Source: an uncultured Gammaproteobacteria bacterium (GTDB lineage: Bacteria > Patescibacteriota > Patescibacteriia > CAZSQN01). From it: a stretch of DNA of 64,000 nucleotides. The stretch spans positions 11,901 through 75,900 of the forward strand of contig CAZSQN010000001.1 of NCBI GenBank assembly GCA_964609095.1. The letters are read 5' to 3'. Made by a program: the position numbers and the translations under genes. The notes beneath the pieces are model-generated. The model had not been told where the DNA came from and searched no databases. It worked only from the letters and a program-made list of their open reading frames with translations. Of the stretch, positions 1 to 64,000 are shown one piece after another. How positions within the stretch are numbered: the first letter of the stretch is position 1; every line of letters starts with the position of its first letter.

Positions 1-60
1 TCTTTCGCGGGAGGATGAAAAATCCTACAAAGATTTAACGGAAAAATTAAAATTAAAATA

Positions 61-654
61 ATGAAAAACAGGAGGAGGCCCCAAAAAGGAAATATGATTA
101 AACACAAAGATCAGCGCGTCGGTGTTTTTATTGACGTGCAAAATATGTACTATTCGGCGCGCAACCTGCATGACGCTAAAGTCAACTTCAGCGCCGTGGT
201 GGAAGCGGCTGTTTCCGGAAGGAATCTTATCCGCGCCATTGCCTATGTGGTCAAAACGAAAACCGGAGAAGAAAAGCCCTTTTTTGAGGCGCTGATGAGC
301 TCCGGCATAGAAACAAAAGAAAAGGTATTAATGGAATACTTCGGCGGAGCAAAAAAAGCCGACTGGGATGTGGGCATCGCGGTGGACGCTATCCGTATCG
401 GCACGCTTCTTGATGTTGTTGTTCTGGTCTCCGGCGACGGCGACTTTCACCCTTTGGTGGAATATCTGAAAAACCAGGGCCGCCAGGTGGAAGTAATTGC
501 TTTTCGCGAAACCGCCTCAACCAAACTGGTGGAAATAGCCGATAATTTCACGGATATTTCGCAGAATCAGGATAAATTTCTGATAAAAAGCCGCGAACGT
601 TCCCGGCCAAAAGCCGCGATTATAAGAGGAGGAAGAAGGTTGCCGGTGGAATAA
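61..654 (+). CDS. NYN/LabA-like domain protein (PIN-like fold)
   Basis: 197-aa ORF; motifs VGVFIDVQNMYYSARN and VVLVSGDGDF typical of LabA/NYN (DUF88) proteins; alternative start at 94. Confidence 0.7.
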   Translation: MKNRRRPQKGNMIKHKDQRVGVFIDVQNMYYSARNLHDAKVNFSAVVEAAVSGRNLIRAIAYVVKTKTGEEKPFFEALMSSGIETKEKVLMEYFGGAKKADWDVGIAVDAIRIGTLLDVVVLVSGDGDFHPLVEYLKNQGRQVEVIAFRETASTKLVEIADNFTDISQNQDKFLIKSRERSRPKAAIIRGGRRLPVE

Positions 655-660
655 AAACAT

Positions 661-719
661 TTAGCGTATAGCGTATAGCGTTTAGAATTATCCTAAACCC
701 TAAACGCTAAACCCTAAAT
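661..719. repeat. heptamer-repeat hairpin (TAGCGTTTAG ... CTAAACGCTAAACCCTAAA), family copy 1, immediately upstream of pnp
   Basis: seen directly: ttagcgtatagcgtatagcgtttag and inverted partner ctaaaccctaaacgctaaaccctaaa; related copies at 13565-13645, 38442-38512 and partial at 28479-28505. Confidence 0.6.
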
Positions 720-841
720 AAATGTTCTGGTCTCGAGACACACAGATGTCGCAGACATCTCCAGTCTCGCGATCAGGCTCAAATCTTTCGACTTCGCTCA
801 AGCTTATCCTGGGCAGGCGTCGAAGGATAACAACTGATCGT

Positions 842-3070
842 ATGCAAACACAAAAATTTTCCCTTGAATGGGCAGGAAGGAATCTTGAAATTGAAGTCGG
901 CAAATTTGCCGGCCAGGCCAACGGCGCCTGCACCGTCCGCTACGGCGACACCGTGGTTCTGGCCACCGCCACCATGTCCGATAATATCCGCGAAGGCATT
1001 GGATTTTTTCCTTTAATGGTGGATTATGAGGAACGGCTTTACGCCGCCGGCAAAATAAAGAGCTCCCGGTTTATGAAGCGCGAAGGCCGGCCGACGGACG
1101 AAGCCATTCTTACCGGACGCCTGGTAGACCGCTCCATCCGCCCGCTTTTTGACGACCGGATGCGCAACGATATTCAGGTCGTGCTTACCGTTTTCTCCGT
1201 TGACGGAGAAAATGATTCCGATATTCCGGCCTTGGTTGCCGCTTCCGCCGCTCTCATGATTTCCGATATTCCCTGGGATGGGCCGATCGCCGGAATCAGA
1301 ATAGGAAAAGTCGGCGATGAATTGGTTCTTAACCCGACCTTTGCCGCCCGCGAAAAGAGCGAACTTGATTTGGTTGTGGCCGGAACAAAAGAAAAAGTAA
1401 TCATGCTTGAGGCCGGCGCCAAAGAGCTTCCGGAAGAAACGGTCAGAGAAGCCGTCGCTCTGGCCCAAAAGCATTTGCACGCGGTAAGCGAATTCATCAA
1501 AGAAATAAAAAACAAGGTGGGTAAAGAAAAAAGAATCGTAGACGCCCCTCCGGCAACGGAAGAAGAAGCTGCCGCCCGCGAGGAAGAAAAAGTTATTGTC
1601 CAAAAAACCGAGGAATTCCTTGTTTCCCGCTACGAGAACGCTCTTTTCGGCAACCCGCAAGCGTCTAAAAAAGAAAAGCGCACGGCCCGCGAAGAGCTTG
1701 AAGAAAAAGTTGACGAGCACTTAAAAGAATCGGGCTACGGAAAAGAAAAAAGAAAAATCGGCGTTGAGCATGCCGGCCTTTATATGGAACAAGCGGTGAG
1801 CAAGGCGATTCTGGATAAGAACCTCCGGGTTGACGGACGCTCTCTTACCGACATCAGGCCGCTTTCCGTTGAAATATCCGCCATACCGCGCACGCACGGC
1901 TCGGCCGTTTTCTCCCGCGGAGAAACGCAGGTCTTAAACGCGGTCACGCTCGGCGCTCCGGGCGACGAGCAGACGCTTGAAGGCATGGAGCTTTCCGGAA
2001 AAAAGCGCTATTTCCACCACTATAATTTTCCTTCCTACTCCGTCGGCGAAACCGGACCGAACCGCGGTCCGGGCAGGCGCGAGATAGGACACGGCGCTTT
2101 AGCCGAACGCGCCGTTGAGCCGCTGCTTCCTCCGCGCGAAGAATTCCCGTATACCATCAGGTCGGTTTCCGAAGTCCTGTCTTCAAACGGCTCGTCTTCT
2201 ATGGCCTCAACCTGCTCCTCGTCTTTGGCTCTGATGGACGCCGGAGTTCCGTTAAAGTCGCACTGCGCCGGCATTGCCATGGGCTTGGCTTCCGATGACT
2301 CCGGCCGCTGGAAGGTCCTGACCGACCTCCAGGATTTGGAAGACGGCGACGGCGGCATGGACTTTAAAATAGCCGGAACGAGAATTGGAATCACCGCCAT
2401 CCAAATGGATACAAAAACCAGCGGCTTAACGCCGGAAATAGTTGAAATTACGCTAAAGCAGGCGCACGAAGCCAGAATGAAGATACTTGATGCCATGGAA
2501 GCCGTGATTCCGGCTCCGCGCCCGGAACTTTCTCCTTATGCCCCGCGCATAATTTCCTTCCACATCAATCCCGACTCCATCCGCACCGTTATCGGCCCCG
2601 GCGGAAAAATGATCAACGAAATCATAGACAAAACCGGCGTGACTATTGACATAGAAAACGACGGCTTGGTTTTGATAACTTCAACCAATGCCGAGGCGGC
2701 GCAAAAAGCCAGCGAGTGGATTAAAAATCTGACGCGGGAAGTAAAAGTTGGAGAGATATTTGAAGGCAAGGTCACCCGCCTTATGGAATTCGGGGCTTTT
2801 GTGGAAATTCTGCCCAAACAAGAAGGGCTGGTGCATATTTCCGAACTATCCGACAAGCGGGTTGATCGCGTTTCCGATGTGGTGAATATCGGCGATACGG
2901 TTTCGGTTAAAGTTATAGAAATTGACTCCATGGGCCGCACCAATCTTTCCATGCGGCAAGCGAAAAATCCCGACGCGCCGGTTGAAGTGCGCAAAAGAGA
3001 CGAGGGCGACCGCCGCGGCCGCGAACCAAGAAGAGAGCGGAGAGGCCCGCCGCGCGGACACGGCCGCTAA
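842..3070 (+). CDS. pnp: polynucleotide phosphorylase (PNPase)
   Basis: long ORF with N-terminal RNase PH repeats (GKFAGQANGACTVRYGDTVVLATA), KH and S1 domains at C-terminus (EGKVTRLMEFGAFVEILP); start chosen at internal MQTQKF (842) rather than ORF-track start 722. Confidence 0.93.
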   Translation: MQTQKFSLEWAGRNLEIEVGKFAGQANGACTVRYGDTVVLATATMSDNIREGIGFFPLMVDYEERLYAAGKIKSSRFMKREGRPTDEAILTGRLVDRSIRPLFDDRMRNDIQVVLTVFSVDGENDSDIPALVAASAALMISDIPWDGPIAGIRIGKVGDELVLNPTFAAREKSELDLVVAGTKEKVIMLEAGAKELPEETVREAVALAQKHLHAVSEFIKEIKNKVGKEKRIVDAPPATEEEAAAREEEKVIVQKTEEFLVSRYENALFGNPQASKKEKRTAREELEEKVDEHLKESGYGKEKRKIGVEHAGLYMEQAVSKAILDKNLRVDGRSLTDIRPLSVEISAIPRTHGSAVFSRGETQVLNAVTLGAPGDEQTLEGMELSGKKRYFHHYNFPSYSVGETGPNRGPGRREIGHGALAERAVEPLLPPREEFPYTIRSVSEVLSSNGSSSMASTCSSSLALMDAGVPLKSHCAGIAMGLASDDSGRWKVLTDLQDLEDGDGGMDFKIAGTRIGITAIQMDTKTSGLTPEIVEITLKQAHEARMKILDAMEAVIPAPRPELSPYAPRIISFHINPDSIRTVIGPGGKMINEIIDKTGVTIDIENDGLVLITSTNAEAAQKASEWIKNLTREVKVGEIFEGKVTRLMEFGAFVEILPKQEGLVHISELSDKRVDRVSDVVNIGDTVSVKVIEIDSMGRTNLSMRQAKNPDAPVEVRKRDEGDRRGREPRRERRGPPRGHGR

Positions 3071-3088
3071 ATTTAAACGCAAATCTCC

Positions 3089-4009
3089 ATGAGTCCCGTT
3101 TTTGCTGAAACGGCAGTTTCGCAAATTAATAAAAAATTATCAAAGGCGCCCAAAACGGCGAAAATTCTTATCATCGGCGTCCTTTTTGCTATTGCCTCAA
3201 ATATGGTCTTTAACTCGGTTCAACGGAAAATTGAGCCGATTGACGCCTGGAGCGAGGAAACCGTTTTGGTCATCCGCCGCCGCGCCAAGACGGATGAATT
3301 CTGGATTAGCGTAAAAGAAACGTTGATTTCCCTTGACCCGGAGTTCGGCGAGGCGTTAAAAAAAGTGGAGCAGAAAACAACCGTATCCCCTTTTGATTTG
3401 GCCCGGAAGATGCTTCCGGAACCGACAGAGCTTTTGATTATTAAAAAAGCCAACGCGGAAAACAGCGGCCTTCAATACGACTTTGCGCTGGTCACAAAAG
3501 CGGTCGGTCCGGGTATTGAAAATCTTCCGGCGGTTTTGGCGGCGGCGCGCGATTTCGCTTCCTGGTATCTGCCAAAGAAGCGGCTGGCAAAACTGCAAGA
3601 CGGCGCGACAATAACCGCGAATTTCGCGGACCCGTCAGATATACAAATAAAAAACGGCTCTTACAGGGGTTATGAGATAAAGTTTATACGCGAACCTGGT
3701 CTGCCTTTTGAATTTGCTTATGCCCAAAACAGCGGCTGGCTGTTATTTGCCACCTCCAAACTGGCTTTGGAGCAGCTTCTGGGCAGAGACGAACAAAAAA
3801 TTGATTTTAACTCCTTTAAGAGAAATTGCGCTTCGCCGAATAAGGAGATAGAAGTGTTTTTTAACCCCAAGCTGTTTAAAGTGGAGCAGACCCTGAATCC
3901 TATGGCTTTGGGCGGCCCGGTGCGGGCTCTTGTTCCCCTGTTTGATTCCAAGACAACAAAAGTAGTGGCCGATGGCGTGGTCTTAAGCTGGAAGAGGTGC
4001 GGCTTCTGA
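3089..4009 (+). CDS. hypothetical protein with one N-terminal TM helix
   Basis: 306-aa ORF, hydrophobic stretch AKILIIGVLFAIASNMVF; no recognisable catalytic motif. Confidence 0.45.
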   Translation: MSPVFAETAVSQINKKLSKAPKTAKILIIGVLFAIASNMVFNSVQRKIEPIDAWSEETVLVIRRRAKTDEFWISVKETLISLDPEFGEALKKVEQKTTVSPFDLARKMLPEPTELLIIKKANAENSGLQYDFALVTKAVGPGIENLPAVLAAARDFASWYLPKKRLAKLQDGATITANFADPSDIQIKNGSYRGYEIKFIREPGLPFEFAYAQNSGWLLFATSKLALEQLLGRDEQKIDFNSFKRNCASPNKEIEVFFNPKLFKVEQTLNPMALGGPVRALVPLFDSKTTKVVADGVVLSWKRCGF

Positions 4010-4164
4010 ATAAAAGCTGTGCATAACCCTGTGGAAAAGACCGTCCATATGTGGATAATCAAACAGCTTTTAAGCAATGAGATCGTTGATATCTCTGTGC
4101 ACAAATATATTAGACGCTAGGATATCCGCCATTTTGAGCCGTTTCCCCTTCATGGCCGACCGGG

Positions 4165-4193
4165 TTGACATTGAGTTTATTTCCTGATATAAT
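4165..4193 (+). promoter_or_regulatory. consensus sigma70-type promoter (TTGACA-17 nt-TATAAT)
   Basis: ttgaca at 4165-4170, 17-nt spacer, tataat at 4188-4193; no plus-strand ORF for about 590 nt downstream. Confidence 0.55.
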
Positions 4194-4199
4194 AGAAGC

Positions 4200-4560
4200 G
4201 TACAATTGTTCATTCCCAAATAAGAGAACTGCGCCGTAAAGAGTTAAGACGCAATTCCCTCTTCTCTACTAACCTAACATTTTAGGGGTTTCGGCCCCTC
4301 AAAAACAAAAAGAAAAGAAAAACCATTTTCTTCGGGCAAACCTGCATAAATTCCGCATTTTATGCGGAAATTGGTCCCTACCCAAGGATGGTAGAGAAGA
4401 TAAGTTCCTTTGTGGATTTTCATAGGTCTGCGCATGATTGCCGCATACTGGCGTCCCTCGCGGAGAGACACCGGTACGCGGCGGTCACGCAGCGATTGAA
4501 AATCCGAGGCGCGAGATGCCTCTAAGCAACTTTGTTTTTTGAGGCGACAACTCGCGCCTT
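4200..4560 (+). ncRNA. candidate non-coding RNA of about 360 nt, unclassified, in a 620-bp ORF-free region
   Basis: begins just downstream of the consensus promoter; several hairpins (aggggtttcggcccct, ccgcattttatgcgg, ctacccaaggatggtag); ends with stem aggcgcgag...ctcgcgcct followed by tttgtattt; I could not find RNase P, tmRNA or SRP signatures. Confidence 0.3.
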
Positions 4561-4633
4561 TTGTATTTGCGCAATCTTTGCAAAATTGCCATTATTTTTA
4601 TCTTTGTGTAAGGTATAAATATCCCAATAACCA

Positions 4634-4790
4634 CCCCGCACACAACTTGATTTAGGGGCGCTTTATATACACAACAATAGAACAGAAGAGTGTTTTAAAC
4701 TAAAAATAAATATTATTAAAAAACAAACACATCTTGATAATTGAAGCGGCATATTTATATATGCTTCAATAAAACAAGTTGTGTGCGGGG
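4634..4790. mobile_element. MITE/REP-like palindromic element (termini CCCCGCACACAACTTG / CAAGTTGTGTGCGGGG), copy H, 157 bp
   Basis: perfect 16-nt terminal inverted repeat; the element ends 1 nt before the ATG of the downstream DksA-like gene. Confidence 0.6.
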
Positions 4791-4791
4791 T

Positions 4792-5172
4792 ATGGATGAA
4801 AAAACTCTTAAAGAAATAGAACAGCGCCTGCTTGAAGAAAAAGACCGGCTTCTGAGAGAACTTAATCAGTTTACTCGCAAGAATCCTCATAACCCTGATG
4901 ATTATGACGCCAAATTTACGGAATTGCCCGAAGGCGCCGGCGCCGCTTCAGAAGAAGAAAACGCTTATCAGGTGACAACCTATAGCGACAACCTGTCAAT
5001 GGAGCGCACGCTTGAATCGTTGTTAAAAGACGTAAATAAAGCTCTCGCGCGCCTCGCCAAAGGCGAGTATGGCACTTGCCGCCATTGCGGCAAGCCAATA
5101 GACCCGAAACGGCTTTTGGCCAGGCCAACTTCTTCTTCGTGCATAGAATGCAAAAAACGGCTCACGGAATAA
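4792..5172 (+). CDS. DksA/TraR-family C4 zinc-finger protein
   Basis: coiled-coil N-terminus then C-x2-C-x17-C-x2-C (CRHCGKPIDPKRLLARPTSSSCIECK); start at MDEKTLKEIEQ. Confidence 0.7.
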   Translation: MDEKTLKEIEQRLLEEKDRLLRELNQFTRKNPHNPDDYDAKFTELPEGAGAASEEENAYQVTTYSDNLSMERTLESLLKDVNKALARLAKGEYGTCRHCGKPIDPKRLLARPTSSSCIECKKRLTE

Positions 5173-5618
5173 AAACGCGCGTATCCAGCATTTTCATAGC
5201 TTGTTTTGTTTTTGGCGCGTTATTTATTTTTGAACGTTTATTAAAATTGCTTGCCGCAGCTCGGCTCTCCGAAAACCAGACGGAGGGTTTTTTTATTATT
5301 TCCTCGCTTGGCTTGCGCCTGTTTAAAAATAAAAACTTTTTTGGAATTGTCGCGCTCCCTTCTTTCTTTGGAATAGCTCTAATGATTATCTTTTTAATAT
5401 TTATTTTCACCCTCTTGCGCAAAGAACTGGCCGGGGGTAAAAAAGTAGCGGCTCTGTGGCTTTCTTTGGCGCTTATCGGGGCGCTGTCTAATACCATTGA
5501 CCGCGTCTTTTTGGGCCAGGTGATTGATTATCTGGTTATCGGTCCGTGGGCCATCAATCTGGCCGATATGTTGATTGTGTCTGGACTAATAATGTATTTA
5601 AAAGATTCCAAATTCTAA
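5148..5618 (+). CDS. lspA: lipoprotein signal peptidase II
   Basis: four TM helices and LspA motifs GALSNTIDRVFLGQVIDYL and NLADMLIVSG; overlaps dksA-like stop by 25 nt. Confidence 0.75.
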   Translation: MQKTAHGIKTRVSSIFIACFVFGALFIFERLLKLLAAARLSENQTEGFFIISSLGLRLFKNKNFFGIVALPSFFGIALMIIFLIFIFTLLRKELAGGKKVAALWLSLALIGALSNTIDRVFLGQVIDYLVIGPWAINLADMLIVSGLIMYLKDSKF

Positions 5619-5620
5619 AC

Positions 5621-5735
5621 AAATCACAAAATTTTCAATTTCTAATTTCTAATTTTCAATAAATTTTCATTGAAACAATGAAGCATTGGAAATTGACTGT
5701 AAATTGAGAATTGAAAATTGATAATTATAAATTCT
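5621..5735. repeat. AT-rich palindromic intergenic element (aattttcaatttctaat ... attgagaattgaaaattgataatt)
   Basis: inverted arms seen directly; related copy at 60018-60100 (tcaataaatttttattga core). Confidence 0.4.
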
Positions 5736-5740
5736 AACTT

Positions 5741-7261
5741 ATGCCTTCAAAAATTCTGTCGGCCGCGATTATCGGACTTGACTGCGAAAAAATTGAGGTG
5801 GAGGCGGATGTGGCCAGCGGATTGACCAATTTTGTGGTTGTCGGATTGCCCGACGCGTCTGTTCAGGAATCGCGCGAAAGAATCCGCGCCGCCATGAGAA
5901 ACTCGGGACTGCCGTTTCCGCGCACGCGGATTACCGTCAACTTGGCGCCGGCTGACTTAAAAAAAGAGGGTCCGGCTTATGACCTGCCCATTGCCATCTC
6001 CATTCTTGCCGCCGACGGACAGCTTCAGCCGACTAAAGATTTGGAAAATTCATTTTTTGTCGGGGAGCTTGCTCTTGACGGAACATTGCGTCCCGTCTCC
6101 GGCGCGCTCTCTGTCGCGCTTTTCGCCAAGGCGAGAGGAGGGAGCGCTATTTACGCACCGGAAGAAAACGCGCCTGAAGCCGCGCTTGTGGGAGGAATAA
6201 AAGTTTATCCCGTTAAATCTCTTACCGCCCTTCTAAAACATTTTTCAGGCGAAGAAAAAATATCTCCTAAACGACAAACCAAGCCGAAAATTTCTTCCAG
6301 AGGCGAGAGCGCCTATGATTTTGCTTTTATCCGCGGCCAGGAGCATGTCAAAAGGGCTATGGAGATTGCCGCGGCCGGAGCGCACAACATTTTAATGAGC
6401 GGCCCGCCCGGAGCAGGCAAAACACTTTTAGCCAGAACCATTCCCACCATTCTTCCTTCGCTTGCTTTTCCGGAACAGCTTGAGGTGACTAAAATTATGA
6501 GCGTGGCCGGAGCGCTTCCGGCCGGACTGACGCTCTTAGACGAACGGCCGTTTCGCTCTCCGCATCACACCGCGTCCGCCGTATCTCTTGTGGGCGGAGG
6601 AACTTGGCCAAAACCGGGGGAAATCAGTTTAGCGCACCGGGGAGTGCTATTCCTAGACGAATTTCCCGAATTCAGCCGTTCGGTTCTTGAAGGCCTGCGC
6701 CAGCCGCTGGAAGACGGCTTTGTCACCGTATCGCGCGCCGCCGGCACGCTCAAATTCCCGGCAAAATTTATGCTGATAGCGGCCAAAAATCCCTGTCCTT
6801 GCGGTTATAATGAAGACCCGCAGGGGAAATGCGTCTGCTCGCCGCTCCAGATTATTAAATACCAAAGAAAAATCTCCGGACCTCTTTTAGACAGAATTGA
6901 CATTCACATTGACGTGCCGCGGGTGGAGTTTGAAAAACTGACTTCGGATGAACGCGCCGAGGATTCCGCTTCGGTGCGCGAACGCGTCAGCCGCGCGAGA
7001 GATTTGCAGGCCAAACGGTTTGCCAAAAGCAGGACGCTGACCAATTCCGAAATGACAAGCCAGCAAATACGCGAATTTTGCGCCCTTGACGCAAACTCGC
7101 TCGGCCTCCTAAAGGCGGCGATTAACCAGTACCGCCTTTCCGCCCGCGCTTACAGCCGCGTTTTAAAAATCGCCCGCACTGTTGCCGATCTGGCCGGCTC
7201 GGAAAATATACTCCAAACCCATGTTGCCGAAGCGTTAAATTACCGCCCAAAGACGGATTAA
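5741..7261 (+). CDS. YifB/ComM-family Mg-chelatase-like AAA+ ATPase
   Basis: N-terminal Lon-like domain (MPSKILSAAIIGLDCEKIEVEADV), Walker A GPPGAGKT, C-terminal ComM domain. Confidence 0.9.
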   Translation: MPSKILSAAIIGLDCEKIEVEADVASGLTNFVVVGLPDASVQESRERIRAAMRNSGLPFPRTRITVNLAPADLKKEGPAYDLPIAISILAADGQLQPTKDLENSFFVGELALDGTLRPVSGALSVALFAKARGGSAIYAPEENAPEAALVGGIKVYPVKSLTALLKHFSGEEKISPKRQTKPKISSRGESAYDFAFIRGQEHVKRAMEIAAAGAHNILMSGPPGAGKTLLARTIPTILPSLAFPEQLEVTKIMSVAGALPAGLTLLDERPFRSPHHTASAVSLVGGGTWPKPGEISLAHRGVLFLDEFPEFSRSVLEGLRQPLEDGFVTVSRAAGTLKFPAKFMLIAAKNPCPCGYNEDPQGKCVCSPLQIIKYQRKISGPLLDRIDIHIDVPRVEFEKLTSDERAEDSASVRERVSRARDLQAKRFAKSRTLTNSEMTSQQIREFCALDANSLGLLKAAINQYRLSARAYSRVLKIARTVADLAGSENILQTHVAEALNYRPKTD

Positions 7262-7336
7262 GCCGGCCGATTGACTTTAAATCCAAAAAGATTTAACCTG
7301 TTGCTTACACGCAGTTCCCTCACAAGGAGGTAGTAA

Positions 7337-8002
7337 ATGGCCTGGCCAAGATGTCTGGTTTTGGTTCGCCATGCGGAATCCGAAGGAAATGTGCTTTCGG
7401 TAGATGAGCGCGCTCGATTTGATAAAGCCACGCACGCTTACCCGCTGACGGCAAGGGGGCGGGAACAAGCCAGAGTAACCGGCGAATATCTTCAAAAGAA
7501 GTATGACCGTTTTGATATTCGCTATGTTTCCTACTACCAGCGTTCGCGGGAAACAATGGAGATAATGTGCCCGGGAGAAAAGGTTTACGAGGACCCGCGA
7601 TTGGCAGAAGCCCAGCGCGGCATCTATCACGCCATGACGCGCGATCAGATTAGAGCGCAGTTTCCCAGTGAACTTGAGCGCAAAAAGCGCGAAGGATTGT
7701 ACCATTACCGCCCGCTTGGCGGTGAAAACTGGCCTGATGTGGAATTGCGCATTCACAGTTTTCTCTCCACTCTCTCGCGCGATTATGTTGGAAAAAATGT
7801 GCTGATGGTAGTGCACGGACATTGGCTTTTGCTCTTCCAGCGGCTTATCCATCATTTCTCCATAGATGAAGCCGTGCGGCGCTACAAGGCCGGCGTGTTT
7901 GAAAACGCCTCGGTCACGCGCTATTGCGGAAGGCCCGCCGACAACAAATCCCATCTGGCGCTAGTGGAAGAAAATTCTGTTCCTTGGGCTGGAAAAATTT
8001 AA
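7337..8002 (+). CDS. histidine phosphatase (phosphoglycerate mutase-like) family protein
   Basis: RHG motif LVRHAESEGN near N-terminus and catalytic H further downstream (VVHGHWL). Confidence 0.8.
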   Translation: MAWPRCLVLVRHAESEGNVLSVDERARFDKATHAYPLTARGREQARVTGEYLQKKYDRFDIRYVSYYQRSRETMEIMCPGEKVYEDPRLAEAQRGIYHAMTRDQIRAQFPSELERKKREGLYHYRPLGGENWPDVELRIHSFLSTLSRDYVGKNVLMVVHGHWLLLFQRLIHHFSIDEAVRRYKAGVFENASVTRYCGRPADNKSHLALVEENSVPWAGKI

Positions 8003-8037
8003 TCACCCTAAACGGATAACTGATATTAGGTTTCCAT

Positions 8038-8128
8038 TGTCATTCCCGCCCCCGGTCGCAGCCGAGGGCAAGCTCCAGCGGGAATCCAGAATTTGAACCC
8101 GTAGATTCCCGCTTTCGCGGGAATGACA
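8038..8128. repeat. nested palindromic structure (TGTCATTCCCGC ... GCGGGAATGACA with inner CAGCGGGAATC / GATTCCCGCTT)
   Basis: 12-bp outer and 10-bp inner inverted repeats read directly; intergenic; the motif ctttcgcggga also occurs at window positions 3-13. Confidence 0.4.
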
Positions 8129-8220
8129 GATAACTGGCAAAGTTTAAACCTAAATTTTTGGCTAAATTTATAAACAATTTTTTATAAACCTAATACCAGC
8201 TAGGATAAAGACAAGATGAA

Positions 8221-8248
8221 AAATCCCGCTTAAGCGGGATTTATTTTT
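8221..8248. terminator. bidirectional rho-independent terminator hairpin (aaaaatcccgcttaagcgggatttattttt)
   Basis: perfect 8-bp GC-containing stem with A/T runs on both sides, between convergent genes. Confidence 0.5.
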
Positions 8249-8954
8249 AACTCTTGAGACGCGTTTCAAACGCGTCCAAGACCTTAGAAAGGATATTGCG
8301 CGCCGTTTCGGCTTCTTTTTCTTTTGAAGAGTCGTGCCAGCACATCTTGGGGTTAGAGCCGCAATTAAATCGCTCCCAAACGCGCTCATGGGCTTTGAGC
8401 AAATCCGCGAGCGTCCGCGGATTCATGGTCTTGCCGTGCTTTTTGGTTAAAGCGCGCGCCAGTTCGCGGCGGATAGCCGCTTCGGGATTAGCCACCAAAC
8501 ATACGTGAGCGTCAAAAAGCTCTCTGTTCCATGGCAAGAGAAAATAATTCTGGATTGTCTGCCTCTGCTCAACGGTCAGAATTGCTTTTTCTCCGTAAAA
8601 ATCCATCCTCACCACGCCATCCATAATGGCGCGGTCAAAAATCACCAGATGAAAATTCGGGTCATAAGAACGCTCGCGCGCCATCCCCAACGCGTACTCG
8701 GTTGTCTGGAAGTTGTATTGCGGCTCATCGCGAGGCAATTCCACAATTTCCGCGCCTTCGGTCGGCGTGGAAACACTCCAACCATTCCTGCGGAAAAAGT
8801 GCTTAAGCATTTCCTTCATCGTGCTTTTGCCGGATTTGGGCGTGCCAAAGAGCTCTATCATAAAAGGACGGGGCGAACCAACGGTTCTGCGGCCTTCGGG
8901 GTCAAAACTTTTTAGAATTTCCGCCGCGCGAAATTCCAGTTCTTCCTGCCTCAT
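8247..8954 (-). CDS. P-loop NTPase / putative nucleotide or nucleoside kinase
   Basis: Walker A LFGTPKSGKST; start taken at MRQEELEF (8954); specific substrate unknown. Confidence 0.5.
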   Translation of the reverse strand: MRQEELEFRAAEILKSFDPEGRRTVGSPRPFMIELFGTPKSGKSTMKEMLKHFFRRNGWSVSTPTEGAEIVELPRDEPQYNFQTTEYALGMARERSYDPNFHLVIFDRAIMDGVVRMDFYGEKAILTVEQRQTIQNYFLLPWNRELFDAHVCLVANPEAAIRRELARALTKKHGKTMNPRTLADLLKAHERVWERFNCGSNPKMCWHDSSKEKEAETARNILSKVLDAFETRLKS

Positions 8955-9142
8955 TCTTCTCCTCCGCAATGGACTTACATCAAAGTAAGCTCTTTTTGAA
9001 AAAAAGACAATTGTGCATATCTTGGAGGAGCGCCCGCTGATGATTGACACGCCCCGTCGCAAGAGTAAAATGTACACGAATAAGTCCTTTGACAAACAAA
9101 TCCAAGCAAGCCCGCGGGCAAGCTCAGGGCTGGGAGGTAACC

Positions 9143-9730
9143 ATGATCATCACCTTAACCGGTTCTTCCGGAGCGGGAAAAACCACCTATTGCCGGGAAC
9201 TGCTGGGCCGCAAGCCCAATTGGAAACTTGTGCCCAGCTACACCTCAAGAGCGCCGCGGCAAAAAGACCTGCCGGGTGAATATGTTTACAATGTCGGTCC
9301 CGAAGAGTTCGGCCGAATGGCAACAAACAATGAAACTGTCTGGCAAATAAACGAGCACGGAAATACTTATGCCACTTTGCGGCGAGACGTGGAAGACGCC
9401 GCAAAGAGCCCCGATGTTCGCCTGATGCTCCTTGCGCCGGACGCCGTGGAAATTCTGCGAGAAACCTTTGCCCGCGAAGAGATAATGCATTTTTATCTGC
9501 TTTCTCCGCCGGAAGCGGAGCTGCGCAAGCGGCTGGCGCGCCGAAACCTCCCGGAAGAGGAGATTGAACGCAGAATATCTGATTGTAAGGATTGGGATCA
9601 CGAAATACAGTGGTTTGAGATGACGCGGTACAGATTTATCCCGGGCGACATCAAGATAAATGATGCTGTTGACCTCTTGCTTAGAGATTACGAATTACAT
9701 TGTTATTTTCAAAGAAGGGAGCCAACATGA
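9143..9730 (+). CDS. guanylate kinase-like P-loop kinase
   Basis: Walker A TGSSGAGKTT and GMP-kinase-like motif SYTSRAPRQKDLPGEYVY; start at MIITLTG. Confidence 0.65.
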   Translation: MIITLTGSSGAGKTTYCRELLGRKPNWKLVPSYTSRAPRQKDLPGEYVYNVGPEEFGRMATNNETVWQINEHGNTYATLRRDVEDAAKSPDVRLMLLAPDAVEILRETFAREEIMHFYLLSPPEAELRKRLARRNLPEEEIERRISDCKDWDHEIQWFEMTRYRFIPGDIKINDAVDLLLRDYELHCYFQRREPT

Positions 9731-10491
9731 CGCAGGAAGAGAGATTCGCGCAAGTATTCAGGATGAACATAGCGCGGCGCAGCCGCACTGCCAAAGGCAA
9801 GGATGAAGGCGCCAAGACATCTTCAAAAAAGAAGCATCTACTTCTCTCCGGAGAGGAGCTCAAAAAACAGGTTGTTGTCAATACGGAAAAACTGATTGCT
9901 GATGTAGTAGCTTTGCCCATAGAGAAAATCTCTCCGAGCAAACTTCGGGAAATGGCAAACCTTTGGTTTGACATCACAACGGAAAGGCTTTGCGACCTAT
10001 CGGCATATGAAGAAGAATTTAAAACGCTTGAAGCCGCCGCCAACCGCTTTGGCCGGTCTTTGGGGACGCCAATTCAAATCAACAGGAATTACCGTCTGTG
10101 GACGCCCAAATACACAACGGCCAACATTCCTCCGCTCTGGCTTGAAAAATTTATGGACGAATTCTATTTTGATCTTTCACTCCGTATGTGCATAATGCGC
10201 GATATTTTCCCTGCCAAGGATTCAGCGGCATCCGGCGCCGCTTCTGAACAGGCAGCGCAAATCATGGCTTATGCCGATCTGATGATGGACGGAGAAATTC
10301 ATCCCTGGATTGACGGCTGCGGCAGGGTTTCCACCGCTTTGGTTATGTATATCGCACGCTACCTTCAAGCGCCTCTTCCGCTCTTTGCTCCAACCAGAGA
10401 AGAGCACTATGCTTCCATTAACGACATAGAAAAGCATACTAATTACTTTTGGGATGCCATGATGAGGGCAAAACAAGAAGTTCCAGAATAA
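9727..10491 (+). CDS. hypothetical protein with Fic/Doc-like motif (HPWIDGCGRVST)
   Basis: motif resembles Fic HPFx[DE]GNGRxxR but with Cys for Asn and lacking the terminal Arg; start overlaps upstream stop (ATGA); RBS aaggga 8 nt upstream. Confidence 0.45.
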   Translation: MTQEERFAQVFRMNIARRSRTAKGKDEGAKTSSKKKHLLLSGEELKKQVVVNTEKLIADVVALPIEKISPSKLREMANLWFDITTERLCDLSAYEEEFKTLEAAANRFGRSLGTPIQINRNYRLWTPKYTTANIPPLWLEKFMDEFYFDLSLRMCIMRDIFPAKDSAASGAASEQAAQIMAYADLMMDGEIHPWIDGCGRVSTALVMYIARYLQAPLPLFAPTREEHYASINDIEKHTNYFWDAMMRAKQEVPE

Positions 10492-10557
10492 CTTTCAAAT
10501 CTGCCTTGCAACTGCTACAATAACGGCGTTGCAAGGTTTTTTTATCCCGTTAGAGAT

Positions 10558-11175
10558 ATGACTAACGACTACAACCAAAAAAGAGAGGACGCGCTAAATT
10601 TTATAAAAAAGATTCACACCGGACAATTCCGCGCCAACAAAACCCCGGTCTGGCATCATCTTGACCGCGTGTCCAAACTTTTGGAAATTATAATGAGCGA
10701 AACAAATGAAGGAGATGAAAAAGAACGTGAAATAATCTGTCTGGCCGGATTGGGACACGATTCGCTTGAAGACACCGAGGTGTCGGAGGAAGAGCTTAAG
10801 GCATATTTTGGCGAACAAGGATTAGAGCTTATCCTTGGGATGACCAATCGTTTTGGCGACAATCATCCGGAGCCGTATGTGAAACAAATTTGTGAAAGCA
10901 ATGAGGGCGTGCGGCTGATAAAACTTTCGGATTTACAGGAAAACTGCGCGAGCGTCATTTATACGATTAAAGAATTGGGCGCAAAATGGACTGACGAATT
11001 CTTTCTTCCCATTGTCACGCCGATGATAGGAGCGATTATAAAAACAGAATTCCAAACATATCCCCAAAGCGCGGAGCGGCTTAAAAATATGGTTAGCGCC
11101 TCTTACGCCCTGCTTCTAAATGAACGCGAAAAGTTTGAAGAAAAACAAATCCAGTTAGAAGCCCCGATTTATTAA
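10558..11175 (+). CDS. RelA/SpoT-type HD-domain (p)ppGpp hydrolase (small alarmone hydrolase-like)
   Basis: HxxxRV ... LAGLGHDSLEDT ... VRLIKLSDLQEN matches the HD hydrolase signature of RelA/SpoT (LHDvvEDT, KLADRLhN). Confidence 0.75.
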   Translation: MTNDYNQKREDALNFIKKIHTGQFRANKTPVWHHLDRVSKLLEIIMSETNEGDEKEREIICLAGLGHDSLEDTEVSEEELKAYFGEQGLELILGMTNRFGDNHPEPYVKQICESNEGVRLIKLSDLQENCASVIYTIKELGAKWTDEFFLPIVTPMIGAIIKTEFQTYPQSAERLKNMVSASYALLLNEREKFEEKQIQLEAPIY

Positions 11176-11294
11176 ATCTTATTATCTTGTTCAGTAAAAT
11201 ATTCTCGGACGCGAGCTTCTAACGGGATAAATTGACCTTAAATAATCAATTTGAGATACTAAAATCGGCTCTTTGAAAAAGAAAGGCGGTAAAG

Positions 11295-12026
11295 ATGAGC
11301 ACGAGCGCGCGCCAAGCGGCTTTGGAACTGCTTTCCGAACCATTTGCCACCGTCTATGGCTTCTGCCACGCTTGCGTGATTCAAATACAAAGATTAGAGC
11401 CCAACGAAAGGATTGGATTTCTAATCTGTATTTTGGAAAACTACGGGCTTGTTCCGCTAAAGAAGACGCTGTTTATGACCGAACATCTCTTGTCGGTTGA
11501 AAAACTTGACCAACTGGAGGCCGAACAAAATCAGAATCTGGAGATATTGTACAAAGCAACAGCAACTGTTTTTCCGCCAACAGAAGAATTTGCTAAATAT
11601 TTGCTTGGGGCCATGGATGCGCATAAGACGCCGGAGGAAAAGGCACTCGTTATCAGGCATCTGATTTTGCGCCAGCTTCTGCCTTACGCGCCGGTTCTGC
11701 CTAAGGCCTCCAAATGTCTTGCCGAAACGGAGATGGAAAAAGCTTTTGAGGAGTATCCAAAAGAAGCCGCCGCGATCAAACGGCTCTTTGCCTTTGGCAC
11801 AGAGGAGCACACTTGGTGCGAGGTGGCGGAAATTCTAATGAAGATACTGGCGAAAAAACCAGACGACGCTCAGATATTGCTTTTAGCCCTTTTCCTGACC
11901 GGATTAGCTAAAAAAGTTACCGTTGAAGCGGCCAGAATAGCGCTTGAAGAATTTCTAAAAGACAACGAGGTAATGATTGTTGCGGAAGAAGACGGTTCCA
12001 AGAATCCGCCAAAAAACGGAAATTGA
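11295..12026 (+). CDS. hypothetical protein
   Basis: 243-aa ORF followed by strong terminator; no motif recognised. Confidence 0.5.
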   Translation: MSTSARQAALELLSEPFATVYGFCHACVIQIQRLEPNERIGFLICILENYGLVPLKKTLFMTEHLLSVEKLDQLEAEQNQNLEILYKATATVFPPTEEFAKYLLGAMDAHKTPEEKALVIRHLILRQLLPYAPVLPKASKCLAETEMEKAFEEYPKEAAAIKRLFAFGTEEHTWCEVAEILMKILAKKPDDAQILLLALFLTGLAKKVTVEAARIALEEFLKDNEVMIVAEEDGSKNPPKNGN

Positions 12027-12044
12027 ACAAACTAAAATCCCTCC

Positions 12045-12080
12045 TTGTTAAAGGAGGGATTATTTTTTTTGAAATTAACC
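12045..12080. terminator. rho-independent terminator (atccctccttgttaaaggagggat + T-run)
   Basis: 10-bp stem then tttttttt; between convergent genes. Confidence 0.55.
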
Positions 12081-12103
12081 GCCGGATGCCGACCGCAAAA
12101 CTT

Positions 12104-13447
12104 TTATCTTATATAACCCAAGGGATTCACGCGCCTGCCGTTGACGAAAATCTCAAAATGCAAATGAGTGCCGGTTGAGCGGCCGGTTGTTCCGGTTATG
12201 CCCAATTGCTGGCCCTTTTCCACTCTTTGTCCATCGGTAACAAAGATTTTGGAAAGGTGGGCGTATCTGGTCTGCATGCCGTCCTCGTGGTCAACAACTA
12301 CTTGATAACCGTAGCCGGTTCTTCCATAACGAACCAGCTTAACCACGCCCCCGTCAGAGGCAAGAATCGGATTGGAATAATCGCCGTCTATGTCAACGCC
12401 CGGGTGGCGCAGGCGAAAATATTGCGTAATATACCTTCCGTTGTTTGAGGAGGTGCCCAAAATAGGCCAAAGCATTTTGCCGGTTGCCAACGCGTTTGAG
12501 GCCGCGGGAACAATCAGATTCTTAACCGGCGCCGGCCTGTTTGGCGGCGGCGGCGGCGGCGGTTTGCCGTTTGGAATAATTATGACCGCCCCCGGCGAAA
12601 GTTTCTCATTCGCTTCCAGCCGATTATACGCCGTTATTTTTTCCGTATCCGCCCGGTAGGTTTGCGCGAGCTTGGCTATGGTGTCGCCCCTTTTTACGGA
12701 ATAGACAACTCCGTCAACCGGAGGAATCTTTAATTCCTGCCCGGGCTTAATATAGGAATAAGCAGACAAATTATTGGCCCAGTAAAGAGTCGTGAGCTTA
12801 AGGCCAAAGCGCGAAGCAATTCCGCCGGGCGTATCGCCGGCTTTAACCGCATATGTCTCAATTTTCGTCCTTGGCGCCGCCGAAGGAGAGGCCGATGAAA
12901 TAACCGGCTGGACAATGGCCCCGCCGCCCAAAATCAAAGCCAAAACCTCGTCCTCCTCTTCCGGCACGTAATAATCGCTGCCAAGACCCGCGCCGGAGGC
13001 AACCGCGCCCTCGCCGGCTGGCGCGCCCTGCCCGTTCTGCAGCCCGCTTTCAGAAATCAGTTCTTCCTGCTCGCCGTCCAAAAAAGAAAAAAGGATGGAC
13101 CTTCTCCCTGGTTCCGCCTCTTGGCTTTCTGTTTTGGCATAAATGCTGGAAGCGGCCACGAGCATGGAAGTGGCTAAAAGAAAAAACGGCACGGCCTGCC
13201 TGCTCCCAAGCAAAAACAGAATTTTGCGCCTGGCCGGCAGAGACACCACCTCTGCCGAATGAAAAATGCCGCGCAACAGCCGGTAAAGCGGGAAGAGGGC
13301 GAAATAAAATAAAAATTTATCAACTCTTCCGGCAATCGGAGCAAAAATACGCAAAACAAAAAAAGCGAGTCCTTTGCCCAAAAGACGAATCAGGCGAAGA
13401 ACGCGCACAAAAACCACGATAAATGTTTTTTTGACTATATTGAGCAT
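12104..13447 (-). CDS. LysM-domain M23 family metallopeptidase
   Basis: two LysM repeats (YAVKAGDTPGGIASRFG, YSVKRGDTIAKLAQTY), proline-rich linker, C-terminal M23 motifs HPGVDIDG and TGTHLHFE. Confidence 0.85.
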   Translation of the reverse strand: MLNIVKKTFIVVFVRVLRLIRLLGKGLAFFVLRIFAPIAGRVDKFLFYFALFPLYRLLRGIFHSAEVVSLPARRKILFLLGSRQAVPFFLLATSMLVAASSIYAKTESQEAEPGRRSILFSFLDGEQEELISESGLQNGQGAPAGEGAVASGAGLGSDYYVPEEEDEVLALILGGGAIVQPVISSASPSAAPRTKIETYAVKAGDTPGGIASRFGLKLTTLYWANNLSAYSYIKPGQELKIPPVDGVVYSVKRGDTIAKLAQTYRADTEKITAYNRLEANEKLSPGAVIIIPNGKPPPPPPPNRPAPVKNLIVPAASNALATGKMLWPILGTSSNNGRYITQYFRLRHPGVDIDGDYSNPILASDGGVVKLVRYGRTGYGYQVVVDHEDGMQTRYAHLSKIFVTDGQRVEKGQQLGITGTTGRSTGTHLHFEIFVNGRRVNPLGYIR

Positions 13448-13564
13448 AGCATCCGAAGAAAATCTTCAACCGCTATCTCCACAGAGAATACCCAAAAACG
13501 CGGCGGGAGTCAATCCCCCTTGCTCTAAATAGAGATTTTTGTTAATCTTCAAATATCTTAATTA

Positions 13565-13645
13565 AAGCGTTTAGCAGTTAGCGTATAGCGTTTAGTTTTT
13601 ACACTAAACCCTGAACCCTGACCGCTAAACCCCATACCCTAAAAT
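13565..13645. repeat. heptamer-repeat hairpin family copy 2 (gcgtttagcagttagcgtatagcgtttag ... ctaaaccctgaaccctgaccgctaaaccccataccctaaaat), abutting ppa ATG
   Basis: same GCGTTTA / TAAACGC and CCCTAAA heptamers as at 661-719. Confidence 0.6.
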
Positions 13646-14182
13646 ATGAATCTTTGGCACGATTTGGCTCTTGGCGATAAGGCCCCGGAAGAATTTAATG
13701 TGGTCATTGAAATCCCGCGCGGCAGTTCTAATAAATACGAAGTGGACAAGGACTCCGGCTTGATAAAATTGGACCGGGTCTTTTACAGTCCTGTTTATTA
13801 TCCAACTGATTACGGTTTTGCCCCGCAAACCTACTGGCATGACAACGACCCGCTGGATGTGATGGTTTTAACCACGCACCCGCTTCTGCCCGGCGTTATT
13901 GTTAAAGTAAGGCCGATTGGCGTAGTGCATATGGTTGACTCCGGCGACAAAGACGAAAAAGTGGTGGCCGTGGCGGTAAAAGATCCGCGTTATGCCGATA
14001 TCAAAGATATTTCCGATCTGCCAACGCATTGGACTAAAGAAATCCAAAACTTTTTTGAACATTACAAAGACCTTGAGGGCAAAAAAGTGGAAATCAACGG
14101 TTTTGAAGGCCGCGAAGCCGCGTTAAAAACAGTCAAAGAGGGAATAGCGATGTATTCGGAAAAAATAAAAAAGGAGGCCTAA
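13646..14182 (+). CDS. ppa: inorganic pyrophosphatase
   Basis: VVIEIPRGSSNKYEVDKDSG ... DPLDVMVL family I PPase signature. Confidence 0.95.
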   Translation: MNLWHDLALGDKAPEEFNVVIEIPRGSSNKYEVDKDSGLIKLDRVFYSPVYYPTDYGFAPQTYWHDNDPLDVMVLTTHPLLPGVIVKVRPIGVVHMVDSGDKDEKVVAVAVKDPRYADIKDISDLPTHWTKEIQNFFEHYKDLEGKKVEINGFEGREAALKTVKEGIAMYSEKIKKEA

Positions 14183-14275
14183 GCCGTGCACCCATTGGCC
14201 TATGACGGTTTTCGCGTCATACGAATATCCGTAACGCTCAAAAAGAGCGCCAAAGACGGAAAAAAAGAAAAACGG

Positions 14276-14491
14276 ATGGCGAATTTCTTACAAAAACGCG
14301 TTGAGGCCATTGTCAGCGGCAAAACCAATTCTCCTTATTACGAAACTATTGAGGCCATCAGGCAATATCTGAACGGATTTATAAAACAGCTTAAAGATGA
14401 CAATGTCAGCATAGACGACATATCTGTTGTCATGAAAGGCCGGGCCGGCAGAAACGGCAACTCTATTGGCACGACCATGCTTGTGCCGTAA
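14276..14491 (+). CDS. small hypothetical protein (71 aa)
   Basis: short ORF between ppa and tig, weak RBS. Confidence 0.3.
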   Translation: MANFLQKRVEAIVSGKTNSPYYETIEAIRQYLNGFIKQLKDDNVSIDDISVVMKGRAGRNGNSIGTTMLVP

Positions 14492-14585
14492 CAGCTCATT
14501 AGAACCCTCCGATAACTATCGGGGGGTTTAAATTTAAAGTTCAGAAAGTTGACACGGACGCAAAATTCTGCTATATTCTCCAAAT

Positions 14586-15869
14586 ATGCAAACCATCTTA
14601 AAAGAATTGCCAAAATCAGAAATTGAGCTGGAAATTACGCTCCAGCCGGAAGAAATTAAAACCGACATTGAGGCGGCAGCCAAACGAATTTCCGAGTCCT
14701 CAAAGATTCCCGGTTTCCGTCCCGGCCATGTTCCCTATGAAATGGTAAAAGCGCGCGTCGGGGAGATGAAAATCTGGGAAGAGGCGCTGGAGACAGCAAT
14801 TCGCCGCACTTATCATCAGGCGCTTAAAGAACACAAGCTGGCAACGGTTGGCCAGCCGTATTTTTCTGTTTTAAGTTTGGCTCCGGGAAATCCGGTCGTC
14901 TATAAAGTTAAAACGGCAATCCTGCCAAAAATTTCAAAGCTTGCCGATTACAAATCCATAAAAATAAACAAAAAAGAAATCAAGATATCTGACGCTGATA
15001 TTGACGCGGCTCTCGGGGAGCTCTCGCGCATGCAGGTGCGGGAGAAAGAAGTTGACCGCGCCGCCGCCTCCCAAGACAAAGTGATGGTGGATATGAATAT
15101 GTTTCTGGACAAAGTCCCCCTGGAGGGCGGCCAGACAAAAAATCACGGTATTTATCTGGCGGAAAATTACTATATTCCCGGCATTCAGGAAAAACTTTTG
15201 GGCATTAAAAAAGGGGAAACCAGGGAGTTTGTTTTGCCCTTTCCCAAAGAACATTATCAAAAAAATGTGGCTGGAAAAGATGTGGAATTTAGGGTAATGG
15301 CCAATTCCGTTTTAGAGCTGGAGCGTCCGGCTTTAGACGATTCGTTCGCCCAATCTTTGGGGCAAAAAACAGTGACCGACCTGCGCCGGCTTATAGGGCA
15401 GAATTTGGAAAAAGAGGCCGCGCTTAAAGAAGTTCAAAGAGAGGAGATAGAAATCCTTGAGGAGCTTGTTAGCAGGTCGTCATTTGACGAGGTCCCGGAC
15501 ATTTTAGTTAATTCGGAAATTGAACGGATGCTCCGCGAGCTTGAAGATTCCATTGCCGCCCAGGGCCTGGAGTGGAATAAATATCTTGAGGGAATAAAAA
15601 AGACCGTCCCCGAGCTTAAACTGGATTTTACCTCCCGCGCCTTAAAACGGGTTAAAATCGCGCTGATTATCAGGGAGATATCCGACCGCGAAGGCATAGA
15701 GCCGGATGACGCTGAAGTGTCGCGGGAGATTGGCCGCGCCTTGAATCAATATAAAAACGACCCCGAGGCGCAAAAAATAATCCGCGGCGAAGAGTACGCG
15801 GAAGAAGCAAGAATCGTTTCGCGAAACCGCAAAACCATTGAGTTTCTGCGCCAAACCGCTCTTAACTAA
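14586..15869 (+). CDS. tig: trigger factor
   Basis: N-terminal ribosome-binding domain with GFRPGHVP motif, central PPIase-like domain, 427 aa. Confidence 0.92.
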   Translation: MQTILKELPKSEIELEITLQPEEIKTDIEAAAKRISESSKIPGFRPGHVPYEMVKARVGEMKIWEEALETAIRRTYHQALKEHKLATVGQPYFSVLSLAPGNPVVYKVKTAILPKISKLADYKSIKINKKEIKISDADIDAALGELSRMQVREKEVDRAAASQDKVMVDMNMFLDKVPLEGGQTKNHGIYLAENYYIPGIQEKLLGIKKGETREFVLPFPKEHYQKNVAGKDVEFRVMANSVLELERPALDDSFAQSLGQKTVTDLRRLIGQNLEKEAALKEVQREEIEILEELVSRSSFDEVPDILVNSEIERMLRELEDSIAAQGLEWNKYLEGIKKTVPELKLDFTSRALKRVKIALIIREISDREGIEPDDAEVSREIGRALNQYKNDPEAQKIIRGEEYAEEARIVSRNRKTIEFLRQTALN

Positions 15870-15880
15870 TCGGACCAAAA

Positions 15881-16453
15881 ATGATTCTGACGAAAAAAAT
15901 AGACGCTAAAACCATTGAGCGGCTCAACTGCGGCGACGAACGCGCTTTAGCAACGGTATATGATTGTTTTGCCGGCCGCCTGCTGCGCCACGCCGCGCTG
16001 CGGGCTCCGGACGAAGAGACGGCCAAAGACCTGGTCCACTCGATTTTTCTTAAACTCTGGGAACATATCCGCGGCGGGGGCAAGATTTCCCATCCTCAAG
16101 CTTTTTTGTATAAAAGCCTGCATAACGCTCTTATAGACCAATACAGAATCAAAAACAGGGAAACGGAACTTCCGGAAGATGATGCTGTTTCTACTCCATT
16201 CTCCCCAGACGAAATAACGATTGAAGTTGACCGAGCTTTGGACTCCAAAGAAATAAGAAACGCGCTTCAAAAAATTCGTCCGGAATATAAAGCGGTTCTT
16301 GTGATGCGTTATATGGATGAATTGAATATGGATGAAATCAGCGAGGCGCTTGACAAAAGCAAAAATGCCTTATATGTCCTGATTCACCGGGCGACGAAAG
16401 ATTTGGCGCGGGCGCTCGTCAAAAGCAATAACGGGGAGATATCTAAGAAATAA
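15881..16453 (+). CDS. ECF-type RNA polymerase sigma-70 family factor
   Basis: sigma region 2 (LVHSIFLKLWEHI) and region 4 HTH (MDEISEALDKSKNALYVLIHRA). Confidence 0.85.
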   Translation: MILTKKIDAKTIERLNCGDERALATVYDCFAGRLLRHAALRAPDEETAKDLVHSIFLKLWEHIRGGGKISHPQAFLYKSLHNALIDQYRIKNRETELPEDDAVSTPFSPDEITIEVDRALDSKEIRNALQKIRPEYKAVLVMRYMDELNMDEISEALDKSKNALYVLIHRATKDLARALVKSNNGEISKK

Positions 16454-16459
16454 GAGAAT

Positions 16460-17689
16460 ATGGCTAAATTTACGCTAAAAAACCTATTTAACCTGCTTCA
16501 CAAAGATACGCCGGTTGACCGTGCCTGGCTTAAAGAGCAGAAGCTCTGGCTGATTAACTATGCCCAAAAAAACCCTGTAAGAAACGCGCCCCTGACTCGT
16601 CTAACCGGACGGAAGGGATTTGTTTTTCCCTTTGTCCTAAATCTTAAACGATCGCCTATGTTTGTTTCTCTTATTCTTGCGGCATCCTTAATCCTTGGAG
16701 GCGGAGGGGTTGTCGCGGCAGCGCAAAATGACCTGCCTAACGAACCGTTTTACGGCGTTAAAATCGCCAGTGAAAAAGTCAGGGTGGCGGTAACCGCAAA
16801 TACCGAAACTCGCGCCGAACTTCGCGCCCAATTTGCCAAGCGCCGCCTGAATGAAATGGCAAAAATAAGCGCTGATATAAAAATAAGCGCGGAAGCGCGG
16901 GCCATAGCAGTGGCCAAAGCGGAAGAAAATTACCGCGCCAATATGGCAGCGGCCAGCTCTGAAATTATAAAAACAGAGCCAAGCGCGACCGTCTCGGCGG
17001 AAAATTCAGCGGCTTTAAAATTAGATAATGAAGTTTCGGCGCAGGAACAATCGCTCATTCAACTGGAGGCGGAGGCGCCAAAAGAGGCAAAACAAGCCAT
17101 CCGCCGCGCTCTAATGATCGCTAATGAAACGCGCAAAACAGTTGCCGCGCTAAAAGCAGGGCTGGCGGCGGAAGCAGAGGCCAGAGCAGAATCAATGGGA
17201 ACTGCGCAAGTTCAGGCGGAGGCCGGCGGCGAAGCGGAAGTTGGCGGACAGGAGGACGCCACAAACGCGCCCCAGAGAAAAGACATCTCGCTAATAGGCG
17301 AGCGCGCCAGGACCGAAGGAAGAATTATCGCGGCTGAACACAAGCTTAAAACCTCAACAGAGGTTGTTACAAAAATTGAAGAAAAAAACGGCGTTCAAGC
17401 CGAAGCAAAAGCAAAATTAAATCTTGCCAACGAAGCTCTTATTCGAGCCAAAGCAGAATTTAAATCGCGCGATTATAAAAATGCCTGGCTAAACGCCTCG
17501 GCCTCAATAAAACTGGCAGTGGAAGCGGCTCTTATTGCCCTTAAATCAAATACAGATGTTGATCTTGGGCTTGATATCAATCAGCCGCCGAGAGTTATCC
17601 CGTTGCCCCCAAACGACAAGGTAAATATATTACCCGTGCAGAAGGCCAATATCAATCTAAGATTAGACGGCGAAGTTCAGGTTAGATAA
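16460..17689 (+). CDS. putative membrane-anchored anti-sigma factor-like protein (DUF5667-like)
   Basis: immediately downstream of ECF sigma gene; one TM helix; Ala/Glu-rich extracytoplasmic domain with NEPFYGVKIA motif. Confidence 0.5.
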   Translation: MAKFTLKNLFNLLHKDTPVDRAWLKEQKLWLINYAQKNPVRNAPLTRLTGRKGFVFPFVLNLKRSPMFVSLILAASLILGGGGVVAAAQNDLPNEPFYGVKIASEKVRVAVTANTETRAELRAQFAKRRLNEMAKISADIKISAEARAIAVAKAEENYRANMAAASSEIIKTEPSATVSAENSAALKLDNEVSAQEQSLIQLEAEAPKEAKQAIRRALMIANETRKTVAALKAGLAAEAEARAESMGTAQVQAEAGGEAEVGGQEDATNAPQRKDISLIGERARTEGRIIAAEHKLKTSTEVVTKIEEKNGVQAEAKAKLNLANEALIRAKAEFKSRDYKNAWLNASASIKLAVEAALIALKSNTDVDLGLDINQPPRVIPLPPNDKVNILPVQKANINLRLDGEVQVR

Positions 17690-17702
17690 GTGACGGATAA
17701 AC

Positions 17703-17742
17703 CAAAAAAACCTCCCCAATCAGGAGGTTTTTTGTCTATTTT
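17703..17742. terminator. bidirectional terminator (aaaaaaacctccccaatcaggaggtttttt)
   Basis: stem cctcc...ggagg flanked by A-run and T-run. Confidence 0.55.
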
Positions 17743-18019
17743 TAGCCGATTTTATTGGGTCCATGCCGCCGGCAGAAAACGGGTTGCAGCGTAAAAGGCG
17801 CCAGACGGCCATTATCCCTCCTTTTATAAGACCGCGGGCGCTTATTGCCTCGGCTGCGTATTGGGAACACGAGGGCTGGAATTTACAATAACCATAAGGA
17901 TAGAGGAATCTAAACAAGCCGTGATCAAACGAGATTGTCTTTTGATAAAGCTTAATCAGTCCCAACGCGGTTTTTATCCCTATCTGCTTAAGATAAAACG
18001 CAATTATCATACGGGGCAT
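17720..18019 (-). CDS. yidD: membrane protein insertion efficiency factor YidD
   Basis: conserved [20 protein letters not shown] ... RCNPF motif. Confidence 0.85.
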
Positions 18020-18022
18020 ATT

Positions 18023-18373
18023 CTATTTTTCCGGCAGCAATAAATTCATTCTTTTAAGAGCTGTCCTTACTTCCGCTTTGATCTCGGGAAAATCAGCGAG
18101 GAGCGCGGCAGATCTAGCCGAAACAACAATATCAAATCCGCGTTTTATGCCGGGCAGTTCCGCTCGGAGCGCCTCTCTTAAACGGCGTTTGATTAAATTC
18201 CTTTTAGTGGCTCTTTTGTGGACTTTGGTGCCGCAAATAATAGCCAGCCGCGTCAAAGGCAGCTTATTGGGCCTAAATCTAAAAATGGCAATCGGCGTAG
18301 CCAAATATCTGCCCCGCTTAAAGACCTCTTCAATTTCGCGGGATTTCCGCAATCTGTTTGCCGTCGGGTACAT
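18023..18373 (-). CDS. rnpA: ribonuclease P protein component
   Basis: basic 116-aa protein, RLRKSREIEEVFKRG, directly downstream of rpmH. Confidence 0.9.
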   Translation of the reverse strand: MYPTANRLRKSREIEEVFKRGRYLATPIAIFRFRPNKLPLTRLAIICGTKVHKRATKRNLIKRRLREALRAELPGIKRGFDIVVSARSAALLADFPEIKAEVRTALKRMNLLLPEK

Positions 18374-18405
18374 AAACAGCTTTTGTTCAAACGGCCCTAA
18401 AATGA

Positions 18406-18540
18406 TTATTTCCTTCTTTTTGCCACAACTAACCGGTGCCTGCCCTTGGCTCTTCTTCGACGCAAAACATTTCTGCCTCCGAAAGTTTTCATTCGCGAAC
18501 GAAACCCGTGAACTTTGATATGTTTTCTCTTTTTAGGTTT
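18406..18540 (-). CDS. rpmH: 50S ribosomal protein L34
   Basis: translated by hand: [50 protein letters not shown]; too short for the ORF track. Confidence 0.9.
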
Positions 18541-18700
18541 GTATGTCCGTTTTGGCATAAATTTATGAGGCGTTAATTGTTTAGATATTAATTATACACA
18601 TATTTTCAACAGTTTATCAACATTTTGATAAATTTTACTATATCTTCTATCTCATATATGATTGTGTTATAGTGTTTTTAGAATTCTTGAACCATCTTTT
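18541..18700. promoter_or_regulatory. rpmH-dnaA divergent intergenic region; candidate oriC / dnaA promoter
   Basis: AT-rich; near-consensus DnaA box TTATCAACA at about 18613 and TGTGTTATA nearby. Confidence 0.35.
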
Positions 18701-20083
18701 ATGGAGCCATCAACTCTCTGGCAGGCGACCTTGGGCGAGCTGGAACTCCAGCTTTCAAAGGTCCACTTTCTGACCTGGTTTAAAAATACCTACATCTCTT
18801 CCATGAACGATGGACGAATAACTATTAGCGTCCCCAATACATTTACTAAAACCTGGCTTGAAAAAAGATACCATACCGCCATCCTGAAAGCGCTTCAACA
18901 TGTCCTGAATATCCCCGTGCGCGATATATCCTACGAGGTTAGAGCGGTCGCCGATACAAAAATCAGCTCCGCCCCGCCATCCGGCTTTGGGACATCCTCC
19001 GCCCCAATGGAGCGCGGACGAATCAAAGATCTACCGACCGTTGCCGAAACAGTTAACAAATACGGTCTCAGGGTAAATTATACTTTTGAGAATTATATAG
19101 TCGGGAAAGGCAATGAGCTTGCCCATGCGGCGGCGCAAGCGGTCGCCGATAATCCCGGCCAGAAATATAACCCTCTTTTTATTTATGGCGGCGTTGGTTT
19201 AGGGAAGACCCATCTTATCCAGGCGATTGGCAACAGATTGCTTCAAAAAAATCCCCACGCCAAAGTCCTTTATATTACTTCGGAACAATTTACCAATGAT
19301 TTTGTCAATGCCATGAGAAGCGGCAGTGGAAAAGAATTCAAGGAACGTTATCGCAATGTTGATATTCTTTTAATTGACGACGTCCAGTTTATATCTGGAA
19401 AAGAAGGCACCAAAGAAGAGCTTTTTCATACTTTTAACACCCTCCACCATGCCGGACGCCAGGTCGTCTTTACTTCCGACCGCCCGCCAAAGGAAATAGG
19501 GGCGGAAGAACGGTTAAAATCAAGATTTGAGTGGGGTGCCACCGTTGATATCTCCATTCCCGATCTGGAAACAAGAATCGCCATTTTAAGCCATAAGTGC
19601 GGGGAAAAACAAATAAATATTTCGACCGAGATACTTCATTTTATCGCCTCTGCCCTTCAATCAAACGTAAGAGAGCTTGAAGGTGCTTTGAATAAGATTA
19701 TTGCCAATTATCAGCTAAGAAATACCCCCATCTCGCTTGAGACGACCAAGGCGCTGCTTTCCGGGTTTGCCAATAATTCGGGCAAAAAATCCCTCACTCC
19801 CAAATTCCTGATTGAGGCGGTGACAAATTATTATGATTTATCCATTGACGATATAATCGGCAAAAGCCGCGAACAAAAGCTCGCCTTTCCCCGCCAGATT
19901 ATAATGTTCCTTTTGCGCGAAGAGCTTGAGGTTTCCTATCCCTCAATCGGCAAAGAAATCGGCGGCCGCGACCATACTACAGCCATGCACGCTTATAACA
20001 AAATAAAATTTGAAATAGAAAATGATGAGCGGGTTAAAAGAGATGTGGAAATTATTAAACAGCGCCTTTATAACAGTGCATAA
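18701..20083 (+). CDS. dnaA: chromosomal replication initiator DnaA
   Basis: Walker A GGVGLGKTHL, sensor motifs, C-terminal DNA-binding helix; start at MEPSTLWQ. Confidence 0.95.
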   Translation: MEPSTLWQATLGELELQLSKVHFLTWFKNTYISSMNDGRITISVPNTFTKTWLEKRYHTAILKALQHVLNIPVRDISYEVRAVADTKISSAPPSGFGTSSAPMERGRIKDLPTVAETVNKYGLRVNYTFENYIVGKGNELAHAAAQAVADNPGQKYNPLFIYGGVGLGKTHLIQAIGNRLLQKNPHAKVLYITSEQFTNDFVNAMRSGSGKEFKERYRNVDILLIDDVQFISGKEGTKEELFHTFNTLHHAGRQVVFTSDRPPKEIGAEERLKSRFEWGATVDISIPDLETRIAILSHKCGEKQINISTEILHFIASALQSNVRELEGALNKIIANYQLRNTPISLETTKALLSGFANNSGKKSLTPKFLIEAVTNYYDLSIDDIIGKSREQKLAFPRQIIMFLLREELEVSYPSIGKEIGGRDHTTAMHAYNKIKFEIENDERVKRDVEIIKQRLYNSA

Positions 20084-20323
20084 AATTGTTAATAATCAGT
20101 GGAGGAGTCATGACTTATAAACTGTCCGGCGGAAAAAGAGGATTATTTTAATTTTAATCCCTTTTCTTCTCACTGTTCCCTCCACAATTTATTCTTCGCG
20201 ATAAAATCTAAATTCTATTAGATAATCGCTCCACCAAGCCATCTTTTGGAGCGATTATAATTTTTTGCACTTACTAACACCTCCTACTACTATTACTATT
20301 AATAAATATAAAGAGATAATATT
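20084..20323. promoter_or_regulatory. dnaA-dnaN intergenic AT-rich region; alternative oriC candidate
   Basis: AT-rich stretch ctactactattactattaataaatataaagagataatatt and degenerate DnaA-box-like cctccacaa. Confidence 0.3.
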
Positions 20324-21466
20324 ATGAAATTTTCCTGCACACGAGAGAACTTGGCGCAAGCGCTTTCCATCGTCAGCCACATAACTTCAAAAAATATCCA
20401 ACTGCCCATCCTTAATAACGTTTTGATGAAAACCGACGGAAAGATATTGAAATTTTTCTCAACTAATTTGGAAATATCCATTTCCTGCTTAGTGCGAGGG
20501 CATGTTGAAGAGGAGGGTTCATTCACTGTTCCTTCAAAACTTTTTTCCGATTATGTCGGATTATTGCCCAATGACAGGATTGATTTAGAGCTTCGTAACG
20601 ATGACACTATTAATGTTGTCTGCCAAAGCCATGAAACCAAAATTAAGGGCGTTTCAGCCGTTGATTTTCCCCTTTTTCCAAAAGTGCAAACAGATTCAAA
20701 ATTCAGAATTAACGCCAAGGATTTAAAAGGAGCGATTGAAGGGGTTATTTTTGCCGTTTCGCCAAATGAAACAAGGCCGGAGATAAGCGGCGTTTTGTTT
20801 GATTTTAGGCCTGATGGCGTTAATGGAAAATTAATTCTTGCCGCCACAGACAGTTATCGCTTGGCGGAAGCCACAATTGGCTTGCATGGAGAAGGAAACG
20901 GCTCAAAAGTAATTATTCCGTCAAGAACAGCCGCGGAATTAATGAGAATATTATCAATAAAACGGGATGATATGTCCGAGGGCGAATCGGTTGAGGTCTC
21001 AATTGGCGAGAGCCAGATTGTCTTTGCTTATGACAGCATTGAACTCATCTCTCGCATTATTGAAGGAAGATACCCGGAATATTCGCAAGTCATCCCTGAT
21101 TCTTTTGGAACAGAAATGACCGTAGAAAAAGAAGTATTGGCCGGAGCCGTCCGCGCGGCGTCTCTTTTTTCAAAGTCGGGCCTGCACGATGTGACTATTG
21201 CCGTAGAAGACGGCGGGGAGGTGCTTATTTCTTCGGCTGATAATCAGATCGGCGAAAATAAGAGCAAAATAAAAGCTGAACTAAAAGGCAGGGAAAATAC
21301 GACCACCTTGAATTATAGATATCTTTTGGACGGGGTGGGCAGGATAACGTCAAATAAGATCTTTTTTAGAATGGTGGACGGCGTGAGCCCGTGCGTGATA
21401 ACCCCCGGCGTTGGCGCTAACGAGATTCAAAAGTATGTTTATATTGTCATGCCGATCAAACAATAA
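20324..21466 (+). CDS. dnaN: DNA polymerase III beta sliding clamp
   Basis: 380-aa three-domain clamp; MKFSCTRENLAQALSIVSHI N-terminus. Confidence 0.95.
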   Translation: MKFSCTRENLAQALSIVSHITSKNIQLPILNNVLMKTDGKILKFFSTNLEISISCLVRGHVEEEGSFTVPSKLFSDYVGLLPNDRIDLELRNDDTINVVCQSHETKIKGVSAVDFPLFPKVQTDSKFRINAKDLKGAIEGVIFAVSPNETRPEISGVLFDFRPDGVNGKLILAATDSYRLAEATIGLHGEGNGSKVIIPSRTAAELMRILSIKRDDMSEGESVEVSIGESQIVFAYDSIELISRIIEGRYPEYSQVIPDSFGTEMTVEKEVLAGAVRAASLFSKSGLHDVTIAVEDGGEVLISSADNQIGENKSKIKAELKGRENTTTLNYRYLLDGVGRITSNKIFFRMVDGVSPCVITPGVGANEIQKYVYIVMPIKQ

Positions 21467-21486
21467 AGAATAATCGGATAAAATAA

Positions 21487-21512
21487 GACCCCTCCTTAAA
21501 AGGAGGGGTCTT
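21487..21512. terminator. bidirectional terminator (agacccctccttaaaaggaggggtct)
   Basis: perfect 11-bp stem between convergent dnaN and PBP genes. Confidence 0.6.
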
Positions 21513-21524
21513 ATAGTTTCCAAC

Positions 21525-24401
21525 CTAATTGGAATTAATGGTTATTGGCATCAATGGCTCTAAAAGATAAGTATTGCCCTCTTTATATATTTTAATTTTT
21601 AAATTGAAAGAGCCGTCAGGAGGCGGAGCGCCCCAAATCCAGCGAAAAGTTCCGTTTGACTCCCTAATGGCCGCGCCTAAGGAGATATCCTCTTCCCGCC
21701 CGTCTAAAAGAAGTTCTGCCCGCCCAAAAGATGGATCGTCAACAGAAGCCATTACGGAAAAGGGAAATTCGCTTGTTCTTATGGTTCTGCTGGTTCTGGG
21801 GTTTTTCCATTTGAGAGCGGTACCTTGGAGAACCGAGGTCGCCAGGATGTCTTTTAATTTAATGGTTATTTTTTCATCTCTAAAATAACCGTTTTCATCA
21901 TAAGCTCTGGCGGAGAGAATATGGTTTTCGGCGGAAACGGAAGAATCAAGGTTTATAGCCGTAAACCATGGCTCGCCGACGAGAGTCATAAGAAGTTTTT
22001 CATCAAGCCGCAATTCAATTTTGGTTATTGGCGCGGCCGAAGACACCTCAAGCGAGGCGTTAAAGTTTTTTTCCACTTCCAGATTGCCTTCCGGCTGAAG
22101 AAATTTTATTGATATATTTTGTTTGTCATCCGGCAGAATGGGATTTTCCGTTTTAATGCCCTGTTCGGCAGCCCATCTCTGGACCGCTGCCTCCCAGCTT
22201 TCATATTGCGGGTCGTCTTTGGGATTGGCGGGCGGCGAGCCGCGCGGGTCGTCGCGCCGGATATAATGCAAGACGTTATGTACCTGCCTGTAGGTCTTTT
22301 CTTCAATCTGGTCAGAGGGGGTGTTTTCATCAGCTAAAAGACCGGTTGTTTTATTTATTTTTAGAGTGATATAAGAATACGGCTCGCCGTCCAAAATAGG
22401 TTTGCCGGTTATAACTATTTCCGGCTCGGGAAAGGCGCTGGGCGCGACATTTTCCAGTATTTTCTTCATAAACGCGTTCCATATAGGCGCTGCTATTTTG
22501 CTTCCGTCAGCTCCGAGCTTCATTTCCTTGTTATTATTATTGCCGACCCAGACGCCCGCCACCACTTCCGGCGTGTAGCCGATAGTCCAGGCGTCGCGAT
22601 AATCGTTGGTTGTGCCCGTTTTGGCCGCAACCGGGCGGTCGGGCAAAGTCAGATAATTTTGTTCCCCGAATATGTAAGCCCGGGCGTTATTGTCGGAGAG
22701 GATGCCGGTAATCTGCCTCGCGGCATCTTGCGGCACGCCCTCAACCTCCTCGTCTTTCCATTCCTCCAGAACCCGGCCGGAGGAATCTTCAACTTTAAGA
22801 ATGGGCGAGATTGTATGCTTAATGCCGTCTGCGGCGAAGACGCCAAAAGCCGCAGCGTGTTCCAATAATTTTACTTCCCCGCCGCCCAAAACCAGCGACA
22901 GTCCGAACCTGGACCGTTCTTTTAATGTCGTGTACCCGAGCTTATCAGCCAAATCCAGAACATTTTCCACGCCGGTTAAATAAATCATCTTAACCGCCGG
23001 GATATTTAGCGAGCCGGCCAGCGCCTGGCGCACGGTAACAGGCCCGCGTTCTTTAAGATCATAATTTTTCGGCTCATAATCCTTGCCGATTTCTGTTTTG
23101 AAAACAGTATTAACGTCAAACAGCACCGTGGTCGGAGTATAACCGCGCAAAAAAGACGCGGCATAAACAATGGGTTTAAATGACGAGCCCGGCTGACGCG
23201 GTCTTAAGGTGACATTAACATTGCCGTCATTTTCCATATCAAAATAATCTTTTGATCCGACCATGGCCAGCACTTGCCCTGTTTTGGGGTCAATGGCCAC
23301 CAGAGCGGCGTTTCCCGCCTGCCATTGCTTCTCGTTATTTTTAACTTGGGCGGCGATCGCTTCCTCGGCCGCGTTTTGTTTGTCCAGATCCAATGAAGTA
23401 ATCACTTTTAGTCCTCCCTGTTCAACTAATTTTTCTCCGTATTTTTCCGTTAATATTTCTTTAACGTAAAAAACAAAATGAGGCGCGGTGATTGCCTCGC
23501 GCCGCGGCAGGACGCGCAGAATAGGGTTGTCGGCCTTGGCTTCCGTGGCCTCTTCTTTGCTTATTTTCCCTATCGCGGCCATTTCGTCTATGACATGGCG
23601 GCTTCTCGCGAGCAGCTCCTCTTTGTGGTTGCCGTAGGGAGAGAAATAAGTCGGCGCTTTGGGCAGGGCCGCCAGGAGAGCGGCCTCGGAGAGAGCGAGG
23701 TCGTTTGCTTTTTTGCCGAAAAATGTTTCGGCCGAAGCGGCAATGCCGTAGGAAGTGGAACCGTAAGGAATTTCGTTTAAATACAATTCCAGAATCTGGT
23801 CTTTGCTCATCTTGCTTTCAAGCTTCCACGCGAGGATTAGTTCCTTAAATTTTCTGGTGTAGGTCTTTTCCGAAGAAAGAACCGAATTTTTAATAAGCTG
23901 CTGGGTGATGGTTGAGCCGCCCTGCACCTTGCCCCGTTTGGCGATGTTTATAAAAATGGCGCGAGCAATGCCGCGAAGGTCAAAACCCCCGTGTTCATAA
24001 AATTTTTTGTCTTCAATGGCAATGGTTGACCACTTTATAATCTCCGGAATGTCCGCTAGCTTGATTAGAGTTCTTTTTTCCGCGCCGTGTATGTCATAGA
24101 GAACTGTTTTTCCGGTACGGTCATAAATTTTTGTGGATTGAGGAATCGCGCGGGAGATCAGGTTTCCCGGGTCGGGCAGAGTCCTTTCAACCCAAATGAA
24201 AAAACCGGCCGCGCTAACGCTCCCGGCAATCATGGCGGCGGAAAGCAAAAGCAAAATGCCGCCCCGGAAACCAACGGGTTTTTTAGAACTGCCGCCCCCA
24301 AACCTGCCCAGTCCGTTGAGCCGCCGCGAATAGGTTCTTCGCCGCAGGGCTTCGCGGCGCCAGGATGGAGAATTGTGCGATCGGAGCTGTGGTATTGGCA
24401 T
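21525..24401 (-). CDS. class A penicillin-binding protein (glycosyltransferase + transpeptidase) with C-terminal extension
   Basis: GT51 motifs EDKKFYEHGG and RQGGSTITQQL; transpeptidase SSFKP and KTGT motifs; N-terminal TM anchor. Confidence 0.9.
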   Translation of the reverse strand: MPIPQLRSHNSPSWRREALRRRTYSRRLNGLGRFGGGSSKKPVGFRGGILLLLSAAMIAGSVSAAGFFIWVERTLPDPGNLISRAIPQSTKIYDRTGKTVLYDIHGAEKRTLIKLADIPEIIKWSTIAIEDKKFYEHGGFDLRGIARAIFINIAKRGKVQGGSTITQQLIKNSVLSSEKTYTRKFKELILAWKLESKMSKDQILELYLNEIPYGSTSYGIAASAETFFGKKANDLALSEAALLAALPKAPTYFSPYGNHKEELLARSRHVIDEMAAIGKISKEEATEAKADNPILRVLPRREAITAPHFVFYVKEILTEKYGEKLVEQGGLKVITSLDLDKQNAAEEAIAAQVKNNEKQWQAGNAALVAIDPKTGQVLAMVGSKDYFDMENDGNVNVTLRPRQPGSSFKPIVYAASFLRGYTPTTVLFDVNTVFKTEIGKDYEPKNYDLKERGPVTVRQALAGSLNIPAVKMIYLTGVENVLDLADKLGYTTLKERSRFGLSLVLGGGEVKLLEHAAAFGVFAADGIKHTISPILKVEDSSGRVLEEWKDEEVEGVPQDAARQITGILSDNNARAYIFGEQNYLTLPDRPVAAKTGTTNDYRDAWTIGYTPEVVAGVWVGNNNNKEMKLGADGSKIAAPIWNAFMKKILENVAPSAFPEPEIVITGKPILDGEPYSYITLKINKTTGLLADENTPSDQIEEKTYRQVHNVLHYIRRDDPRGSPPANPKDDPQYESWEAAVQRWAAEQGIKTENPILPDDKQNISIKFLQPEGNLEVEKNFNASLEVSSAAPITKIELRLDEKLLMTLVGEPWFTAINLDSSVSAENHILSARAYDENGYFRDEKITIKLKDILATSVLQGTALKWKNPRTSRTIRTSEFPFSVMASVDDPSFGRAELLLDGREEDISLGAAIRESNGTFRWIWGAPPPDGSFNLKIKIYKEGNTYLLEPLMPITINSN

Positions 24402-24487
24402 GATAGGATTGAAGAATTATTGTTTAACAACGGTCTTTTGTCAACCCCTGCTAGAAGCTACTTTATTATAACACGCGCGAAGATTGA

Positions 24488-24594
24488 CCCCGCACATAAC
24501 CTTCATAAATATCATTAGATAATTTTGTCGAAACTTCGGTTACATAAAATTACCCAAAATAAGTTAAGTTATTTGTATAGGTTTATGTGCGGGG
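24488..24594. mobile_element. MITE/REP-like element copy A (CCCCGCACATAACC ... GGTTTATGTGCGGGG), 107 bp
   Basis: terminal inverted repeat; interior is the reverse complement of the interiors of copies B and C (shared gggtaatt(a/t)tatgtaaccgaagt(c/t)(c/t)cgacaaaatt). Confidence 0.6.
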
Positions 24595-24719
24595 TGGACA
24601 AAATAGATTTTTTTTGATAATTTTAAGCCAATTGCCCCCGTATCTGCGCTTCGCTTGATTCAGGAGCTCATTCGGCGAAAATGTCTCCGACGAGTCGGAA
24701 CCGCTTTGCGCCTCATTTC

Positions 24720-24792
24720 GCCCCCGTAGTTCAATGGATAGAACGCCAGACTTCTAAGCTGGTTATGGGAGTTCGATTCTCTCCGGGGGCAC
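24720..24792 (+). tRNA. tRNA-Arg (anticodon TCT)
   Basis: hand-folded cloverleaf: acceptor GCCCCCG/CGGGGGC, D-arm GTTC..GAAC, anticodon loop CTTCTAA, T-loop TTCGATT. Confidence 0.8.
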
Positions 24793-24807
24793 CGCGTATT
24801 TTTTACG

Positions 24808-24881
24808 GTGGCCATAGCTCAATGGTAGAGCACTGCTCTGTGGCAGCAGTGACACGGGTTCGATCCCCGTTGGCCACCCCA
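24808..24881 (+). tRNA. tRNA-His (anticodon GTG) with encoded G-1 and CCA
   Basis: acceptor GTGGCCA/TGGCCAC; extra G at 24807 pairs with C73; anticodon loop CTGTGGC; 3-prime CCA encoded. Confidence 0.85.
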
Positions 24882-24937
24882 CAAAAAACGACTTCTTTGC
24901 GAAGTTGTTTTTTGTTATGATTGGTTTGAGGTGGAAA

Positions 24938-25237
24938 ATGTTCGTCTATGGAGGGCAAGGCAGAATAAACGTTCTTTTGGGAGAGAGCGAGCTTGAGATA
25001 ATCAAAGCATCGTTTTCGGGGGCGGTCTTTAAGGGCGAATTGTATGCCAAAGTTGTTGCTCTGGAGAAAACAATAAGGCGCGCCATAGAAACCAATGGCG
25101 ATATCATTGTTTCCGTTTCAGGGAAAGATAATGCCGATGCTTGCGGGAATTCGCGCGAAAAAGCGTTTTCCGTTCTTGAACTTTTATTCAAGCGCGCCGG
25201 AGCGTCCTTTGAAATAAATCGCATCAGGATAATTTAG
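24938..25237 (+). CDS. hypothetical protein
   Basis: about 100-aa ORF downstream of tRNAs; no motif recognised. Confidence 0.4.
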   Translation: MFVYGGQGRINVLLGESELEIIKASFSGAVFKGELYAKVVALEKTIRRAIETNGDIIVSVSGKDNADACGNSREKAFSVLELLFKRAGASFEINRIRII

Positions 25238-25300
25238 GATTATCATCCCCGATTGCGACCGGGGGTTTTTCTTTAAATTGATTTGTGTTAGTATTGTTTT

Positions 25301-25546
25301 ATGATTTATACTTGTACTCATTGCGGGGTTCGGAGCCAAGACCAGATTTATTTTGAATGCCCCATTTGCGGCAGATTATCGCTTAAGGAAAAAGACGGCA
25401 AGTGGTTTTGCCGTGAGCACGGCGAGGTATTGCTGGAAGACATTATTCTTATCTGCAAAACCTGCGGCAAACCAGAGGTTCAGGTCGAGAGGCCTGACGA
25501 GCCCGGCGCCGAAGGCGGCAAAGAAACCTTATCTGTGGTAGAATAA
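25301..25546 (+). CDS. small zinc-ribbon protein (three CxxC pairs)
   Basis: CTHC ... CPIC ... CKTC spaced as zinc ribbons. Confidence 0.5.
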   Translation: MIYTCTHCGVRSQDQIYFECPICGRLSLKEKDGKWFCREHGEVLLEDIILICKTCGKPEVQVERPDEPGAEGGKETLSVVE

Positions 25547-25560
25547 AAATATAACGCTAA

Positions 25561-25650
25561 TTTGCGAATTTAATGCGAATGCTGCGAATGCGCGAATACA
25601 AAATTCGCATATTTGCATGATTCGCGATCATTCGCGGATTTGCGTTATGT
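25561..25650. promoter_or_regulatory. array of four TGCGAAT direct repeats followed by three ATTCGC(A/G) inverted repeats
   Basis: ttgcgaatttaatgcgaatgctgcgaatgcgcgaatacaaaattcgcatatttgcatgattcgcgatcattcgcgg read directly; sits upstream of the redox/Fe-S gene block. Confidence 0.4.
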
Positions 25651-25653
25651 ATT

Positions 25654-25968
25654 ATGCTTATAGAACTTCTCTACACCTCTTCCTGCCACGCGTACAGGCG
25701 CGCTATGGACGAACTGGAAGCGGCTTTGAACGAAGCCGGTTTGCCGGTTAAGTTTACGATGGTCAGAATAGACAAGCCCGAACAGGCAAAAGAATTTAAA
25801 TTTGCCGGTTCGCCGGCCATTCATATTGATGGGATTGACGTTGATCCCAAAGCCAAAGAAATTAAAAATTTTGCCGTGGTTGCCTGCCGGCCGTATTATT
25901 GGGAGGGAAAATCATATGATTGGCCGCCCAAGGCCATGATTGCGGAAGTATTAAAAAAATTATTATGA
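25654..25968 (+). CDS. DUF2703-like thioredoxin-fold protein
   Basis: ELLYTSSCHAY ... FAGSPAIHIDGIDVDP ... ACRPYYWEG pattern matches DUF2703 family (remembered consensus EILY..GC ... LGSPTI.VNG.DV ... CR.Y). Confidence 0.65.
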   Translation: MLIELLYTSSCHAYRRAMDELEAALNEAGLPVKFTMVRIDKPEQAKEFKFAGSPAIHIDGIDVDPKAKEIKNFAVVACRPYYWEGKSYDWPPKAMIAEVLKKLL

Positions 25969-26432
25969 AAAAAGAGCATCTTTCTTTTGATTACGATCAA
26001 ATCACGCCCTATGTCTTTATCGGCACCAACGAATGTTGCCAGACGCACTTTAATAAACAACTTTTAGGAAAAGAAATTAAGGCCAACATAAGTTTGGAAT
26101 TTGAACGGATTGATGCTCCTTATGGAGTAAAATATTTTTTGTGGCTGCCGGTGCGCGACCACAGCGCGCCGAGAGAAACCCAACTTATGGTCGGCGCCAA
26201 CGTCCTTGCGGATTTGGTGGAAGCTAAAGTAAAAACCTTTGTTCATTGCCAAAATGGTCATGGACGGGCGCCAACCTTGGTGGCGGCCTATTTTGTCTTA
26301 AAAGGAATGGATTTAGATGAGGCCATTGAATTTGTTGAAACCAAGAGAAGGGCCGCCCATGTTGAACCATCACAAAGAAGAGCGCTTAAACAATTTGAAA
26401 AAACAATTAAAAAACAACGGCATAAACATTAA
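25965..26432 (+). CDS. dual-specificity / tyrosine protein phosphatase
   Basis: CX5R P-loop VHCQNGHGRAPT; start at MKKEHLSF. Confidence 0.7.
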   Translation: MKKEHLSFDYDQITPYVFIGTNECCQTHFNKQLLGKEIKANISLEFERIDAPYGVKYFLWLPVRDHSAPRETQLMVGANVLADLVEAKVKTFVHCQNGHGRAPTLVAAYFVLKGMDLDEAIEFVETKRRAAHVEPSQRRALKQFEKTIKKQRHKH

Positions 26433-26447
26433 AATATTCGTATTTTT

Positions 26448-26714
26448 ATGAAAGTTTTAATTTACTCAACTAAAACCTGCCCTTTTTGCAAAATGGAAAA
26501 GGAATATTTAACTCAGAAAGGCGTCGCCTTTGAAAATATTTTTGTTGATGAAGATGAAACAAAAGCGGAGGAAATGACGCGTAAAAGCGGGCAAATGGGC
26601 GTGCCGGTAACGGTTGTCACCGGCGACGACGGCAAGGAAGAGGTAGTAGTTGGTTTTGATAAAGAAAGATTAAACCAAGTTTTGGGCTTAAACCCCGCAC
26701 TTAAACCCACATAA
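26448..26714 (+). CDS. glutaredoxin-family protein (NrdH/YruB-like)
   Basis: CPFC active site, 88 aa; its stop codon lies inside MITE copy B. Confidence 0.8.
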   Translation: MKVLIYSTKTCPFCKMEKEYLTQKGVAFENIFVDEDETKAEEMTRKSGQMGVPVTVVTGDDGKEEVVVGFDKERLNQVLGLNPALKPT

Positions 26715-26798
26715 ATAACTTAACTTGTTTTGGGTAATTATATGTAACCGAAGTCCCGACAAAATTGCTTAATGATATTTATGAGGTTATGTGCGGGG
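26693..26798. mobile_element. MITE/REP-like element copy B (106 bp), followed by TTGACA-17-TATTAT promoter-like sequence
   Basis: termini CCCCGCACTTAA / TTATGTGCGGGG; interior near-identical to copy C; gtgcggggTTGACAtaaaaatcagaaaagatTATTATaatcc directly after the element. Confidence 0.65.
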
Positions 26799-26852
26799 TT
26801 GACATAAAAATCAGAAAAGATTATTATAATCCTAGTTGGTGACTAGGATTAT

Positions 26853-27275
26853 TTGTTTATAAATATGGCTTCATTTTTTAAGGTTTCGGCCCGTTGCCAC
26901 GACGGACTGGTGATTATGGAAATGTTGGCGCGCGTTTGGAAAAGAGGCGCTTCAATGCCTTTGGAGCAGATCTCCAAAGAGACGCTTTCTCCGTTTGGAT
27001 ACCTTGAGCAGATTGCCGCTTCGTTAAAACAGAGCGGCCTTATTTGCGGCGAACGGGGATTTGGGGGCGGTTATAAACTGGCGCGCGACCCGAAAAGAAT
27101 AACGGTCAAAGAAGTTATTGAATCCGTGGAGGGGCCAATCGCGCTCGTTGATTGTTTGGGGAGGCGGGATGGCTGTGAGAAGGCAACCGTTTGCAGGACG
27201 CGCGGCACCTGGAACAATCTTCAGAAAAAAATTGAGGGAGCCGTTTCAAACATAACCATTCTTGATATTTTATGA
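26853..27275 (+). CDS. Rrf2-family (IscR-like) transcriptional regulator
   Basis: N-terminal wHTH KVSARCHDGLVIMEMLA and C-terminal Cys cluster CLGRRDGCEKATVC; heads iscS-iscU. Confidence 0.8.
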   Translation: MFINMASFFKVSARCHDGLVIMEMLARVWKRGASMPLEQISKETLSPFGYLEQIAASLKQSGLICGERGFGGGYKLARDPKRITVKEVIESVEGPIALVDCLGRRDGCEKATVCRTRGTWNNLQKKIEGAVSNITILDIL

Positions 27276-28489
27276 AGGTGAAAGAAATTTATTTGGATAA
27301 TTCAGCCGCGACTTCTGTGGATCCGCGAGTGCTCTCTGCCATGCTGCCGTATTTTTCCGAAATCTGCGGCAACCCCTCAAGTTTTAATAGCGCCGGCAAG
27401 CTGGCCAAAGACGCTGTTGAAAGAGCGCGCGAAAAAGTGGCCCGGATTTTTAATTCCAAGATTGACGAGGTTATTTTTACGGCCGGCGGCACCGAAGCCA
27501 ACAATTTGGCAATTTTGGGCTATGCCCGCGCCAACAGGGAAAAAGGCAATCATCTGATAACGCAAAAAACTGAGCACCACTCGGTTCTTGAAGCTATGGA
27601 GCATTTGGAAAAGAAAGAAGGGTTTAAGGTCACCTATCTTGATGTTGACGAATATGGCCTGGTTGATTCCAAAAAATTGGAGGCGGCCATTACCAAAGAA
27701 ACAATTTTGGTCTCCATTATGTATGCCAATAACGAAATTGGCACCGTAGAGCCAATCGCGGAGATGGGAAAAATCATCGCGGCTAAGCGCCAGGAGCTGG
27801 GAAGCGCCTTGCGCTTCCACAGCGATGCCTGCCAGGCGGCCGGCAGCTTGGATTTGGATGTAAACAGATTGCATATTGATTTGCTGACCATCAACGGTTC
27901 AAAAATTTATGGGCCTAAAAATGTCGGCGTTTTGTACATCAAAACCGGCGTAAAACTTCAGCCGCTTATCTTTGGCGGGCCGCAGGAACGCGCCTTAAGG
28001 CCCGGCACGGAAAATGTTCCCGGCATAGTCGGCCTTTCTGTTGCTTTAGAGATTGCTCAAAATGAAAAAGAAAAAGAAAACAGCCGCCTTACGGCTATCC
28101 GCGACCGCCTTATAAACGGGATTCTCTCAACTATTCCAAAGTCAGTGTTAAACGGGCATCCCGCCAAACGGCTTCCAAACAACGTTAATATTTCCATTTT
28201 GGACATAGAGGGCGAAGCGCTTGTTTTGTATCTGGACGCCAAGGGCGTTTATGCCTCAACCGGCTCGGCTTGCACCTCCGCCTCCCTTGACCCATCTCAT
28301 GTTATTGTGGCCACCGGCATGCCTTATGAAGCAAGCCACGGCAGTTTGCGCCTGACGCTCGGACGCCAAACAACGGCCGAAGACGCCGAATATGTGATAA
28401 AAATTCTGCCGGAAATAGTAGAGAAATTGCGGGCGATTTCGCCGGTTAATTTAGATATGAAGCACTATAAACGAGTGCTTAGCGGTTAG
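27272..28489 (+). CDS. iscS: cysteine desulfurase
   Basis: PLP-dependent class V aminotransferase; SGSACTS active-site Cys loop; 405 aa. Confidence 0.95.
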   Translation: MKVKEIYLDNSAATSVDPRVLSAMLPYFSEICGNPSSFNSAGKLAKDAVERAREKVARIFNSKIDEVIFTAGGTEANNLAILGYARANREKGNHLITQKTEHHSVLEAMEHLEKKEGFKVTYLDVDEYGLVDSKKLEAAITKETILVSIMYANNEIGTVEPIAEMGKIIAAKRQELGSALRFHSDACQAAGSLDLDVNRLHIDLLTINGSKIYGPKNVGVLYIKTGVKLQPLIFGGPQERALRPGTENVPGIVGLSVALEIAQNEKEKENSRLTAIRDRLINGILSTIPKSVLNGHPAKRLPNNVNISILDIEGEALVLYLDAKGVYASTGSACTSASLDPSHVIVATGMPYEASHGSLRLTLGRQTTAEDAEYVIKILPEIVEKLRAISPVNLDMKHYKRVLSG

Positions 28490-28519
28490 CGTTCAGCGTT
28501 TAGAAATTAATATTTTTTT

Positions 28520-29161
28520 ATGGAAACACCCGATATTCAATCTCATAATAAGAAGGATGAGTGGTTTTACACCGAAGAGGTAAAAGACCATTTTTTCCAT
28601 CCGCGCAATTTTATGGACGCGAGCCCGGCTGATTTTAACGGCATGGGCATGGTCGGCTCGCCGGCCTGCGGGGACATGATGACCATCTGGATTAAGGTTG
28701 ATCCGGAATCCGAGCGCATTAAAGAATGCAAATGGAAAACCTTTGGCTGCGCCTCGGCCATTTCTTCAACCTCAATGATGTCGGTAATGGTGACGGGAGA
28801 CGAAGGAATGAAAATAGACGAGGCGCTGAAGCTCAAACCGCAGGATATAATCGCGCGGCTGGGAGGGTTGCCGCAAAGGAAATTCCATTGTTCGGTTTTG
28901 GGAGACAAGGCCCTGCGGGCAGCCGTTAATGATTATTTCAGGCGGACAAACCAGAAAGAAAGGATTGTGCTTGAGGGCGCGAGAGTTGTAGATAAGGTTT
29001 TAAAAATCACTGACCGTGATATTGAAGAAGCGGTGCTGGAGGGCGCCGATACTCTGGAAAAAGTTCAGGCAAAAACAAAGGCGGGTACGGGAGACCCATC
29101 CTGCATCCCAGAGGTGGAACAGCTCATAAGATTTTATAGGGAAAAATATTTTGGAATTTAA
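28520..29161 (+). CDS. iscU: Fe-S cluster assembly scaffold IscU/NifU N-domain protein with C-terminal extension
   Basis: GSPACGDMM ... FGCASAISS conserved Cys motifs. Confidence 0.85.
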   Translation: METPDIQSHNKKDEWFYTEEVKDHFFHPRNFMDASPADFNGMGMVGSPACGDMMTIWIKVDPESERIKECKWKTFGCASAISSTSMMSVMVTGDEGMKIDEALKLKPQDIIARLGGLPQRKFHCSVLGDKALRAAVNDYFRRTNQKERIVLEGARVVDKVLKITDRDIEEAVLEGADTLEKVQAKTKAGTGDPSCIPEVEQLIRFYREKYFGI

Positions 29162-29239
29162 TTGGGAATTATGAATTAAAAATTACGCATTATGAATAAT
29201 TTGAATCTTAATTCTTTATTCCTGATTTTTAATTCAAAT

Positions 29240-29494
29240 ACTATGGAGCCGGTAAATATATATTCAAATGATCAAATAGCACAAGCAGTAGAGCATATAC
29301 TAAATGAAATCAGGCCGTCATTAAATCAGCACGGCGGAGACGCGCTTTTGCGCGAAGTCAGGGATGATAAGGTTTATATAGACCTTCATGGCGCCTGCCA
29401 GGGATGTCCCATGAGCGTGATGACTTTTGGCACCGTGGTGGATGAGATGATCAAGCAGCGCTTGCCTCAGATAAAGGAAGTGGTGTATGAATAG
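29240..29494 (+). CDS. NifU C-terminal domain (Nfu-like) protein
   Basis: CQGCPMS motif; start at MEPVNIYSN (ORF-track start 29192 also possible). Confidence 0.7.
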   Translation, partial: TMEPVNIYSNDQIAQAVEHILNEIRPSLNQHGGDALLREVRDDKVYIDLHGACQGCPMSVMTFGTVVDEMIKQRLPQIKEVVYE

Positions 29495-29502
29495 ATTAAA
29501 TG

Positions 29503-29686
29503 CCCCGCACATAACTTTGCTTATTGCTTTAGCGCGATGCGGGAACTAGAGGAAGGCCGATTAAATCGGATTAAAAGAAAAGATTTTAATAGCACGACTA
29601 AACATAAAAAATAATAAATTTACCTAATTTTTAAGTCCGACATATAACATAAATTATGTTTCGGATTAAGCAAATTATGTGCGGGG
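29503..29686. mobile_element. MITE/REP-like element copy D (184 bp) ending 1 nt before ferredoxin ATG
   Basis: termini CCCCGCACATAACTT / AAATTATGTGCGGGG. Confidence 0.55.
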
Positions 29687-29687
29687 T

Positions 29688-29957
29688 ATGCCCAAACTGC
29701 GAATAAAAGTTGATCCGGATTTGTGCATCGGCGCCGCTTCCTGCGTTGCCATAGCCGAGAATTATTTTGAACTTAACGCCGACAACAAAGCGGCCGTTAA
29801 GGACCCCGAGCTTCCGATGGACCCGGATGTTTTTGAGCGGGAAATTGTCGTCACCGAAGAGCAAAAAGAGCTTATTTTAATGGGTGCGCGCTCCTGCCCG
29901 ACTCTGGCCGTTTTTGTCTACGATGAAAACGGGAAACAATTGTTTCCGGAAACATGA
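29688..29957 (+). CDS. ferredoxin (single [4Fe-4S]-type)
   Basis: MPKLRIKVDPDLCIGAASCVAIAENYFEL ... ARSCP pattern; start at ATG 29688 rather than GTG 29679. Confidence 0.75.
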   Translation: MPKLRIKVDPDLCIGAASCVAIAENYFELNADNKAAVKDPELPMDPDVFEREIVVTEEQKELILMGARSCPTLAVFVYDENGKQLFPET

Positions 29958-31132
29958 TAAAGTGCGAGTATTTAATACTTGGCGGAGGGATCGCCGGCTG
30001 GACCGCGGCTGAAACATTGCGCGCCGCCTTGCCCGAAGCGGAGATAATTTTAGTAAACGAAGAAAAGCACCCGCTTTATTCACGGGTGCTTTTACCGCTT
30101 TATGTAAAAGGAAAAATTCCTCGCGAGAAGGTCTTTTTAAGGCCGCCAGATTATTTGGCCAAAAATAATATTAAATCGTTTGCGGGCGCTCGCGCCATCG
30201 GCGTGAATCCGGCAAGCAAGACCGCGGCGCTTAATAACGGCGGGGAGATTAATTATCAAAAATTACTCATAGCCACGGGCGGCGCTCCGGCGGCGGTAGA
30301 GGAAAAGAATCTGCCCGGCGCGCATTTCTTTAGAACTTTGGATGACGCCGACGGCATCGTCTCCGGCCTTGGTTCGCTTCGGGCCGGAGCTCCTTGCGCC
30401 GCTCTTGGTTCCAGCTTCATCGCCCTTGAATTCCCGTCTATTTTTGAAAAATTCGGGATGAAGACGCTTTTGGCCATGCGCGGACCCGGGTTTTTCCACC
30501 GTCTTTTGGACCGCGACTCCATGGATTTAATTGAAGCGGAGATAATCCGGCACGGAGGGCAGGTGCTTAAAAATCAGAAAGATTTTGAAACCGTTGAGGC
30601 GGATTTTTTTGGATTGGGATTGGGGATGGAAAAAAACACGGATTTCGCGCGGGCGGCCGGCATTGGAGCGGAAACAGGCATTTTAACCAACGAGTATCTG
30701 GAAACCAACATACCCGATATCTGGGCCGCGGGCGATGTGGCGGAGTTTTATGATGTGATTGCCGGCAAACACAGAATATCAGGCAATTGGATGAACGCGG
30801 AAGCTCAAGGCAGGATGGCCGCCGCTAACATGATGGGCGAACATCTAAGATTTGAAACGGTCTCATCTTATTCTATGCCCGTTTTTAACCTCGCCATTAC
30901 CTTTGTCGGCGATGTGGCCGCGGATGAATCAACCAAAATTATTATCAGGTGCTCGCGCGAGGCAAAATCGCTGGTCAGGATTTTAATAAAAGACAATTTG
31001 GCCCGGGGGGCGACGCTTTTAGGCAGAAATTTAGATCGCGGGCCGCTGACGGCGCTTATTGGCAGGCGCGCGCCTCTTGCCGTGAGGCCGGAACTAAGCG
31101 ACCCCGATTTTGATTTGAAGCAACTTTTATAG
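29954..31132 (+). CDS. FAD-dependent pyridine nucleotide-disulfide oxidoreductase (ferredoxin/rubredoxin reductase-like)
   Basis: N-terminal GxGxxG (LILGGGIAGW), second dinucleotide fold, GDVAEF motif. Confidence 0.8.
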   Translation: MIKCEYLILGGGIAGWTAAETLRAALPEAEIILVNEEKHPLYSRVLLPLYVKGKIPREKVFLRPPDYLAKNNIKSFAGARAIGVNPASKTAALNNGGEINYQKLLIATGGAPAAVEEKNLPGAHFFRTLDDADGIVSGLGSLRAGAPCAALGSSFIALEFPSIFEKFGMKTLLAMRGPGFFHRLLDRDSMDLIEAEIIRHGGQVLKNQKDFETVEADFFGLGLGMEKNTDFARAAGIGAETGILTNEYLETNIPDIWAAGDVAEFYDVIAGKHRISGNWMNAEAQGRMAAANMMGEHLRFETVSSYSMPVFNLAITFVGDVAADESTKIIIRCSREAKSLVRILIKDNLARGATLLGRNLDRGPLTALIGRRAPLAVRPELSDPDFDLKQLL

Positions 31133-31330
31133 AAGTTAAAAAAATTTTTGGCCAGCCGGGCGGTTTTTCCGTATTTTATAAAATATGGCGGGCTGTGGAT
31201 GAAAATATTTTTTAATCGTGGTACATTAATCGCAGATGCGCGCAATTGGCGCAGCTCCGCGGTCATCGCAGCCATGCTTGGCGATGACCGCTTTTTATTT
31301 TATCGCGATGATGTGAAATATGATAAAAAA

Positions 31331-31360
31331 ATCCCTTCTCCGGCAGGAAAAGGGATTAAA
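31331..31360. terminator. bidirectional terminator (aatcccttctccggcaggaaaagggatt)
   Basis: stem with flanking A/T runs between convergent genes. Confidence 0.5.
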
Positions 31361-32582
31361 TCAGTTCGCGGATTTGTTTATTGAAGGAAGAATACGGCTT
31401 AAATTCCATCAGCCGCGCGTTTAGAGAGCCGTCAGAGAAATGCTCAACCAGAACAAACGTCAATTTGGTTTGGGAAACAAGCTTTGGCCGGCGCAACTTC
31501 CTTTTAATATTCCTGAACGGCCGTTCCAGCGAACGGAAGCTGTTCCAACTGTAAAACTCCGGTTCCTCGGCTTTGTCATAGCATCTCGTCCAGGTGCCTG
31601 AATTTATATAAGTGCCCGATTTCGGGCCGCGGGAGATGGTCACTCTCATGGCCTCGTGGTCATGTCCGCAGACGACGACTTTGATTTCCGGCCGGTTTTC
31701 AAAAATACGCCGGGCGTATTCTTTGAGGTCATAACCGGTCATTGTCCAGAGCAGGATTTTTATGGTGGTGGCAAAACTGGCCTTTTTTCTTAAATCCCAA
31801 AAAGCGAAAAATCTGTTGTGGATGAATACCCAGACGTAGAGCGCCAAAGCAAAAATGCCAAAGTACCAGTCGCGCAGGGCCGACTCAACCCAGATTAATC
31901 CGTTGGCGCGCAACCGTCCGACCAGCGGATTTTTAAGCTTGAGCCGATTGGCAAGGTCTACGGTAAGAAAGGTTCCGTATGGGTAGTTTAGGAGCGGCCG
32001 TTTGAGCTTAACGCCATAGCGCGTTGTCAGATATTTGTTTTCCGGCGTGACCGTATGCGGCTCAATATTGCCGTGGAAATAATGCACGCCTTGATGGTCT
32101 TCGCTATAAAGGAAACGCACTTTTTCCGGGCAGTTTTTGGCAATCCGCAAAACGACCATTTTCTGCACGCCGGCCCACTCAAGGAAGAAATCGTGGTTGC
32201 CGATAAATATGTCAACCGTCCTTCCGGGCGATTCCAAAAATCTGGAAAGCGAGTCAAAGACGCGGGTGTGGCCGCGGATGATTTTTTTCATTTTATAGCG
32301 GTGCACTGCTTCATAAGGCATATCATAATTTCTGCCATGGAAAAACACCGACTGCGAATCAAAAATATCTCCGCCGAGCTTGAGGCGAACCTTTGGAATA
32401 TTCTGGAATCGGCTTAAAATAGTACTTATGAAGCGGCTGAACTCGTAATCATGTTCAAATTCCTCCAGAATATCTTTACTGCCGTCGGGCAGATAAAGGC
32501 CGGATCCAAGGTGCAGGTCTGATACCCAGACAATTACCTCTTCCGGCGACTCTTTTCCCCGGTTTAACGCGTATTCCATCAT
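31356..32582 (-). CDS. calcineurin-like metallophosphoesterase with internal TM segment
   Basis: motifs WVSDLHLG, GGDIFD, GNHD, GHDH, NSGTW; start at MMEYAL (ORF-track N-terminus overlaps divergent neighbour and is not used). Confidence 0.75.
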   Translation of the reverse strand: MMEYALNRGKESPEEVIVWVSDLHLGSGLYLPDGSKDILEEFEHDYEFSRFISTILSRFQNIPKVRLKLGGDIFDSQSVFFHGRNYDMPYEAVHRYKMKKIIRGHTRVFDSLSRFLESPGRTVDIFIGNHDFFLEWAGVQKMVVLRIAKNCPEKVRFLYSEDHQGVHYFHGNIEPHTVTPENKYLTTRYGVKLKRPLLNYPYGTFLTVDLANRLKLKNPLVGRLRANGLIWVESALRDWYFGIFALALYVWVFIHNRFFAFWDLRKKASFATTIKILLWTMTGYDLKEYARRIFENRPEIKVVVCGHDHEAMRVTISRGPKSGTYINSGTWTRCYDKAEEPEFYSWNSFRSLERPFRNIKRKLRRPKLVSQTKLTFVLVEHFSDGSLNARLMEFKPYSSFNKQIRELI

Positions 32583-32661
32583 TGTCTCCTGTTTGTAAAA
32601 GATCCGGTTTGAGATTAACATAGATAAACAGCATTGACAACGACTTTTAACAGAAGGGGCT

Positions 32662-33714
32662 ATGAATATAATCTCCATTTCCGACATCCATCTTTGCCGC
32701 GGCGAAGCGGACGGTTTTTGTTTTGATAAAGAACTGTCAAGATTCTTAAGGCATGTTATCAGCCACCTTTCTCCATTTGAAATTATTCTGAACGGTGATA
32801 TTTTTGATTTAATCGCGATTGAAGACGAGGGCGATATGGCGCAGATTTTAGCCGAAATAAACAAAGAGCACGCGCTTGTTTTTGACGCTTTTCGCGAAGT
32901 TGCGAAGAAGGGGCATTTGGCGCTGGTGCCGGGAAACCATGATTATCATCTTAAAGATGAAACGATTTCCAGCATTGCCGGCGCTTTAATTCCTGGGATA
33001 GAAGTAATAACTTCGGGAATATACAGAACGGGAGACAAATCGGGAAATGTTTATCATTTTGAGCATGGAGACGCGCATGATCCGTGGTCATCCCTTGTTT
33101 CGCCGCAAAGCAACGCGCCGGCCAAAACCAATATGATTGTAAAGAATCTGATCCAGGAATTTTTGCGGCATCCGTTGAAGATTTTGACCAGCAGTCCCGG
33201 CGGAGCGGCTTCCGAGGCCTTGCAAAGAGTGATTAAAAAAATCAAGCTGGCGGAACACGAGAGAAAGCTGTTTGAGGACAGAGTCGTGCCTTTAATAAGA
33301 AGATTTAAGGTTAATCCGAAAACGCTTTGGGAATTGGCGGCGAGCTTATCGGCGCGGCGATTAAAAAAATTCGGCAAGATTTATATGGATATGGTGGGCG
33401 CCGAAATGGCCACGGGCGAGGGACCTCATTACAGAGAAGCGGCCGGTCGCATAGCCAAAAGTATGCCGGGGACAGCTTTGCGCGTTGTCGGTTTCGGCCA
33501 TACGCATAAGCCAGAAGTGGCTGATTTGGAAGGCGGAGCGATTTATGCAAATAGCGGCACCTGGGGGCGTGATATAAGCAAAGATGACGAGGGAGAGAAA
33601 TTCTATGAGATAACCAAAGGAACATATCTTCTTTTTAATCAGGACACTTTGCGTTTGAGGCAGCTAATTTTAAACTATTTTATTCCTCCCACCAGGCGGT
33701 TGGTTATGAAATAA
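32662..33714 (+). CDS. calcineurin-like metallophosphoesterase (paralog of 31356-32582)
   Basis: motifs SDIHL, NGDIFD, GNHD, GHTH, NSGTW; divergently transcribed from its paralog. Confidence 0.8.
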   Translation: MNIISISDIHLCRGEADGFCFDKELSRFLRHVISHLSPFEIILNGDIFDLIAIEDEGDMAQILAEINKEHALVFDAFREVAKKGHLALVPGNHDYHLKDETISSIAGALIPGIEVITSGIYRTGDKSGNVYHFEHGDAHDPWSSLVSPQSNAPAKTNMIVKNLIQEFLRHPLKILTSSPGGAASEALQRVIKKIKLAEHERKLFEDRVVPLIRRFKVNPKTLWELAASLSARRLKKFGKIYMDMVGAEMATGEGPHYREAAGRIAKSMPGTALRVVGFGHTHKPEVADLEGGAIYANSGTWGRDISKDDEGEKFYEITKGTYLLFNQDTLRLRQLILNYFIPPTRRLVMK

Positions 33715-33820
33715 CCCCGCACATAAACCTACATAAATGACTTAATTTATCTTGGGTAATTATATATAACCGAAGTCCCGACAAAATTATCTCATAATAT
33801 TTTTGAGGTTATGTGCGGGG
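33715..33820. mobile_element. MITE/REP-like element copy C (106 bp), begins 1 nt after MPE stop; followed by TTGACG
   Basis: termini CCCCGCACATAA / GTTATGTGCGGGG; interior near-identical to copy B. Confidence 0.65.
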
Positions 33821-33922
33821 TTGACGAGCCGGTTTTTTTATGTTAAGGTGAGCAATGCTCTTTACAATTAAAATTGGCTGAAAAAACAGCAACAAAACAA
33901 CCACCAAGAAGGAGAAAGAAAA

Positions 33923-34180
33923 ATGGCCAATGAAAACGATGACCGCGATCAAAATCGCGGCAGAGGAAAGAATCAGACGCAAGGAAGCGGCGAAATGCAA
34001 CGCCGTCTTGCCGCGCTGGAGGCGGAGATTCTCCGTTTGAAGTCGCCGGTGGTAAAATGCGCTTTTTGCGCCGGCACCGGCTCCCAGCCGGATAAAGACG
34101 GCAAACCGCTGATTGATGGAGACGACCACCCGATTCCGTGCTTGGTCTGCAGCGGTCGCGGCAAAGTCAGGATTCCGTAA
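33923..34180 (+). CDS. small zinc-ribbon protein (CxxC ... CxxC), basic N-terminus
   Basis: KCAFCAGTGS ... PCLVCSGRGK; first gene of GC-rich block. Confidence 0.5.
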   Translation: MANENDDRDQNRGRGKNQTQGSGEMQRRLAALEAEILRLKSPVVKCAFCAGTGSQPDKDGKPLIDGDDHPIPCLVCSGRGKVRIP

Positions 34181-34200
34181 GACGAGGAAAGGGAGAAAAA

Positions 34201-35013
34201 ATGGATATCGGCGAAAAGATCAAAGATGTAGTGGCCGGCGTCAAGCCGGACCATCCGCACGGTTTGCTCTCCGACGCTTGGCAGCAGGCGGTCCATCGTT
34301 TCGGGCCGAAGATTGCCAAAGCAATGTGGGAAGCGTTTCCCAACGAAGTCAGGGAGAAGCTTTCCGAGGGTTGGGTTAAAGAACTTTTTCAGGGCGTTTC
34401 TCTTCTTGTTGCGCAGGTTTTGCCTAACAAGGGCATTGCCCAGATGATTGACGCGCTTCAGGTTGAGGTGGCCGCGGAATTGCACGAGCTCGCCTCGGCC
34501 CATAAGAAAGGTGAACCAGAACAGGAAAAAGGAACTTCCGTCTCTGCCGGTTCTCCGCCAGTGGCAGCGCGGTATGGAGTTGAGGGAACGGAAAAGATTT
34601 TCCGTATTGAGTTTGAGCGCGCGGAAAAATTGATTGTTTGGTTTGCCTCTGCCGTGGCCGCCGGGATTGACGGCAAAGAACTTGCTCAGTTCCTGAATGG
34701 CCTTACTTTGGCCGAGCTGCGCGTCTTCGCCGACAGCGATGACGACGCCAAGCGCGTGTACGCGGCCGAGCGGCTAAAGGAGCCAGTTCCCAAGGTTAAT
34801 TCAGAATCATTGGCAAGGAAAATTGTCAACTGGTTTGGTAGCCGTTGGGAAGCGGCCAAGGCATGCGCGAGCGAAGTTAACTCCGGCCTTGAGGAAATCG
34901 CGTTGATTCAAGAGAGGGAAACTTTGATGCTTGAACAAGCGCTTGAGGAGAAACGCGCGGAACTGCGCAGGCCGCCCGCCTTGTGGGAGCGTCTGCAGTT
35001 CTGGAAGCTCTAA
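34201..35013 (+). CDS. hypothetical protein (271 aa)
   Basis: RBS aggaaagggagaaaaa before ATG 34201; GC-rich codon usage; no motif recognised. Confidence 0.55.
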   Translation: MDIGEKIKDVVAGVKPDHPHGLLSDAWQQAVHRFGPKIAKAMWEAFPNEVREKLSEGWVKELFQGVSLLVAQVLPNKGIAQMIDALQVEVAAELHELASAHKKGEPEQEKGTSVSAGSPPVAARYGVEGTEKIFRIEFERAEKLIVWFASAVAAGIDGKELAQFLNGLTLAELRVFADSDDDAKRVYAAERLKEPVPKVNSESLARKIVNWFGSRWEAAKACASEVNSGLEEIALIQERETLMLEQALEEKRAELRRPPALWERLQFWKL

Positions 35014-35029
35014 GAAAGGAGAAGATGAA

Positions 35030-36325
35030 ATGACCGCTATCGTCTTGGGATACCTGCGGCGTTTTGGATTGCGGGCCCAGATTTTGGGCCTTAGCGTCTG
35101 GAACAGTTTGCGGCTTTTCTTTGGACGGGCCGCAAGCGCCGTTTATATCGGAATTATTTCCCTTTTCGTGTTTCTGGTTCCCGGCGCGTTTATCGGCTGG
35201 ATTGGATACATTACCGACACCGAGTGGGCGATCGGGCTCGGCCAGTTCCTGATTTCGCTCTCCGGCGCCATTGTCACCGGAGTTCTGGCCGTCTTCTACC
35301 TCAAGATAGGCGTGATTACCACGCATGTCTTGGTGGGGATTGACGGCGTTCTGGAATTTGTTTCCCGCGGCAAGATTAAGAATTTCTTCTCCAAGGACAT
35401 GGGAGCAAACATCAGGCAGGATCTGCTAAACGCCTTCGCGTGGGTAGCTGTCTTCCTGCTGTGGTGCTCGGTTGTTCCCGTTTGGAAGCATCCGACGGCG
35501 GTGCCGTTGGGGGCCACCTTTTCCTTGTTTTTTGCCTTTGCTTCGTCAAGACTCTGGGAGCTTACCCAAAAGAGGATTGGCAAGGCCGTTGTTTTTACTC
35601 TCCTGGCGCTGGCCTTTGTTTTCCACTCTTTCAATGTCTGCATGGGCGGAGCAATGTCGCTTTGGGTTTCGGCCAAAGGCGATGTTGCCGGCGCGTCCAT
35701 TAGAACCGGAGTGGCGGCGGAATCCGGCCGCGAAGAGATTCTTGAAGAGAGGATTTCCTACGAAGAAGCTATGTCCAAAGTCAGGGTGGCGGAGTATCGC
35801 AACCTTGGCGCAAGGCAAATCTGGCTTTCTTCCGTTGGCCAAGAGAACTCTGCCGAATTTAGGCGTAACGCTCGCCGTATGCGTGAGCTTGAAAGCGGCA
35901 ATCGTCCGGTAAAAAGAAATGTTGCTCCAAATGGAGAGGGCAGCTCAAGTTTCGCGGCTGGCGTCGGCAAACTTGCCGAGCTTGCCGGCGCTAACTGGGG
36001 CTGGCTGCTCATTGGCGGCCTTTCCGTTTTCCTGTTTGCCCTGTTCATTGTCGGGTTGGTTGCCAAACGCAACTGGCTTGCGGCTATGGCGCTTGCCGGT
36101 TTGCTTCTCGCGGGATTTGCCGGAGTTGGATATTGGCTTTTGAGCATGGATTCCGGCCGGACTACGGAGTCCGCAGTAGAGGTTCCGCGCGAGCCGCCAA
36201 TTCGTGAGCCGCTAACTCATCCGGAAACGAGGAGAGCGGCGCGGCGTTCTTGCGGAGGATGTTCTAAAATTCGCGCCGAAGTTGAAGACATCGGGAGAAA
36301 TCTTGATGTCCTCGCGGCGCAATAA
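35030..36325 (+). CDS. hypothetical polytopic membrane protein (431 aa)
   Basis: RBS aaggagaag; multiple hydrophobic helices; C-terminal CGGCSK; GC-rich (sampled 60-mers 34/60 and 38/60 G+C). Confidence 0.6.
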   Translation: MTAIVLGYLRRFGLRAQILGLSVWNSLRLFFGRAASAVYIGIISLFVFLVPGAFIGWIGYITDTEWAIGLGQFLISLSGAIVTGVLAVFYLKIGVITTHVLVGIDGVLEFVSRGKIKNFFSKDMGANIRQDLLNAFAWVAVFLLWCSVVPVWKHPTAVPLGATFSLFFAFASSRLWELTQKRIGKAVVFTLLALAFVFHSFNVCMGGAMSLWVSAKGDVAGASIRTGVAAESGREEILEERISYEEAMSKVRVAEYRNLGARQIWLSSVGQENSAEFRRNARRMRELESGNRPVKRNVAPNGEGSSSFAAGVGKLAELAGANWGWLLIGGLSVFLFALFIVGLVAKRNWLAAMALAGLLLAGFAGVGYWLLSMDSGRTTESAVEVPREPPIREPLTHPETRRAARRSCGGCSKIRAEVEDIGRNLDVLAAQ

Positions 36326-36339
36326 CATACCTGTTCTTT

Positions 36340-36530
36340 AATTTAATACCCTCTGACAAATTGTCAGAGGGATTTTTTTAAAAAAATCCCGCGATACTTT
36401 TTATAGTATCGCGCGGGCTCGAATTCAGCTTTTGTCAATCGTCATTGACAAAAGAATGAATTTGTGGTAAAAGTATATATTCGCTCTTTTGATAAATCCA
36501 GCACATAATCTATGTGCTGGATAAGAAAAG
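36340..36530. promoter_or_regulatory. cluster of five near-perfect palindromes in one intergenic region
   Basis: ctctgacaaattgtcagag; gggatttttttaaaaaaatccc; cccgcgatactttttatagtatcgcgcggg; ttttgtcaatcgtcattgacaaaa; tccagcacataatctatgtgctgga, all read directly. Confidence 0.45.
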
Positions 36531-36543
36531 AAAGGAAAGAAAA

Positions 36544-36984
36544 ATGGTCGGACCGCTCCGTATCGCGTTTGTTTTTTTCATTGTTTCCGGCTGCGGATTT
36601 TCCGCAACGCGGACTGAAGTGAATTCCGCCGGACGCTATTCCACCCGCGGCTATTGCCTGGGAGTTGGTTGCGCCCCTGACTATGGCTTGGGCAATGCTT
36701 GGGTTCCCGGCATTGCGCCGCCATACCCATTCTCTCCCTCTGACGCGCGGTTCGGAGCCGTTGAGGCCTACCGGGCGCGCAATCGCTGGGTAAGAACTCC
36801 CTCTTCGACTTCGCTCGGGACAGCCCCCTCGACTTCGCTCGGGACAGGGGAAGCGAGAGACCCTCGCGTCGCGCCGCTTATCCGCGAGGTTCAGCGGCAG
36901 AACAATGTGCTACGCGAGCTGGAGCGCGAAGTGTGCGAAAATTCCGATGACGAATGCGCAACGGATGAAAGGAGTTCAAGATGA
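36544..36984 (+). CDS. lipoprotein with tandem 9-aa repeat (TPSSTSLGT APSTSLGTG)
   Basis: signal peptide with lipobox VSGC; direct nucleotide repeat at 36796-36850. Confidence 0.6.
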   Translation: MVGPLRIAFVFFIVSGCGFSATRTEVNSAGRYSTRGYCLGVGCAPDYGLGNAWVPGIAPPYPFSPSDARFGAVEAYRARNRWVRTPSSTSLGTAPSTSLGTGEARDPRVAPLIREVQRQNNVLRELEREVCENSDDECATDERSSR

Positions 36985-37457
36985 AAAACTATTGCGTTTT
37001 GGCTGCTTTTCTTTGTTCCTGCGGCTACTCCACTTATCAGTACGATACGCCACACAGCCAGTCATACGGCGATTATGGCGGCGAAGCGAGCTACGCGGCG
37101 AGTTCGGCGCAGATCGCGGTTCCGGTTTCGCCGGCTAACCAGTGGGGTTGCGCTTTGCCGCTTCAGCTGGAGATCAGAAATCCGTCGCGAGAGTATGACG
37201 TGGTGGTGCACGCGCACCGGCTGGTGGATGACGGCACCACTTTTGAGACATCCGTAAATGTGCCTCGCGCGGGAAGCAGAATCATTTGCCTGCCCGACAT
37301 AGGCGCGTATTCTTTTGAAACCGAGTATTATCTTATCTCGCACGGCGTTCCGCAGCTTATGGGCTGCGGAATTGAGCGGGCAGAGTACGGTTTCTATACC
37401 AACTACGACGGCCGGCACGGGTTCCGCGTTTACCCGCGGCCCGACCGTTCTTGCTAA
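36981..37457 (+). CDS. putative lipoprotein / secreted hypothetical protein
   Basis: N-terminal hydrophobic segment ending CSCG; overlaps upstream stop (ATGA). Confidence 0.55.
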   Translation: MKNYCVLAAFLCSCGYSTYQYDTPHSQSYGDYGGEASYAASSAQIAVPVSPANQWGCALPLQLEIRNPSREYDVVVHAHRLVDDGTTFETSVNVPRAGSRIICLPDIGAYSFETEYYLISHGVPQLMGCGIERAEYGFYTNYDGRHGFRVYPRPDRSC

Positions 37458-37470
37458 GAGCAAAGTTCAT

Positions 37471-37510
37471 TAAACCGCAACACCTCCGCATCCGCGGAGG
37501 TGTTTTTTTG
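37471..37510 (+). terminator. rho-independent terminator (cacctccgcatccgcggaggtg + tttttttg)
   Basis: perfect 9-bp GC-rich stem followed by T7. Confidence 0.7.
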
Positions 37511-37538
37511 TAAGCGTGAATTTTGTTAGGGTCCATGT

Positions 37539-37928
37539 TCAAGCCGCGGCTTGAGTGAGCGCGCGGACAACAAATTGCGCGATGCCGTAAGCCAAGACGA
37601 TAATAATCAGACCAATGACCGAGTTTTTAATAATGTCTTTTGCTTTGGTCACCTGGTCTTCGTTTCCGGCGGCTGTCATCCAGAGAAAACCCCCGTAAAG
37701 GATAAGCACAAGCAGGATGGTGCCGATGATGCCCATGGCATAACTTATGATTGTTCCCACTAGCGTGGCCAGAGAAGTTTGGCCGCCGGCGCCCGGGAGC
37801 CGCGCGCTTCTGGCGGTTTCTTCAAGCCCGAATCCTCCCTCGGCCCCGTTTTGAGCCAACGTCAGAGAAGGCGCAATCAGGCCGGCTAATGATATTGAAA
37901 GCTTGAATATCTTTTTTAATTGTTTCAT
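37539..37928 (-). CDS. VirB2/TrbC-like pilin-type small membrane protein, paralog 1
   Basis: signal peptide, then hydrophobic hairpin with conserved YGGFLWMTAAGNEDQVTKAKDII ... GLIIIVLAYGIAQFV. Confidence 0.65.
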   Translation of the reverse strand: MKQLKKIFKLSISLAGLIAPSLTLAQNGAEGGFGLEETARSARLPGAGGQTSLATLVGTIISYAMGIIGTILLVLILYGGFLWMTAAGNEDQVTKAKDIIKNSVIGLIIIVLAYGIAQFVVRALTQAAA

Positions 37929-38058
37929 AAGAATTATTCACTTTCGTGAAGCGGGTTCTATGATCTCATTTGGCGGAATCATAGGCCCCGCTCCACAAGA
38001 ATGCAGATAAAGGGCCCCTCTATAAGAGAACGGCGACGACGCGTCGTGTCGTCCTTCT

Positions 38059-38421
38059 CTACACTGCCGCGGCAGTAAGCGACCGCACGACAAAGCTGGC
38101 AATCGCGTAAGAGGTGACAACGATAATTAAGCCGATAACTCCGGCTGTGATAATCTTTTTGGCTTCCCCAACCTTTTCCTCGTTTCCTCCGGCTGTCATC
38201 CAGGTAAAGCCGCCCCAGAGAATAATCAATACGGCGACAATGCCCAAAAATCCCATAGCCACATTGATGATTCTGGTGATGACCACGCGCACATCAGCGG
38301 TTGGAAGCGCGATTTCTCTCTGCACTTCTTCCAGACCAAGATTCAATTCGGCCGCTTTGGAGACGAGCGGCATCAAAGCCGCGCCAATTCCAGCGCCGAT
38401 TTTAACAAGCATTTTTTTCAT
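38059..38421 (-). CDS. VirB2/TrbC-like pilin-type small membrane protein, paralog 2
   Basis: WGGFTWMTAGGNEEKVGEAKKII ... GLIIVVTSYAIASFV. Confidence 0.65.
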   Translation of the reverse strand: MKKMLVKIGAGIGAALMPLVSKAAELNLGLEEVQREIALPTADVRVVITRIINVAMGFLGIVAVLIILWGGFTWMTAGGNEEKVGEAKKIITAGVIGLIIVVTSYAIASFVVRSLTAAAV

Positions 38422-38441
38422 TTATATCACCTGCCTTTCTT

Positions 38442-38512
38442 GTTAGGGTTTAGCGTTTAGGGTTTAGGGTTTAGTTTTTCACTAAACGCTATACGCTATA
38501 CGCTGAACGCTT
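38442..38512. repeat. heptamer-repeat hairpin family copy 3: (GGGTTTA/GCGTTTA)x4 - loop - (TAAACGC/TATACGC)x4
   Basis: gttagggtttagcgtttagggtttagggtttagtttttcactaaacgctatacgctatacgctgaacgc read directly; between pilin paralogs 2 and 3. Confidence 0.6.
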
Positions 38513-38851
38513 TTACCCGGCCGAGCGGGTTAATGCTCCTATGACAAAGTTAAGTATAGCATAAGCGGCAAAGATTGTGGCTATGCCTAATGTTGCCCAG
38601 ACCAGAGTATCCTTGCCTTTTTTTACTTTTTCGTCATTGCCGCCGGAGGTAAGCCAGAGAAAGCCGCCGTAGATAAACATAAGCAAGGCAATTGAGCCGA
38701 CAATCCCCAGCGCGGCGCGGATAATGTTGGCAATAATAATTCTTATATCCGAAGTGCCTAAAGGGTTGGGCAATTCGCCGGCAAAGGCGGGAAGGGCTAC
38801 TAAGAGATAAGAGATAAAAACTATAAGAGATAAAATTTTTTTTAATTTCAT
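38513..38851 (-). CDS. VirB2/TrbC-like pilin-type small membrane protein, paralog 3
   Basis: YGGFLWLTSGGNDEKVKKGKDTL ... ATIFAAYAILNFV. Confidence 0.65.
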   Translation of the reverse strand: MKLKKILSLIVFISYLLVALPAFAGELPNPLGTSDIRIIIANIIRAALGIVGSIALLMFIYGGFLWLTSGGNDEKVKKGKDTLVWATLGIATIFAAYAILNFVIGALTRSAG

Positions 38852-38876
38852 AAATGTTTTCGTTTAGTGTCTCCAC

Positions 38877-40241
38877 TTATCCTCCCTCCGAAGTTGTTTT
38901 ACAGCAGATGTTAAGTCGTCCGCCCGGGCAATAACCCTGCAAACACTCCCCGCTGTCTATTTTTGACTGAAATTCCGCCTCATTAATCTCGGTGCATTCA
39001 AAGGAGGTTGTTTCCGTGCTTAGATCCTGACATCGGCTGCCCGCTATTTCTCTTGTGATAAGCGTTTGTTGGGCAAAGTTTATGATTGTCGCGGCTCCGA
39101 ATATTATGATAAGTCCGATAACCGCTCCGGTCAATATCTTTCTTCCTTCGTCAACCTGCTCCGCCACGCCGGCGGCTGTAAGCCACTTAAATCCGCCGTA
39201 GATAAACATAAACAGAGCCAGCGAGCCGGAAATGGCCAATATCAGCCGGACAATGTTAATGCCTACCTGTATAAGCTGTGGCAGGCCGCATTTACTAGTT
39301 TCGGTGGCGCCGCGGGTGCAGGCCTCCGGGATAAGACGGGGTAAAAAACTTCTGCCGCCTCCGGCTTCTTCGCTTCCGCCGGCTTGCTCCGGAGGAAGCG
39401 CGGCCCCGCCGCAAATATCAGGGTCGCTGGACACGCTTACAAAATTTCCATCGCCGCATTTGGTCGGGCACGCTTGGTTGCCGTCTTCATCCGGCAGCAG
39501 CGGCTGGGCAATTCCGTCGCGGCATAGGCAGCAGTTGGCGCCGCGGCGCCCGGCCTCTTCTTCCGCGCATTTTTTCGGCCGGCCGGAGCAAACGCCGGAG
39601 AAACATTCCGTATTTTCATTGCAGTTTTCTCCCCCGCTTTTTTTGTTCTCGCAGTTTCCCTGCGGCGCGCAGTATTGGCCAATAAGGCAATCTCTTTCCG
39701 CGGTACATCGGCAGATGCCGCCATCACATCTGCCGGAAGCGCACGTGTCTTCCGGTCTGCAGGCCTCGCCGACTCTTTTAGGCGGCGCGCCGGTCTCGCA
39801 AGCCCCGCCGGAACAACGGAAACCATCCGGGCAATCGCTGTTTAAGACGCATCTTCTGGCGCAGGTGCCTTCTACGCAGCTCCCGCTTTGGCATTGGAGA
39901 TTGCCTTGAGGGCAGGCGCCGCCGTCGCTTACTTTATTAACGCAAACATCATTGCTGCAATATTGGGACGGGTTGCCGCAATGGCTATCGTCTCCGCAAT
40001 CCTCGGCGCAGCTCCCATTATCGCAGGCGCCGCCAAGGCATTCCTGCCTGTTAAAGCAGCTTGAACCATCGGCTTTTTGATTAACGCAGCGGCCGCTGCC
40101 GCAGTATTGAAATGCTTGGCAATCAGTAATTGAGCCGCAATCCTGCGCCAAAGTTTTTTGAGGCAAAAATAAAATAACTCCAATAAAAATGGCAATAAAT
40201 ATGGTAAGCTTATGGCTTATAGCTTGCAGCTTATAGCTCAT
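38877..40241 (-). CDS. large pilin-like protein with an N-terminal cysteine-rich repeat domain, an embedded VirB2/TrbC-like hydrophobic domain and a Cys-rich C-terminal tail
   Basis: signal peptide; four ~45-aa repeats of 8 Cys each (DCxxxxDCxxxQYCxxGRCVNxxxDGxxCxxxxxCxSGxC); then YGGFKWLTAAGVAEQVDEGRKIL ... GLIIIFGAATIINFA as in paralogs 1-3; 454 aa. Confidence 0.65.
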   Translation of the reverse strand: MSYKLQAISHKLTIFIAIFIGVILFLPQKTLAQDCGSITDCQAFQYCGSGRCVNQKADGSSCFNRQECLGGACDNGSCAEDCGDDSHCGNPSQYCSNDVCVNKVSDGGACPQGNLQCQSGSCVEGTCARRCVLNSDCPDGFRCSGGACETGAPPKRVGEACRPEDTCASGRCDGGICRCTAERDCLIGQYCAPQGNCENKKSGGENCNENTECFSGVCSGRPKKCAEEEAGRRGANCCLCRDGIAQPLLPDEDGNQACPTKCGDGNFVSVSSDPDICGGAALPPEQAGGSEEAGGGRSFLPRLIPEACTRGATETSKCGLPQLIQVGINIVRLILAISGSLALFMFIYGGFKWLTAAGVAEQVDEGRKILTGAVIGLIIIFGAATIINFAQQTLITREIAGSRCQDLSTETTSFECTEINEAEFQSKIDSGECLQGYCPGGRLNICCKTTSEGG

Positions 40242-40243
40242 AA

Positions 40244-41659
40244 TTATCTTATTGTCTGATTTACTTTTTCCGCCGTAAAGCGCAGCGCCTCCCGCGCCGG
40301 CAGGGCGCCGGAGATAGTTGATTCAATCATATCAATAAACGCTTTTTCCGCCGACCCCGCGTCTTTGCCTCGGTACCAGCTCTGGGCCGTAAGGGTTTGA
40401 TTGGCAAAAGGCGCCAAGTCCTCGTCTTCCAATTGCCCGCTGATAAGCGCTCTTAATGCGGTTGGCCGGCGGGCCTTGTCCAGATATTTTTTAACCTGTT
40501 CGGCGCCGGCTAAAAATTGCACAAAGTCCCAGGCCTCGTTTGGGTTTTTGGTTTTGCGCGACACCGACTCAATCCAATAGTTGGCGAAATTTATTTCCGG
40601 GTTGCCTTCTATCTGCGGGGCCGGAGCAATGCCCAAATTCAGCTTTGGCGCGCGGGCGCGGATTAGCGGAAGATGATAAGAGTAGCCGAGGAACATCGCG
40701 GATTTGCCGGCGACAAATGCTTCAAATGAAGACGGCATCAGGCCGTTCCAGGTATAAACATCTTTGCCCGGATTGGCAAAATCGGTATAGAAAATGAGCG
40801 CTCCCTCGCCCGGAAGGTCCGGGCGACCAGCCAGCTCGCGGGGCAGCGTATGAAAAGCGGCAAATCCGCTCTCGTCCGTCATTTTGGCTCCGTTTTGCAT
40901 CATTAAGAGCGAGAGAATGTCAAAAGCCCGCTCCACATTTCTGCCCGAACCAATGGCGGCTCCGGCTTGGAGAATGGCGCCGCGGTTATCAAGCCGGGTG
41001 AGCCGCTTTACCGCCTGCTGGAATTCGCTCCAGGTTTGCGGCGGTTGGGGTATTTTGGCCGCGTTTAGAAGGTCGCGGTTATAATAGAGCACCAAAGAAT
41101 CAACAAAAAGAGGCAAGCCGTAGACGCGGTCGGTGACTTCTTCAGGTTTTTTTTCGTCCGGGGTCGGGATAACCGCATCGGCGTAAACCGTGTCTACAAA
41201 GTCGTTGCGCAGCTGGCGCAAAGTGAGCGACGGTTTGGTGCGCAATACCGTCACTTCTTCTTTTTTTATAGCGCCTTGTATCTCGCGGGTGGCGACGGTT
41301 GTTTGCGGCGGCAGAGGAAGCAATTTTGATTGATAGCCGCGCATCCATGTGTTGTGAACGGAAAATATGTCCGGTCCGCGGTCTTCCGCCAAAGCGTTTA
41401 AGAGCTCGCGCTCATATTCTTCCGGCCGCAGTTTTCTGTATTCAACCTGCACGTGAGGATGAAGCGCGCGGTAAGCGGCTATGACATCGTCAAAACTGTC
41501 GGAATCGTCAAAGACGCGCCAATATTTTAACGTAAGCGGTTTGGAAGCTCGCTGGGCCTCTTGCGGCGCGATGCGGCAGGCGCCTCCGAAAAAAATTAAA
41601 AAAGCCAGCAATCCGGTTAAGGCCACTCGCGGTTTTTTAGAAAGTTTTCCTCCGAACAT
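40244..41659 (-). CDS. ABC transporter extracellular solute-binding lipoprotein (family 1, sugar-type)
   Basis: signal peptide with lipobox FGGAC; MalE-like fold by length and composition; start at MFGGKLSK. Confidence 0.8.
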   Translation of the reverse strand: MFGGKLSKKPRVALTGLLAFLIFFGGACRIAPQEAQRASKPLTLKYWRVFDDSDSFDDVIAAYRALHPHVQVEYRKLRPEEYERELLNALAEDRGPDIFSVHNTWMRGYQSKLLPLPPQTTVATREIQGAIKKEEVTVLRTKPSLTLRQLRNDFVDTVYADAVIPTPDEKKPEEVTDRVYGLPLFVDSLVLYYNRDLLNAAKIPQPPQTWSEFQQAVKRLTRLDNRGAILQAGAAIGSGRNVERAFDILSLLMMQNGAKMTDESGFAAFHTLPRELAGRPDLPGEGALIFYTDFANPGKDVYTWNGLMPSSFEAFVAGKSAMFLGYSYHLPLIRARAPKLNLGIAPAPQIEGNPEINFANYWIESVSRKTKNPNEAWDFVQFLAGAEQVKKYLDKARRPTALRALISGQLEDEDLAPFANQTLTAQSWYRGKDAGSAEKAFIDMIESTISGALPAREALRFTAEKVNQTIR

Positions 41660-41660
41660 A

Positions 41661-41756
41661 CCCCGCACATAATTAATAATTAAATAAATTGTAATTTTAA
41701 CCATTGTTCTCCTATTTCCCCGCAACATATATTAACCATATAAGTTATGTGCGGGG
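41661..41756. mobile_element. MITE/REP-like element copy E (96 bp) between SBP start and galU stop
   Basis: termini CCCCGCACATAATT / AAGTTATGTGCGGGG; interior contains a second ccccgcaacat half-site. Confidence 0.55.
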
Positions 41757-42680
41757 CATATTTTTAAGGTATTCCCCAAATTGTTCTCCCACATCAGGAT
41801 GTTTGATGCCTAATTCCACTTGCGCGATTAAAAATCCAAGCTTGGTGCCGCAATCATAGCGCTTGCCTTCGTGAAGTTTGGCATAGATGGGCCGCCCACC
41901 TTTAAGATATGTTTCAAAAGCGTTGGCCAGGCGAATCTCGCCGTCGCGTCCCGGCTTTTGCGCCAAAAGAACCTTCATCATCTCCGGCGTGATAATGGCC
42001 CGGCCGACGAAAATAAGATTGGACGGAGCTTCTTTTGGAGACGGTTTTTCCACAAAATCGCTTATTTCCCAAAGATTGGAAGCTATTTTTTTGCCGTCAA
42101 TTACTCCATAGTGACTTACTTCTTTTTTAGGCACTTCGGAAACGGTAATGACGGGGTCGTTATAACGATGATAGGTTTCCATTAGTTCTTTTAAGGCCGG
42201 TTTTTTACTGGTGATAATGTCGTCGCCAAACATTACGGCTACCGGTTCGTGCTCGTCTACAAAAGGCAGAGCGGAGAGTACCGCGTGGCCGTCGCCCAAG
42301 GGCGCGCCTTGCCGCACAAAGGAAAAATTGGCCAGCTTGCTTATTTTGGCCACTTCTTCCAGCTCTTTTTTCTTTTTCTTTTCGCGCAGCCGGTATTCCA
42401 GTTCAAAATTTCTGTCAAAATGGTCCTCAATGGCGCGTTTGCCCATGGAAGTGACGAAGATGATTTCTTCTATGCCCGAGGCAACAGCTTCTTCCACTAT
42501 ATATTGAATAACCGGCTTGTCCACGACCGGCAGCATTTCTTTGGGCTGGGCTTTGGTCGCCGGCAGGAATCTGGTGCCCAGTCCGGCAACGGGAATAATG
42601 GCTTTTTTTACCCCGTTAGAGACCGCGAGAGCTCGCAGCGCGCTTATGTCCCTAACTGGGTTCACTGATTTTTGCGTCAT
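41745..42680 (-). CDS. galU: UTP-glucose-1-phosphate uridylyltransferase
   Basis: KKAIIPVAGLGTRFLPATKAQPKEMLPVVDKP signature; start at MTQKSVNP. Confidence 0.85.
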   Translation of the reverse strand: MTQKSVNPVRDISALRALAVSNGVKKAIIPVAGLGTRFLPATKAQPKEMLPVVDKPVIQYIVEEAVASGIEEIIFVTSMGKRAIEDHFDRNFELEYRLREKKKKKELEEVAKISKLANFSFVRQGAPLGDGHAVLSALPFVDEHEPVAVMFGDDIITSKKPALKELMETYHRYNDPVITVSEVPKKEVSHYGVIDGKKIASNLWEISDFVEKPSPKEAPSNLIFVGRAIITPEMMKVLLAQKPGRDGEIRLANAFETYLKGGRPIYAKLHEGKRYDCGTKLGFLIAQVELGIKHPDVGEQFGEYLKNMPRT

Positions 42681-43173
42681 AGAATTGATTCTTCCTAACT
42701 TTATCATTATATCCTGTTAGAAGTTTAAGTTCAATTTTTTGTGTTATGGGTGCGTCGGTTAAGTCGGCTTCGGAACTGCCCGCAGGCAAAGGTAAGTCAA
42801 AAAAATAATAGAGGCCTTCGGGCCTCTTTTTATATATAAAGAAAAAGATCAGCCGAGGCTGATCTGTGGGAAAGAGCGGGTGGTGATAAAGGAGCTAAAG
42901 AGCGAGGGTAGTTGGTGAGTGAAAGTTCACTCGGATTTTTTTGAGTTGGCCCTCGTAAGAGCTATCTTTATGATAGCATAGTAAAAAACCAGGTCAAACG
43001 CCTATCTGTGGATAAGTTTTAAGTCGGATTCCGAGACAAAAGAGGGGAAGAAATAACAATTTCTCATTCTATCATTTCCGCCAATTCGGCGGACAAGCGC
43101 GCGAATGAGAGAATGTTAAAATTGGAGGAAATAAAAAAGCCGGCAGCGCGTTAAGCGTAGCCGGTTATTGATG

Positions 43174-43455
43174 CTACTGGAGCTTTTCCAGGGAGTCCAC
43201 AAATCCGATTTTGACCGACACGCCGTCGGCATTCTTTTGGTATCTGTAGAATCCTTGCCTGCCGGAAAGCCGCAGTCCGCAATGGACAGCGACAAGCGCG
43301 GCAAGGCAGAGCATGGCCTTGGTCCCGCCCAGAAGAAAGGTGGGAAAGACGATGAAAAGTCCGAAGACGAAAATGCCAGAAAGGGCGAGAGCCAGCGCTT
43401 TGAGCACCGGATGCTTGATCTTCAAGCCGAAGAAATTCATATCCAGTTTGGCCAT
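43174..43455 (-). CDS. small hypothetical membrane protein
   Basis: 93 aa from MAKLDMNFF; two hydrophobic helices. Confidence 0.4.
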   Translation of the reverse strand: MAKLDMNFFGLKIKHPVLKALALALSGIFVFGLFIVFPTFLLGGTKAMLCLAALVAVHCGLRLSGRQGFYRYQKNADGVSVKIGFVDSLEKLQ

Positions 43456-43689
43456 TGTGGGCCTCCTTTGGAAGGAACTTCGTATTGCTTCGGCCTCATT
43501 GCCAAAGCGATACCAGATTATCATTTTGGGGCTCAAAAGTCAAGGGCCGTGTCTTTCAATTATAATAATTCCTTATTCTACCATTCCCAGAAGTAAGTAA
43601 ATTATCACCAGTGCGGAAGCGGGAGGATTCCCAGCCAAAGGCTGGTGGCGCCTCGGGCGCAGAACATACGCGTGGCGGTGGGGGTGAGA

Positions 43690-43785
43690 TTCGAACTCAC
43701 GATACCTTTTGGGTATATCGGTTTTTCCGCGACATCTCCGCTTCGCGGAGTGCGCGGACCCGCTCACCTCGCTTTGCGAGGATGA
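43690..43785 (-). tRNA. tRNA-like sequence: intact type-II variable arm, T-arm and acceptor 3-prime strand (CCCCACC-G-CCA, Tyr-like) but aberrant 5-prime half; possible pseudogene or non-canonical tRNA
   Basis: minus-strand RNA GGTGAGCGGG-[33-nt hairpin TCCGCG..CTCCGCGAAGCGGAG..CGCGGA]-AAAACCGATATACCCAAAAGGTATCGTGAGTTCGAATCTCACCCCCACCGCCA; no GGTGGGG 5-prime acceptor strand and no standard anticodon arm found by hand. Confidence 0.35.
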
Positions 43786-43828
43786 AGCGGGCGAGACCTA
43801 CCTAACTTCCTTGGCGGAGAGGGTGAGA

Positions 43829-43918
43829 TTTGAACTCACGATACCCTTGCGGGTATACCGGTTTTCGAGACCGGCTCTTTCAGCCGCTCAGACACCTCTC
43901 CGCCAAGTTTGTTAGGTT
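43829..43918 (-). tRNA. tRNA-Ser (anticodon CGA), type II with long variable arm, CCA encoded
   Basis: revcomp GGAGAGGTGTCTGAGCGGCTGAAAGAGCCGGTCTCGAAAACCGGTATACCCGCAAGGGTATCGTGAGTTCAAATCTCACCCTCTCCGCCA folds as a canonical cloverleaf. Confidence 0.85.
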
Positions 43919-43934
43919 AAATCCAATTTTTTCT

Positions 43935-44156
43935 TCAGTTGTCGTCTTCCTTGGCTGGATTTGTAAAATAATTCCGTTTTTCTCGCCAATGTTTTGTTTC
44001 TGTGCGCCTCGTAATAAATAAGTACCAAGGCTTATGTGCTTTTGTTGATGTTACCTCGCCGGCATTATGGGCGGTAAATCTAGCCTTTAAATCATCCGTT
44101 ATACCTATATATAAATTCTTTTTGACAATGCTCTGTAATATATAAGTGTAATGCAT
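43935..44156 (-). CDS. GIY-YIG nuclease-domain protein (YhbQ/UPF0213-like)
   Basis: YTYILQSIVKKNLYIGITDDLKARFTAHNAG matches GIY-YIG core; 73 aa from MHYTYIL. Confidence 0.75.
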   Translation of the reverse strand: MHYTYILQSIVKKNLYIGITDDLKARFTAHNAGEVTSTKAHKPWYLFITRRTETKHWREKRNYFTNPAKEDDN

Positions 44157-44198
44157 ACTCTCGTATTTCCGCACCGGAGACAATTACACCAAAGAGTA

Positions 44199-45434
44199 CT
44201 ACTTTTTTGCCTCTCGGTCAATGTTTTGCGCGATTGCCGGAATCGCGAGCATCAGCCAAAACAGCATTGAGAGGTCATTTTTAAAATAGGGGACATCAAC
44301 AAGACCGTGGATGAGCATCACCGCCATTGCTCCGCCCGAGGCCAGAGCGAACGTCCGCAAGCGCTCGTCTTTTGCCATCTTTTTAATCCGTACGAAGAAA
44401 ACGGAGACAAGGGCGCCAAAAGCAAAAAGCCCCAAGAGCCCCAGCTCGCTCCAAAAGTTTAAGAAAATATTATGCGGATAGAGAAAGGTTTCAATTGCCG
44501 TTGCCTTGTGATATGGAAGCATTGTTTTTTGATATCCGGCCAATCCCGCGCCAAAGACCGGCCGGTCTTTTAGCATTTTCCAAGTTTCATTCCAGGTAAT
44601 TTTTCTTACAATTCCGGACCAATCGCGGAGAAGAAGTTTGTCAGTGACCGGTTTTAAGACCGGCGGCTGGGACACCAAAACAAACGCAATCGTAAAAGCG
44701 ATAATAAAGGCCGCTATTTTTTTTGTCTTGTTTTTTTGCGCTCTGATAATTAAAGATGCCATCACAACTGTGATGGCCACCAGTCCGGATTCTGTTTTGG
44801 CCAAAATTATTGCCGTAAGCATTAAAGGGAGAGAGAGAATAACAATTTTTTTCCAAACCTCGCCCATATATTGCTTCATATATATAAAGAAGATTATAAG
44901 CGGGGCGAGAAAGAGTCCCACGGCATTGGGGTAAGGGTATGGCCCGGTTACGCGGCGCTCCAGGAGCCACGGCTGCGGAATACCGGCGCCGGTAAACTTC
45001 TGCGCAATCGCCCAGAGGGAAATAACCAGCGCCGAAACGAGCAGAGCGCGAAGCATCAAGCGCAAATATTTTTTGTTTTTAAGGTTTTGCGAGACGAGAA
45101 AAAAGAAAATTATCGGTTCCACAAAATACGCTTTCCAAATTCCCAGAGCGGAGACCTTGTCAGGAGAAACGATAACCCCGATAGTAGAGGCAAATAAAAA
45201 TAAAACAATAGGAATTTGGAATTTGGAATTTGGAATTTGGAATTTTCTTTTTGCAACGGCAATGGTAAGAAGAGCGATGGACAGAAGTTCAAGAAGCGTG
45301 GTAGGAAGCGGGCCGAGGGAAGTTCGGATCAAGTATAAAGGAAGAAGTGCCGGGAATATGGAAAGAGCCGAGGAGAAGTTTTTCCAAGCAATGACTCCGT
45401 AAGCAGCGGCGATGGCGATTAAAATTATGGTCAT
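44199..45434 (-). CDS. O-antigen ligase / Wzy-like polytopic membrane protein
   Basis: about 10 TM helices with a large periplasmic loop; operon-coupled (4-nt overlap) with the flippase gene; contains the in-frame repeat KFQIPNSKFQIP. Confidence 0.55.
   Translation of the reverse strand: MTIILIAIAAAYGVIAWKNFSSALSIFPALLPLYLIRTSLGPLPTTLLELLSIALLTIAVAKRKFQIPNSKFQIPIVLFLFASTIGVIVSPDKVSALGIWKAYFVEPIIFFFLVSQNLKNKKYLRLMLRALLVSALVISLWAIAQKFTGAGIPQPWLLERRVTGPYPYPNAVGLFLAPLIIFFIYMKQYMGEVWKKIVILSLPLMLTAIILAKTESGLVAITVVMASLIIRAQKNKTKKIAAFIIAFTIAFVLVSQPPVLKPVTDKLLLRDWSGIVRKITWNETWKMLKDRPVFGAGLAGYQKTMLPYHKATAIETFLYPHNIFLNFWSELGLLGLFAFGALVSVFFVRIKKMAKDERLRTFALASGGAMAVMLIHGLVDVPYFKNDLSMLFWLMLAIPAIAQNIDREAKK
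45212..45246. repeat. heptanucleotide tandem repeat (GAATTTG)x4 + GAATTTT inside the O-antigen-ligase-like CDS
   Basis: ggaatttggaatttggaatttggaatttggaatttt read directly; unit length 7 is not a multiple of 3. Confidence 0.8.
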
Positions 45435-46870
45435 GGATTTATGGGCTTCTTAGCGCGGAGCTTTAAAAGTTCAGTTAGGGTATTTGGCGTGACGGCTCCG
45501 GTCGCGAGTAACAGAGCGAAATAGATAAGCGCGGATAGCGTCACGGCCGCAATCGCGTGCAGGTCGCGCATAAAATATCCGGCCGCGCCCATAATAATTG
45601 CGGAAAGTGCCGCGCGCCAGGCGGATATGATGCCAAAGCCGACCCCGGTTTCTTTTTTTACCAGTATTCCGGCAGAGACAGCGACAAAGGCCTCGGAAAA
45701 AAGAGTGATGCCGGCGGCGGCGAAAACTCCGTAGCGCGGAATAAGCAGGGCATAGAGGGCAAGGGAAAGCACGGCGCTTGCGGCAAAGGCCCAGAGGATT
45801 CTTTTTTGTTTTTCTATGGCTACCACCGTGTGCAAAGGCAGCGCTCCTATAAATAGGAAGAAGACGGCCAGGATGAGTACGCGCAAGATACTGCCGGAAG
45901 AGGCAAACTCTTCTCCGGCCAGAATGGACATTACTTTGTCGCCAAGGGCGAGCGTTCCGGCAACCAGGGGCAGAGCCAGAATAACCAGGGCGTAAAAGCT
46001 TTTTTGGTACAGCCGGGCGAATTTTTCCTTGTCTCCGGTTGCCCAGGCGCCGGATAAGAGCGGCAGAATCAGGCCCATAAAGAGCACGGGGAAGGCGGTT
46101 AAGACATCAACTACTCTGTAGGCGGCGCCGTAAAGTCCGACTTCTTCAACCGTGCGCGAAAGCGAAAGAACGAGCACGTCCGCGCGCAGGTAAACGAGGT
46201 TTAAGGCAATGGAAACAGCGACCGGCCAGGAACGGCGCAAAAGCTCCATCCACTCGCGCGTGTCAAAAGAAAATCTGACGGGAGTAAAAGAGTTGGCAAA
46301 GAGGAGCGCCAGAAGCGCATTAAGGACATTGGCGGCCACCAGCGCGATAAAAATTCCTAAAAGCCCGCCGTGAAGATAGGCGGAAATAATCACTCCGAGG
46401 AGAAGAGCGGCGCGGCTGGCAATTTCGGCAATGGCGATTTTGTCCATGCGGAGGTTGGCCTGGAAAAGCGCCGAGAGCATCTGCGTAAAAGCAGTGGCCA
46501 AGAAGGCGAGCGCGGCAATGGCAATGCCGATTTTAATTTCTCCTGAATACGGAAAGAAAAGCGCGACTATGGGCGCGGCGCCGAAAAATAAAAGTCCGGA
46601 GACAAGGCGGAAGCCGAGCGCGGTTCCTAAAATCTTTTTTCTGTCAGTGTTTGGATTTCCAAAAAGCGAGGCGAGGGTGATAGTTAAACCCAAATCAACG
46701 GCAATGCCGAAGAACTGCAAAAATGCCGTGACGGTGGTAAAAGCTCCGAAGCCGGCCGTGCCGATACTGCGGGTAATAAAACCGATAGTAATAAGGCCCA
46801 GAACAATGGACCCGGCTTTGCCAATGGCCTGGACCCCGGTGTTATAAGCGATTTTTCTAGCGACAGACAT
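45431..46870 (-). CDS. Wzx/MOP-superfamily polysaccharide flippase
   Basis: 479 aa, 12-14 TM helices, typical polysaccharide biosynthesis protein N-terminus MSVARKIAYNTGVQAIGKAG. Confidence 0.8.
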   Translation of the reverse strand: MSVARKIAYNTGVQAIGKAGSIVLGLITIGFITRSIGTAGFGAFTTVTAFLQFFGIAVDLGLTITLASLFGNPNTDRKKILGTALGFRLVSGLLFFGAAPIVALFFPYSGEIKIGIAIAALAFLATAFTQMLSALFQANLRMDKIAIAEIASRAALLLGVIISAYLHGGLLGIFIALVAANVLNALLALLFANSFTPVRFSFDTREWMELLRRSWPVAVSIALNLVYLRADVLVLSLSRTVEEVGLYGAAYRVVDVLTAFPVLFMGLILPLLSGAWATGDKEKFARLYQKSFYALVILALPLVAGTLALGDKVMSILAGEEFASSGSILRVLILAVFFLFIGALPLHTVVAIEKQKRILWAFAASAVLSLALYALLIPRYGVFAAAGITLFSEAFVAVSAGILVKKETGVGFGIISAWRAALSAIIMGAAGYFMRDLHAIAAVTLSALIYFALLLATGAVTPNTLTELLKLRAKKPINP

Positions 46871-46876
46871 AAAATT

Positions 46877-46907
46877 AGCTTATAGCTTATAGCTTATAGC
46901 TTATAGC
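46877..46907. repeat. heptanucleotide tandem repeat (TAGCTTA / GCTTATA)x4 starting 7 nt upstream of the flippase start codon
   Basis: tagcttatagcttatagcttatagcttatagc read directly; degenerate copy agcttatggcttatagcttgcagcttatagctcat forms the first codons of the Cys-rich pilin gene (40203-40241). Confidence 0.8.
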
Positions 46908-46992
46908 CCGATTATTCCAGTTAAACTATTGCTTTTATTTAGTTTTAGGTTAATATCCCTAAAGGTCTTTCCCAATACAACGGAGGTGATGA

Positions 46993-48006
46993 ATGGGCCT
47001 TAATCTGCGTCCCCGAAGGTGGTTTGGCAACAAAAAGAAGGTCGCGCTTATTTCCAATAAGAATTCCGGGCTGGGCACGCCCCGGGCCGGACTGGGTAAG
47101 GTCATCGGCTCCATTTTGACCACGCCCTACTGGCACTATGACACGGCCACGCTCTCCGAGCTGGACGAATCGGTAAAGCGCATTGCTTCGGAACAGCCGG
47201 ATATTTTTGCCTTTACCGGCGGAGACGGCTCGGTCCACCAGATTATTTCCAGGATTCTCCGGGAGTATTCCGAACGCGGAATTCCTTTGCCAAAGTTCCT
47301 TTACATCGGCACGGGCACGATGATGGTCATCGCGCGCTCCCTTAAATTGGACAAAATGTCCGCGGTTGATTTTACCAAAAAGATCACCGCCAAAATTGAG
47401 GCCCAGCAAAAAGGCTTGATCGCGCCCTTTGACACCACGCACGTGAACCCCTTGATGATTAACGGCGAAGGCGGGTTTCTCTACGGCGCCGGACTGCCCG
47501 TAAACCTCCTTCACGAATATTACAAAGGCGGAGACAAGCTTGGCCCCAGCCGCGCCATGAGGGTGGGGCTCGCAACTTTCTGGGATGAGCTCAAAGCTCT
47601 GCTCACATTTAGGAAATCAAAAAAGATGCTGACCAAGCCGGTGCACGCTAGGGTAATCTTGCCCGGGCTTGATCCGCCGGTGGCTCCCTACATGACCCAC
47701 ACCGTGCTCCTGGTCTCGTCGGTTGATCAGCTGGGTATGGGCTGCCGGGGCATGCCGCTCGCGATGAGCAAGCCTAATCACTTTATGCTGCGCTCCAGCC
47801 GGCTGGAGTTCTGGGGACTCGCAGCCAATCTACCGGCCATTTGGGCCGGGTGGTCGCCTCTGCCTTCAACTTTTGATGTTGTTCTTTCCGAATTAGTGAT
47901 TGAGTATGAGAGTCCAACCGAAACAATGGTTGACGGAGAAATGAAGCCGCCGACCTTCCGCGACGTCATCATCTCGGGCCCCCCGCTCGAGTTCATTACG
48001 GGATAA
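46993..48006 (+). CDS. diacylglycerol-kinase catalytic-domain family lipid kinase
   Basis: FTGGDGSVHQII (GGDG motif) and NAD-kinase-like fold; RBS ggaggtga. Confidence 0.7.
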   Translation: MGLNLRPRRWFGNKKKVALISNKNSGLGTPRAGLGKVIGSILTTPYWHYDTATLSELDESVKRIASEQPDIFAFTGGDGSVHQIISRILREYSERGIPLPKFLYIGTGTMMVIARSLKLDKMSAVDFTKKITAKIEAQQKGLIAPFDTTHVNPLMINGEGGFLYGAGLPVNLLHEYYKGGDKLGPSRAMRVGLATFWDELKALLTFRKSKKMLTKPVHARVILPGLDPPVAPYMTHTVLLVSSVDQLGMGCRGMPLAMSKPNHFMLRSSRLEFWGLAANLPAIWAGWSPLPSTFDVVLSELVIEYESPTETMVDGEMKPPTFRDVIISGPPLEFITG

Positions 48007-48019
48007 GTTTCGATTTTTA

Positions 48020-48073
48020 AGCACTCCGTCTGGAGTGCTTTTTAAAAAAACTCCGCGATGGCGGAGTTTTGAG
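48020..48073. terminator. two tandem terminator hairpins (gcactccgtctggagtgc + T-run; aactccgcgatggcggagtt + ttgag)
   Basis: read directly between convergent genes. Confidence 0.6.
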
Positions 48074-48081
48074 ATTTGTAA

Positions 48082-48696
48082 TTAACGAGCAGAAGAACGC
48101 AATTCGTAGAATTCTACATACCTGAATATGTCTCTTTGTAGGCGTAAGGCAGAATCTTGTTTATCCTCGGGCGTGATGGCAAGAAGACGTTCTAGAATGG
48201 GGAAATATTTTTCACGCGTTTCCTCAACCTGCTTGCGCTGGAAATCTCGTTTGCAGCCGTCCAGATGTCGCAGATTGTCCAGACGGTCAGCCACCTTGAC
48301 CATAAGCGCGCGCCAATCGTCGCAGTTTAGAAGCCGTTCAATGTATCCTTCTTTTGGAACTTTGGAGAGCAGCATTACAAGATGCGCCACATTCTGACCG
48401 AAGAGTTCATTAAGAAACTCATAGTCAATATCATGCGTGTCCTCAATACAATCATGCAGGAGCGCGGTGATAATCATAATCGGATTAAAGCATTGAAGTT
48501 CGTCTATCAGGATGAGAGCTACGCGCCGCGGATGCTCAAAATAACGCATTGATTGGCCGGCCGCATCTAATTCCATGCGGATTTGCCAGCGATGGCCGTA
48601 TTTTGCGAGGATATAGGCAAGTTTTACTTTCAAAAAAATTTTACGGTCTAAAACTGGCGCAAGCCGATCAAAGAAGGTGTCGCGATTTTCTTTCAC
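48082..48696 (-). CDS. RelA/SpoT-type HD-domain (p)ppGpp hydrolase paralog
   Basis: HPRRVALIL ... ALLHDCIEDT ... KVADRLDNLRHL. Confidence 0.7.
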   Translation of the reverse strand: MKENRDTFFDRLAPVLDRKIFLKVKLAYILAKYGHRWQIRMELDAAGQSMRYFEHPRRVALILIDELQCFNPIMIITALLHDCIEDTHDIDYEFLNELFGQNVAHLVMLLSKVPKEGYIERLLNCDDWRALMVKVADRLDNLRHLDGCKRDFQRKQVEETREKYFPILERLLAITPEDKQDSALRLQRDIFRYVEFYELRSSAR

Positions 48697-49042
48697 GCCT
48701 ATCTCCTTTTGTGAGGAACCGATTATTCTTTAGCATTATATTGGGTATAAGTCAACTTGATTTTTTCTCAAAAATATGCTATTATATATGTAGTAAAAAA
48801 TAGAAATTGGTGAGAGTAGAAGTAATCCGCCTCTCGATCCGCCGCCAAAACCTCCGTCCCGCTACGCGGGACTGCGGCAATGCGGCACCGGAAAGCTCGG
48901 CGGATTGTAACTGCTTGCGAAAATTTGTTCGTCTCACGACTACAAATTTTCGAGCCAGTTACAAAAACAAAAATAAAAAGCAAAAATGCCTTTTTTAGAA
49001 TTACAAACACAGACGCCGGTTCGCGAGAACCAGGTGTTTGTC

Positions 49043-51085
49043 ATGGCACTCCCGCTAAAATCAGAGCAAACTCGGGCCGCAGCCGCCGCGACGCTTGTCG
49101 CGAGCGTGGCTGTGGCTTTTTTGATTGTCATTTCCGCCGCCTTCGCTTTGCGCGTATTAGAGGCGCGCATCAATGCCGGACGGAGCATTTTTTTACAAAA
49201 ACAATTGCTTAAATCAAAATCAGACGCGACTTCTTTTTGGGAGGCGGGTACGGCAAGACAAAGGCCGCGGCTGGGAAACGGTTATCGCCGTTTGGCTCAA
49301 GCCGTCCGCGCTTATATTCTTATTCCCACGGCCTCGGCGCGCGAGGCCGCGCCTGTTTCCAAGAAAAGATACGAGGCGAAATTTTTTATAGAATCGGATA
49401 AGGAAATCACGATGCGTTCGGGCGAAGTCGCCACCTACACGGTCGGTTTTAAAAATATCGGTTCCAAAGAGTGGAGAAATGACGGAAAAAATTATATTTC
49501 CGTTTACGCGGCCAAGCCATACTATCGCAAAAGCCGGTTTTTCTCTGAACATTGGGAAAAAGACATAAAGCCGGCGCGTTTGCGCGACGCGGTTGTTGCT
49601 CCCGGCGCGGTGGGTTATTTTGAAATAACTCTTAAGGCCCCGGAGAAGCCGGGAAATTATATTGAGAGATTTAATTTAGCCGTTGAGAATTCGGCTTGGA
49701 TGCCGGGCGGATATTTTTATGTGCCGGTAAAAGTTGAAGAAAAACCGGCGTATTCGGCCGCGCTTTTGCTAAAGAGTTCTAATGGGCTTGCCCTGCGCCA
49801 GGGCGAGGAGAAGAAAGTGACTGTCGGCTGGAAGAATAACGGCCGGGCCGCCTGGAAGGAGCGGGCGGTAGTGGTAAAAAGTTTGGAAATCGGGAATGAT
49901 GACGCCGCTTCGCCGGTAATTTTTGCCGCCTCCGGCTGGGGTCCGGAAGGACAGGCCGTGAAAGTCGGCGGAGAGCCGGTGGCGCCGGGCAGAGTTGATT
50001 TTATTGATTTTAATCTGCGCGCGCCGTCGCGTACGGGAGAATTTTCCATCAAATTCGCGCTTGTGGTTGACGGCGAGGAAATAGAAGGCGGCGATGTTGA
50101 TTTTACGGGCAATGTCACAGACGAATCGCGTTCTCTGGGGCTGCCGGCCATTGAACCGCTGGGATTTACAACCGAACCGAACATAAGAATAGGATTATGT
50201 TTTATTCCTTATGATGTTTCTGACAAAGGACAGACAGGCATTGACCCTTGCGTTGCGGACAAAAATCAAATTCTGCGCGTTTCTTCCAGCGCGTTGCTTT
50301 CGCTCCAAAATGAAGCGGGAACGGTTGTGGCGCAAAATATCGGCGCGAATGTTTCCATAAACTTTGATCCGGTAAGCAGATTTACGGTCGCTGCCAATGG
50401 AGTAAGCTATTCATTTATGAATGCCGTCAAAGTCGTGCCGAACGACCTTAATGCGGTTCTTGTTTTTGAAAATTGGAAAAATATAATCAGGAGCGGAGAA
50501 AACGATAACAGACAGCGCGGCATTCTTGAATTCCGGTATTTAGACGACAGAAAGCGGCTTTGGGCGATTAACGAGCTTCCTCTGGAGCGCTATGTTAAGG
50601 GCATTGCGGAGATACCGGCAGGTTGGCCGTTAGAAGTACAAAAAGCCCAGGCCATTGCCGCCCGCACTTACGCGGCTTATTACCTTCTGGCCGGAGGCAA
50701 GCACGCGAGTCAGCAGCATATTTTAAACGCCGGAGAAGGCGACCAAGTGTACCACGGAGTTGGCGCCGAGTTGCGCCGTCCTCTGCTTTCCGCAGCTGTT
50801 GATGAAACGGCCGGCATACTGGTTACCTATGGCGGCGGAGTTGTTTCCACTCCTTATTTCGGACAAAGCGACGGACGCACTAAGAGCTGGGCTGAGGTTT
50901 ACGGTTCAACTAACAGGCCGTGGCTGCAGTCGGTGGAAGCGCCGTATGATTTGGGAAAGACATTGCGCGGACACGGCATTGGCATGAGCCAGATGGACGC
51001 ATATGGGATGGCCAAATCCGGAGCGACTTATGAGCAGATTTTGAAGCATTATTATACGGGCATTGAGCTTAAACGAGCGTATTAA
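49043..51085 (+). CDS. SpoIID/LytB-domain protein with N-terminal TM anchor and repeated beta-rich domains
   Basis: C-terminal SpoIID signature (AQAIAARTYAAYYL ... GEGDQVYHGVGAE ... VSTPYFGQSDGRTKSW); start at MALPLKSEQ. Confidence 0.8.
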   Translation: MALPLKSEQTRAAAAATLVASVAVAFLIVISAAFALRVLEARINAGRSIFLQKQLLKSKSDATSFWEAGTARQRPRLGNGYRRLAQAVRAYILIPTASAREAAPVSKKRYEAKFFIESDKEITMRSGEVATYTVGFKNIGSKEWRNDGKNYISVYAAKPYYRKSRFFSEHWEKDIKPARLRDAVVAPGAVGYFEITLKAPEKPGNYIERFNLAVENSAWMPGGYFYVPVKVEEKPAYSAALLLKSSNGLALRQGEEKKVTVGWKNNGRAAWKERAVVVKSLEIGNDDAASPVIFAASGWGPEGQAVKVGGEPVAPGRVDFIDFNLRAPSRTGEFSIKFALVVDGEEIEGGDVDFTGNVTDESRSLGLPAIEPLGFTTEPNIRIGLCFIPYDVSDKGQTGIDPCVADKNQILRVSSSALLSLQNEAGTVVAQNIGANVSINFDPVSRFTVAANGVSYSFMNAVKVVPNDLNAVLVFENWKNIIRSGENDNRQRGILEFRYLDDRKRLWAINELPLERYVKGIAEIPAGWPLEVQKAQAIAARTYAAYYLLAGGKHASQQHILNAGEGDQVYHGVGAELRRPLLSAAVDETAGILVTYGGGVVSTPYFGQSDGRTKSWAEVYGSTNRPWLQSVEAPYDLGKTLRGHGIGMSQMDAYGMAKSGATYEQILKHYYTGIELKRAY

Positions 51086-51200
51086 ATGTCTAATATCTAA
51101 TTCCTAATTTCTAATCAATGACTAATGATTTAATGTCTAAAAAGATTTAGTTATTAGACATTAAAATATTGATTTGACATTAGAAATTAGTCATTGGTTA
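51086..51200. repeat. ~115-bp AT-rich palindromic element (atgtctaat ... taatttctaatcaatgactaatga ... ttagaaattagtcattgg), copy 1
   Basis: direct-orientation partner at 53950-54060 sharing both ends. Confidence 0.5.
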
Positions 51201-51689
51201 TTTCGTGTTTATTCCTCTTGTCTTATGAGATGGTCGGATTCATGAGACAGGACTGTGAACATTAAAGGCGGCGCCATTTGGAAAGCCGGACAGGTTTTTC
51301 TTCGGAGTTTCTAGATGGCGCTACCAGTATGTCCTTTGAAGAAATTAGAGATGAGAGAGGCAGTGCGGCCGTGGCAGAAAAGAATTCTTTTTTCGTAGCG
51401 CCGCCCATGCAAGCCGGAGCCGAAGGGGAAGTAACACATGTGTTCCTCTTCCCATGCTCGGACTATTCTCTTATCCGCTCAAATGTCTCCAGATTCGTGG
51501 AGAATACTTTTGGTCTTCCGGCGCCGGCGCAGGAATTTGAAACTTTTCCTGACGCGCTTGAAATCAAACAACTGGAGCCCGCATAATGCTCCGCTCAAAT
51601 ACCCCTCGTTCTGCGGACCGAGGGGTTTTATTTTTTATCTGTTTCTGTTAAGCTAATCCCGGTCCTTTTCACAATCAAGGAGGCGCGTC

Positions 51690-52985
51690 ATGCCCATTAC
51701 GGTAGTTGTCGGTGCGCAGAATGGCGATGAAGGCAAAGGCAAAGTAGTTGATATCTATTCGCCTAGTGCCGATTACGTTTCTCGCTATTACGGCGGAGCA
51801 AACGCCGGCCACACCATCATTAATCATTCGGGCGAGTATAAACTTCATCTCATCCCCGGCGGTATTTTGCGCGGCAAGCCGTCCGTTTTAGCAAACGGCA
51901 TGGTAATTGAACCGAATACGTTTGTTGAGGAAGTCAGATATCTGCTGAACAAAGGAATCGCTGTTAGGCCGGGGCTCTTGATGGTTTCCGATCGCGCGCA
52001 CTTTGTCATGCCTTGGCACCTGTTGGAAGACGAAGCAGTTGAGAATTCTTCCGGCAGAGGCGGAGTTGGCTCCACCAAGCGCGGTATTGCTTATGCTTAT
52101 GCCGATAAGATGCGCAGGCGCGGGTTCAGGCCGGCAGATTTTTTGGCACGGCGTGAGCAGATGACCGCAAGAGTTTGCGATCGTATGGTCCAGGAACGCG
52201 AAAGAATTCGCTTTATGTACGGCGCAAATCTTGACTACGCTGGCGGGTTGAATAAGACGCTGGTTCAGTGCGTAGATGCCATCTGCCAGCTTCTTCCTTA
52301 TGTGACCCGTACGGAAGAAGTTTTGCGCCATGCCCTTAAGGACGGCGCTCACCTTCTTTTTGAGGGAGCGCAGGGTTATTACCTGGACATTGATTTTGGT
52401 CGCTATCCTTATGTGACTTCTTCTTCTCCATGCGCCGGAGGTATTTATCAGGGAGCGGGCATTCCTCCAACCGAGGTTCCCAGAGTCATTGGCGTGGCCA
52501 AGGTCTATGAAACCTATGTCGGCAGCGGGCCGTTCCCAACCGAGTTTGATGAAGATTTGGGCGGCTTTGTTCGCTCACGAGGCAAGGAATTCGGCACGAC
52601 CACGGGGAGGCCGCGGCGAGTCGGCTGGCTTGATATCCCTATGTTGCGGACGTCGGTAGAGGCCAACGGCTGCGAAGAAATCATTTTGGTCAAGACCGAT
52701 ATTTTGAGCGGGCTATCATCGCTTAAGATTGCGGTCGGATATAATCTTAACGGCGAGCGCTGCGATTACGTGCCTTCTACGGCAGAAGAACACGCCTTGT
52801 GCGCCCCTGTTTACAGGGAGGTTCCGGGCTGGGACTATCCGCTGGAACAGGCAAAATCGCTTGGCGAAATCGAACAGAATGCTCCGCAGCTGCTTGAGTA
52901 CGCCAGAATGATTGAGTCGCGGGTTGGCGCCAGAGTGATTGCGCTTTCCACCGGACCGCATCACGACCAGACGTTCTTTTTTTAG
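51690..52985 (+). CDS. purA: adenylosuccinate synthetase
   Basis: MPITVVVGAQNGDEGKGKVVD P-loop and conserved GTTxRGIGPAY-like region. Confidence 0.95.
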   Translation: MPITVVVGAQNGDEGKGKVVDIYSPSADYVSRYYGGANAGHTIINHSGEYKLHLIPGGILRGKPSVLANGMVIEPNTFVEEVRYLLNKGIAVRPGLLMVSDRAHFVMPWHLLEDEAVENSSGRGGVGSTKRGIAYAYADKMRRRGFRPADFLARREQMTARVCDRMVQERERIRFMYGANLDYAGGLNKTLVQCVDAICQLLPYVTRTEEVLRHALKDGAHLLFEGAQGYYLDIDFGRYPYVTSSSPCAGGIYQGAGIPPTEVPRVIGVAKVYETYVGSGPFPTEFDEDLGGFVRSRGKEFGTTTGRPRRVGWLDIPMLRTSVEANGCEEIILVKTDILSGLSSLKIAVGYNLNGERCDYVPSTAEEHALCAPVYREVPGWDYPLEQAKSLGEIEQNAPQLLEYARMIESRVGARVIALSTGPHHDQTFFF

Positions 52986-52996
52986 AAAACAAAATA

Positions 52997-53024
52997 CCCC
53001 GCACATAAATGCTTATGCGCGGGG
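52997..53024. terminator. minimal copy of the CCCCGCACATAA...TTATGCGCGGGG palindrome acting as bidirectional terminator (followed by T8)
   Basis: ccccgcacataaatgcttatgcgcgggg then tttttttat. Confidence 0.6.
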
Positions 53025-53029
53025 TTTTT

Positions 53030-53593
53030 TTATGAAGGCCTTATTTCTTCAATTATTTCCGCCGCTTGCCGTTTTCTGTCTTCCTCCATTAAATCCAAAA
53101 TACCCTTTCTTATTTCATGCGGATTGGGCACTTGCTCAAAAACAAATCTTTTTTCTTCTCCGGCTGTTTGGATGTGCACTTCGCCGTAATTGAAGAGGGT
53201 GGCGACAATGCCTTTTATCTCCGAAGTGACATCCTGGATTTTGGTTAAATCAAGTTCGGATATTGTCCGGCCGAAAAGCCCGTGCTGTTCTATGTTCATA
53301 ATGCGGTCGTTGGTGACAATCCAAAGGTCAAGATAATAATCCAAAAACGCGGAAAAAATAAACAGCCAGACGGAGAGTAGGTAAATGCTGGTTCCCAATA
53401 TTATAATCACGCGCAAAACCGGCTGGGAAAGATACAAAGGAAGAGACGAGCTGAAAAAGAAAAATGCCAAAATGGGCACGGCGGCTAAGACGATAAACAC
53501 AAACACGCTCCGCAAAAGAATCAGCGGATGGCGGCGCAAAAGATAAACAATTCGTTCGTATCCTTTTTGCTGGATGAGGTGGCCAAGATGCAT
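53030..53593 (-). CDS. bacterial PH-domain (YdbT/DUF304-like) membrane protein
   Basis: two N-terminal TM helices then beta-rich domain; start at MHLGHL; ORF-track start lies inside MITE copy G. Confidence 0.55.
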   Translation of the reverse strand: MHLGHLIQQKGYERIVYLLRRHPLILLRSVFVFIVLAAVPILAFFFFSSSLPLYLSQPVLRVIIILGTSIYLLSVWLFIFSAFLDYYLDLWIVTNDRIMNIEQHGLFGRTISELDLTKIQDVTSEIKGIVATLFNYGEVHIQTAGEEKRFVFEQVPNPHEIRKGILDLMEEDRKRQAAEIIEEIRPS

Positions 53594-53594
53594 A

Positions 53595-53692
53595 CCCCGC
53601 ACATAACTTATTTAATAAATTAACAACTTATATTTAAATCTTTTTAATTTTATCGCACACATAAGCATTATGAACAAATTTATGTGCGGGGT
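53595..53692. mobile_element. MITE/REP-like element copy G (98 bp)
   Basis: termini CCCCGCACATAACTT / AAATTTATGTGCGGGG. Confidence 0.55.
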
Positions 53693-53949
53693 TAAAATCC
53701 CAATCCCGGCTGCGCGGCCAAAGGGTTGAAAAGCATAAACGGCTCATTCCAATTTATGCCCGCGAGAAAATACCAAGTGGCGTAAAGCAGCAAAACGGAG
53801 CCGGCAAGGTAGCCGAAAGTAACGGCAAAAGAGGTAAAATCGGATGAACGGTATTTAACCAGGTGGGCTATGTCCACAAGCGAAAAGACGCCGAATATAA
53901 GAAGATAGATGCCGTAAGGAATGAGGAAAATTGAAAGAGGAAGCTGCAT
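53692..53949 (-). CDS. small hypothetical membrane protein (85 aa)
   Basis: three hydrophobic helices; no motif. Confidence 0.4.
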   Translation of the reverse strand: MQLPLSIFLIPYGIYLLIFGVFSLVDIAHLVKYRSSDFTSFAVTFGYLAGSVLLLYATWYFLAGINWNEPFMLFNPLAAQPGLGF

Positions 53950-54060
53950 AATAAATGTCTAATGTCTAATCACTCTAATTTCTAATCAACGACCAATGAC
54001 AAAATATCTAAAAATTTTAATTATTAGATATTAGAAATTAGTCATTAGAAATTAATTCGT
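53950..54060. repeat. ~110-bp AT-rich palindromic element, copy 2 (direct partner of 51086-51200)
   Basis: taaatgtctaatgtctaat ... taatttctaatcaacgaccaatga ... ttagaaattagtcattag. Confidence 0.5.
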
Positions 54061-54073
54061 GATTTTGGACTGT

Positions 54074-55087
54074 TTACACTAATGGTGTCTGTTTTGTTGC
54101 CGGCGGATTTAGACCCAAGTGCTTATACGCCAGCTCTGTAGCCATTCTACCGCGCGGCGTTCTGGAGAGAAAGCCCATCTGGATAAGAAACGGCTCATAG
54201 ATTTCTTCAATGGTGGAGACCTCCTCCGAAGTGGCCGCGGCAAGAGTTCCTAATCCCACCGGTCCGCCGGAAAATTTATTGACAATCACATTTAGGATTT
54301 GCCTGTCGGTGGCATCCAATCCATATTCATCTACATCTAAAAGCGCGAGGGCTTCTTTGGCCACCTGTCCATCCGGTTCCATTCCTTTTACCTGGCTGTA
54401 ATCGCGCACCCGTTTTAAGAGGCGATTGGCTACGCGCGGGGTGCGGCGGGCGCGGGAAGCGATTTCCGCAATGCCGTCGGGGCTGATGTTAACGGCTAAA
54501 ATCCTGGCGCTGCGGCTGACAATGGCCTCAATTTCCTTTGGCTCATAAAAGGAAAAATTGTAAGTCGCGCCGAAGCGGTCGCGCAAAGGCGAGGAAAGCA
54601 GGGAGAGCTTGGTAGTAGCGCCGATAAGCGTGAATCTGTTTAATGCGAGGCGCACGGTTCGCGCTGACGGGCCTTTGCCCAAAATTATGTCCAAAGAAAA
54701 GTCCTCAAGCGCCGGATAAAGCACTTCTTCAATGGTGCGATTCATGCGGTGAATTTCGTCCACAAAAAGGATGTCGCCTGTTTCCAGGGAGGAAAGAATG
54801 GCGGCAATATCCCCGACTTTTTCCATAGCCGGGCCGGAAGTGACTTTGATGTTGGCGCCAGTTTCAGCGGCAATTAAATGGGCCAGGGTTGTTTTGCCCA
54901 GCCCGGGATTGCCGTAGAGGAGCACGTGCTCTATTGGTTCTTTTCTTTTTTTTGCCGCGTCAATCAGGATGCTCAAATTTGCCTTGATTTTTTCCTGGCC
55001 CACAAACTCCGAAAGAGACCTCGGCCGGAGCGAGGTATCTAATACTTCTTCCTCCTGATTTATTTTCGGGTCGGTCAGCCGTTCCAT
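54074..55087 (-). CDS. ruvB: Holliday junction branch-migration helicase RuvB
   Basis: [14 protein letters not shown] ... [14 protein letters not shown] ... RuvB C-terminal winged helix. Confidence 0.95.
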
Positions 55088-55146
55088 GCGAAAAGTGTAC
55101 CGCCATTAATACATAAAGTAAATCCCGCCATTTAGCGGGAGTTTGT

Positions 55147-55392
55147 TTAAAATTTGTTATAAGTTGTATCTGATCTCCGTTCAATCGCAATAATCATGAT
55201 TTCATCGTTAAAGATCCGATAAATAATCCGCATGTCCCCCTTTTTTAATCTGTAGACGTCTTTTATTCCTTTAAGTTTTTGTATATCTAAACCCGCTGTT
55301 TCTCTGCTCATGATTTTCTCAATCAGATATTCAATCTGTTTCCGTTGCCGCTCCGGAATCTTTCGCAGGAACTTCTGGATGTGATCCGGCAT
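55147..55392 (-). CDS. RelE/ParE-family type II toxin
   Basis: LKGIKDVYRLKKGDMRIIYRIFNDEIMIIAIERRSD matches RelE/ParE core; start at MPDHIQKF. Confidence 0.7.
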   Translation of the reverse strand: MPDHIQKFLRKIPERQRKQIEYLIEKIMSRETAGLDIQKLKGIKDVYRLKKGDMRIIYRIFNDEIMIIAIERRSDTTYNKF

Positions 55393-55396
55393 AAAT

Positions 55397-55624
55397 TTAG
55401 AGCTTTTTAAGGCGCGCGAGAAGCTCTTTGGCGGAAATGCCGTTTTTTCTAAATTTTGTAAAGTCAATAACTTCCTCCCACCCTTCATCAGCATTAGTTA
55501 GGGGAGTTATTTTGAATAACGGCTTGGATTGTTTGACCACGATAAAAGATTTGCCTCGCTGAACTTCTTTAGCATAGGAGGCAACGTTGTTTCTTAATTG
55601 TTTTAATCCTATGATTTTATTCAT
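55397..55624 (-). CDS. Phd/YefM-type antitoxin
   Basis: 75 aa, immediately upstream of toxin with 4-nt gap; N-terminal GLKQLRNNVASYAKEVQRGKSFIVV. Confidence 0.65.
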   Translation of the reverse strand: MNKIIGLKQLRNNVASYAKEVQRGKSFIVVKQSKPLFKITPLTNADEGWEEVIDFTKFRKNGISAKELLARLKKL

Positions 55625-55642
55625 ATTTTTTTAGTTATTGGG

Positions 55643-55733
55643 TTCACCCCGTTAGAAGCCCTATTCTATGAAGGTTTGACTATCTTGTTTGGTGATAATT
55701 TTTTTAGGAAGGAGCTTCTAACGGGGTTCATCT
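55643..55733. promoter_or_regulatory. inverted repeat CACCCCGTTAGAAGC ... GCTTCTAACGGGGTT flanking a 54-bp spacer, upstream of the TA operon
   Basis: 15-nt arms read directly; the 14-mer CTTCTAACGGGGTT recurs at 60657-60670. Confidence 0.45.
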
Positions 55734-55890
55734 TTAGTTTAACAAAGGATTATCTGGAAGTCAAACTAATCATCCCGCCGTTTGCTTTTGAATTACGCAA
55801 AGTTGGCGGGATGCCCGGATAGCGATCGGGACAAAATAAAAACCCTTAACTTTGTTAAGTTAAGGGCGACGAACCATTTAGGTTTATTTT

Positions 55891-56250
55891 TTATGAATTT
55901 GCGGTTTCCTCGTCCATCGGACGCAAGTTATCGCGATTGCTCCAGGGCAGTTCGCCGTCAAGCCATTCGCGCTTGCCAGTGCGCGGATTTACTCGGCAAA
56001 CATCGGCGAAACACCTTTCGCATGCGCCAACAAGTGTGCCAAGTTCAAATGAACTAATTATGTCCTTGTTACAGCACGATGACAGATATTTGGGGCTAAA
56101 GGCACAAGTACAGGCCCCGACATTGATTGTCCGACCCTCCAGTACACCATGACATTTTTCGCAAAATACCCGTTTGCACCGATTGCAGCGGTGATTATCA
56201 ACTTCTCCAAGTCGGCATTCCGGGCACGATCCTTCGCATCCGCAGGCCAT
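55891..56250 (-). CDS. cysteine-rich hypothetical protein (119 aa, 17 Cys)
   Basis: MACGCEGSCPECRLG ... CNRCKRVFCEKCHG ... multiple CxxC pairs. Confidence 0.45.
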   Translation of the reverse strand: MACGCEGSCPECRLGEVDNHRCNRCKRVFCEKCHGVLEGRTINVGACTCAFSPKYLSSCCNKDIISSFELGTLVGACERCFADVCRVNPRTGKREWLDGELPWSNRDNLRPMDEETANS

Positions 56251-56253
56251 CTT

Positions 56254-56643
56254 TTAGCTTTCCTTTCTTGAAATTCTATAACGATATGGCAATTCATGAC
56301 GAGGATCATCTCTCTCAGGATCCTCTTTAACCGCAAAATCGCGTTTTTTTAATTTGCGAATAGCAATATGGGCAAAAGAATGACTCCAATTGTTAACTCT
56401 CGCCTGTAAATCTTGAAATTCTTGCCGCAGATCAATCAAAACACCGGCTTCTGCTTCCGTTACAAGTTGGGCCAAGGCATCAGATTGAATTAAACCAAAC
56501 TCCGCCTCCCACTTATCCGCTAAGTATTCAGCTAAAGCGTCAGCAAGCCTACCTTCCCGTTCCATCGTCCGAGATCGAAAATCTTCGGAAATTCTTGCCT
56601 TTGCTTCATGAATCAGTTCATGAAGAGATTTTTTGTTGCTCAT
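56254..56643 (-). CDS. hypothetical acidic protein
   Basis: start at MSNKKSLHEL; no motif recognised. Confidence 0.45.
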   Translation of the reverse strand: MSNKKSLHELIHEAKARISEDFRSRTMEREGRLADALAEYLADKWEAEFGLIQSDALAQLVTEAEAGVLIDLRQEFQDLQARVNNWSHSFAHIAIRKLKKRDFAVKEDPERDDPRHELPYRYRISRKES

Positions 56644-57026
56644 TTTGTCTCCTTTGAGTTGATTGTAAAGGTGCAAATTACAGCTTAATCTAAGCTATAA
56701 CAAAGTTAGCAAAAGGTTAAGCAAAAGTCAATGGTTTAAATATTTTTTTAACCGCACTACGATACTATGTAGTATCGTAGTGGGATGGTAAAATGGATGA
56801 ATCATTTTTTATCCAAATACTTTATACTTTTATCAAATGTGTTTTTCTTCAATAATGTGCTATCGCGCGCAATTGAGGCAAGCAAAGCGCGTTAAAAAAA
56901 GCGAATTAAACAAAAACAAAATGGTCCGATCGGACCATAATGTTATTTTATAAATTTTAGTCGGCCCAGTAGGATTCTCCGCCAAAGGCGGATGCGCCGT
57001 AGGCGCAGAACCCATGACAACAAATA

Positions 57027-57098
57027 TGCGCGTGCTAGGATTCGAACCTAGAACCAGTCGTGTATAAGACGACGGCTCTACCATTGAGCTACACGCGC
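57027..57098 (-). tRNA. tRNA-Ile (anticodon TAT / UAU)
   Basis: revcomp GCGCGTGTAGCTCAATGGTAGAGCCGTCGTCTTATACACGACTGGTTCTAGGTTCGAATCCTAGCACGCGCA; anticodon stem GTCGT/ACGAC, loop CTTATAC; flanked by 15-nt inverted repeat atgacaacaaatat / atatttgttgtcat. Confidence 0.75.
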
Positions 57099-57221
57099 GC
57101 ATATTTGTTGTCATCAACGATTGTTATTCTATCCCAAAAGCGCAGTTGTTTCAAGAGGCGCGATGGTCTATTCTTAATAAGAGAACTTAAATTCAGAACA
57201 ATTAAGAAAGGGGGTGGATTT

Positions 57222-57521
57222 ATGCAATGTTGCCAAGAAGAAGGCAAAATAGAGGGCGCCTCTCAATGCAAAGAAGGCGCGTGTTCTCCGCACGGAGAGG
57301 GGCGGTGGCATAATCGGTGGTGCGTTCTCGGCTGCCTGCTGGCAAAGAAATTGTTGTTGCTCGCGGGCCTTGTCGCGCTTGTCGCGGCTTGGGTGACAGA
57401 GAGAACCGGAGAACTGTTTTTGGGATTGGACAGCAACCATCTTTTCCATGACGCGCTGGCGCTGCTTCTTTTGTTCTTGCTTTGCGCCAAATGCGGCCAC
57501 AGACACCACCATTCATGCTAA
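57222..57521 (+). CDS. small Cys/His-rich membrane protein, possible metal-binding
   Basis: strong RBS aagaaagggggtgg; MQCCQEEGKIEGASQCKEGACSPHGEG ... TM helix ... CAKCGHRHHHSC. Confidence 0.45.
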   Translation: MQCCQEEGKIEGASQCKEGACSPHGEGRWHNRWCVLGCLLAKKLLLLAGLVALVAAWVTERTGELFLGLDSNHLFHDALALLLLFLLCAKCGHRHHHSC

Positions 57522-57601
57522 TGAATTTTGGATTATAAAGGCCCCCGGCTTTTGTCAGGCGGGCTTTTATTTTACGGCTCCTCGGGTTAGGATAAGAATA
57601 T

Positions 57602-59131
57602 ATGCCCCGCGTTACAACTTTGAAGAAAAAACAAAACGAGATTATCGGAGAAATGAGCCATAAGGATTTTTCTTTTATCGGCAGAATGAAAAAAAAGTTT
57701 CCGCAGTGTGAAATTTATCTTGTCGGCGGCGCCGTCAGGGATTTGATTTTAAGCCGGCCGACCAAGGATTTTGATTTTGTGGTGCGTGGAGTAGGCGCCA
57801 AGAATCTGGAAAAGTTTCTTGATGGCGAAGGCGATACCGACCTTGTCGGCCGCCATTTTGGCGTGTTTAAATTCCTGCCCAAAGGCAGGAGCGTCGAGCC
57901 GTTTGACATAGCCCTGCCGCGCACGGAACATTCCCTAGACGAAGGAGGTTATCGCGATTTTGACGTGCAGTCGGACCCGTCGCTTAAAATAGAAGATGAT
58001 CTTAGCCGCCGCGATTTTACCGTTAATGCTATTGCTTATCGTCTGATTGCGTTGGGCAGGAATATTGCCATTCGGGAGGTCGTTGACCCTTGGAACGGAA
58101 AAGATGACATAAAGAAAAAAATAATCCGCACGGTCGGCGATTCTGATGAAAGATTCAGGGAAGATTATTCCCGCCTGCTTCGCGGACTCCGTTTCGCAAT
58201 TCAGCTTGGTTTTGAAATAGAACCAGGCGCCTTCGCGGCTATCGGCGCTTTAATTCCAAAAATCAATGATGTTAAAAATAACATCAGGATTGTGCCGACC
58301 GAGATTATTGCCCGCGAATTTTTAAAATCGTTTGCCGCCGACCCCGTCCGCGCTTTAGACCTTTGGGACAAAGCCGGAGCGATTGGCGCTCTGATGCCGG
58401 AGCTGCTGGAAATGAAGGGTTGCGTTCAGCCGTCCAATTTCCACAGTGAAGGAGATGTGTGGACGCATACGCGGCTGGCATTGTCTTTGCTAAAGTCAAA
58501 AGAATATAAAAGACAATTTGGAAGCGAGTCGCCTTCCGCTGAAACGATTTTGGGCGTTTTGTTTCACGATATCGGCAAGCCGCGCACCAAACAAACTCCG
58601 CAAGAACATGGCACAGACAGGATAAGGTTTAACAACCATGATGTTGTCGGCAGTGTTATGGCCGACGGTATTTGCGAACGGCTGACGCTCTCCGCGCCGG
58701 CGGAATTTTCTATTGACGCGGAAAGAATTGCCAACTTGGCGCGGCATCATCTTATCACCGTGCATGGACAAGTGAAAAACATTAGAAACAATACGATTGA
58801 AAAATATTTTTTCAGCCCGTCTTTTCCCGGCGAGGCCTTGCAGAGAGTTATTTTTTGCGATTCCAGTGCCACGATTCCGGAGGTGGGCAAGCCCGACCTG
58901 AAACATTATTTTGACTTGCGCAAAAGAATAGCCAAGCTTAAAAAATTATCCGCCGAACGCCCGATTTTGCCGCCGCCGGTTGTTAACGGCGATGAGATTA
59001 TGAAATGGCTAAAATTAAAACCGGGACCCGAAGTCGGGCGGCTGATTCGGGATTTGCGCGAGGAACAGCTTTCCGGAAAAATTAAAACAAAAGCGCAGGC
59101 GCGGAGTTTTTTAAAAAAACATAAAATATGA
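57602..59131 (+). CDS. cca: CCA-adding tRNA nucleotidyltransferase with HD domain
   Basis: YLVGGAVRDLIL ... DFDF polymerase-beta head, HD motif FHDIGKP. Confidence 0.85.
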   Translation: MPRVTTLKKKQNEIIGEMSHKDFSFIGRMKKKFPQCEIYLVGGAVRDLILSRPTKDFDFVVRGVGAKNLEKFLDGEGDTDLVGRHFGVFKFLPKGRSVEPFDIALPRTEHSLDEGGYRDFDVQSDPSLKIEDDLSRRDFTVNAIAYRLIALGRNIAIREVVDPWNGKDDIKKKIIRTVGDSDERFREDYSRLLRGLRFAIQLGFEIEPGAFAAIGALIPKINDVKNNIRIVPTEIIAREFLKSFAADPVRALDLWDKAGAIGALMPELLEMKGCVQPSNFHSEGDVWTHTRLALSLLKSKEYKRQFGSESPSAETILGVLFHDIGKPRTKQTPQEHGTDRIRFNNHDVVGSVMADGICERLTLSAPAEFSIDAERIANLARHHLITVHGQVKNIRNNTIEKYFFSPSFPGEALQRVIFCDSSATIPEVGKPDLKHYFDLRKRIAKLKKLSAERPILPPPVVNGDEIMKWLKLKPGPEVGRLIRDLREEQLSGKIKTKAQARSFLKKHKI

Positions 59132-59223
59132 TGCCGGCCGTGATTTATGCTCGGCCGCGATTGCCTCATCGAAACGGCGTCGCTCGCTTCCTGCGGCTCG
59201 CGCGCCTCGCGCTCGGCCTTGCG

Positions 59224-59240
59224 CCCCGCAGTATGCGGGG
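59224..59240. repeat. minimal CCCCGCA-GTA-TGCGGGG hairpin (core of the MITE/REP family) in a GC-rich intergenic region
   Basis: read directly. Confidence 0.4.
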
Positions 59241-59309
59241 ACCGAGCCGCAAGGCCTGCGCGATGTTCTCTGAGGCAATAGCGCCTCGCTTATTTTAATT
59301 CGTAAAGTT

Positions 59310-60017
59310 ATGAAAATTGTTTACGAAGACCATGATGTGATTGTGGTAGAAAAACCGGCCGGGTTAATCGTTCATGGCGGGCCGGGAATTAAAGAAAAGA
59401 CGCTGGCGGATGAGCTTTTAATCCTTTATCCTGAAATTAAAGATGTCGGCGAGAGCCCGGAGCGGCCCGGGATTGTGCACCGCTTGGACAAAGAGACATC
59501 GGGGCTGATGCTTATTGCCAAAAATCAGAAATCGTTTGATAATCTAAAAAAGCAATTTGCTGAGCGCGGCATAGAAAAAGAGTACCTCGCCCTGCTCTAT
59601 GGAAAACTGCGCGATGAGGCCGGCCGTATTACATTTAAAATAGGAAGATCGCGAAAAGGCGGACGCATGGCCGCCCGGCCGGAGAGCCAGGAGGGCCGGG
59701 ATGCGGTGACAGAATACGAAGTCATCAAACTATTTGTTAACGCTACTTTGGTTAAAGTAAAAATTTTAACCGGCCGCACGCATCAAGTCCGCGCCCATTT
59801 CCACGCCTTTGGCCATCCGGTTGTCGGCGATCCTCTTTATAAAATCAAAAGGATGAAAATCAGGCACGCGCCGCCGAGATTATTTTTGCACGCGGCCAAG
59901 ATTGGTTTCACGGATCTGGGAGGAAATTATCGGGAATTTGCGTCGCCGCTGCCCAAAGAACTGGAAGATTACCTGGGAAAATTAAAATTTGAAGCTCCCA
60001 GTCCCAAAAAAAGTTAA
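59310..60017 (+). CDS. RluA-family 23S rRNA pseudouridine synthase
   Basis: HRLDKETSGLMLIAKN catalytic Asp motif. Confidence 0.9.
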   Translation: MKIVYEDHDVIVVEKPAGLIVHGGPGIKEKTLADELLILYPEIKDVGESPERPGIVHRLDKETSGLMLIAKNQKSFDNLKKQFAERGIEKEYLALLYGKLRDEAGRITFKIGRSRKGGRMAARPESQEGRDAVTEYEVIKLFVNATLVKVKILTGRTHQVRAHFHAFGHPVVGDPLYKIKRMKIRHAPPRLFLHAAKIGFTDLGGNYREFASPLPKELEDYLGKLKFEAPSPKKS

Positions 60018-60100
60018 TTATCAATTTTTAATTTTCAATAAATTTTTATTGAGAGATGAAAAATTCAATGAAAATTGTTAATTGAAAATTGGAAATTTTA
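60018..60100. repeat. AT-rich palindromic intergenic element related to 5621-5735
   Basis: aattttcaataaatttttattgaga ... gaaaattgttaattgaaaattgg. Confidence 0.4.
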
Positions 60101-60678
60101 TGATTATCACCATTTCCGGCCTGCCCGGAGCGGGAAAAACAACCACCGCCAGACTTTTAGCCGAACGGCTCGGCTACAGGTATTATTCCATGGGCGATTT
60201 GCGCGGGAAGATGGCCACGGAGCGAGGATTGACCATAGACGAGCTTAACGAAAAGGCAAAAAGCGACCCGACGAGCCATACGGCCGTGGATGAATATCAG
60301 AAAAAACTCGGAGAAACAGAAGTCAATTTTATAATTGACGGCTGGATGAGCTGGCGCTTTATCCCCGATTCTTTTAAGGTCTTTATGACCATTGATCCGG
60401 ATGAGGCGGCCTTAAGAATCTTTGAGGCGAAAAAGAAAGACCCCAGCCGGAGCGATGAACCTGATTATACAAGCGTTGAAGATGCCAAAGAGACGATAAC
60501 GCGCAGAGTGGAAGTGACCAGAAAACAATTTAAGGATTTATACGGAGTGGATTTTACGGACCCGGCAAATTATGATGCCGTAATTGATACCACCGGTCAG
60601 GCATCGGCCAATGAGACGGTGGAGAAGATACTAAAGGCAATGAAAGAACAAGGACTTCTAACGGGGTTGACAGTTTAG
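60100..60678 (+). CDS. cytidylate kinase-like P-loop kinase
   Basis: Walker A ISGLPGAGKTT; start at MIITISG. Confidence 0.7.
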   Translation: MIITISGLPGAGKTTTARLLAERLGYRYYSMGDLRGKMATERGLTIDELNEKAKSDPTSHTAVDEYQKKLGETEVNFIIDGWMSWRFIPDSFKVFMTIDPDEAALRIFEAKKKDPSRSDEPDYTSVEDAKETITRRVEVTRKQFKDLYGVDFTDPANYDAVIDTTGQASANETVEKILKAMKEQGLLTGLTV

Positions 60679-60735
60679 GTCGGATATAGTAAAAATAGAA
60701 TCATTATCAGCTCTAAACTGTAAATTTACAAAAGT

Positions 60736-61080
60736 ATGGCAGAAACAGCCCAAAAAACAGTAAATTTGCTTGAGGTCTTGCCCGAAAGGCCGGAAGTGAG
60801 GCCGGGCATGACAATCAAGGTTCATCAGAAGATAACAGAAACAACGGAAAAGGGAGAGCGGGAGCGCGTTCAGATTTTTGAAGGCGTTGTTATAGCTACC
60901 CGCGGCAGCGGAGTTGGCCGCACTTTTACCGTCAGGAAGATTTCTAACGGCATCGGGGTTGAGCGGATTTATCCGCTTTATTCGCCGGTGCTGGATAGAA
61001 TTGAAATAGTTAAACAAAGCAAAGTCCGTAGGGCAAAACTAAACTACCTTCGCGGATATAAGAAAAAGCTGAAAGATTAA
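60736..61080 (+). CDS. rplS: 50S ribosomal protein L19
   Basis: [16 protein letters not shown] ... [23 protein letters not shown]. Confidence 0.9.
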
Positions 61081-61221
61081 AGCGTTGCCTCCGGCTGAAG
61101 TCGGGGGCGATTTCTTCTCAACCTGATTTTCTTAGATTGAGAGGAGATCTTTCACAAGGCCCTTTGACAAGCTCTCCTCGATTCTGAGCTCGGAGCCGAA
61201 GACAAGGCAAGGAGGAAACAA

Positions 61222-62232
61222 GTGGACGAAAAACGAATTGAAAAGTTTCGTGAGATGGTTGGGTCGTGTTCCGACGTCATTGCCATTCTTGTGGCGCAAG
61301 TTGACCCGGACGCTTTGGGGACCGCCGCGCAGATGCGCAAAGCGTTTGAGGCCTTGGATAAAAGAGTGGAGATTTATTACGCCGGCAAAATCAGCCAGCT
61401 CAATCGTTCTCTCTTCTCATTATTTGATTTGGATAAAATCTTTCACCCGCTTCCTAACGCGCTTCCGTCGCACCTGACGCTGGCGCTGGTTGATTCTTCC
61501 ATGAGCGAAGACGCGAGATTTGGCGCGTTGGGCAAAATCAATCCCAAGTTTGTCATTGACCACCACAAGGGTGACATTAGGGACGATGCCGAGCATTGGG
61601 TGGAAATCCAAGGCGTGGGTTCCGCTTCAGCTCTAGCCGCGGATTTGTGCTTTTCTTTGGGGCTTTCTTTTGCCGATGATAGTGATACGGCGATTCTTGG
61701 CGCTATGGGTATTGCCAATGATACCGATGAGTTGGCTGCTCTGGAAACCAGGGCCTTGGACCGGCACATGCATGCCCGACTTATGGATTTTGCCGACCAG
61801 GACACCTATCACCGCGCGCGAAAGTATCAGCTTCCGGAGAGATATTACGACATCCTGAAAAACGTGCTTGATTCGCGCCGAAGCGCGCACTCAACGCTCA
61901 TTGCCTCCGGCGGATTTATTGCCGAAGACGAGAAGGATTTTCTTGCCAGGATTGCCAATAATTTGATGCGCAGTCAGGGCATGACCTGCGTTTATGTTTG
62001 GGCGGTCGTGGACGAAATCAATCTAGTGGTTAAGGCGCGCACCATCGACGCCTCAACCGATTTGAACCAAGAGCTTAAGCGCCAGTTCGGCGAAAAGTTT
62101 GCCGGAGCCAAAACCTGGCAAGGCGGAGCCGAGATTCCGCTGGGCGTTTTGGCGCCATCAGGAGAAGCTTCCAAAGCGCTGCTTCTACAATATCTGGATA
62201 TGGAGATGCGGGCCAAGTTCCGCATCGGCTAA
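61222..62232 (+). CDS. DHH-family phosphoesterase (NrnA-like)
   Basis: DHHKGD motif and DHHA1-like C-terminus. Confidence 0.8.
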   Translation: MDEKRIEKFREMVGSCSDVIAILVAQVDPDALGTAAQMRKAFEALDKRVEIYYAGKISQLNRSLFSLFDLDKIFHPLPNALPSHLTLALVDSSMSEDARFGALGKINPKFVIDHHKGDIRDDAEHWVEIQGVGSASALAADLCFSLGLSFADDSDTAILGAMGIANDTDELAALETRALDRHMHARLMDFADQDTYHRARKYQLPERYYDILKNVLDSRRSAHSTLIASGGFIAEDEKDFLARIANNLMRSQGMTCVYVWAVVDEINLVVKARTIDASTDLNQELKRQFGEKFAGAKTWQGGAEIPLGVLAPSGEASKALLLQYLDMEMRAKFRIG

Positions 62233-62279
62233 TAATCAAAACCCTCGATTTTCATCGAGGGTTTTACATTAATTACTTT

Positions 62280-64000
62280 TTATAGAGTATCATCAATCGT
62301 CGGCGCATTGGTTGTTTCCGTTGCCGGGCCATAATCCGCAGAAGAGGTAATGGTTGTTTCTTCCATATAATCGGTAAAAAGCGCGTCGGAAACATCATCT
62401 ATCTTTTTATTCCAGTCGGCGCCGTAGAGAGCGCGGGCGACTTCCTCTGTCTGCACCCAACGCAGTTTCGCGCCTTTGGCCACAGCGTAGACCTTGGGAA
62501 CGGTCTGGAGTTTAATCATTTTAACTCCGGGACGATAGGTGACGTTTTTTCCAAGCGCGATTGAGGCCAGGTCTTCCGCGCTGATAGTTTTAACAGAACT
62601 AAAATCGGCATACCAGCTTTTATACACCCGTTCGTTGGGGAAAGCATGGCGTTTTTCATCGGCCCCGTAATAATACACGGCCGCGTTATCGGCGGATTTT
62701 AGCAGATCTCCGGCGCCATAGCGGCCGGCCGGTGAAAAAGTAATCACCGCCATTTCATTTAATCTTACATTTTCAGCGTCAACCGTAATCACGGAGGTCC
62801 CGGCCGTTTTTGACTTTACGCCGAAAGATATCTTTCCTTCCGCGTTGGCGACTCCCGAAGTCGGTGAGAACGAATCCGCTTCGGGCCTGGAAGAAGACAA
62901 GGTTACCCGTTTTCCGGACAGCGCCACGCCGCCGGCATTTTTAACGGTAACGGTTACGGTTGCCTCGCCATTGCTTTTTACCGGCGAGATTGACGCCTCA
63001 ACTTTTGATTCTGTCGCGGACGGAACTTGGGAGGCAAGCGTTGCCGCGGAGATGGTCCAATTTACCTTGGGAAAAGTTGACAAAGTGGTGGAATCAATCC
63101 GCACGGTATAGACGGATTCGCCGTGTTTGGCAGAGCTGATGTTAAAAGTAATATAACCACTGTTGTTGGTGGCGCCGCTCTCGGGCGAAATGGCATCCGC
63201 TGATTTGGTTGAAATAACGGTTACGGTTCTTCTGCCAAGGGCGTTGTTATCACCGTCAACGACTTTAACTGTCAGTACGGCGGTAGATGTTCCGTCCGCC
63301 ACAACGGTATCCGGCGAGACGGTCACTTGAGAACGGCTGGGGGAAATAATATTGGCTCCCGAGAGCGGCAACACGATTGACTCTGTTTTAGACACATTGC
63401 CGGGCACGTCCAAAACCGTATTGACGTCATTGTATCCGAATCGTTCCACGCGGACATAATATCTTCCTCCGGTAACGGCAAAAGAAGCGCGGCCAAGGCC
63501 GTCTGTGTCTTTTTGCGCGTCGTTCGCGCCGACTTTTAAGTAGTCATTGGCCAAGACAGAGCGGCCTAAATCGGTGTAAAGGCGCACCACCGCCTCGTTT
63601 AAGAAATTACCTGTCGGGCCTTTGACCTCAGCTGTAAAAGTGGGCGAGGCAACGGCGCAAGTTACAGACGTTCCGGCGGCGACCGAATTTCCGGAAGCGC
63701 AAAAATTGGTTCCCCGCAATTCCACTGTCGTTACCTGCGAAGAGGTTCCGGGAGCGATATTTTGAAGTTGGGTGTTTTGCGCTCCGTTCTCCGTGACAAA
63801 GCCGGTTTTTTCAACAATCAGCGCGCCGCTGGCCGAAGTGGCAAAATAATAAATGCCGCCGGAAGCCCTTTGCGGAGAAAAACCGGCATGATGAACGACC
63901 GCGTCGCTCACAGAAGAGCCGGCGCTGTCTTTAACCAAAACGCGGAGGCGGTAATAAAGAGTGATTGGAGAACCGGTTTTATCCTGCAGTCCGGCTCCGA
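62280..64000 (-). CDS. large secreted beta-rich (Ig-like repeat) surface protein, N-terminus beyond window
   Basis: reading frame remains open upstream of the ORF-track TTG start to the window edge; Thr/Ser/Val-rich repeats. Confidence 0.5.
   Translation of the reverse strand, partial: GAGLQDKTGSPITLYYRLRVLVKDSAGSSVSDAVVHHAGFSPQRASGGIYYFATSASGALIVEKTGFVTENGAQNTQLQNIAPGTSSQVTTVELRGTNFCASGNSVAAGTSVTCAVASPTFTAEVKGPTGNFLNEAVVRLYTDLGRSVLANDYLKVGANDAQKDTDGLGRASFAVTGGRYYVRVERFGYNDVNTVLDVPGNVSKTESIVLPLSGANIISPSRSQVTVSPDTVVADGTSTAVLTVKVVDGDNNALGRRTVTVISTKSADAISPESGATNNSGYITFNISSAKHGESVYTVRIDSTTLSTFPKVNWTISAATLASQVPSATESKVEASISPVKSNGEATVTVTVKNAGGVALSGKRVTLSSSRPEADSFSPTSGVANAEGKISFGVKSKTAGTSVITVDAENVRLNEMAVITFSPAGRYGAGDLLKSADNAAVYYYGADEKRHAFPNERVYKSWYADFSSVKTISAEDLASIALGKNVTYRPGVKMIKLQTVPKVYAVAKGAKLRWVQTEEVARALYGADWNKKIDDVSDALFTDYMEETTITSSADYGPATETTNAPTIDDTL

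What the first reader, a model, noticed from the sequence alone, without database searches (positions are those of the whole stretch)
43690..43918. Aberrant type-II tRNA-like gene next to tRNA-Ser(CGA) and a GIY-YIG nuclease gene
The 3-prime 50 nt (variable arm, T-arm, acceptor CCCCACC-G-CCA) look like a bona fide tRNA closely related to the adjacent tRNA-Ser. In the 5-prime half:
- the expected GGTGGGG acceptor strand is missing;
- no standard anticodon arm is present;
- a 33-nt perfect hairpin is found instead (TCCGCG..CTCCGC-GAA-GCGGAG..CGCGGA).

Possibilities are a non-canonically intron-containing or split tRNA, a degenerated pseudogene, or a tRNA-derived att remnant. A GIY-YIG nuclease gene lies about 150 bp away.
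Basis: partly seen in the sequence, partly recalled or inferred. Interest (0 to 1): 0.5.

Follow-up and report, generated by a model that had tools for sequence, protein, structure and literature searches.

The report
Leftover half of a replaced tRNA-Ser gene
The odd "tRNA-like gene" is the dead 3' half of an earlier serine tRNA gene, left behind when incoming DNA carrying a complete tRNA-Ser and a small nuclease gene overwrote this locus; similar tRNA-inside-tRNA scars recur in related ultra-small bacteria.

Summary
On the minus strand, 43725-43673 is a near-perfect tRNA-Ser 3' half: anticodon-loop nt 36, variable arm, T arm, CCCCACC-G-CCA. No matching 5' half exists in the window, and two long hairpins precede it.

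It is not a tRNA, an intron-bearing tRNA or tRNA-Tyr. It is a relic. Close relatives have a single tRNA-Ser directly after the O-antigen-ligase gene. This Uhrbacteria genome instead carries a ~536-nt replacement holding:
- a 73-aa GIY-YIG ORF;
- a complete tRNA-Ser(CGA) with its own leader-trailer stem;
- the hairpins;
- the 3' half of a GGTGGGG-type tRNA-Ser.

The T-loop-to-3'-end stub of a still older tRNA-Ser(CGA) lies just outside this replacement, 41 nt after the 3' half.

The same break, between nt 35 and 36 after TTG, recurs in other Patescibacteria-type assemblies. There a complete tRNA sits inside a decayed cognate tRNA (L018, L047, L067, L085, L025, and L087 for tRNA-Arg). Four of these share a conserved left-end motif.

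The identity as a relic is well supported. The mechanism is inferred: nuclease- or recombination-driven cassette replacement, with phage T4 SegB as the closest analogue. Nested bacterial tRNA genes did not turn up in the literature library I searched.

The parts
44157..44170 (-). Probable 5' stub of the ancestral tRNA-Ser(CGA): GGAA..CGAGAG, i.e. acceptor start to D-loop
   Evidence: Homology to relatives L105, L108 and L110 runs through the leader TCTCCrGyGC and the first GGAA of their tRNA. CGAGAG then reappears at a 2-nt shifted offset, and the GIY-YIG ATG follows. Only 10 of about 15 nt match, so this part is tentative.
43935..44156 (-). GIY-YIG nuclease ORF, 73 aa counted from ATG 44156. 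It is part of the inserted DNA. Its C-terminal third diverges from the family.
   Evidence: Pfam PF01541, E=1.9e-10. It is absent between the ligase gene and the tRNA in L105, L106, L108, L109 and L110. Alignment to 78-79-aa homologues is good for residues 1-46 and divergent or truncated afterwards.
43902..43917 (-). Leader of the resident tRNA-Ser(CGA): ACCTAAC-AAAC-TTGGC. It pairs with the trailer.
   Evidence: Inverted repeat I1, 23-nt arms, 87% complementary.
43812..43901 (-). Complete, presumably functional tRNA-Ser(CGA), GGAGAGG/CCTCTCC acceptor, CCA encoded
   Evidence: ARAGORN; Rfam RF00005, 56.3 bits.
43800..43811 (-). Trailer arm (A-GGAA-GTTAGGT) pairing with the leader. Together with GCCA/TTGGC it extends the acceptor helix.
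   Evidence: I1. Such leader-trailer stems occur in only 2 of 99 ordinary GGTGGGG-type tRNA-Ser genes, and both of those are nested cases.
43758..43792 (-). Hairpin 1 (CCCGCT..CCTCGC-AAA-GCGAGG..AGCGGG)
   Evidence: MFE and centroid fold. No homologue in any fetched locus.
43726..43757 (-). Hairpin 2 (CCGCG-CA-CTCCGC-GAA-GCGGAG-ATGT-CGCGG), abutting the break in the old anticodon loop. It extends to 43758 if the closing T-A pair is counted.
   Evidence: MFE and centroid fold. Unique in the window. No homologue in fetched loci.
43673..43725 (-). The finding itself: 3' half (nt 36 to CCA) of a former GGTGGGG-type tRNA-Ser gene. It comprises AAA-ACCGA, the variable arm, the T arm, CCCCACC, G and CCA.
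   Evidence: nhmmer profile positions 37-87, E=1.7e-9. About 47/50 identical to tRNA-Ser(UGA) genes. Reproduced in the independent Logan assemblies L134 and L135.
43631..43672 (-). Trailer of the lost GGTGGGG-type gene, with two short hairpins (GCGCC-CGA-GGCGC and CCAGCC-TTT-GGCTGG)
   Evidence: Counted from the discriminator, the trailer GCCACGCGTATGTTCT pairs 13/16 with the leader of the GGTGGGG-type tRNA that relative L109 carries at this same locus (P about 5e-4).
43602..43630 (-). 3' stub of the oldest tRNA-Ser(CGA): T-loop GAATCC to CGCTTCC-G (43630-43614), plus its conserved trailer CACTGG.. (43613-43602)
   Evidence: 27/29 identical to L105 1401-1429, which is the 3' end of that relative's intact tRNA-Ser(CGA) plus trailer.

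Best explanation
What it is (well supported). The 'tRNA-like gene' is not a gene. It is the displaced 3' half of an earlier tRNA-Ser gene: standard nt 36 to the CCA, UGA-family sequence, GGTGGGG/CCCCACC acceptor. It is one layer in a stack of relics at the tRNA-Ser locus downstream of the O-antigen-ligase gene of a Candidatus Uhrbacteria genome.

The locus has been overwritten at least twice:
- The oldest gene was a GGAAGCG-type tRNA-Ser(CGA), still intact in relatives. It survives only as a T-loop-to-3'-end stub and probably a short 5' stub.
- A GGTGGGG-type tRNA-Ser, still present at this locus in another relative, survives as the 3' half plus its trailer.
- The current working gene is the complete GGAGAGG-type tRNA-Ser(CGA).

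The current gene arrived with its own leader-trailer helix, two hairpins and a small GIY-YIG nuclease ORF.

How it arose (inferred). A break or recombination in a conserved tRNA loop was repaired by copying or capturing a donor segment that carries a whole substitute tRNA. The breaks are the anticodon loop between nt 35 and 36, and the T-loop before GAATCC. The resident gene is destroyed downstream of the break, but its function is kept by the incoming tRNA.

How it works now (inferred). The cassette probably uses the resident tRNA promoter. Its leader-trailer helix would let the new tRNA be cut out of any transcript. The relic itself most likely does nothing beyond being part of the 3' trailer.
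For: Shown:
- The sharp homology boundary falls at nt 36. The 3' half is about 94% identical to tRNA-Ser(UGA) genes, while the 50 nt upstream show no tRNA similarity. Uniform decay would not give this pattern.
- Relatives with 71-78% identical ligase have one tRNA-Ser directly after the ligase gene and no GIY-YIG. L105, L108 and L110 carry the GGAAGCG type, L106 the GGAGAGG type and L109 the GGTGGGG type.
- Pairwise alignment places window 44300-44167 on L105 1189-1322 and window 43630-43602 on L105 1401-1429. This brackets a replacement of about 536 nt.
- The window trailer pairs 13/16 with the L109 leader.
- The same break recurs elsewhere. In L018, L047, L067, L085 and L025 (tRNA-Ser) a complete tRNA lies between the two halves of a decayed cognate tRNA, split after TTG between nt 35 and 36. 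In L087 (tRNA-Arg) the split also follows TTG, there between nt 34 and 35. The loop is not duplicated. nhmmer independently puts three of the 3' halves at profile position 37 (L067's at 35) and the L067 5' half ending at position 36.
- All outer genes are damaged: D-arm deletion (L018), missing 3' anticodon strand (L067), missing 3' half (L085), 1-nt deletion (L047).
- L067, L085, L087 and L025 share an invariant left end, TT[C/A]CCGATTT - about 22 nt - AAATCGCAATCCCGT.
- Leader-trailer helices mark the inserted tRNAs. Only 2 of 99 ordinary genes have them, and both are nested cases.
- There are links to nucleases. In L129 a GIY-YIG ORF sits between tRNA-Pro and a 31-nt perfect copy of its 3' part. 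Ten of 25 GIY-YIG homologue loci have a tRNA within 250 nt. In L047 a LAGLIDADG protein gene lies next to the nest.
- Phage T4 GIY-YIG SegB recognises the T-loop motif GGTTCRANTCC in tRNA genes (PMC2330249).
Against: - The window's GIY-YIG is only 73 aa, has no DNA-binding domain and has a divergent C-terminus. It may be cargo or a decaying passenger rather than the driver.
- Most nested loci contain no nuclease ORF inside the insert.
- The 5' half of the GGTGGGG-type gene and the conserved left-end motif are absent from the window. The window is therefore tied to the nested family only by the break position and the overall architecture.
- The hairpins have no homologue in any fetched locus, so their role is unknown.
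- In L018 and L085 the inner and outer tRNAs share the same anticodon stem-loop. This is awkward for a nuclease that must spare the inner copy.
- No transcript data are available.
- The other tRNA-Ser genes of this genome could not be inspected.
Confidence: 0.78

Rival explanations
1. Classical att remnant. A phage or island with a tyrosine integrase integrated into the anticodon loop (and another into the T-loop) of tRNA-Ser. It supplied a new 3' end and displaced the old one, and the element body was later deleted.
For: tRNA 3' fragments next to tRNA genes are the standard footprint of such elements (established knowledge). A phage-type fragment of tRNA-Ser that begins in the anticodon loop exists in viral contig L152. 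T-arm-to-3'-end direct repeats 130-180 nt apart occur in L038, L045, L063, L069 and L078.
Against: The resident tRNA is not a hybrid: its 5' and 3' acceptor strands match each other and differ from both relics. In the nested loci the loop is split without any duplicated core, whereas L152 keeps the entire CTTGAAAA. No integrase gene lies in the flanks, which are syntenic with relatives. The whole insert is only about 536 nt.
Confidence: 0.1
2. No dedicated enzyme is involved. Foreign DNA taken up by these naturally competent-looking bacteria is integrated by homology-facilitated illegitimate recombination. The most conserved tRNA blocks (D-loop, anticodon loop, T-loop) act as short anchors, which leaves partial duplicates.
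For: Break points sit at the edges of the conserved tRNA blocks: after the D-loop GG, after TTG of the anticodon loop, and before GAATCC of the T-loop. This is seen in the window, L035, L036, L040, L025, L085, L045 and L063. Three different tRNA-Ser alleles occupy one locus in close relatives.
Against: It does not explain the invariant 13+15-nt left-end motif shared by four lineages with different cargo tRNAs. It also does not explain the exact, scar-free split at nt 35/36, or the leader-trailer helices specific to the inserted tRNAs.
Confidence: 0.2
3. A functional non-canonical RNA: an intron-containing, split or expanded tRNA, or a small RNA with a tRNA-like 3' end, in which the two hairpins replace the D and anticodon arms.
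For: The 140-nt stretch folds very stably (z=-6.2) into a cloverleaf-like shape with a T arm and a variable arm. SerRS does not read the anticodon (established knowledge), so an anticodon-less Ser acceptor is conceivable.
Against: - The predicted closing helix pairs GGU.GGU with ACC.GCC, which buries the discriminator and the CC of the CCA. In the proper register only 5 of 7 acceptor pairs form.
- ARAGORN and the Rfam tRNA model give no hit, and tRNA-Sec scores only 15 bits against a threshold of 47.
- No group I intron is found.
- No 5' half is found.
- The hairpins are not conserved anywhere.
- Every comparable outer tRNA in other genomes is visibly broken.
Confidence: 0.04
4. Tandem tRNA-Ser duplication followed by ordinary decay of the second copy.
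For: The 3' half and the resident tRNA share 89% identity over 37 nt (D2). GGTAGGT at 43802-43796 loosely resembles GGTGGGG.
Against: Decay would not leave one half about 94% intact and the other unrecognisable with a boundary at a single nucleotide. The 3' half matches the GGTGGGG-type genes better than it matches its neighbour. GTTAGGT is already explained as the trailer arm. The same boundary recurs in unrelated genomes.
Confidence: 0.05

Closest known systems
Phage T4 SegB, a free-standing GIY-YIG homing endonuclease in the tRNA gene cluster (PMC2330249)
   Same: A GIY-YIG nuclease gene lies beside tRNA genes. SegB's target is the conserved T-loop motif GGTTCRANTCC inside tRNA genes. The outcome is preferential inheritance or replacement of the neighbouring tRNA region. 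The oldest relic in the window is cut exactly in that motif (..|GAATCC).
   Different: SegB is 221 aa and has a DNA-binding domain, and it acts between co-infecting phages with long flanking homology. Here the ORF is 73 aa with a divergent C-terminus, the host is a cellular genome, the replaced genes leave truncated stubs, and a second break site (anticodon loop, nt 35/36) is used. Cleavage activity is untested.
tRNA-gene integration by phages and islands with displaced 3' tRNA fragments (tyrosine-integrase att sites; known sublocations are the anticodon loop, the T-loop and the 3' end)
   Same: A complete tRNA is followed by a partial 3' copy that begins in the anticodon loop or the T-loop. 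The gene's function is preserved despite the insertion.
   Different: There is no integrase, no element body and no duplicated core. The new tRNA is wholly foreign rather than a hybrid of an old 5' part and a new 3' part. In the related loci both halves of the old gene flank a complete new gene.
Archaeal tRNA disruption by a mobile element in Caldiarchaeum subterraneum: a tRNA-Thr fragment plus a recombinase-bearing 1.8-kb element (PMC3293823)
   Same: A tRNA fragment sits next to a full cognate tRNA, separated by inserted DNA. That paper interprets this as mobile-element-driven gene disruption and replacement.
   Different: That case is archaeal, has a 1.8-kb element with a recombinase gene, and retains the 5' fragment. 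Here the host is bacterial, the inserts are 0.1-0.5 kb, and the 3' fragments are retained.
Group I introns at position 35/36 of tRNA-Asn and tRNA-Asp in Patescibacteria (PMC13011429)
   Same: Same phylum and same unusual position in the anticodon loop.
   Different: Those are self-splicing ribozymes of 184-894 nt that leave a working exon pair, and they follow a U. Here no ribozyme is detected. The preceding base is G, the inserts are as short as about 117 nt, they contain a whole tRNA, and the 'exons' are decayed.

Membership tests
Canonical tRNA gene | 7-bp acceptor stem formed with a 5' strand | tested here: not met
   No GGTGGGG-like 5' strand in the window with up to 2 mismatches. The nearest candidate, GGTAGGT, gives 5 of 7 pairs and is already used by the neighbour's trailer helix.
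Canonical tRNA gene | D arm and anticodon arm with a 7-nt loop | tested here: not met
   ARAGORN and Rfam RF00005 find nothing at 43672-43811. Homology to the tRNA-Ser profile starts at nt 36.
Canonical tRNA gene | Variable arm, T arm, discriminator and CCA of tRNA-Ser | tested here: met
   Profile positions 37-87, E=1.7e-9. About 47/50 identity to tRNA-Ser(UGA) genes, with G discriminator and CCA.
tRNA with a group I intron | Group I ribozyme core between two exons | tested here: not met
   No Intron_gpI match at E<=10 in 43400-44100 or at E<=1 in the whole window. No 5' exon.
Split or BHB-intron tRNA (archaeal type) | A separate 5' half with a leader complementary to the 3'-half leader, in an archaeal host with a splicing endonuclease | tested here: not met
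   No 5' half in 64 kb. The host is Candidatus Uhrbacteria, a bacterium. The rest of the genome was not searchable.
tRNA-Sec or allo-tRNA | Match to the Sec covariance model (8/5 or 9/4 helices, UCA anticodon) | tested here: not met
   RF01852 scores 15.3 bits against a gathering score of 47, E=4.8.
Tyrosine-integrase att remnant | Identical core (the crossover loop) present at both junctions | tested here: not met
   In the nested relatives the junctions read CTTG|insert and insert|AAA with no repeat. The window fragment starts at (G)AAAAACCGAT and lacks CTT. The phage-type fragment in L152 keeps CTTGAAAA.
Tyrosine-integrase att remnant | Integrase gene or element body between or beside the repeats | tested here: not met
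   The only ORF in the 536-nt insert is the GIY-YIG ORF. The flanks are syntenic with L105 and L106: ligase, flippase, GalU, SBP.
Free-standing GIY-YIG homing endonuclease (Seg-like) | GIY-YIG catalytic domain | tested here: met
   PF01541, 41.3 bits. Residues 1-46 conserve the family's invariant positions.
Free-standing GIY-YIG homing endonuclease (Seg-like) | Appended DNA-binding domain that gives site specificity | tested here: not met
   The protein has 73 aa in total. Its C-terminal third is divergent and shorter than in the 78-79-aa homologues.
Free-standing GIY-YIG homing endonuclease (Seg-like) | Presence/absence polymorphism at the same locus in relatives | tested here: met
   Absent in L105, L106, L108, L109 and L110 at the ligase-tRNA junction.
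Free-standing GIY-YIG homing endonuclease (Seg-like) | Cleaves the empty allele near the insertion site | not testable with these tools
   This needs an in vitro cleavage assay on L105-, L109- or L110-type tRNA-Ser DNA.
IS200/IS605-like (or PATE) element | Insertion 3' of a fixed short sequence, no target duplication, subterminal hairpins | tested here: inconclusive
   In the relatives all inserts follow TTG, with no duplication and with a hairpin 4 nt from the left end. In the window only the right junction and a terminal hairpin are visible.
IS200/IS605-like (or PATE) element | TnpA (HUH) or TnpB gene in autonomous copies | not tested
   None was seen in the ORFs around the six nested loci. 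No systematic search was done.

The most novel reading that the evidence does not exclude
Patescibacteria may carry a so-far undescribed family of non-splicing 'tRNA-replacement cassettes' with these properties:
- Each cassette is a complete tRNA gene with its own leader-trailer processing helix.
- It often has a conserved left end, TTCCCGATTT-N22-AAATCGCAATCCCGT.
- It sometimes has a small homing-type nuclease gene (GIY-YIG or LAGLIDADG).
- It inserts precisely after TTG in the anticodon loop (nt 35/36 in tRNA-Ser) of the cognate tRNA gene.
- It kills the resident gene, takes over its promoter and substitutes for its function.

On this reading the window's 3' half is the footprint of one such event, stacked on an older T-loop event.
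Probability: 0.35. Interest if true: 0.75.

Novelty: new variant of a known kind. Interest (0 to 1): 0.55.

Why it matters
For annotation, the feature should be labelled as a tRNA-Ser gene fragment. It should not be called a tRNA, a pseudo-tRNA-Tyr or an intron-bearing tRNA.

More broadly, the locus shows three generations of tRNA-Ser genes at one site. This ties it to a recurring pattern in ultra-small bacteria, in which a whole tRNA gene sits inside the broken anticodon loop of its predecessor.

If this reflects a dedicated mobile cassette, it would be a new way for selfish DNA to invade an essential gene. Such a cassette brings a spare copy of the gene instead of splicing itself out. It would also give a concrete role to the many small GIY-YIG genes that sit beside tRNA genes in these genomes. 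Finally, it bears on how tRNA genes come to be split, nested or replaced.

Tried and rejected
- tRNA-Tyr. Rejected: the discriminator is G, and the best matches are all tRNA-Ser.
- Group I intron, tRNA-Sec, YrlA-like or any other Rfam family. No significant hit. The 'Plastid-psbI-rps4' hits are antisense matches to tRNA-Ser 3' halves.
- 5' half elsewhere in the window. None found.
- Hairpins as a genomic repeat family. They are unique in the window and have no homologue in 289 fetched loci or in viral contigs.
- Conserved left-end motif of the nested family in the window. Absent.
- The same motif in viral contigs. Only chance 14-mer hits, and none with the full module.
- Close GIY-YIG homologues to trace a moving cassette. 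None closer than 47-61% identity over part of the protein.
- Homologues of the downstream 93-aa membrane protein. Only the genome itself was found.
- Serine-integrase crossover. Rejected by hand, because no shared dinucleotide exists at the two junctions.
- Integron attC reading. The window's ACCTAAC...GTTAGGT fits RYYYAAC/GTTRRRY, but the other nested loci do not. It is treated as a coincidence.
- Assembly artefact. Unlikely: two independent Logan assemblies reproduce the downstream part, and the junctions are not at shared k-mers. Those contigs do, however, end inside the T arm.
Full report
**1. What is in the sequence**

On the minus strand, ARAGORN and Rfam call a normal tRNA-Ser(CGA) at 43901-43812. 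Downstream of it, in order:
- a 12-nt trailer;
- two long hairpins, 43792-43758 and 43757-43726;
- the sequence AAAACCGAT-ATACCCAAAAGGTAT-C-GTGAGTTCGAATCTCAC-CCCCACC-G-CCA (43725-43673).

A profile built from 96 tRNA-Ser genes aligns this last stretch to profile positions 37-87 (E=1.7e-9). It is about 47/50 identical to tRNA-Ser(UGA) genes of other Patescibacteria. Profile position 37 is standard nucleotide 36, so similarity begins exactly after the second anticodon base.

Upstream of that point nothing resembles a tRNA:
- ARAGORN and the Rfam tRNA model are silent there.
- tRNA-Sec reaches only 15 bits.
- No group I intron is found.
- No GGTGGGG 5' strand exists anywhere in the 64 kb.

- The coordinates miss the last 17 nt.
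- The 33-nt hairpin has an internal loop.
- There is a second hairpin.
- A further tRNA stub was overlooked.

**2. The fold is not a tRNA**

The 140-nt stretch folds very stably (-60.1 kcal/mol, z=-6.2) into a cloverleaf-like shape. Its closing helix, however, pairs GGU.GGU with ACC.GCC, which buries the discriminator and the CC of the CCA. The same GTTAGGT is the perfect partner of ACCTAAC in the leader of the neighbouring tRNA (inverted repeat I1). The hairpins have no homologue in any of the 289 loci fetched or in viral contigs. I found nothing that supports a functional non-canonical tRNA.

**3. Organism and locus history**

The downstream 93-aa protein is identical to 'hypothetical protein HYT45_04045 [Candidatus Uhrbacteria bacterium]' on a 347,787-nt contig.

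Homologues of the adjacent O-antigen ligase (71-78% identical) gave syntenic contigs. In all of them a single tRNA-Ser follows the ligase gene directly, with no GIY-YIG gene:

| Relatives | tRNA-Ser after the ligase gene |
|---|---|
| L105, L108, L110 | tRNA-Ser(CGA), acceptor GGAAGCG/CGCTTCC |
| L106 | GGAGAGG type |
| L109 | GGTGGGG type (contig ends in the D arm) |

Pairwise alignment (junctions printed) shows:
- window 44300-44167 = L105 1189-1322, which is the ligase 3' end plus the tRNA leader;
- window 43630-43602 = L105 1401-1429, which is GAATCCTCCCGCTTCCG plus the trailer CACTGG;
- window 43549-43453 = L105 1478-1570, which is the next gene's upstream region.

The window therefore carries a replacement of about 536 nt in place of the first 70 nt or so of the GGAAGCG-type tRNA. 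That gene's T-loop-to-3'-end stub survives at 43630-43614. A likely 5' stub (GGAA..CGAGAG) survives at 44170-44157.

Inside the replacement are:
- the GIY-YIG ORF (ATG 44156 to stop 43935; Pfam);
- the complete tRNA-Ser(CGA);
- the hairpins;
- the GGTGGGG-type 3' half with a 41-nt trailer.

That trailer pairs 13/16 with the leader of the GGTGGGG-type gene that L109 has at this very locus (P about 5e-4). This suggests that an L109-like gene once stood here intact.

Three generations of tRNA-Ser genes are thus stacked at one site. The finding is the middle one.

**4. The same scar elsewhere**

A scan of one genome per species for the T-arm/acceptor sequence gave 104 loci, and about 100 of them are ordinary tRNA-Ser genes. 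The exceptions are informative.

| Locus | Structure |
|---|---|
| L047 (Sungiibacteriota) | 5' half ...CTTG \| short insert with a COMPLETE tRNA-Ser \| AAA... 3' half |
| L067 (Paceibacterota) | same structure |
| L018 | same structure |
| L085 | same structure |
| L025 | three-deep nest, plus hairpin inserts in the D-loop and the T-loop |
| L087 | both outer and inner genes are tRNA-Arg(GCG) |

Features shared by these nests:
- The split follows TTG, between nt 35 and 36 in tRNA-Ser, and the loop is not duplicated.
- nhmmer independently places three of the four detected 3' halves (window, L018, L047) at profile position 37 (L067's at 35), and the L067 5' half ends at position 36.
- Every outer gene is damaged: D-arm deletion in L018, missing 3' anticodon strand in L067, missing 3' half in L085, 1-nt deletion in L047. 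The outer genes are dead and the inner ones do the work.
- The inner tRNAs carry leader-trailer helices that extend the acceptor stem. Among 99 ordinary genes only two have such helices, and both are nested cases.
- L067, L085, L087 and L025 share an invariant left end, TT[C/A]CCGATTT - about 22 variable nt - AAATCGCAATCCCGT, although their cargo tRNAs differ. Rfam knows no family for it.

The window lacks this motif. It shares the break position, the terminal hairpin abutting the break, and the leader-trailer helix of the resident tRNA.

**5. Other loop breaks and the nuclease link**

A generic search for fragments of a tRNA within 600 nt of its complete copy found 14 positive loci among 136 sources. 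Besides the anticodon-loop nests there are two other classes:
- T-arm/T-loop-to-3'-end duplicates 130-180 nt downstream, with hairpin-rich filler (L035, L038, L045, L063, L069, L078);
- 5'-end-to-D-loop duplicates upstream (L035, L036, L040).

The window's oldest layer has the T-loop break (|GAATCC) and probably the D-loop break, as in L035.

In L129 a GIY-YIG ORF lies between tRNA-Pro and a perfect 31-nt copy of its 3' part. So a GIY-YIG gene inside a tRNA-flanked insert is not unique to the window.

Of 25 loci with GIY-YIG homologues, ten have a tRNA within 250 nt. That is far more than tRNA density would predict; this comparison is my own rough estimate.

In L047 a LAGLIDADG-domain protein is encoded right beside the nest.

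The closest characterised analogue is phage T4 SegB. It is a free-standing GIY-YIG endonuclease in the tRNA cluster, it recognises the T-loop motif GGTTCRANTCC, and it drives inheritance of the T4 tRNA region (PMC2330249).

**6. Mechanism**

Shown:
- The feature is a truncated gene fragment with a single-nucleotide-sharp boundary.
- It lies in an insertion/replacement relative to five relatives.
- The boundary position recurs in independent genomes.

Inferred:
- A break or crossover in a conserved tRNA loop was repaired with, or captured, a donor segment carrying a full substitute tRNA.
- The cassette relies on the resident promoter.
- Its leader-trailer helix allows processing in any transcript context.

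Open: whether the 73-aa GIY-YIG protein is the driver. It has no DNA-binding domain, and its C-terminal third departs from the 78-79-aa family. It could be a decaying passenger.

Alternatives I weighed:
- Tyrosine-integrase att remnants. Disfavoured: there is no duplicated core, no hybrid tRNA and no integrase. A true phage-type fragment, L152, keeps the whole loop.
- Homology-facilitated illegitimate recombination at conserved tRNA blocks. Plausible for some events, but it does not explain the conserved termini.
- An IS200/IS605-like non-autonomous element. The insertion after a fixed TTG, the lack of duplication and the subterminal hairpin fit, but no transposase was seen.

**7. Comparison with the literature**

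Group I introns at nt 35/36 of tRNA-Asn and tRNA-Asp are known in Patescibacteria (PMC13011429). That paper does not mention tRNA-Ser, nested tRNAs or GIY-YIG, and no ribozyme is detectable here.

An archaeal case of a tRNA fragment beside a full tRNA, separated by a recombinase-bearing element, is described for Caldiarchaeum (PMC3293823).

Full-text searches for nested or fragmented tRNA genes in CPR bacteria returned nothing else.

**8. Verdict**

The finding is real, but it is not a tRNA. It is a tRNA-Ser 3'-half relic (confidence about 0.8).

Taken alone it is a variant of a familiar kind of scar. Its context lifts the interest to moderate:
- the relics are stacked;
- the resident tRNA is wholly foreign and has its own processing helix;
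- a GIY-YIG ORF lies inside the insert;
- an apparently undescribed recurrent tRNA-in-tRNA architecture exists in related bacteria.

Noticed in passing
L067 3239-3190 (-), L085 1271-1324 (+), L087 7426-7477 (+), L025 6697-6746 (+): An invariant motif, TT[C/A]CCGATTT - about 22 variable nt - AAATCGCAATCCCGT, lies directly after the TTG of a broken anticodon loop. It precedes a complete inner tRNA (Ser or Arg). There is no Rfam match and no copy in viral contigs.
   Followed up: partly
L025 6600-7070 (+): Three-deep nesting of tRNA-Ser genes. There are also hairpin inserts in the D-loop (GGCCG|...|AAGTGG) and the T-loop (TTCG|...|GAATCC) of the outer copies.
   Followed up: partly
L035 829-1172, L038 5765-6018, L045 128-351, L063 5421-5650, L069 3068-3351, L078 305-587, L036 4152-4387, L040 4162-4580: Complete tRNAs (Val, Arg, Ser) have perfect or near-perfect copies of their T-loop-to-3' end 130-180 nt downstream, or of their 5' end-to-D-loop 113-310 nt upstream. 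The copies are separated by GC-rich, hairpin-rich filler. Several fillers also contain an inverted copy of the T arm.
   Followed up: partly
L129 2377-2799 (+): A GIY-YIG ORF (2501-2677) lies between tRNA-Pro(UGG) and a 31-nt 100% copy of the tRNA's 3' part, with a hairpin just before the copy. The contig is 445 kb (Ga0115549_1000001).
   Followed up: partly
L047 516-1580 (-): A 355-aa protein with HTH_3 and LAGLIDADG_3 domains is encoded immediately upstream of tRNA-Ser(GCU) and the nested tRNA-Ser pair.
   Followed up: partly
L087 7641-8000 (-): An ORF ending right next to the nested tRNA-Arg has a C-terminal sequence that, from memory, resembles the coiled-coil tail of large serine recombinases. 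Pfam gave no hit on the 120 aa available.
   Followed up: partly
window 43917-43911 and 43806-43800 (-): The arms flanking the resident tRNA-Ser(CGA), ACCTAAC and GTTAGGT, fit the integron attC consensus RYYYAAC / GTTRRRY in the correct polarity. The other nested loci do not fit it. This is probably a coincidence.
   Followed up: partly
window 57027-57098 (-): A tRNA-Ile with anticodon TAT (UAU), which is an uncommon way for bacteria to read AUA. It scores 72.8 bits with the Rfam tRNA model.
   Followed up: no
L134 1-30 and L135 1-10: Independent Logan assemblies of the same strain end inside, or just after, the T arm of the relic. This hints at a repeat (another GGTGGGG-type tRNA-Ser in the genome) or at population variation at this point.
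   Followed up: no
L068 125-290 (-): In a Steroidobacteraceae-labelled MAG, a tRNA-Ser 5' part running through the anticodon loop (..CTTGAAAAC) is followed 15 nt later by a complete tRNA-Ser(UGA). No 3' relic is present. This is the mirror image of the window's arrangement.
   Followed up: no
window 38877-40241 (-): A cysteine-rich 454-aa protein lies next to an SBP_bac_1 gene. The syntenic genes in L105 carry T4SS_pilin (PF18895) hits.
   Followed up: no

Follow-up and report, generated by a model that had tools for sequence, protein, structure and literature searches.

A heptanucleotide tract within a WaaL-type gene

The 64-kb window, by which we mean the whole stretch of DNA analysed, carries on its reverse strand a Wzx-type flippase gene followed by a gene of the Wzy_C/WaaL-type O-antigen-ligase family (Table 1). 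The family of the latter, as proposed in the first-pass annotation, was confirmed by a match to the Wzy_C profile PF04932 (E = 5.9e-19, 68.8 bits against a cut-off of 31.7) and by an AlphaFold model (pLDDT 94, pTM 0.92) whose sole significant PDB match was WaaL 7TPG (TM-score 0.68-0.69, E = 1.2e-6). On this model the product has a WaaL-type polytopic fold, and ligase activity is predicted; invariant His, Arg and Asp residues sit in the large conserved loop of the ligase, their correspondence to the catalytic residues of WaaL being putative. The start codon of the ORF overlaps the stop codon of the preceding ORF (ATGA), and the public annotation predicts the identical 411-residue protein, so that the heptanucleotide repeat reported inside the gene is truly intragenic.

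The repeat is a perfect (GGAATTT)x5 array on the forward strand, which reads (AAATTCC)x5 on the coding strand (Tandem Repeats Finder: period 7, 5.0 copies, 100 % matches, score 70). It had been described as four GAATTTG units and a variant fifth at positions 45212-45246; the tract is real, and moving its register by one base gives five perfect units. The first codon of the array is codon 64 (phase 0); codons 64-75 encode KFQIPNSKFQIP, and in the model the segment is a coil between helices 47-61 and 73-89 that forms a short loop rich in K and R. A three-unit probe (up to three mismatches) matched the window solely at this tract, and matched none of 100 dinucleotide shuffles. At the tract the mRNA is predicted to be unstructured, with less predicted structure than 95 % of shuffles have. 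Neither this tract nor the one at 46876-46907 is overlapped by a consensus site resembling a promoter or a terminator, and Rfam returned four tRNAs as its sole matches, with no family at the arrays. About 85 nt 3' of the tract lies GGGAATTTGGAAA, which is complementary to it and codes for a conserved GIWK motif; we judge this complementarity to be coincidental.

When the unit number was varied in silico, four units gave a product of 105 aa and six units one of 93 aa; two, five and eight units remained in frame, and three, four, six and seven units gave products of 86-112 aa. The tract therefore combines a non-triplet unit in a coding sequence with a frame that shifts on a change of unit number, as contingency loci do, and the earlier claim that gain or loss of one unit breaks the frame held when alternative unit counts were checked.

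The first-pass annotation also placed a second tract at the start of the flippase gene, and read the two as a joint switch of the polysaccharide locus. This second tract, (TAGCTTA)x4.6 on the forward strand, stops 5 nt short of the flippase ATG at 46870 and so lies outside the coding sequence; in one related locus (L007) the array keeps its unit, and another (L003) has no array. The link between the two is not locus-specific, which speaks against a joint switch: like arrays precede the genes for PNPase, pyrophosphatase and NifU, and lie in frame within PolA, TrmD and TsaD.

Table 1. Genes and period-7 arrays of the window (fold z, z score of the predicted fold)
Positions	Strand	Feature	Fold z	Basis
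662..718	+	Two-arm hairpin, (TTTAGCG)n, loop, (CCCTAAA)n; NYN-domain gene/PNPase, ends 4 nt before PNPase ATG	-7.8	
5630..5726	+	Two-arm hairpin, (AATTTCT)n / (GAAATTG)n; 5' of ComM/Mg-chelatase-like gene	-3.7	
13566..13632	+	Two-arm hairpin, arm pair as 662..718; 5' of inorganic pyrophosphatase	-6.1	
28479..28503	+	Single-arm (TTAGCGN)n; over cysteine-desulfurase-like stop, 17 nt before NifU start		
29166..29235	+	Two-arm (GAATTAN)n / (NTAATTC)n; between two NifU-type genes	-2.2	
38443..38511	-	Two-arm hairpin between two T4SS-pilin-like genes; in gene sense, arm pair and orientation as 662..718	-4.4	
40207..40242	-	Imperfect GCTATAA array, unit family of the flippase tract; first 12 codons of T4SS-pilin-like ORF 38877..40241		
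44199..45434	-	Host gene, 411 aa, Wzy_C / WaaL-type O-antigen-ligase family		Pfam profile, predicted fold
45211..45245	-	(AAATTCC)x5 in the WaaL-like gene		Sequence, Tandem Repeats Finder, translation
45431..46870	-	Wzx-type flippase (Polysacc_synt); stop overlaps ligase start, no array		Pfam
46876..46907	-	Single-arm (CTATAAG)x4.6 in flippase sense		Tandem Repeats Finder
51085..51115	+	Single-arm (TCTAATN)n beginning at SpoIID-like stop		
53954..54054	-	Two-arm hairpin, (AATNTCT)n / (ATTAGAN)n; between RuvB and bPH_2 gene	-3.0	
60016..60097	+	Two-arm hairpin, (CAATTTT)n / (GAAAATT)n; ends 2 nt before cytidylate-kinase-like ATG	-3.5	

Period-7 arrays in the window and across Patescibacteria

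Arrays were detected by a lag-match statistic, a harsh mismatch penalty detecting the three purest tracts only. The lag-match count for the window was 10 arrays of period 7 against none for periods 4-6 and 8-12, and none in 40 shuffles. Altogether about 12 period-7 array loci are present, 10 of the 12 being intergenic and the majority lying beside housekeeping genes, and they fall into at least five unit families; many are built of a pair of inverted arms and fold as hairpins, others having a single arm. The arms of some look like plant telomere repeats.

The same period prevailed in 134 related loci, which held 213 period-7 arrays and at most 77 of any other period. Their excess and their mainly intergenic position or position near ORF ends are both those of heptameric long simple sequence repeats (SSRs), and the tract at 45211-45245 belongs to this class of arrays. 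Array size peaks at 4-5 units (28-35 nt) with almost no tail. The 213 arrays comprise 139 canonical units, unit sharing being about three times commoner within than between genomes, and dominance of one or a few units per genome or lineage was not seen; this diversity ruled out a single binding motif. Intergenic arrays stand mostly 5' of housekeeping genes, such as those for PNPase, pyrophosphatase and NifU, which excluded a surface-gene theme for the arrays as a whole, and many stop 2-25 nt short of a start codon. As to whether arrays might stand in for a Shine-Dalgarno (SD) site, SD-like motifs are rare genome-wide (9/62 genes), and the difference between array-preceded genes (0/8) and the others (9/54) was not significant. 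In-frame arrays also occur within PolA, TrmD, TsaD and GDH, and single-arm and inverted-arm (around a spacer) architectures are found in intergenic spacers and ligase loops alike. Nested mobile hairpins were considered for L004, L007 and L118, where GC-rich mini-palindromes interrupt the array, and were rejected as GC-rich hairpins near arrays numbered 8 observed against 10.6 expected.

The density of arrays was compared between gene classes, with the flippase family (93 homologues) as a matched control for the ligase. Per 10 kb, densities were 5.4-5.9 in ligase genes, 3.5 in intergenic sequence and 0.35 in ordinary coding sequence, with 0.08 in flippase genes, 0.14 in other genes having at least six TM segments and 0.29 in the remaining genes. 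Across 121 non-redundant Patescibacteria loci the ligase gene is 40-65 times denser in arrays than flippase or other polytopic membrane genes, an enrichment in a surface gene of the kind expected of contingency repeats. The flippase and the at-least-six-TM controls disposed of the proposal that any tolerant membrane-protein loop gathers arrays. Within the ligase gene, arrays are confined to three non-conserved loops, with no more than three sites per gene and none in conserved segments, and they are found in 35 of 106 ligase lineages (70 % identity level). Purity is at its highest in the ligase arrays (88 % against 82 % for intergenic arrays; perfect in 15/66 versus 4/79; p = 3e-5), although 38 of the 66 show less than 90 % matches. 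Elsewhere in the genome, arrays are 3.3 times more numerous when the ligase carries one (p = 0.005), indicating that array-proneness is a trait of the lineage. Paralogues in the local neighbourhood that could buffer a frameshift were seen at 2 of the 121 loci.

Orthologous tracts and known heptanucleotide repeats

Scans of metagenomes and genomes found no relative closer than 46 % identity. In all seven orthologues an in-frame array occupies the codon position of the tract, and five of them keep its 35 nt (about 33 nt, in CTNNACG units, in L006); the two that depart have three units plus extra sequence (L007) and a 21-nt insert (L004). The first-pass annotation had named a single repeat number in all reads, together with one shared in-frame peptide repeat in relatives, as the mark of a structural repeat rather than a switch, and the orthologues present this in part. 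The units in the 35-nt arrays are AAATTCC, AAATTKG and GGATTCG. Third-codon identity among the orthologues was 0.33-0.60 as against a lag-7 identity of 0.69-1.0 inside each tract; lineage-specific units at near-saturated synonymous sites indicate that the tract renews itself. L002 and L005 are set apart by one and the same A/G change, found in unit 2 and again in unit 4, pointing to concerted change rather than independent mutation.

We then considered the frame and unit number of these arrays in nature. The ligase arrays, about 83 in 44 genes, were without exception in frame, and the sole frameshifted locus (L130) has no array; the coexistence of ON and OFF alleles that typifies contingency loci was thus not seen among them, the benchmark being neuO, OFF in 65.6 % of complete genomes (PMC13001214). 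No indel separated four assemblies that are 100 % identical (21.4 kb with 7 arrays), and L118 and L129 (91.7 % identity) have equal unit counts in all three loops. Variation of unit number among close relatives was likewise not found within these orthologues and near-identical assemblies, a comparison of limited power. A search for OFF products with the N-terminal 75 residues gave five word-sharing candidates, none of them significant.

Heptanucleotide switches have precedents in neuO (PMC13001214), pglE (PMC7157529) and hmw. In Escherichia coli K1 the neuO gene of prophage CUS-3 encodes a phase-variable O-acetyltransferase with intragenic AAGACTC repeats, which number 3-53 units (20 being commonest) and vary between and within strains (PMC13001214). 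Like the window tract, neuO has a heptamer in a surface-polysaccharide coding sequence, yields full-length product in one residue class modulo 3 and is translated as a peptide repeat; the window tract differs in having five units, a length that five of seven orthologues share, and in the absence of OFF states among the related arrays. The Neisseria pilin glycosyltransferase gene pglE is phase-variable through a heptanucleotide repeat, and carriage isolates show all phasotypes (PMC7157529). It shares with the window tract a heptanucleotide in a glycosylation gene (protein glycosylation in pglE); its switching has been observed directly, whereas the compared Patescibacteria ligase arrays show no ON/OFF polymorphism.

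TAACTGA direct repeats of marine Beggiatoaceae, and of some Cyanobacteria and Bacteroidetes, comprise 2-6 units and are mostly intergenic (MacGregor 2015, PMC4679880); they lie a few nt from start codons without SD, a few being in frame at the protein periphery, and the downstream genes have no functional theme (PMC4679880). The window arrays are likewise short heptamer sets, mostly intergenic near starts and with no downstream functional theme. One unit, however, dominates the TAACTGA system within each genome and across phyla, in contrast to the unit diversity of the Patescibacteria arrays, which also differ in their frequent inverted two-arm hairpins and in a strong hot spot in one gene family. 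Heptameric long SSRs are known from Xanthomonas (GGGAATC), Nostoc (GGGGAYT) and Calothrix (STRR heptamers) (Rehm 2015, PMC4692102), and, as Mrazek 2007 is cited in PMC4679880 and PMC4692102, heptamers are the commonest class of long SSR in prokaryotes, polymerase slippage having been proposed. These share with the Patescibacteria arrays a period-7 excess and an intergenic location, theirs being 0-50 bp from ORFs with occasional inverted arrangements; they are G-rich, quadruplex-prone, of one unit per genus and variable in length among close relatives, whereas the Patescibacteria arrays consist of diverse, AT-rich units (34 % GC versus 47 %), stay at 4-5 units and cluster in a coding gene. In the summary of Mrazek 2007 given by PMC4679880, units of a multiple of three nucleotides are those expected to persist in genes.

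Borg tandem repeats are alike in being perfect, recent, independently arisen, both inter- and intragenic, and in coding for unconstrained peptide segments, and they create disordered protein regions (PMC9879509). The window arrays differ in that their 7-nt units are not frame-neutral, in being short and in targeting one gene family. The genic repeats of Borgs reportedly have unit lengths divisible by three.

Competing readings of the tract

We favour, with moderate confidence, the reading of the tract as a self-renewing in-frame array, in which renewal by slippage or conversion is combined with purifying selection and there is no high-frequency switch. The tract would be a member of a Patescibacteria-wide population of short heptanucleotide arrays, typically of 4-5 units, that may arise and stay homogeneous through slipped-strand mispairing or intra-array conversion. 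It would occupy one of three hot-spot loops in WaaL/Wzy_C-type genes, loops that are short, K/R-rich and probably cytoplasmic, and be translated in frame as a sequence-unconstrained linker joining two transmembrane helices. Both the 35-nt length and the frame would be fixed by purifying selection acting to keep the ligase full-length, and the unit sequence would turn over in each lineage via concerted evolution. As a change of one unit leaves a product of 93-105 aa, the tract must occasionally yield null variants; the comparisons hold no sign of such variants becoming common, which is unlike a classical high-frequency ON/OFF contingency switch and suggests that adaptive switching is absent. 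A high-frequency switch at 45211-45245 is unlikely, and a rare one may exist. Arrays of 4-5 units that are mostly imperfect would predict low slippage rates; the tract itself is perfect but has five units, where known heptanucleotide switches commonly have many more. This mutational, tolerance-based account leaves the excess of arrays in the ligase over other membrane-protein genes unexplained; the higher purity of the ligase arrays is also unexpected under it, since frame constraints should hinder slippage-based renewal.

These two features bear on the possibility of a true contingency locus, at which arrays are retained for reversible loss of surface glycosylation, for example in escape from glycan-recognising phages or hosts. 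The ligase enrichment, the purity and the re-homogenised units resemble the comparative signature of contingency loci; the period is not a multiple of three, the turnover of units within lineages would imply active slippage, and glycan genes with intragenic heptanucleotide switches exist in neuO and pglE. Furthermore, no 31-mer is repeated in the reference alleles, yet two independent k = 31 assemblies of the same organism, from other samples, end within the two perfect tracts; modelling runs that exceed the reference or are mixed with it gave precisely the length of L137 (1688 nt). Such breaks would fit longer or mixed alleles, but would equally fit identical array 31-mers elsewhere in the metagenome, and the ends of L138 match no unit-number model. 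The uniform ON state of the ligase arrays, as against the OFF majority of neuO, the constancy of length in five orthologues and of unit number across near-identical assemblies, the small size and frequent imperfection of the arrays, and the presence of like arrays in essential genes and 5' of housekeeping genes also speak against it, and we consider it rather unlikely. Were switching rare and OFF cells a small minority, consensus assemblies would always be ON. The ON/OFF polysaccharide switch of the first-pass annotation is supported in part, by unit renewal and by ligase enrichment and purity, and is opposed by the lack of OFF arrays and of 7-nt indels between near-identical assemblies. In a broader form, which we regard as unlikely, WaaL/Wzy_C genes would be a phylum-wide hot spot whose arrays are positively maintained in the three probably cytoplasmic loops for rare, reversible frameshift inactivation of surface glycosylation, at a frequency too low to be visible in consensus assemblies; ultra-small episymbiotic bacteria would then have a contingency system made of short arrays.

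Selection may instead act on the 7-nt register at the RNA or DNA level, the tract being a cis-acting nucleic-acid element and its peptide a by-product. Possibilities include a platform for a protein of OB-fold or cold-shock type, each domain of which would bind one heptamer, an mRNA segment kept unstructured, and a mismatch-periodic hairpin for the two-arm arrays. The preference for 4-5 units without a tail, unlike a free-running microsatellite, is consistent with this, as are the two architectures common to spacers and ligase loops, the low predicted structure of the tract mRNA and the retention of an array while unit and peptide change. Three window hairpins are alike in arm pair, mismatch position and orientation to the downstream gene, and intergenic arrays often lie as close to start codons as the TAACTGA repeats of Beggiatoaceae, for which binding of S1, Csp or CsrA has been proposed (PMC4679880). 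Such an element appears quite unlikely, given the lack of a common motif among the 139 units, of an Rfam family and of a promoter-like site on the tract; nor is there an evident reason for internal elements in this gene family alone, and the binding protein is purely hypothetical.

A neutral relic, in which three ancient insertions in an ancestral ligase persist by phylogenetic inertia in loops that tolerate them and the enrichment is an artefact of comparing one family with many, is already disfavoured and highly improbable: it agrees with the restriction of arrays to three non-conserved loops, and the 83-91 ligase arrays are not independent events because all compared ligase genes are homologous, yet near-saturated synonymous sites would have erased an unrenewed 35-nt array where many are perfect, the units differ among lineages, the flippase family is essentially without arrays, and arrays are present in 35 of the 106 ligase lineages.

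It was already known that heptanucleotide SSRs abound in some bacteria and that a few heptanucleotide repeats act as phase-variation switches. In the searchable literature we found no report of abundant heptamer arrays in candidate-phyla-radiation bacteria, nor of in-frame heptamers at three fixed loops of one surface-glycan family; what appears to be new is this abundance in the candidate phyla radiation together with the concentration in ligase loops, where the array is conserved but its sequence is not. In practical terms, heptamer tracts break short-k assemblies. If selection for mutability proves true, the arrays would provide a first sign of contingency loci among these uncultivated, host-dependent bacteria, and would mark the glycan ligase as a key variable surface determinant; a function at the nucleic-acid level would provide a lead on the role of heptamer arrays in bacteria generally. 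If neither holds, the tract would stand as a clean natural case of concerted evolution in a non-triplet repeat under frame constraint.

The tract and the ligase gene

The tract is a perfect (GGAATTT)x5 run (TRF: period 7, 5.0 copies, 100% matches, score 70) that is unique in the window by a three-unit probe allowing up to three mismatches (0/100 shuffles match), and its predicted structure is essentially nil (−0.3 kcal/mol, z = +1.55). The ORF that contains it begins with an ATG overlapping the upstream gene's stop codon and agrees with the public gene call; the product belongs to Wzy_C (PF04932, E = 5.9e-19), and its structural model (pLDDT 94, pTM 0.92) has the WaaL O-antigen ligase 7TPG (TM-score 0.68) as its sole significant match. 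The intragenic heptamer repeat that the first-pass annotation reported in a ligase-type gene is real, its coordinates denoting the identical tract shifted by one base, and unit gain or loss does break the ORF as claimed: four and six units leave 105 and 93 aa, respectively, and two, five or eight units stay in frame. The second tract, placed at the flippase start, is present as an array but lies outside the CDS, 5 nt upstream of the flippase ATG. The ligase gene is separated from a tRNA-Ser gene by a small stand-alone ORF with a GIY-YIG nuclease domain.

Period-7 arrays across the window

TRF listed some 18 arrays of period 7, which occupy 12 places in the window, 10 of them intergenic, and a lag-match statistic returned 10 arrays at period 7 and none at periods 4-6 and 8-12, or in 40 dinucleotide shuffles. 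At 7 of the 12 places, two inverted arrays with a short loop between them form predicted long hairpins (z from −2.2 to −7.8, six at or below −2.95); the remaining places, the ligase and flippase tracts included, consist of one arm each and are predicted to be practically unstructured. Directly 3' of the arrays lie genes for PNPase, a ComM-like ATPase, a pyrophosphatase, two NifU-type proteins, a kinase, pilin-like proteins and the flippase, among others; with neighbours such as PNPase, pyrophosphatase and NifU-type genes, the array class thus has no particular link to surface genes. No Rfam family and no promoter-like site coincided with the window arrays.

Read along the downstream gene, three hairpins have the arm pair 5'-(UUUAGCG)n loop (CCCUAAA)n-3', with one C.C mismatch in every heptad, and all three are oriented alike relative to that gene; they therefore resemble copies of a single dispersed element family. 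One of their arms, (CCCTAAA)n / (TTTAGGG)n, we take to be the plant-type telomere repeat; in a bacterial MAG such a telomere-like arm could trip telomere or contamination screens, and here it is simply one heptamer family. A second array in the window is translated, at the start of a T4SS-pilin-like ORF. Shine-Dalgarno-like motifs are scarce in the window (GGAG/GAGG at −20 to −4 of the longest-ORF start in 9/62 genes). The window also contains a tRNA-Ile gene with anticodon TAT; by contrast, AUA is usually read in bacteria by a CAT tRNA carrying the lysidine modification.

Features discussed in the text; L handles denote homologous Patescibacteria loci, and coordinates lacking a handle are window positions
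Feature	Coordinates	Strand	Detail
Ligase tract	45211-45245	-	codon 64 onward, phase 0, in ORF 44199..45434; translated as KFQIPNSKFQIP
Flippase tract	46876-46907		
Translated pilin-ORF array	40207-40242		first 12 codons (MSYKLQAISHKL) of 454-aa ORF 38877-40241; unit family seen in flippase tract
Hairpin 1	662-718	+	(CCCTAAA)n arm 692-718
Hairpin 2	13566-13632	+	(CCCTAAA)n arm 13607-13632
Hairpin 3	38443-38511	-	(CCCTAAA)n arm 38443-38474
GIY-YIG ORF	43935-44183	-	82 aa
tRNA-Ser gene	43812-43901	-	
tRNA-Ile gene	57027-57098	-	
Ligase array, window			(AAATTCC)x5
Ligase array, L002			(AAATTTG AAATTAG)x2 AAATTCC
Ligase array, L005			as L002, G for A in units 2 and 4
Ligase array, L003			AAATTCG (GGATTCG)x3 GGATTCC
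Ligase array, L006			CTGGACG CTGAACG CTATACG CTGCCCG CTACG
Ligase array, L007			three AAATTCC-type units, extra sequence ahead
Ligase array, L004			interrupted by in-frame 21-nt GC-rich palindrome
Loop-1 array split	L004:525-1778; L007:1493-2701; L118		in-frame GC-rich palindromes, e.g. CTGCCTGCCGGTAGGCAAGGT
Palindrome TCCGCCAGCTGGCGGA	L118, around 4371-4386		
Second in-frame ligase array	L007:2030-2068		loop 2 (FIIPNSLFLIP)
PolA array gene	L089:14304-16826		unit CATACTA, common to the PolA arrays and one ligase array of that genome
TrmD array gene	L018:433-1119		
TsaD array gene	L101:1889-3205		
Glutamate dehydrogenase array gene	L016:16311-17795		

Orthologues and the ligase gene family

Six close homologues with DNA recovered (56-80% amino-acid identity) were compared with the window gene, and all seven carry a period-7 array at the identical codon, directly after the K-[KRN]-K closing the preceding helix; the array measures 35 nt in five of the seven and ~33 nt in L006. 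Third-codon identity at conserved residues among them is 0.33-0.60, near saturation, and lag-7 identity inside each tract is 0.69-1.0; the tracts have therefore been re-homogenised within lineages after divergence. Concerted unit changes, such as the A/G exchange seen in parallel in units 2 and 4 when L002 and L005 are compared, indicate that mispairing within the tract does occur, a point in favour of switching. Position in all tracts, and length in most, are kept despite the re-homogenised units, and what is conserved is 'array-ness', not the encoded peptide. Palindromes split the loop-1 array in some lineages, one of them being present in L118 and absent from L129 at 91.7% identity; GC hairpins near arrays showed no general enrichment (8 observed versus 10.6 expected). 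Furthermore, the (CTATAAG)n array upstream of the flippase is common to L007 (1-40) and the window and is missing in L003 (2170-2345), so orthologous spacers gain and lose intergenic arrays.

In 127 further Patescibacteria loci, fetched by homology to conserved ligase motifs unrelated to the repeats, 7 was the commonest array period (213 arrays versus at most 77 for any other). Over 121 non-redundant loci, the ligase gene held 5.4-5.9 arrays per 10 kb, intergenic DNA 3.5 and all other coding sequence 0.35; flippase genes (n = 93) held 0.08, other genes with at least six predicted TM segments (n = 155) 0.14, and remaining genes 0.29. Within ligase genes, 91 arrays had period 7 versus at most 13 at any other period; they fall in three short K/R-rich loops (window residues 61-80, 185-205 and 345-368) and the 5' end, and none lies in conserved loops or helices. 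The three loops are probably cytoplasmic, judging from the positive-inside rule and the helix count from the large conserved extracytoplasmic domain (residues 255-322). Arrays occur in 35/106 ligase lineages (70% identity level), with higher purity (88% versus 82% in intergenic DNA and 81.5% in other genes; p = 3e-5 and 5e-4) and more perfect copies (15/66 versus 4/79 in intergenic DNA), and genomes with ligase arrays had 3.3 times more arrays elsewhere (p = 0.005). The units are AT-rich (34% GC versus 47% in host loci) and are shared about three times more commonly within a genome than between genomes.

Among the long SSRs of prokaryotes, heptamers form the most frequent class, and polymerase slippage has been put forward to explain them (Mrazek 2007, cited in PMC4679880 and PMC4692102). 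TAACTGA heptamers are found in intergenic DNA just upstream of SD-poor starts in Beggiatoaceae, cyanobacteria and Bacteroidetes (PMC4679880), and intergenic heptamer repeats also precede starts in Xanthomonas and Nostoc (PMC4692102); each of these has one dominant unit, whereas the Patescibacteria arrays comprise 139 canonical units among 213. Our literature search found no account of heptamer arrays in Patescibacteria or of an array hot spot inside Wzy_C genes.

Switching and competing explanations

The ON/OFF switching of a surface-polysaccharide locus proposed in the first-pass annotation was not borne out: about 83 arrays in 44 ligase genes are all free of frameshifts, the sole frameshift candidate having no array, and the window arrays mostly adjoin non-surface genes. 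Nor did unit number vary between relatives as expected of a switch, given the shared length of most orthologue tracts, four independent 100%-identical assemblies (21.4 kb, seven arrays) without an indel, and equal unit counts in all three loops of L118 and L129. All phasotypes of pglE are seen among isolates (PMC7157529); neuO, a true heptanucleotide switch, has anywhere from 3 to 53 units, and 65.6% of complete genomes carry it in the OFF state (PMC13001214), whereas arrays here most often have 4-5 units, the distribution having next to no tail, and no ligase array is OFF. In other Patescibacteria, in-frame arrays also occur in essential housekeeping genes, two in PolA and two in TrmD besides those in TsaD, glutamate dehydrogenase and others, for which ON/OFF switching is implausible.

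Short-k contigs of the window organism from other sequencing runs (k = 31; L137 and L138, Logan contigs of SRR12113424 and SRR12113385) have their start within the flippase tract and their end within the ligase tract, and L007, a contig of the same or a related organism, also starts inside a perfect heptamer tract. In a de Bruijn simulation the reference alleles alone, which hold no repeated 31-mer, gave an uninterrupted assembly; with runs that were longer than the reference, or mixed with it, the graph broke at 27/30 nt for k = 31 and at 26/29 nt for k = 30, the latter giving L137 exactly (1688 nt), and L138 matched no such model. Identical array k-mers elsewhere in the metagenome would have the same effect, so the breaks are suggestive but ambiguous as allele evidence; heptamer tracts systematically fragment short-k assemblies, through allele heterogeneity or common k-mers.

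We give roughly even credence to the joint reading that the ligase tract is a self-renewing heptanucleotide array and not a classical high-frequency switch; its translation product would be an unconstrained linker within a loop, probably cytoplasmic, of the WaaL-type protein, and selection on the ligase would hold the tract in frame. This account leaves the gene-specific enrichment and purity unaccounted for. Both features, and the non-triplet period, would fit a contingency locus with rare switching, which we consider unlikely with OFF alleles wholly absent and arrays that are short and mostly imperfect. The preferred array size, shared architectures and orientation would suit a cis-acting element read in a 7-nt register, but with no motif and no candidate factor this is decidedly unlikely. 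A neutral relic, contradicted by the synonymous-site saturation, is very improbable.

Follow-up and report, generated by a model that had tools for sequence, protein, structure and literature searches.

Just upstream of the start codon of a predicted flippase gene, in the genome of an uncultured Uhrbacteria bacterium, lies a short perfect heptanucleotide repeat that contains four TATAAG words. The first-pass annotation of this locus saw in it a set of −10 promoter hexamers whose number could change by slippage, which raises the question of whether the repeat is a promoter switch or has some other origin and role. We addressed this question on the window (the whole stretch of 64,000 nucleotides that was analysed) and on metagenome contigs carrying the same repeat unit. 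The features discussed are collected in Table 1.

Table 1. Positions of the repeat, its neighbourhood and other period-7 elements in the window
Feature	Positions	Strand	Remarks
Family-A two-arm hairpin (TAGCGTW)n-loop-(CCTAAAC)n	653..722	+	Fills spacer, 2-3 nt from PNPase ATG
Paired (AATTTCY)n / (GAAAATT)n	5626..5740	+	Before ComM/Mg-chelatase-like gene; z -3.98
Family-A hairpin	13566..13634	+	Before inorganic pyrophosphatase gene; z -7.18
Single family-A-type arm (TTAGCGK)n	28472..28509	+	Overlaps stop of cysteine desulfurase-like gene, before nifU
Paired (GAATTAW)n / (TYTTAAT)n	29158..29234	+	Between two NifU-type genes; z -2.54
Family-A hairpin	38439..38515	-	Between two T4SS-pilin paralogues; z -4.20
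Degenerate copy of tract unit	40207..40242	-	Period 7, 5.1 copies, 75% matches
Perfect array (AAATTCC)5 in Wzy_C gene	45211..45245	-	In frame, encodes KFQIPNSKFQIP
Wzx-like flippase gene	45431..46870	-	479 aa; ATG 46870-46868
Spacer AUUUU, array to flippase ATG	46871..46875	-	5 nt, no Shine-Dalgarno
Heptanucleotide tract	46876..46907	-	4.6 perfect units; coding strand G(CTATAAG)4CTA
Possibly decayed partner arm AGCAAUAGUUUA	46922..46933	-	Weak; partly complementary to first units of tract
Candidate promoter TTGTAT-17-GATATT (inferred)	46952..46980	-	7/12 to consensus, under scan threshold
Long (TCTAATN)n / (ATTAGAN)n hairpin	51080..51203	+	After SpoIID-domain gene; z -5.15
(TCTAATN)n / (ATTAGAN)n hairpin	53954..54055	-	About 4 nt before an ATG; z -5.24
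(AATTTTY)n / (GAAAATT)n hairpin	60012..60101	+	In co-directional spacer, abuts ATG 60100; z -2.93

The tract at the flippase start

Tandem Repeats Finder reported a period of 7, 100% matches, the unit TAGCTTA and a length of 32 nt, the + strand reading TAGCTTA x4 followed by TAGC. This confirmed the presence of a perfect, potentially slippage-prone repeat at the flippase start, with four TATAAG words on its coding strand. The tract had been described as (GCTTATA)x4 lying 7 nt upstream of the ATG; the repeat itself is real, but it comprises 4.6 copies rather than 4 and the gap is 5 nt. Its unit size and its length beyond chance place it among the long simple sequence repeats (LSSR; units of 5-11 nt). 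Exact runs of at least three copies occur at two sites in the window, both of period 7, and never in shuffled sequences; none was found in the window for the other periods among 4-12. The 15-mer GCTATAAGCTATAAG, with up to three mismatches allowed, matched 11 times against 1.35 expected, and 11 or more matches were obtained in 0 of 100 shuffles.

The product of the downstream gene matches the Pfam families PF01943 (Polysacc_synt, 4.3e-23) and PF13440 (1.6e-21) and is named 'flippase [Candidatus Uhrbacteria bacterium]' by NCBI. No motif of the GGAG/GAGG/AGGA type occurs within 20 nt upstream of its ATG, in keeping with the earlier remark that the gene has no obvious ribosome-binding site; starts lacking a Shine-Dalgarno (SD) sequence are common in the window. 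The final TATAAG (46884-46879) ends 8 nt before the ATG. A nearly identical junction between array and start codon, CTAATTTTTATG, stands ahead of trmD at locus L081. Read as RNA, the tract is an A/U-rich (GCUAUAA)n sequence with UAA in all three frames, and it is predicted to be unstructured (fold z = +0.68).

The tract lies in a divergent control region of 122 nt between the flippase gene and a DAGK-like gene. This region contains a candidate promoter, whose GATATTAACC block is kept in an alignment with the relatives L011 and L012; a transcript starting from this element would have a 5'-UTR of some 75 nt that includes the tract. The block resembles a palindrome, with TAATAT on the + strand, so that it could equally serve the DAGK-like gene. 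That the element matches the consensus at 7/12 positions and may belong to the divergent gene counts against placing the tract in a flippase leader.

In the minimum free energy fold, AGCAAUAGUUUA pairs with UAUAAGCUAU. The flippase leader was no more stable than shuffled sequences (z -0.28 and -0.98), and no stable long hairpin having the tract as one arm was found in it. In an Rfam search of the window only tRNAs exceeded the gathering threshold. At E<=1, the interval 38300-47100 gave nothing credible on the tract, the best overlap being a snoRNA model with 24 bits against a gathering threshold of 60.

All four flippase relatives (86, 84, 84 and 70% identity) lack the array. Two of them, L009 and L010, retain a single AAGCT(A/T)TAA(G/C) word, and the first unit of the tract aligns with the TATAAT of the relative L012. 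The tract presumably arose in place, a lone GCTATAAG-like word being duplicated through strand slippage; in a more distant relative, the −10 box is what aligns with that word. Because the repeat is perfect, its length can change by whole units, and changes of this kind, already anticipated in the first-pass annotation, do occur at other loci with the GCTATAA unit, between near-identical flanks (five units in L021 vs four in L087; five in L019 vs four in L076). Copy numbers of GCTATAA arrays fall geometrically (3:65, 4:26, 5:12, 6:6 and so on). As for the flippase locus, Logan contigs with an identical flippase begin inside the tract and end inside the array of the wzy gene, these breaks being an artefact of k=31. 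Further assemblies of this strain, 100% identical, end at 43702, short of the tract, and a search of the genome collection for closer flippases yielded only ones with 29-39% identity.

Period-7 arrays in the window and in other Patescibacteria

The tract is one of the period-7 arrays that fill short spacers 5' of gene starts in this Uhrbacteria genome and in other Patescibacteria. Chance would give 0.7 such arrays in the window, which contains 20; 7 is the only enriched period there. Most of the arrays (17/20, p = 6e-12) are intergenic, occupying 8/28 co-directional, 2/8 divergent and 0/10 convergent spacers, although the last figure is not significant, the total length of convergent spacers being small. 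Many are two-arm hairpins ending just ahead of start codons, and most of the co-directional spacers that have an element are wholly filled by it. The downstream genes are mostly housekeeping ones, the neighbours including PNPase, a ComM-like ATPase, pyrophosphatase and NifU. Within the window, arrays with 4-5 units outnumber those with 2-3. Arrays within open reading frames use only stop-free units, whereas all intergenic arrays contain stops.

The hairpin ahead of the PNPase gene folds with -21.7 kcal/mol (z -7.98). Elements of its family (family A) keep the same orientation to the downstream gene in 7/7 cases from three genomes; double changes occur at 2/22 of their base pairs, in an alignment whose register is blurred by the repeats. 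The proximal arm of the element before the ComM/Mg-chelatase-like gene holds TTGAGA-16-TATAAA. Two known types of RNA element were considered and discarded for these arrays: intrinsic terminators, since the paired hairpins lack following U-tracts, and HutP-like antiterminator sites, whose pattern we take to be (UAG-N4)3, since several unit families have no UAG and the GCTATAA unit has none on its coding strand.

Arrays in the window can also be translated. The degenerate copy of the tract unit provides codons 2-11 or 2-12 of ORF 38877..40241(-), which begins MSYKLQAISHKL, and lies within the signal peptide. The first-pass annotation had correctly recognised it as a diverged version of the same unit opening a pilin-like gene; the product, however, is not a type IV pilus pilin but a TrbC/VirB2-type protein, as indicated by the T4SS_pilin domain PF18895 at residues 329-389. 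A perfect array at this place would read MSYKL*, so the substitutions in the degenerate copy have abolished the in-frame UAA. An orthologue (L133) has different heptad arrays at the same place, and these are translated as well. A later start, which would leave the copy non-coding, was rejected because no in-frame ATG, GTG or TTG occurs ahead of the hydrophobic core, and a non-coding status is further contradicted by the removal of exactly the in-frame stop and by the translation of the arrays in the orthologue.

Another translated array is the perfect one in the Wzy_C gene (O-antigen ligase/polymerase-like), which shares an operon with the flippase gene. Since this array is 35 nt long, a change by one unit would shift the reading frame. 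The same codons are taken up by (TTCGGGA)4.6 in the relative L010 (84%) and by non-repetitive sequence of equal length in L009 and L012. The wzy array and the tract are the only perfect arrays in the window, and both belong to this single wzx-wzy operon.

Outside the window, GCTATAA in at least 3 copies was found on at least 120 metagenome contigs. The ATG of a long open reading frame follows the array within 20 nt in 15 forward vs 7 reverse cases, the former not being all independent, as four represent one locus in related genomes. The genes behind the forward arrays encode EF-Tu (twice), RecA, DnaB, DnaG, TrmD and others, mostly without an SD sequence; on Patescibacteria contigs, the unit stands in the same orientation 3-15 nt before SD-less tuf, recA, dnaB, dnaG and trmD starts. 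Given these occurrences ahead of housekeeping genes, and some 20 arrays in the window, the tract is not a special switch connecting two surface genes, and the proposal that one repeat links two surface-structure loci finds no support.

Two observations at other loci bear on whether such arrays are transcribed. Both tuf loci have canonical promoters (10/12 matches) 140-190 nt upstream of the array, implying that the array there is part of the 5'-UTR. At L081, L030, L040 and L016 the array pairs with an upstream heptad array (z -9.0, -4.8, -4.3 and -3.2, respectively); since such pairing matters only if the array is transcribed, it too speaks for a 5'-UTR position.

A proposed transcribed leader and its alternatives

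From these comparisons of sequence, the explanation that we tentatively place first is that the tract is a (GCTATAA)n simple-sequence repeat, generated by slippage and present at the 3' end of the transcribed flippase leader. Transcription would begin upstream, and the array would close the 5'-UTR in the place of a ribosome-binding site. It would act, if at all, at the RNA level, as an A/U-rich, open piece of RNA, with stops in each frame, where initiation might proceed independently of an SD sequence, through ribosomal protein S1 or a repeat-binding factor; we know of no factor that binds the heptad repeat. A different number of units would change the length of the leader and, as happens with the hmw leader of Haemophilus, could adjust flippase expression by degrees rather than switch a promoter on and off. 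Such length-dependent tuning is possible. Because tuf and flippase relatives manage without a cassette of this type, any function would be modulatory at most.

Some features of the arrays sit less easily with a leader element. The geometric copy numbers, together with the occurrence of arrays in a signal peptide and in a membrane-protein loop, fit a purely mutational origin, and the orientation bias could stem from strand-biased generation instead of RNA function.

Nearly as likely as a leader role, though likewise falling short of an even chance, is that the tract has no function and is a neutral or selfish by-product of frequent heptad duplication and slippage, or of the insertion and exchange of cassettes, with arrays persisting where they are tolerated, i.e., in A/T-rich spacers, signal peptides and membrane-protein loops. 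Its closeness to the ATG would then only reflect where a compact genome has non-coding DNA; closeness is in fact forced in most co-directional cases, where the element fills the whole spacer. This explanation accounts for the geometric fall of copy numbers and the whole-unit indels among close relatives, and for the absence of the tract from the four flippase relatives. It also agrees with the situation at tuf, where EF-Tu relatives of 87-100% identity have leader cassettes of GCTATAA (D) type, TCCGAAT type or family A, or none; one Campbellbacteria relative has tuf without a cassette, and others have cassettes of unrelated units. Simple tolerance filtering would suffice to give stop-free units within open reading frames and stop-bearing ones between genes. 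Moreover, heptanucleotides are described as the commonest long SSR class in repeat-rich prokaryotes and are put down to polymerase slippage (Mrazek 2007, as summarised in PMC4679880).

Mere tolerance is harder to reconcile with the orientation of the arrays relative to genes, which is constant in family A and mostly forward for GCTATAA, or with the recurrence of identical unit families across lineages as distant as Uhrbacteria and Campbellbacteria. L016 and L134 share an identical start-proximal (CTATAAG)4 arm, with 5/30 positions differing between their distal arms. Furthermore, arrays stand right ahead of tuf and rpsJ, genes of the highest expression at which harmful insertions would be expected to be eliminated, and in the window 4-5 units are commoner than 2-3.

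A more far-reaching explanation, which we consider rather unlikely, is that the tract is the start-proximal arm of an undescribed, Patescibacteria-wide set of exchangeable heptad leader cassettes that serve as strand-specific RNA modules, orphan arrays varying the surface polysaccharide. In each cassette, a degenerate distal arm and a homogeneous proximal arm would flank a loop, with an SD-less ATG 0-20 nt further on. Such cassettes would enter, or replace one another, between a conserved leader and the start codon of genes such as tuf, rpsJ, pnp, ppa, nifU, recA and trmD. Cassettes might provide, e.g., RNase III-type processing sites, or ribosome-loading sites with a dedicated factor, and the orphan perfect arrays (before wzx and inside wzy) might support heritable, slippage-driven variation of the surface polysaccharide in an episymbiont with a reduced genome. 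Presence/absence polymorphism at orthologous sites, as used to recognise REP/MITE-like elements, was observed, both for the class at tuf and for the tract among flippase relatives. No clear target-site duplication was seen by eye between filled and empty tuf sites, and the tract in the window is single-armed. The exact 31-mer (CTATAAG)4CTA is common to the window, L016/L134, L040 and L081, but in view of the copy-number distribution it is not strong evidence for a fixed element size of exactly four units, and we discarded that idea.

The promoter interpretation, in which the TATAAG words are −10 elements of a leaderless or nearly leaderless flippase mRNA and slippage alters the promoter, so that together with the wzy array the polysaccharide operon becomes phase-variable, appears improbable. 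Two good promoters of leaderless appearance in the window show the same geometry relative to the start codon as the last TATAAG of the tract (gene 14586, TTGACA-17-TATATT-8-ATG; gene 5741, TTGAGA-16-TATAAA-9-ATG), and the TATAAT of L012 with which the first unit aligns is a canonical −10 box. Both perfect arrays of the window fall within the wzx-wzy operon, and the array in wzy persists at the same codons, with another unit, in the 84% relative, as a maintained contingency locus would; surface-polysaccharide genes are, besides, classical targets of phase variation. However, a sigma-70 consensus scan of 46700-47150 returned 0 sites. The best −35 for any TATAAG of the tract scored 2-3/6 (at 14/21/28 nt from a conserved TTTAAC word), and the T conserved at the last −10 position is missing from TATAAG. 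Nor was there an excess of −10-like hexamers at a constant distance from the start codons of the window, as a general leaderless signature would show. At other loci, the last TATAAG lies anywhere from 6 to >14 nt before the ATG, an SD sequence can follow the array (L115 and L119) and, at tuf, the promoters are far upstream; the unit also stands ahead of essential genes, tuf and recA among them, whose expression cannot be shut down. The assignment of TATAAG as a −10 promoter element was thus not upheld. The same applies to the claim that repeat number alters promoter spacing, because a fixed upstream −35 would keep its distance to the first hexamer.

Successive sites with a 7-bp period lie about 240 degrees apart on the helix, which is unusual for cooperative binding and counts against a DNA operator. 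That four heptads bind a repeat-recognising transcription factor regulating the divergent flippase and DAGK-like genes is most improbable, despite the position in the divergent control region, the recruitment of regulators by ctxAB promoter heptads (abstract of bioRxiv 10.1101/2021.05.14.444153) and an effect of heptamer repeats on how NtcA and LexA act at the recO promoter of Nostoc, since most arrays of the class occupy co-directional intra-operon spacers where no promoter is expected, units vary by family while the architecture is constant, and strand-specific orientation and arm complementarity point to RNA.

Irrespective of which explanation is correct, start-adjacent heptamer repeats have been noted for decades in cyanobacteria and Beggiatoaceae, with no accepted function, and the arrangement is now found in Patescibacteria. 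What is added are units shared between Uhrbacteria and Campbellbacteria, the association with highly expressed genes, the two-arm hairpins and the swapping at one orthologous site, which provide a comparative handle for telling functional translation or processing elements from selfish repeats. When genomes of the candidate phyla radiation (CPR) are annotated, heptad arrays next to gene starts should not be taken singly as promoters or phase switches, and perfect arrays break short-read assemblies at exactly such loci. If the perfect wzx-wzy arrays do vary in length, they would constitute a first candidate contingency locus in a CPR bacterium.

Comparison with known repeat systems

In classical phase-variable promoters, such as those of Haemophilus hif and Neisseria opc/nadA, a simple-sequence repeat lies between −35 and −10. 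The tract shares with them a perfect short repeat right upstream of a surface-structure gene, but it is neither inside nor between recognisable −35 and −10 elements, and a change of unit number would leave a −35/−10 spacing unaltered.

Tandem heptads upstream of a gene are also found at Vibrio cholerae ctxAB, where the copy number of TTTTGAT correlates with expression (bioRxiv 10.1101/2021.05.14.444153). As far as the available part of that report goes, those heptads are double-stranded DNA sites for ToxR and H-NS upstream of the core promoter, whereas the tract abuts the start codon and the arrays related to it behave as transcribed, strand-specific elements.

Accessible descriptions of the cyanobacterial heptamer repeats (STRR) place those of Nostoc often near or overlapping start codons and suspect transcriptional or translational effects. 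The arrays of the window resemble LSSR/STRR, as there portrayed, in the predominance of period 7, in their length beyond chance and in their enrichment in non-coding DNA; the paired arms and the exchange of unit families at the tuf leader fall outside those descriptions. The searchable literature contains no description of heptamer LSSR/STRR for Patescibacteria.

The (ATCTTTC)n repeats of hmw1A/hmw2A in Haemophilus influenzae are transcribed within the 5'-UTR, where their length, changed by slippage, sets expression, and they make up one side of a long hairpin whose other side is a partly complementary region (PMC12721329). RNase III cleavage, and expression that falls as units are added, are further marks of the hmw type. 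The tract is likewise a heptanucleotide repeat upstream of a surface-structure gene, and the heptad hairpins of L016, L030, L040 and L081 have the hmw hairpin architecture. The hmw repeats, however, count at least 11 units vs 4.6 in the tract, for which a convincing partner arm is lacking (z about 0 to -1), and hmw is a single specialised locus whereas the period-7 arrays are a genome-wide class.

The closest parallel is offered by the TAACTGA repeats of marine Beggiatoaceae, some cyanobacteria and Bacteroidetes, which occur in 2-6 copies ahead of genes of all classes, including ribosomal protein genes, and for which, their function being unknown, a translational role has been proposed (MacGregor 2015, PMC4679880). 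Like them, the tract is a tandem heptamer, intergenic, in forward orientation and a few nucleotides from a start without a ribosome-binding site, with no predicted folding and with stops in all three forward frames. It differs in its unit (GCTATAA instead of TAACTGA) and in its host, a member of the Patescibacteria (CPR), and in coexisting with several unrelated unit families in one genome, mostly as two-arm hairpins, whereas a single inverted case was reported for TAACTGA (PMC4679880). The tract agrees with the TAACTGA type in position and in the missing ribosome-binding site, but not in unit sequence; it works like that family without being a strict sequence member of it.

The heptad tract ahead of the flippase gene

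Tandem Repeats Finder described the tract as a repeat of period 7 with 4.6 copies and 100% matches, and the gap between it and the flippase ATG (46870-46868) consists of the 5 nt ATTTT. The first-pass annotation had thus portrayed the feature properly, except for the copy number and the distance to the start codon. Throughout the window, exact runs of at least three copies occurred at period 7 only, and none occurred in shuffled sequence, which marks the tract as a non-chance feature. A search of Rfam gave no family matching it. The product of the downstream ORF is named 'flippase [Candidatus Uhrbacteria bacterium]' by NCBI.

Coordinates of the features discussed (window positions unless a contig is named)
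Feature	Position	Strand	Description
Tract	46876-46907		+ strand TAGCTTA x4 + TAGC; minus (coding) strand G(CTATAAG)4CTA
Flippase ORF	45431..46870	minus	Wzx-type; PF01943 4.3e-23, PF13440 1.6e-21
wzy array	45211-45245	minus	perfect (AAATTCC)5, in frame, in the Wzy_C gene immediately after the flippase ORF
Degenerate copy	40207-40242		75% matches
Pilin-like ORF	38877..40241	minus	454-aa, Cys-rich, C-terminal TrbC/VirB2-type T4SS-pilin domain
Family A hairpins	653-722; 13566-13634; 38439-38515		
Other two-arm heptad hairpins	5626-5740; 29158-29234; 51080-51203; 53954-54055; 60012-60101		
Promoter before gene 14586	14549-14588		TTGACA-17-TATATT-8-ATG
Promoter before gene 5741	5700-5743		TTGAGA-16-TATAAA-9-ATG
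Identical ORF starts	29679-29690; 53591-53602	plus; minus	12 nt, GTGCGGGGTATG
tRNA-Ile	57027-57098	minus	anticodon TAT (ARAGORN)
L133 translated heptad arrays	2925-3023; 4364-4411		read as signal-peptide sequence
L010 array	3955-3997		perfect (TTCGGGA)4.6
L009 segment	~1110-1260		~120 nt, terminal inverted repeats
L006 paired arrays	405-444; 1313-1387		period 8; TATTGTTA... / ...TAACAATT

Relatives of the flippase were found at 86, 84, 84 and 70% identity, and in the contigs compared (L009-L012) none of the four carried a tandem array ahead of the start codon. L009 and L010 have one single AAGCT(A/T)TAA(G/C) word upstream of the gene, while L012 shows a canonical TTTACA-16-TATAAT promoter whose -10 is aligned with the tract's first unit. 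From these alignments, the tract appears to have arisen recently, in this lineage only, by expansion of a word already present. A block (GGGAAAGACC...GATATTAACC) some 50 nt upstream of the tract is common to the window, L011 and L012. Read in the flippase direction, this block contains TTGTAT-17-GATATT, a weak sequence that is a candidate promoter only and could equally belong to the divergent DAGK-like gene.

The L009 segment, upstream of the 86% relative, has CAGGTAGT...ACTACCTG as its terminal inverted repeats, with direct AAGCTATAAGT words on either side, and resembles a MITE-type insertion into a single word similar to the CTATAAG (GCTATAA) unit, hereafter D. A related ACTACCTGGTAAGCTTATAAC occurs in L010.

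Two Logan short-read (k=31) contigs with an identical flippase (L002 and L003) start inside the 32-nt tract, and L002 terminates roughly where the 35-nt wzy array lies. Such k=31 assemblies are split by perfect heptad arrays exactly at these two places. Independent assemblies of the strain are identical to the window, but end before the tract.

Period-7 arrays in the window

At a threshold of at least 15 matches out of 21, the window held 20 period-7 arrays, against 0.7 in Markov shuffles. The enrichment at period 14 is a harmonic of 7, and other periods between 4 and 13 never exceeded 7 sites. Despite about 85% of the window being annotated, 17 of the 20 arrays are intergenic (p = 6e-12), occupying 8/28 co-directional, 2/8 divergent and 0/10 convergent spacers. 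The unit families are TAGCGTW/CCTAAAC (family A), AATTTCY/GAAAATT, TCTAATN/ATTAGAN and D. Most arrays come as pairs, imperfect reverse complements of each other, predicted to fold as long hairpins with a mismatch at about every seventh position (z, the fold stability relative to shuffled sequence, -2.5 to -8.0). These hairpins largely make up their spacers, end 0-21 nt ahead of the next start codon, always point the same way with respect to the gene that follows and have no U-tracts after them. Unlike this paired majority, the tract is a single array without predicted structure (z +0.68); the degenerate copy is single and unstructured as well (z -0.78).

Genes adjoining the arrays encode PNPase, a ComM/Mg-chelatase-like ATPase, inorganic pyrophosphatase, two NifU-type proteins and T4SS-pilin paralogues, and do not form a surface-structure set. 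When repeated, every intergenic unit (GCTATAA, TAGCGTA, CCTAAAC, GAAAATT, AATTTCT, ATTAGAA, TCTAATT) contains a stop in each of the three frames; the units inside ORFs (AAATTCC, TTCGGGA, TCTCTTG) are stop-free in every frame.

The degenerate copy begins directly after the ATG of the pilin-like ORF, a gene that had been described correctly at first pass save for the type of pilin, which is that of T4SS. A perfect array in this frame would read MSYKL*; in the actual sequence CTATAA is replaced by CTGCAA, removing the stop, and the array ends ahead of the next one. Given this change and the absence of any alternative in-frame start before the hydrophobic core, the copy is translated and shaped by coding constraint. 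In L133, which carries a 61% orthologue of the gene, the corresponding position has (AATTTCC)3 directly after the ATG and (TCTCTTG)4 within the core of the signal peptide. A (TCTCTTG)n array is also present in the next pilin paralogue.

Adding or losing a unit in the wzy array would shift the frame. At the same codons, the 84% relative L010 has a perfect array of another unit, and L009 and L012 have sequence of equal length without repeats. The wzy array may be a contingency locus or may illustrate array turnover. Arrays inside ORFs keep their position and period but not their unit, which points to turnover at tolerated or favored sites. As units at conserved positions vary, the first-pass proposal that a specific sequence links the flippase and pilin loci found no support.

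In L006, from a more distant Patescibacteria (MAG138), paired arrays have period 8 rather than 7, so the preferred period may differ from lineage to lineage. Elsewhere in the window, two ORF starts on opposite strands are identical, with comparable A/T-rich stretches, each ending in TTAT, ahead of them, and may reflect duplication of a gene start or be copies of a repeated element. The window also encodes a tRNA-Ile with anticodon TAT, which is uncommon in bacteria, where AUA is usually read by a lysidine-modified CAU.

Heptad arrays in other genomes

Searching metagenome contigs for exact matches to (GCTATAA)3+G yielded at least 120 stretches. Among the matches listed, GC content ranged from 29% to 62% and copies from 3 to 16, with a geometric fall in frequency (3:65, 4:26, 5:12, 6:6 and so on), the behavior of an ordinary slipping SSR. 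Whole-unit changes between near-identical flanks were seen for L021 (5 units) versus L087 (4), and for L019, L074 and L130 (5) versus L076 (4). An ATG opening a long ORF lay no more than 20 nt after the array in 15 forward versus 7 reverse cases among the matches listed; four of the former represent a single locus from related genomes, and two of the latter are array-encoded artefacts. Genes downstream of the arrays, again among the matches listed, encode EF-Tu (L016, L103), RecA, DnaB, DnaG, TrmD, a PrgI-family protein, cytidine deaminase, DapF and DeoC, and most of them lack a Shine-Dalgarno (SD) sequence.

Both tuf loci have canonical promoters (10/12 matches), which precede the array by 140-190 nt. 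L016 belongs to Candidatus Campbellbacteria (EF-Tu 99% identical to a named MAG); its EF-Tu is only 76.5% identical to that of L103, and the upstream regions are otherwise unalignable. In L016, L030 and the groundwater contigs L040 and L081, the array forms the arm of a hairpin (z -3.2 to -9.0) nearer the start codon, and another heptad array forms the distal arm. Promoter distance and pairing both locate the array within the transcript, where a ribosome-binding site would be. Before trmD, L081 reads (CTATAAG)4CTA-ATTTTT-ATG, nearly the same as (CTATAAG)4CTA-ATTTT-ATG in the window. The reading we tentatively prefer, short of calling it probable, is that the tract is a putative transcribed, unstructured, SD-replacing leader array. 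It would lie within the leader transcript at the ribosome-binding-site position, and slippage could let its length drift, which might tune flippase expression.

We also compared a graded series of Campbellbacteria tuf loci (L016, L134-L141) from the conserved leader block GGTGTTAAAGTTATTATTAAT to the tuf ATG. At EF-Tu identities of 100% and 98% the site holds a D-type hairpin, with identical proximal arms and distal arms differing at 5/30 positions; at 93%, a hairpin of TCCGAAT/ATTCGGR heptads; at 91% and 87%, a family A hairpin like those of the Uhrbacteria window; and at 89%, no element. Among close relatives, this one site thus either lacks a heptad hairpin or carries one from any of three unrelated unit families, implying that the elements are dispensable and exchangeable. 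The family found before tuf also lies ahead of rpsJ in the same genome (L135, L141), family A keeps the same orientation relative to the downstream gene in 7/7 cases, and the vocabulary of elements is common to distant lineages. The tuf and rpsJ hairpins resemble cassettes that are exchangeable or mobile; the tuf sites showed no clear target-site duplication. It is possible, if somewhat doubtful, that the tract is a functionless by-product of such cassette turnover or of heptad slippage.

The promoter question and known systems

The first-pass annotation had taken the TATAAG hexamers of the tract for -10 elements of a phase-variable promoter. The geometry makes this idea not absurd, because the last TATAAG ends 8 nt ahead of the ATG, as do, at 8-9 nt, the -10 boxes of the well-formed sigma-70 promoters before genes 14586 and 5741 (the latter made of heptad units), which suggest leaderless mRNAs in this genome; SD sequences are absent from many window genes. 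Also in its favor, the only two perfect arrays of the window both lie in the wzx-wzy operon, and the wzy array is prone to frameshift. However, scanning both strands of 46700-47150 with the consensus gave no sigma-70-like site. The hexamer TATAAG ends in G where a -10 box has its conserved final T, no -35 at a spacing of 16-18 nt matches better than 2/6, and -10-like hexamers are not enriched at this offset across window genes. We consequently regard a promoter role as unlikely. Least of all do we expect the tract to be a DNA operator array.

Heptad arrays of this kind in Patescibacteria were not found in the searchable literature. According to a summary of Mrazek 2007 in PMC4679880, heptanucleotide units predominate among long prokaryotic SSRs. 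TAACTGA heptamers of Beggiatoaceae, cyanobacteria and Bacteroidetes occur in 2-6 copies in forward orientation, end a few nt ahead of RBS-less start codons and are unstructured, and a translational role has been proposed for them (PMC4679880); like the intergenic units described here, they contain stops in all three frames. Nostoc heptamer repeats lie at or overlap start codons. In the H. influenzae hmw leader, (ATCTTTC)n is transcribed as one arm of a 5'-UTR hairpin that is cut by RNase III, and repeat length sets adhesin expression (PMC12721329). The tract is a real, recent heptanucleotide repeat of a known kind; its unit and its host group are new.
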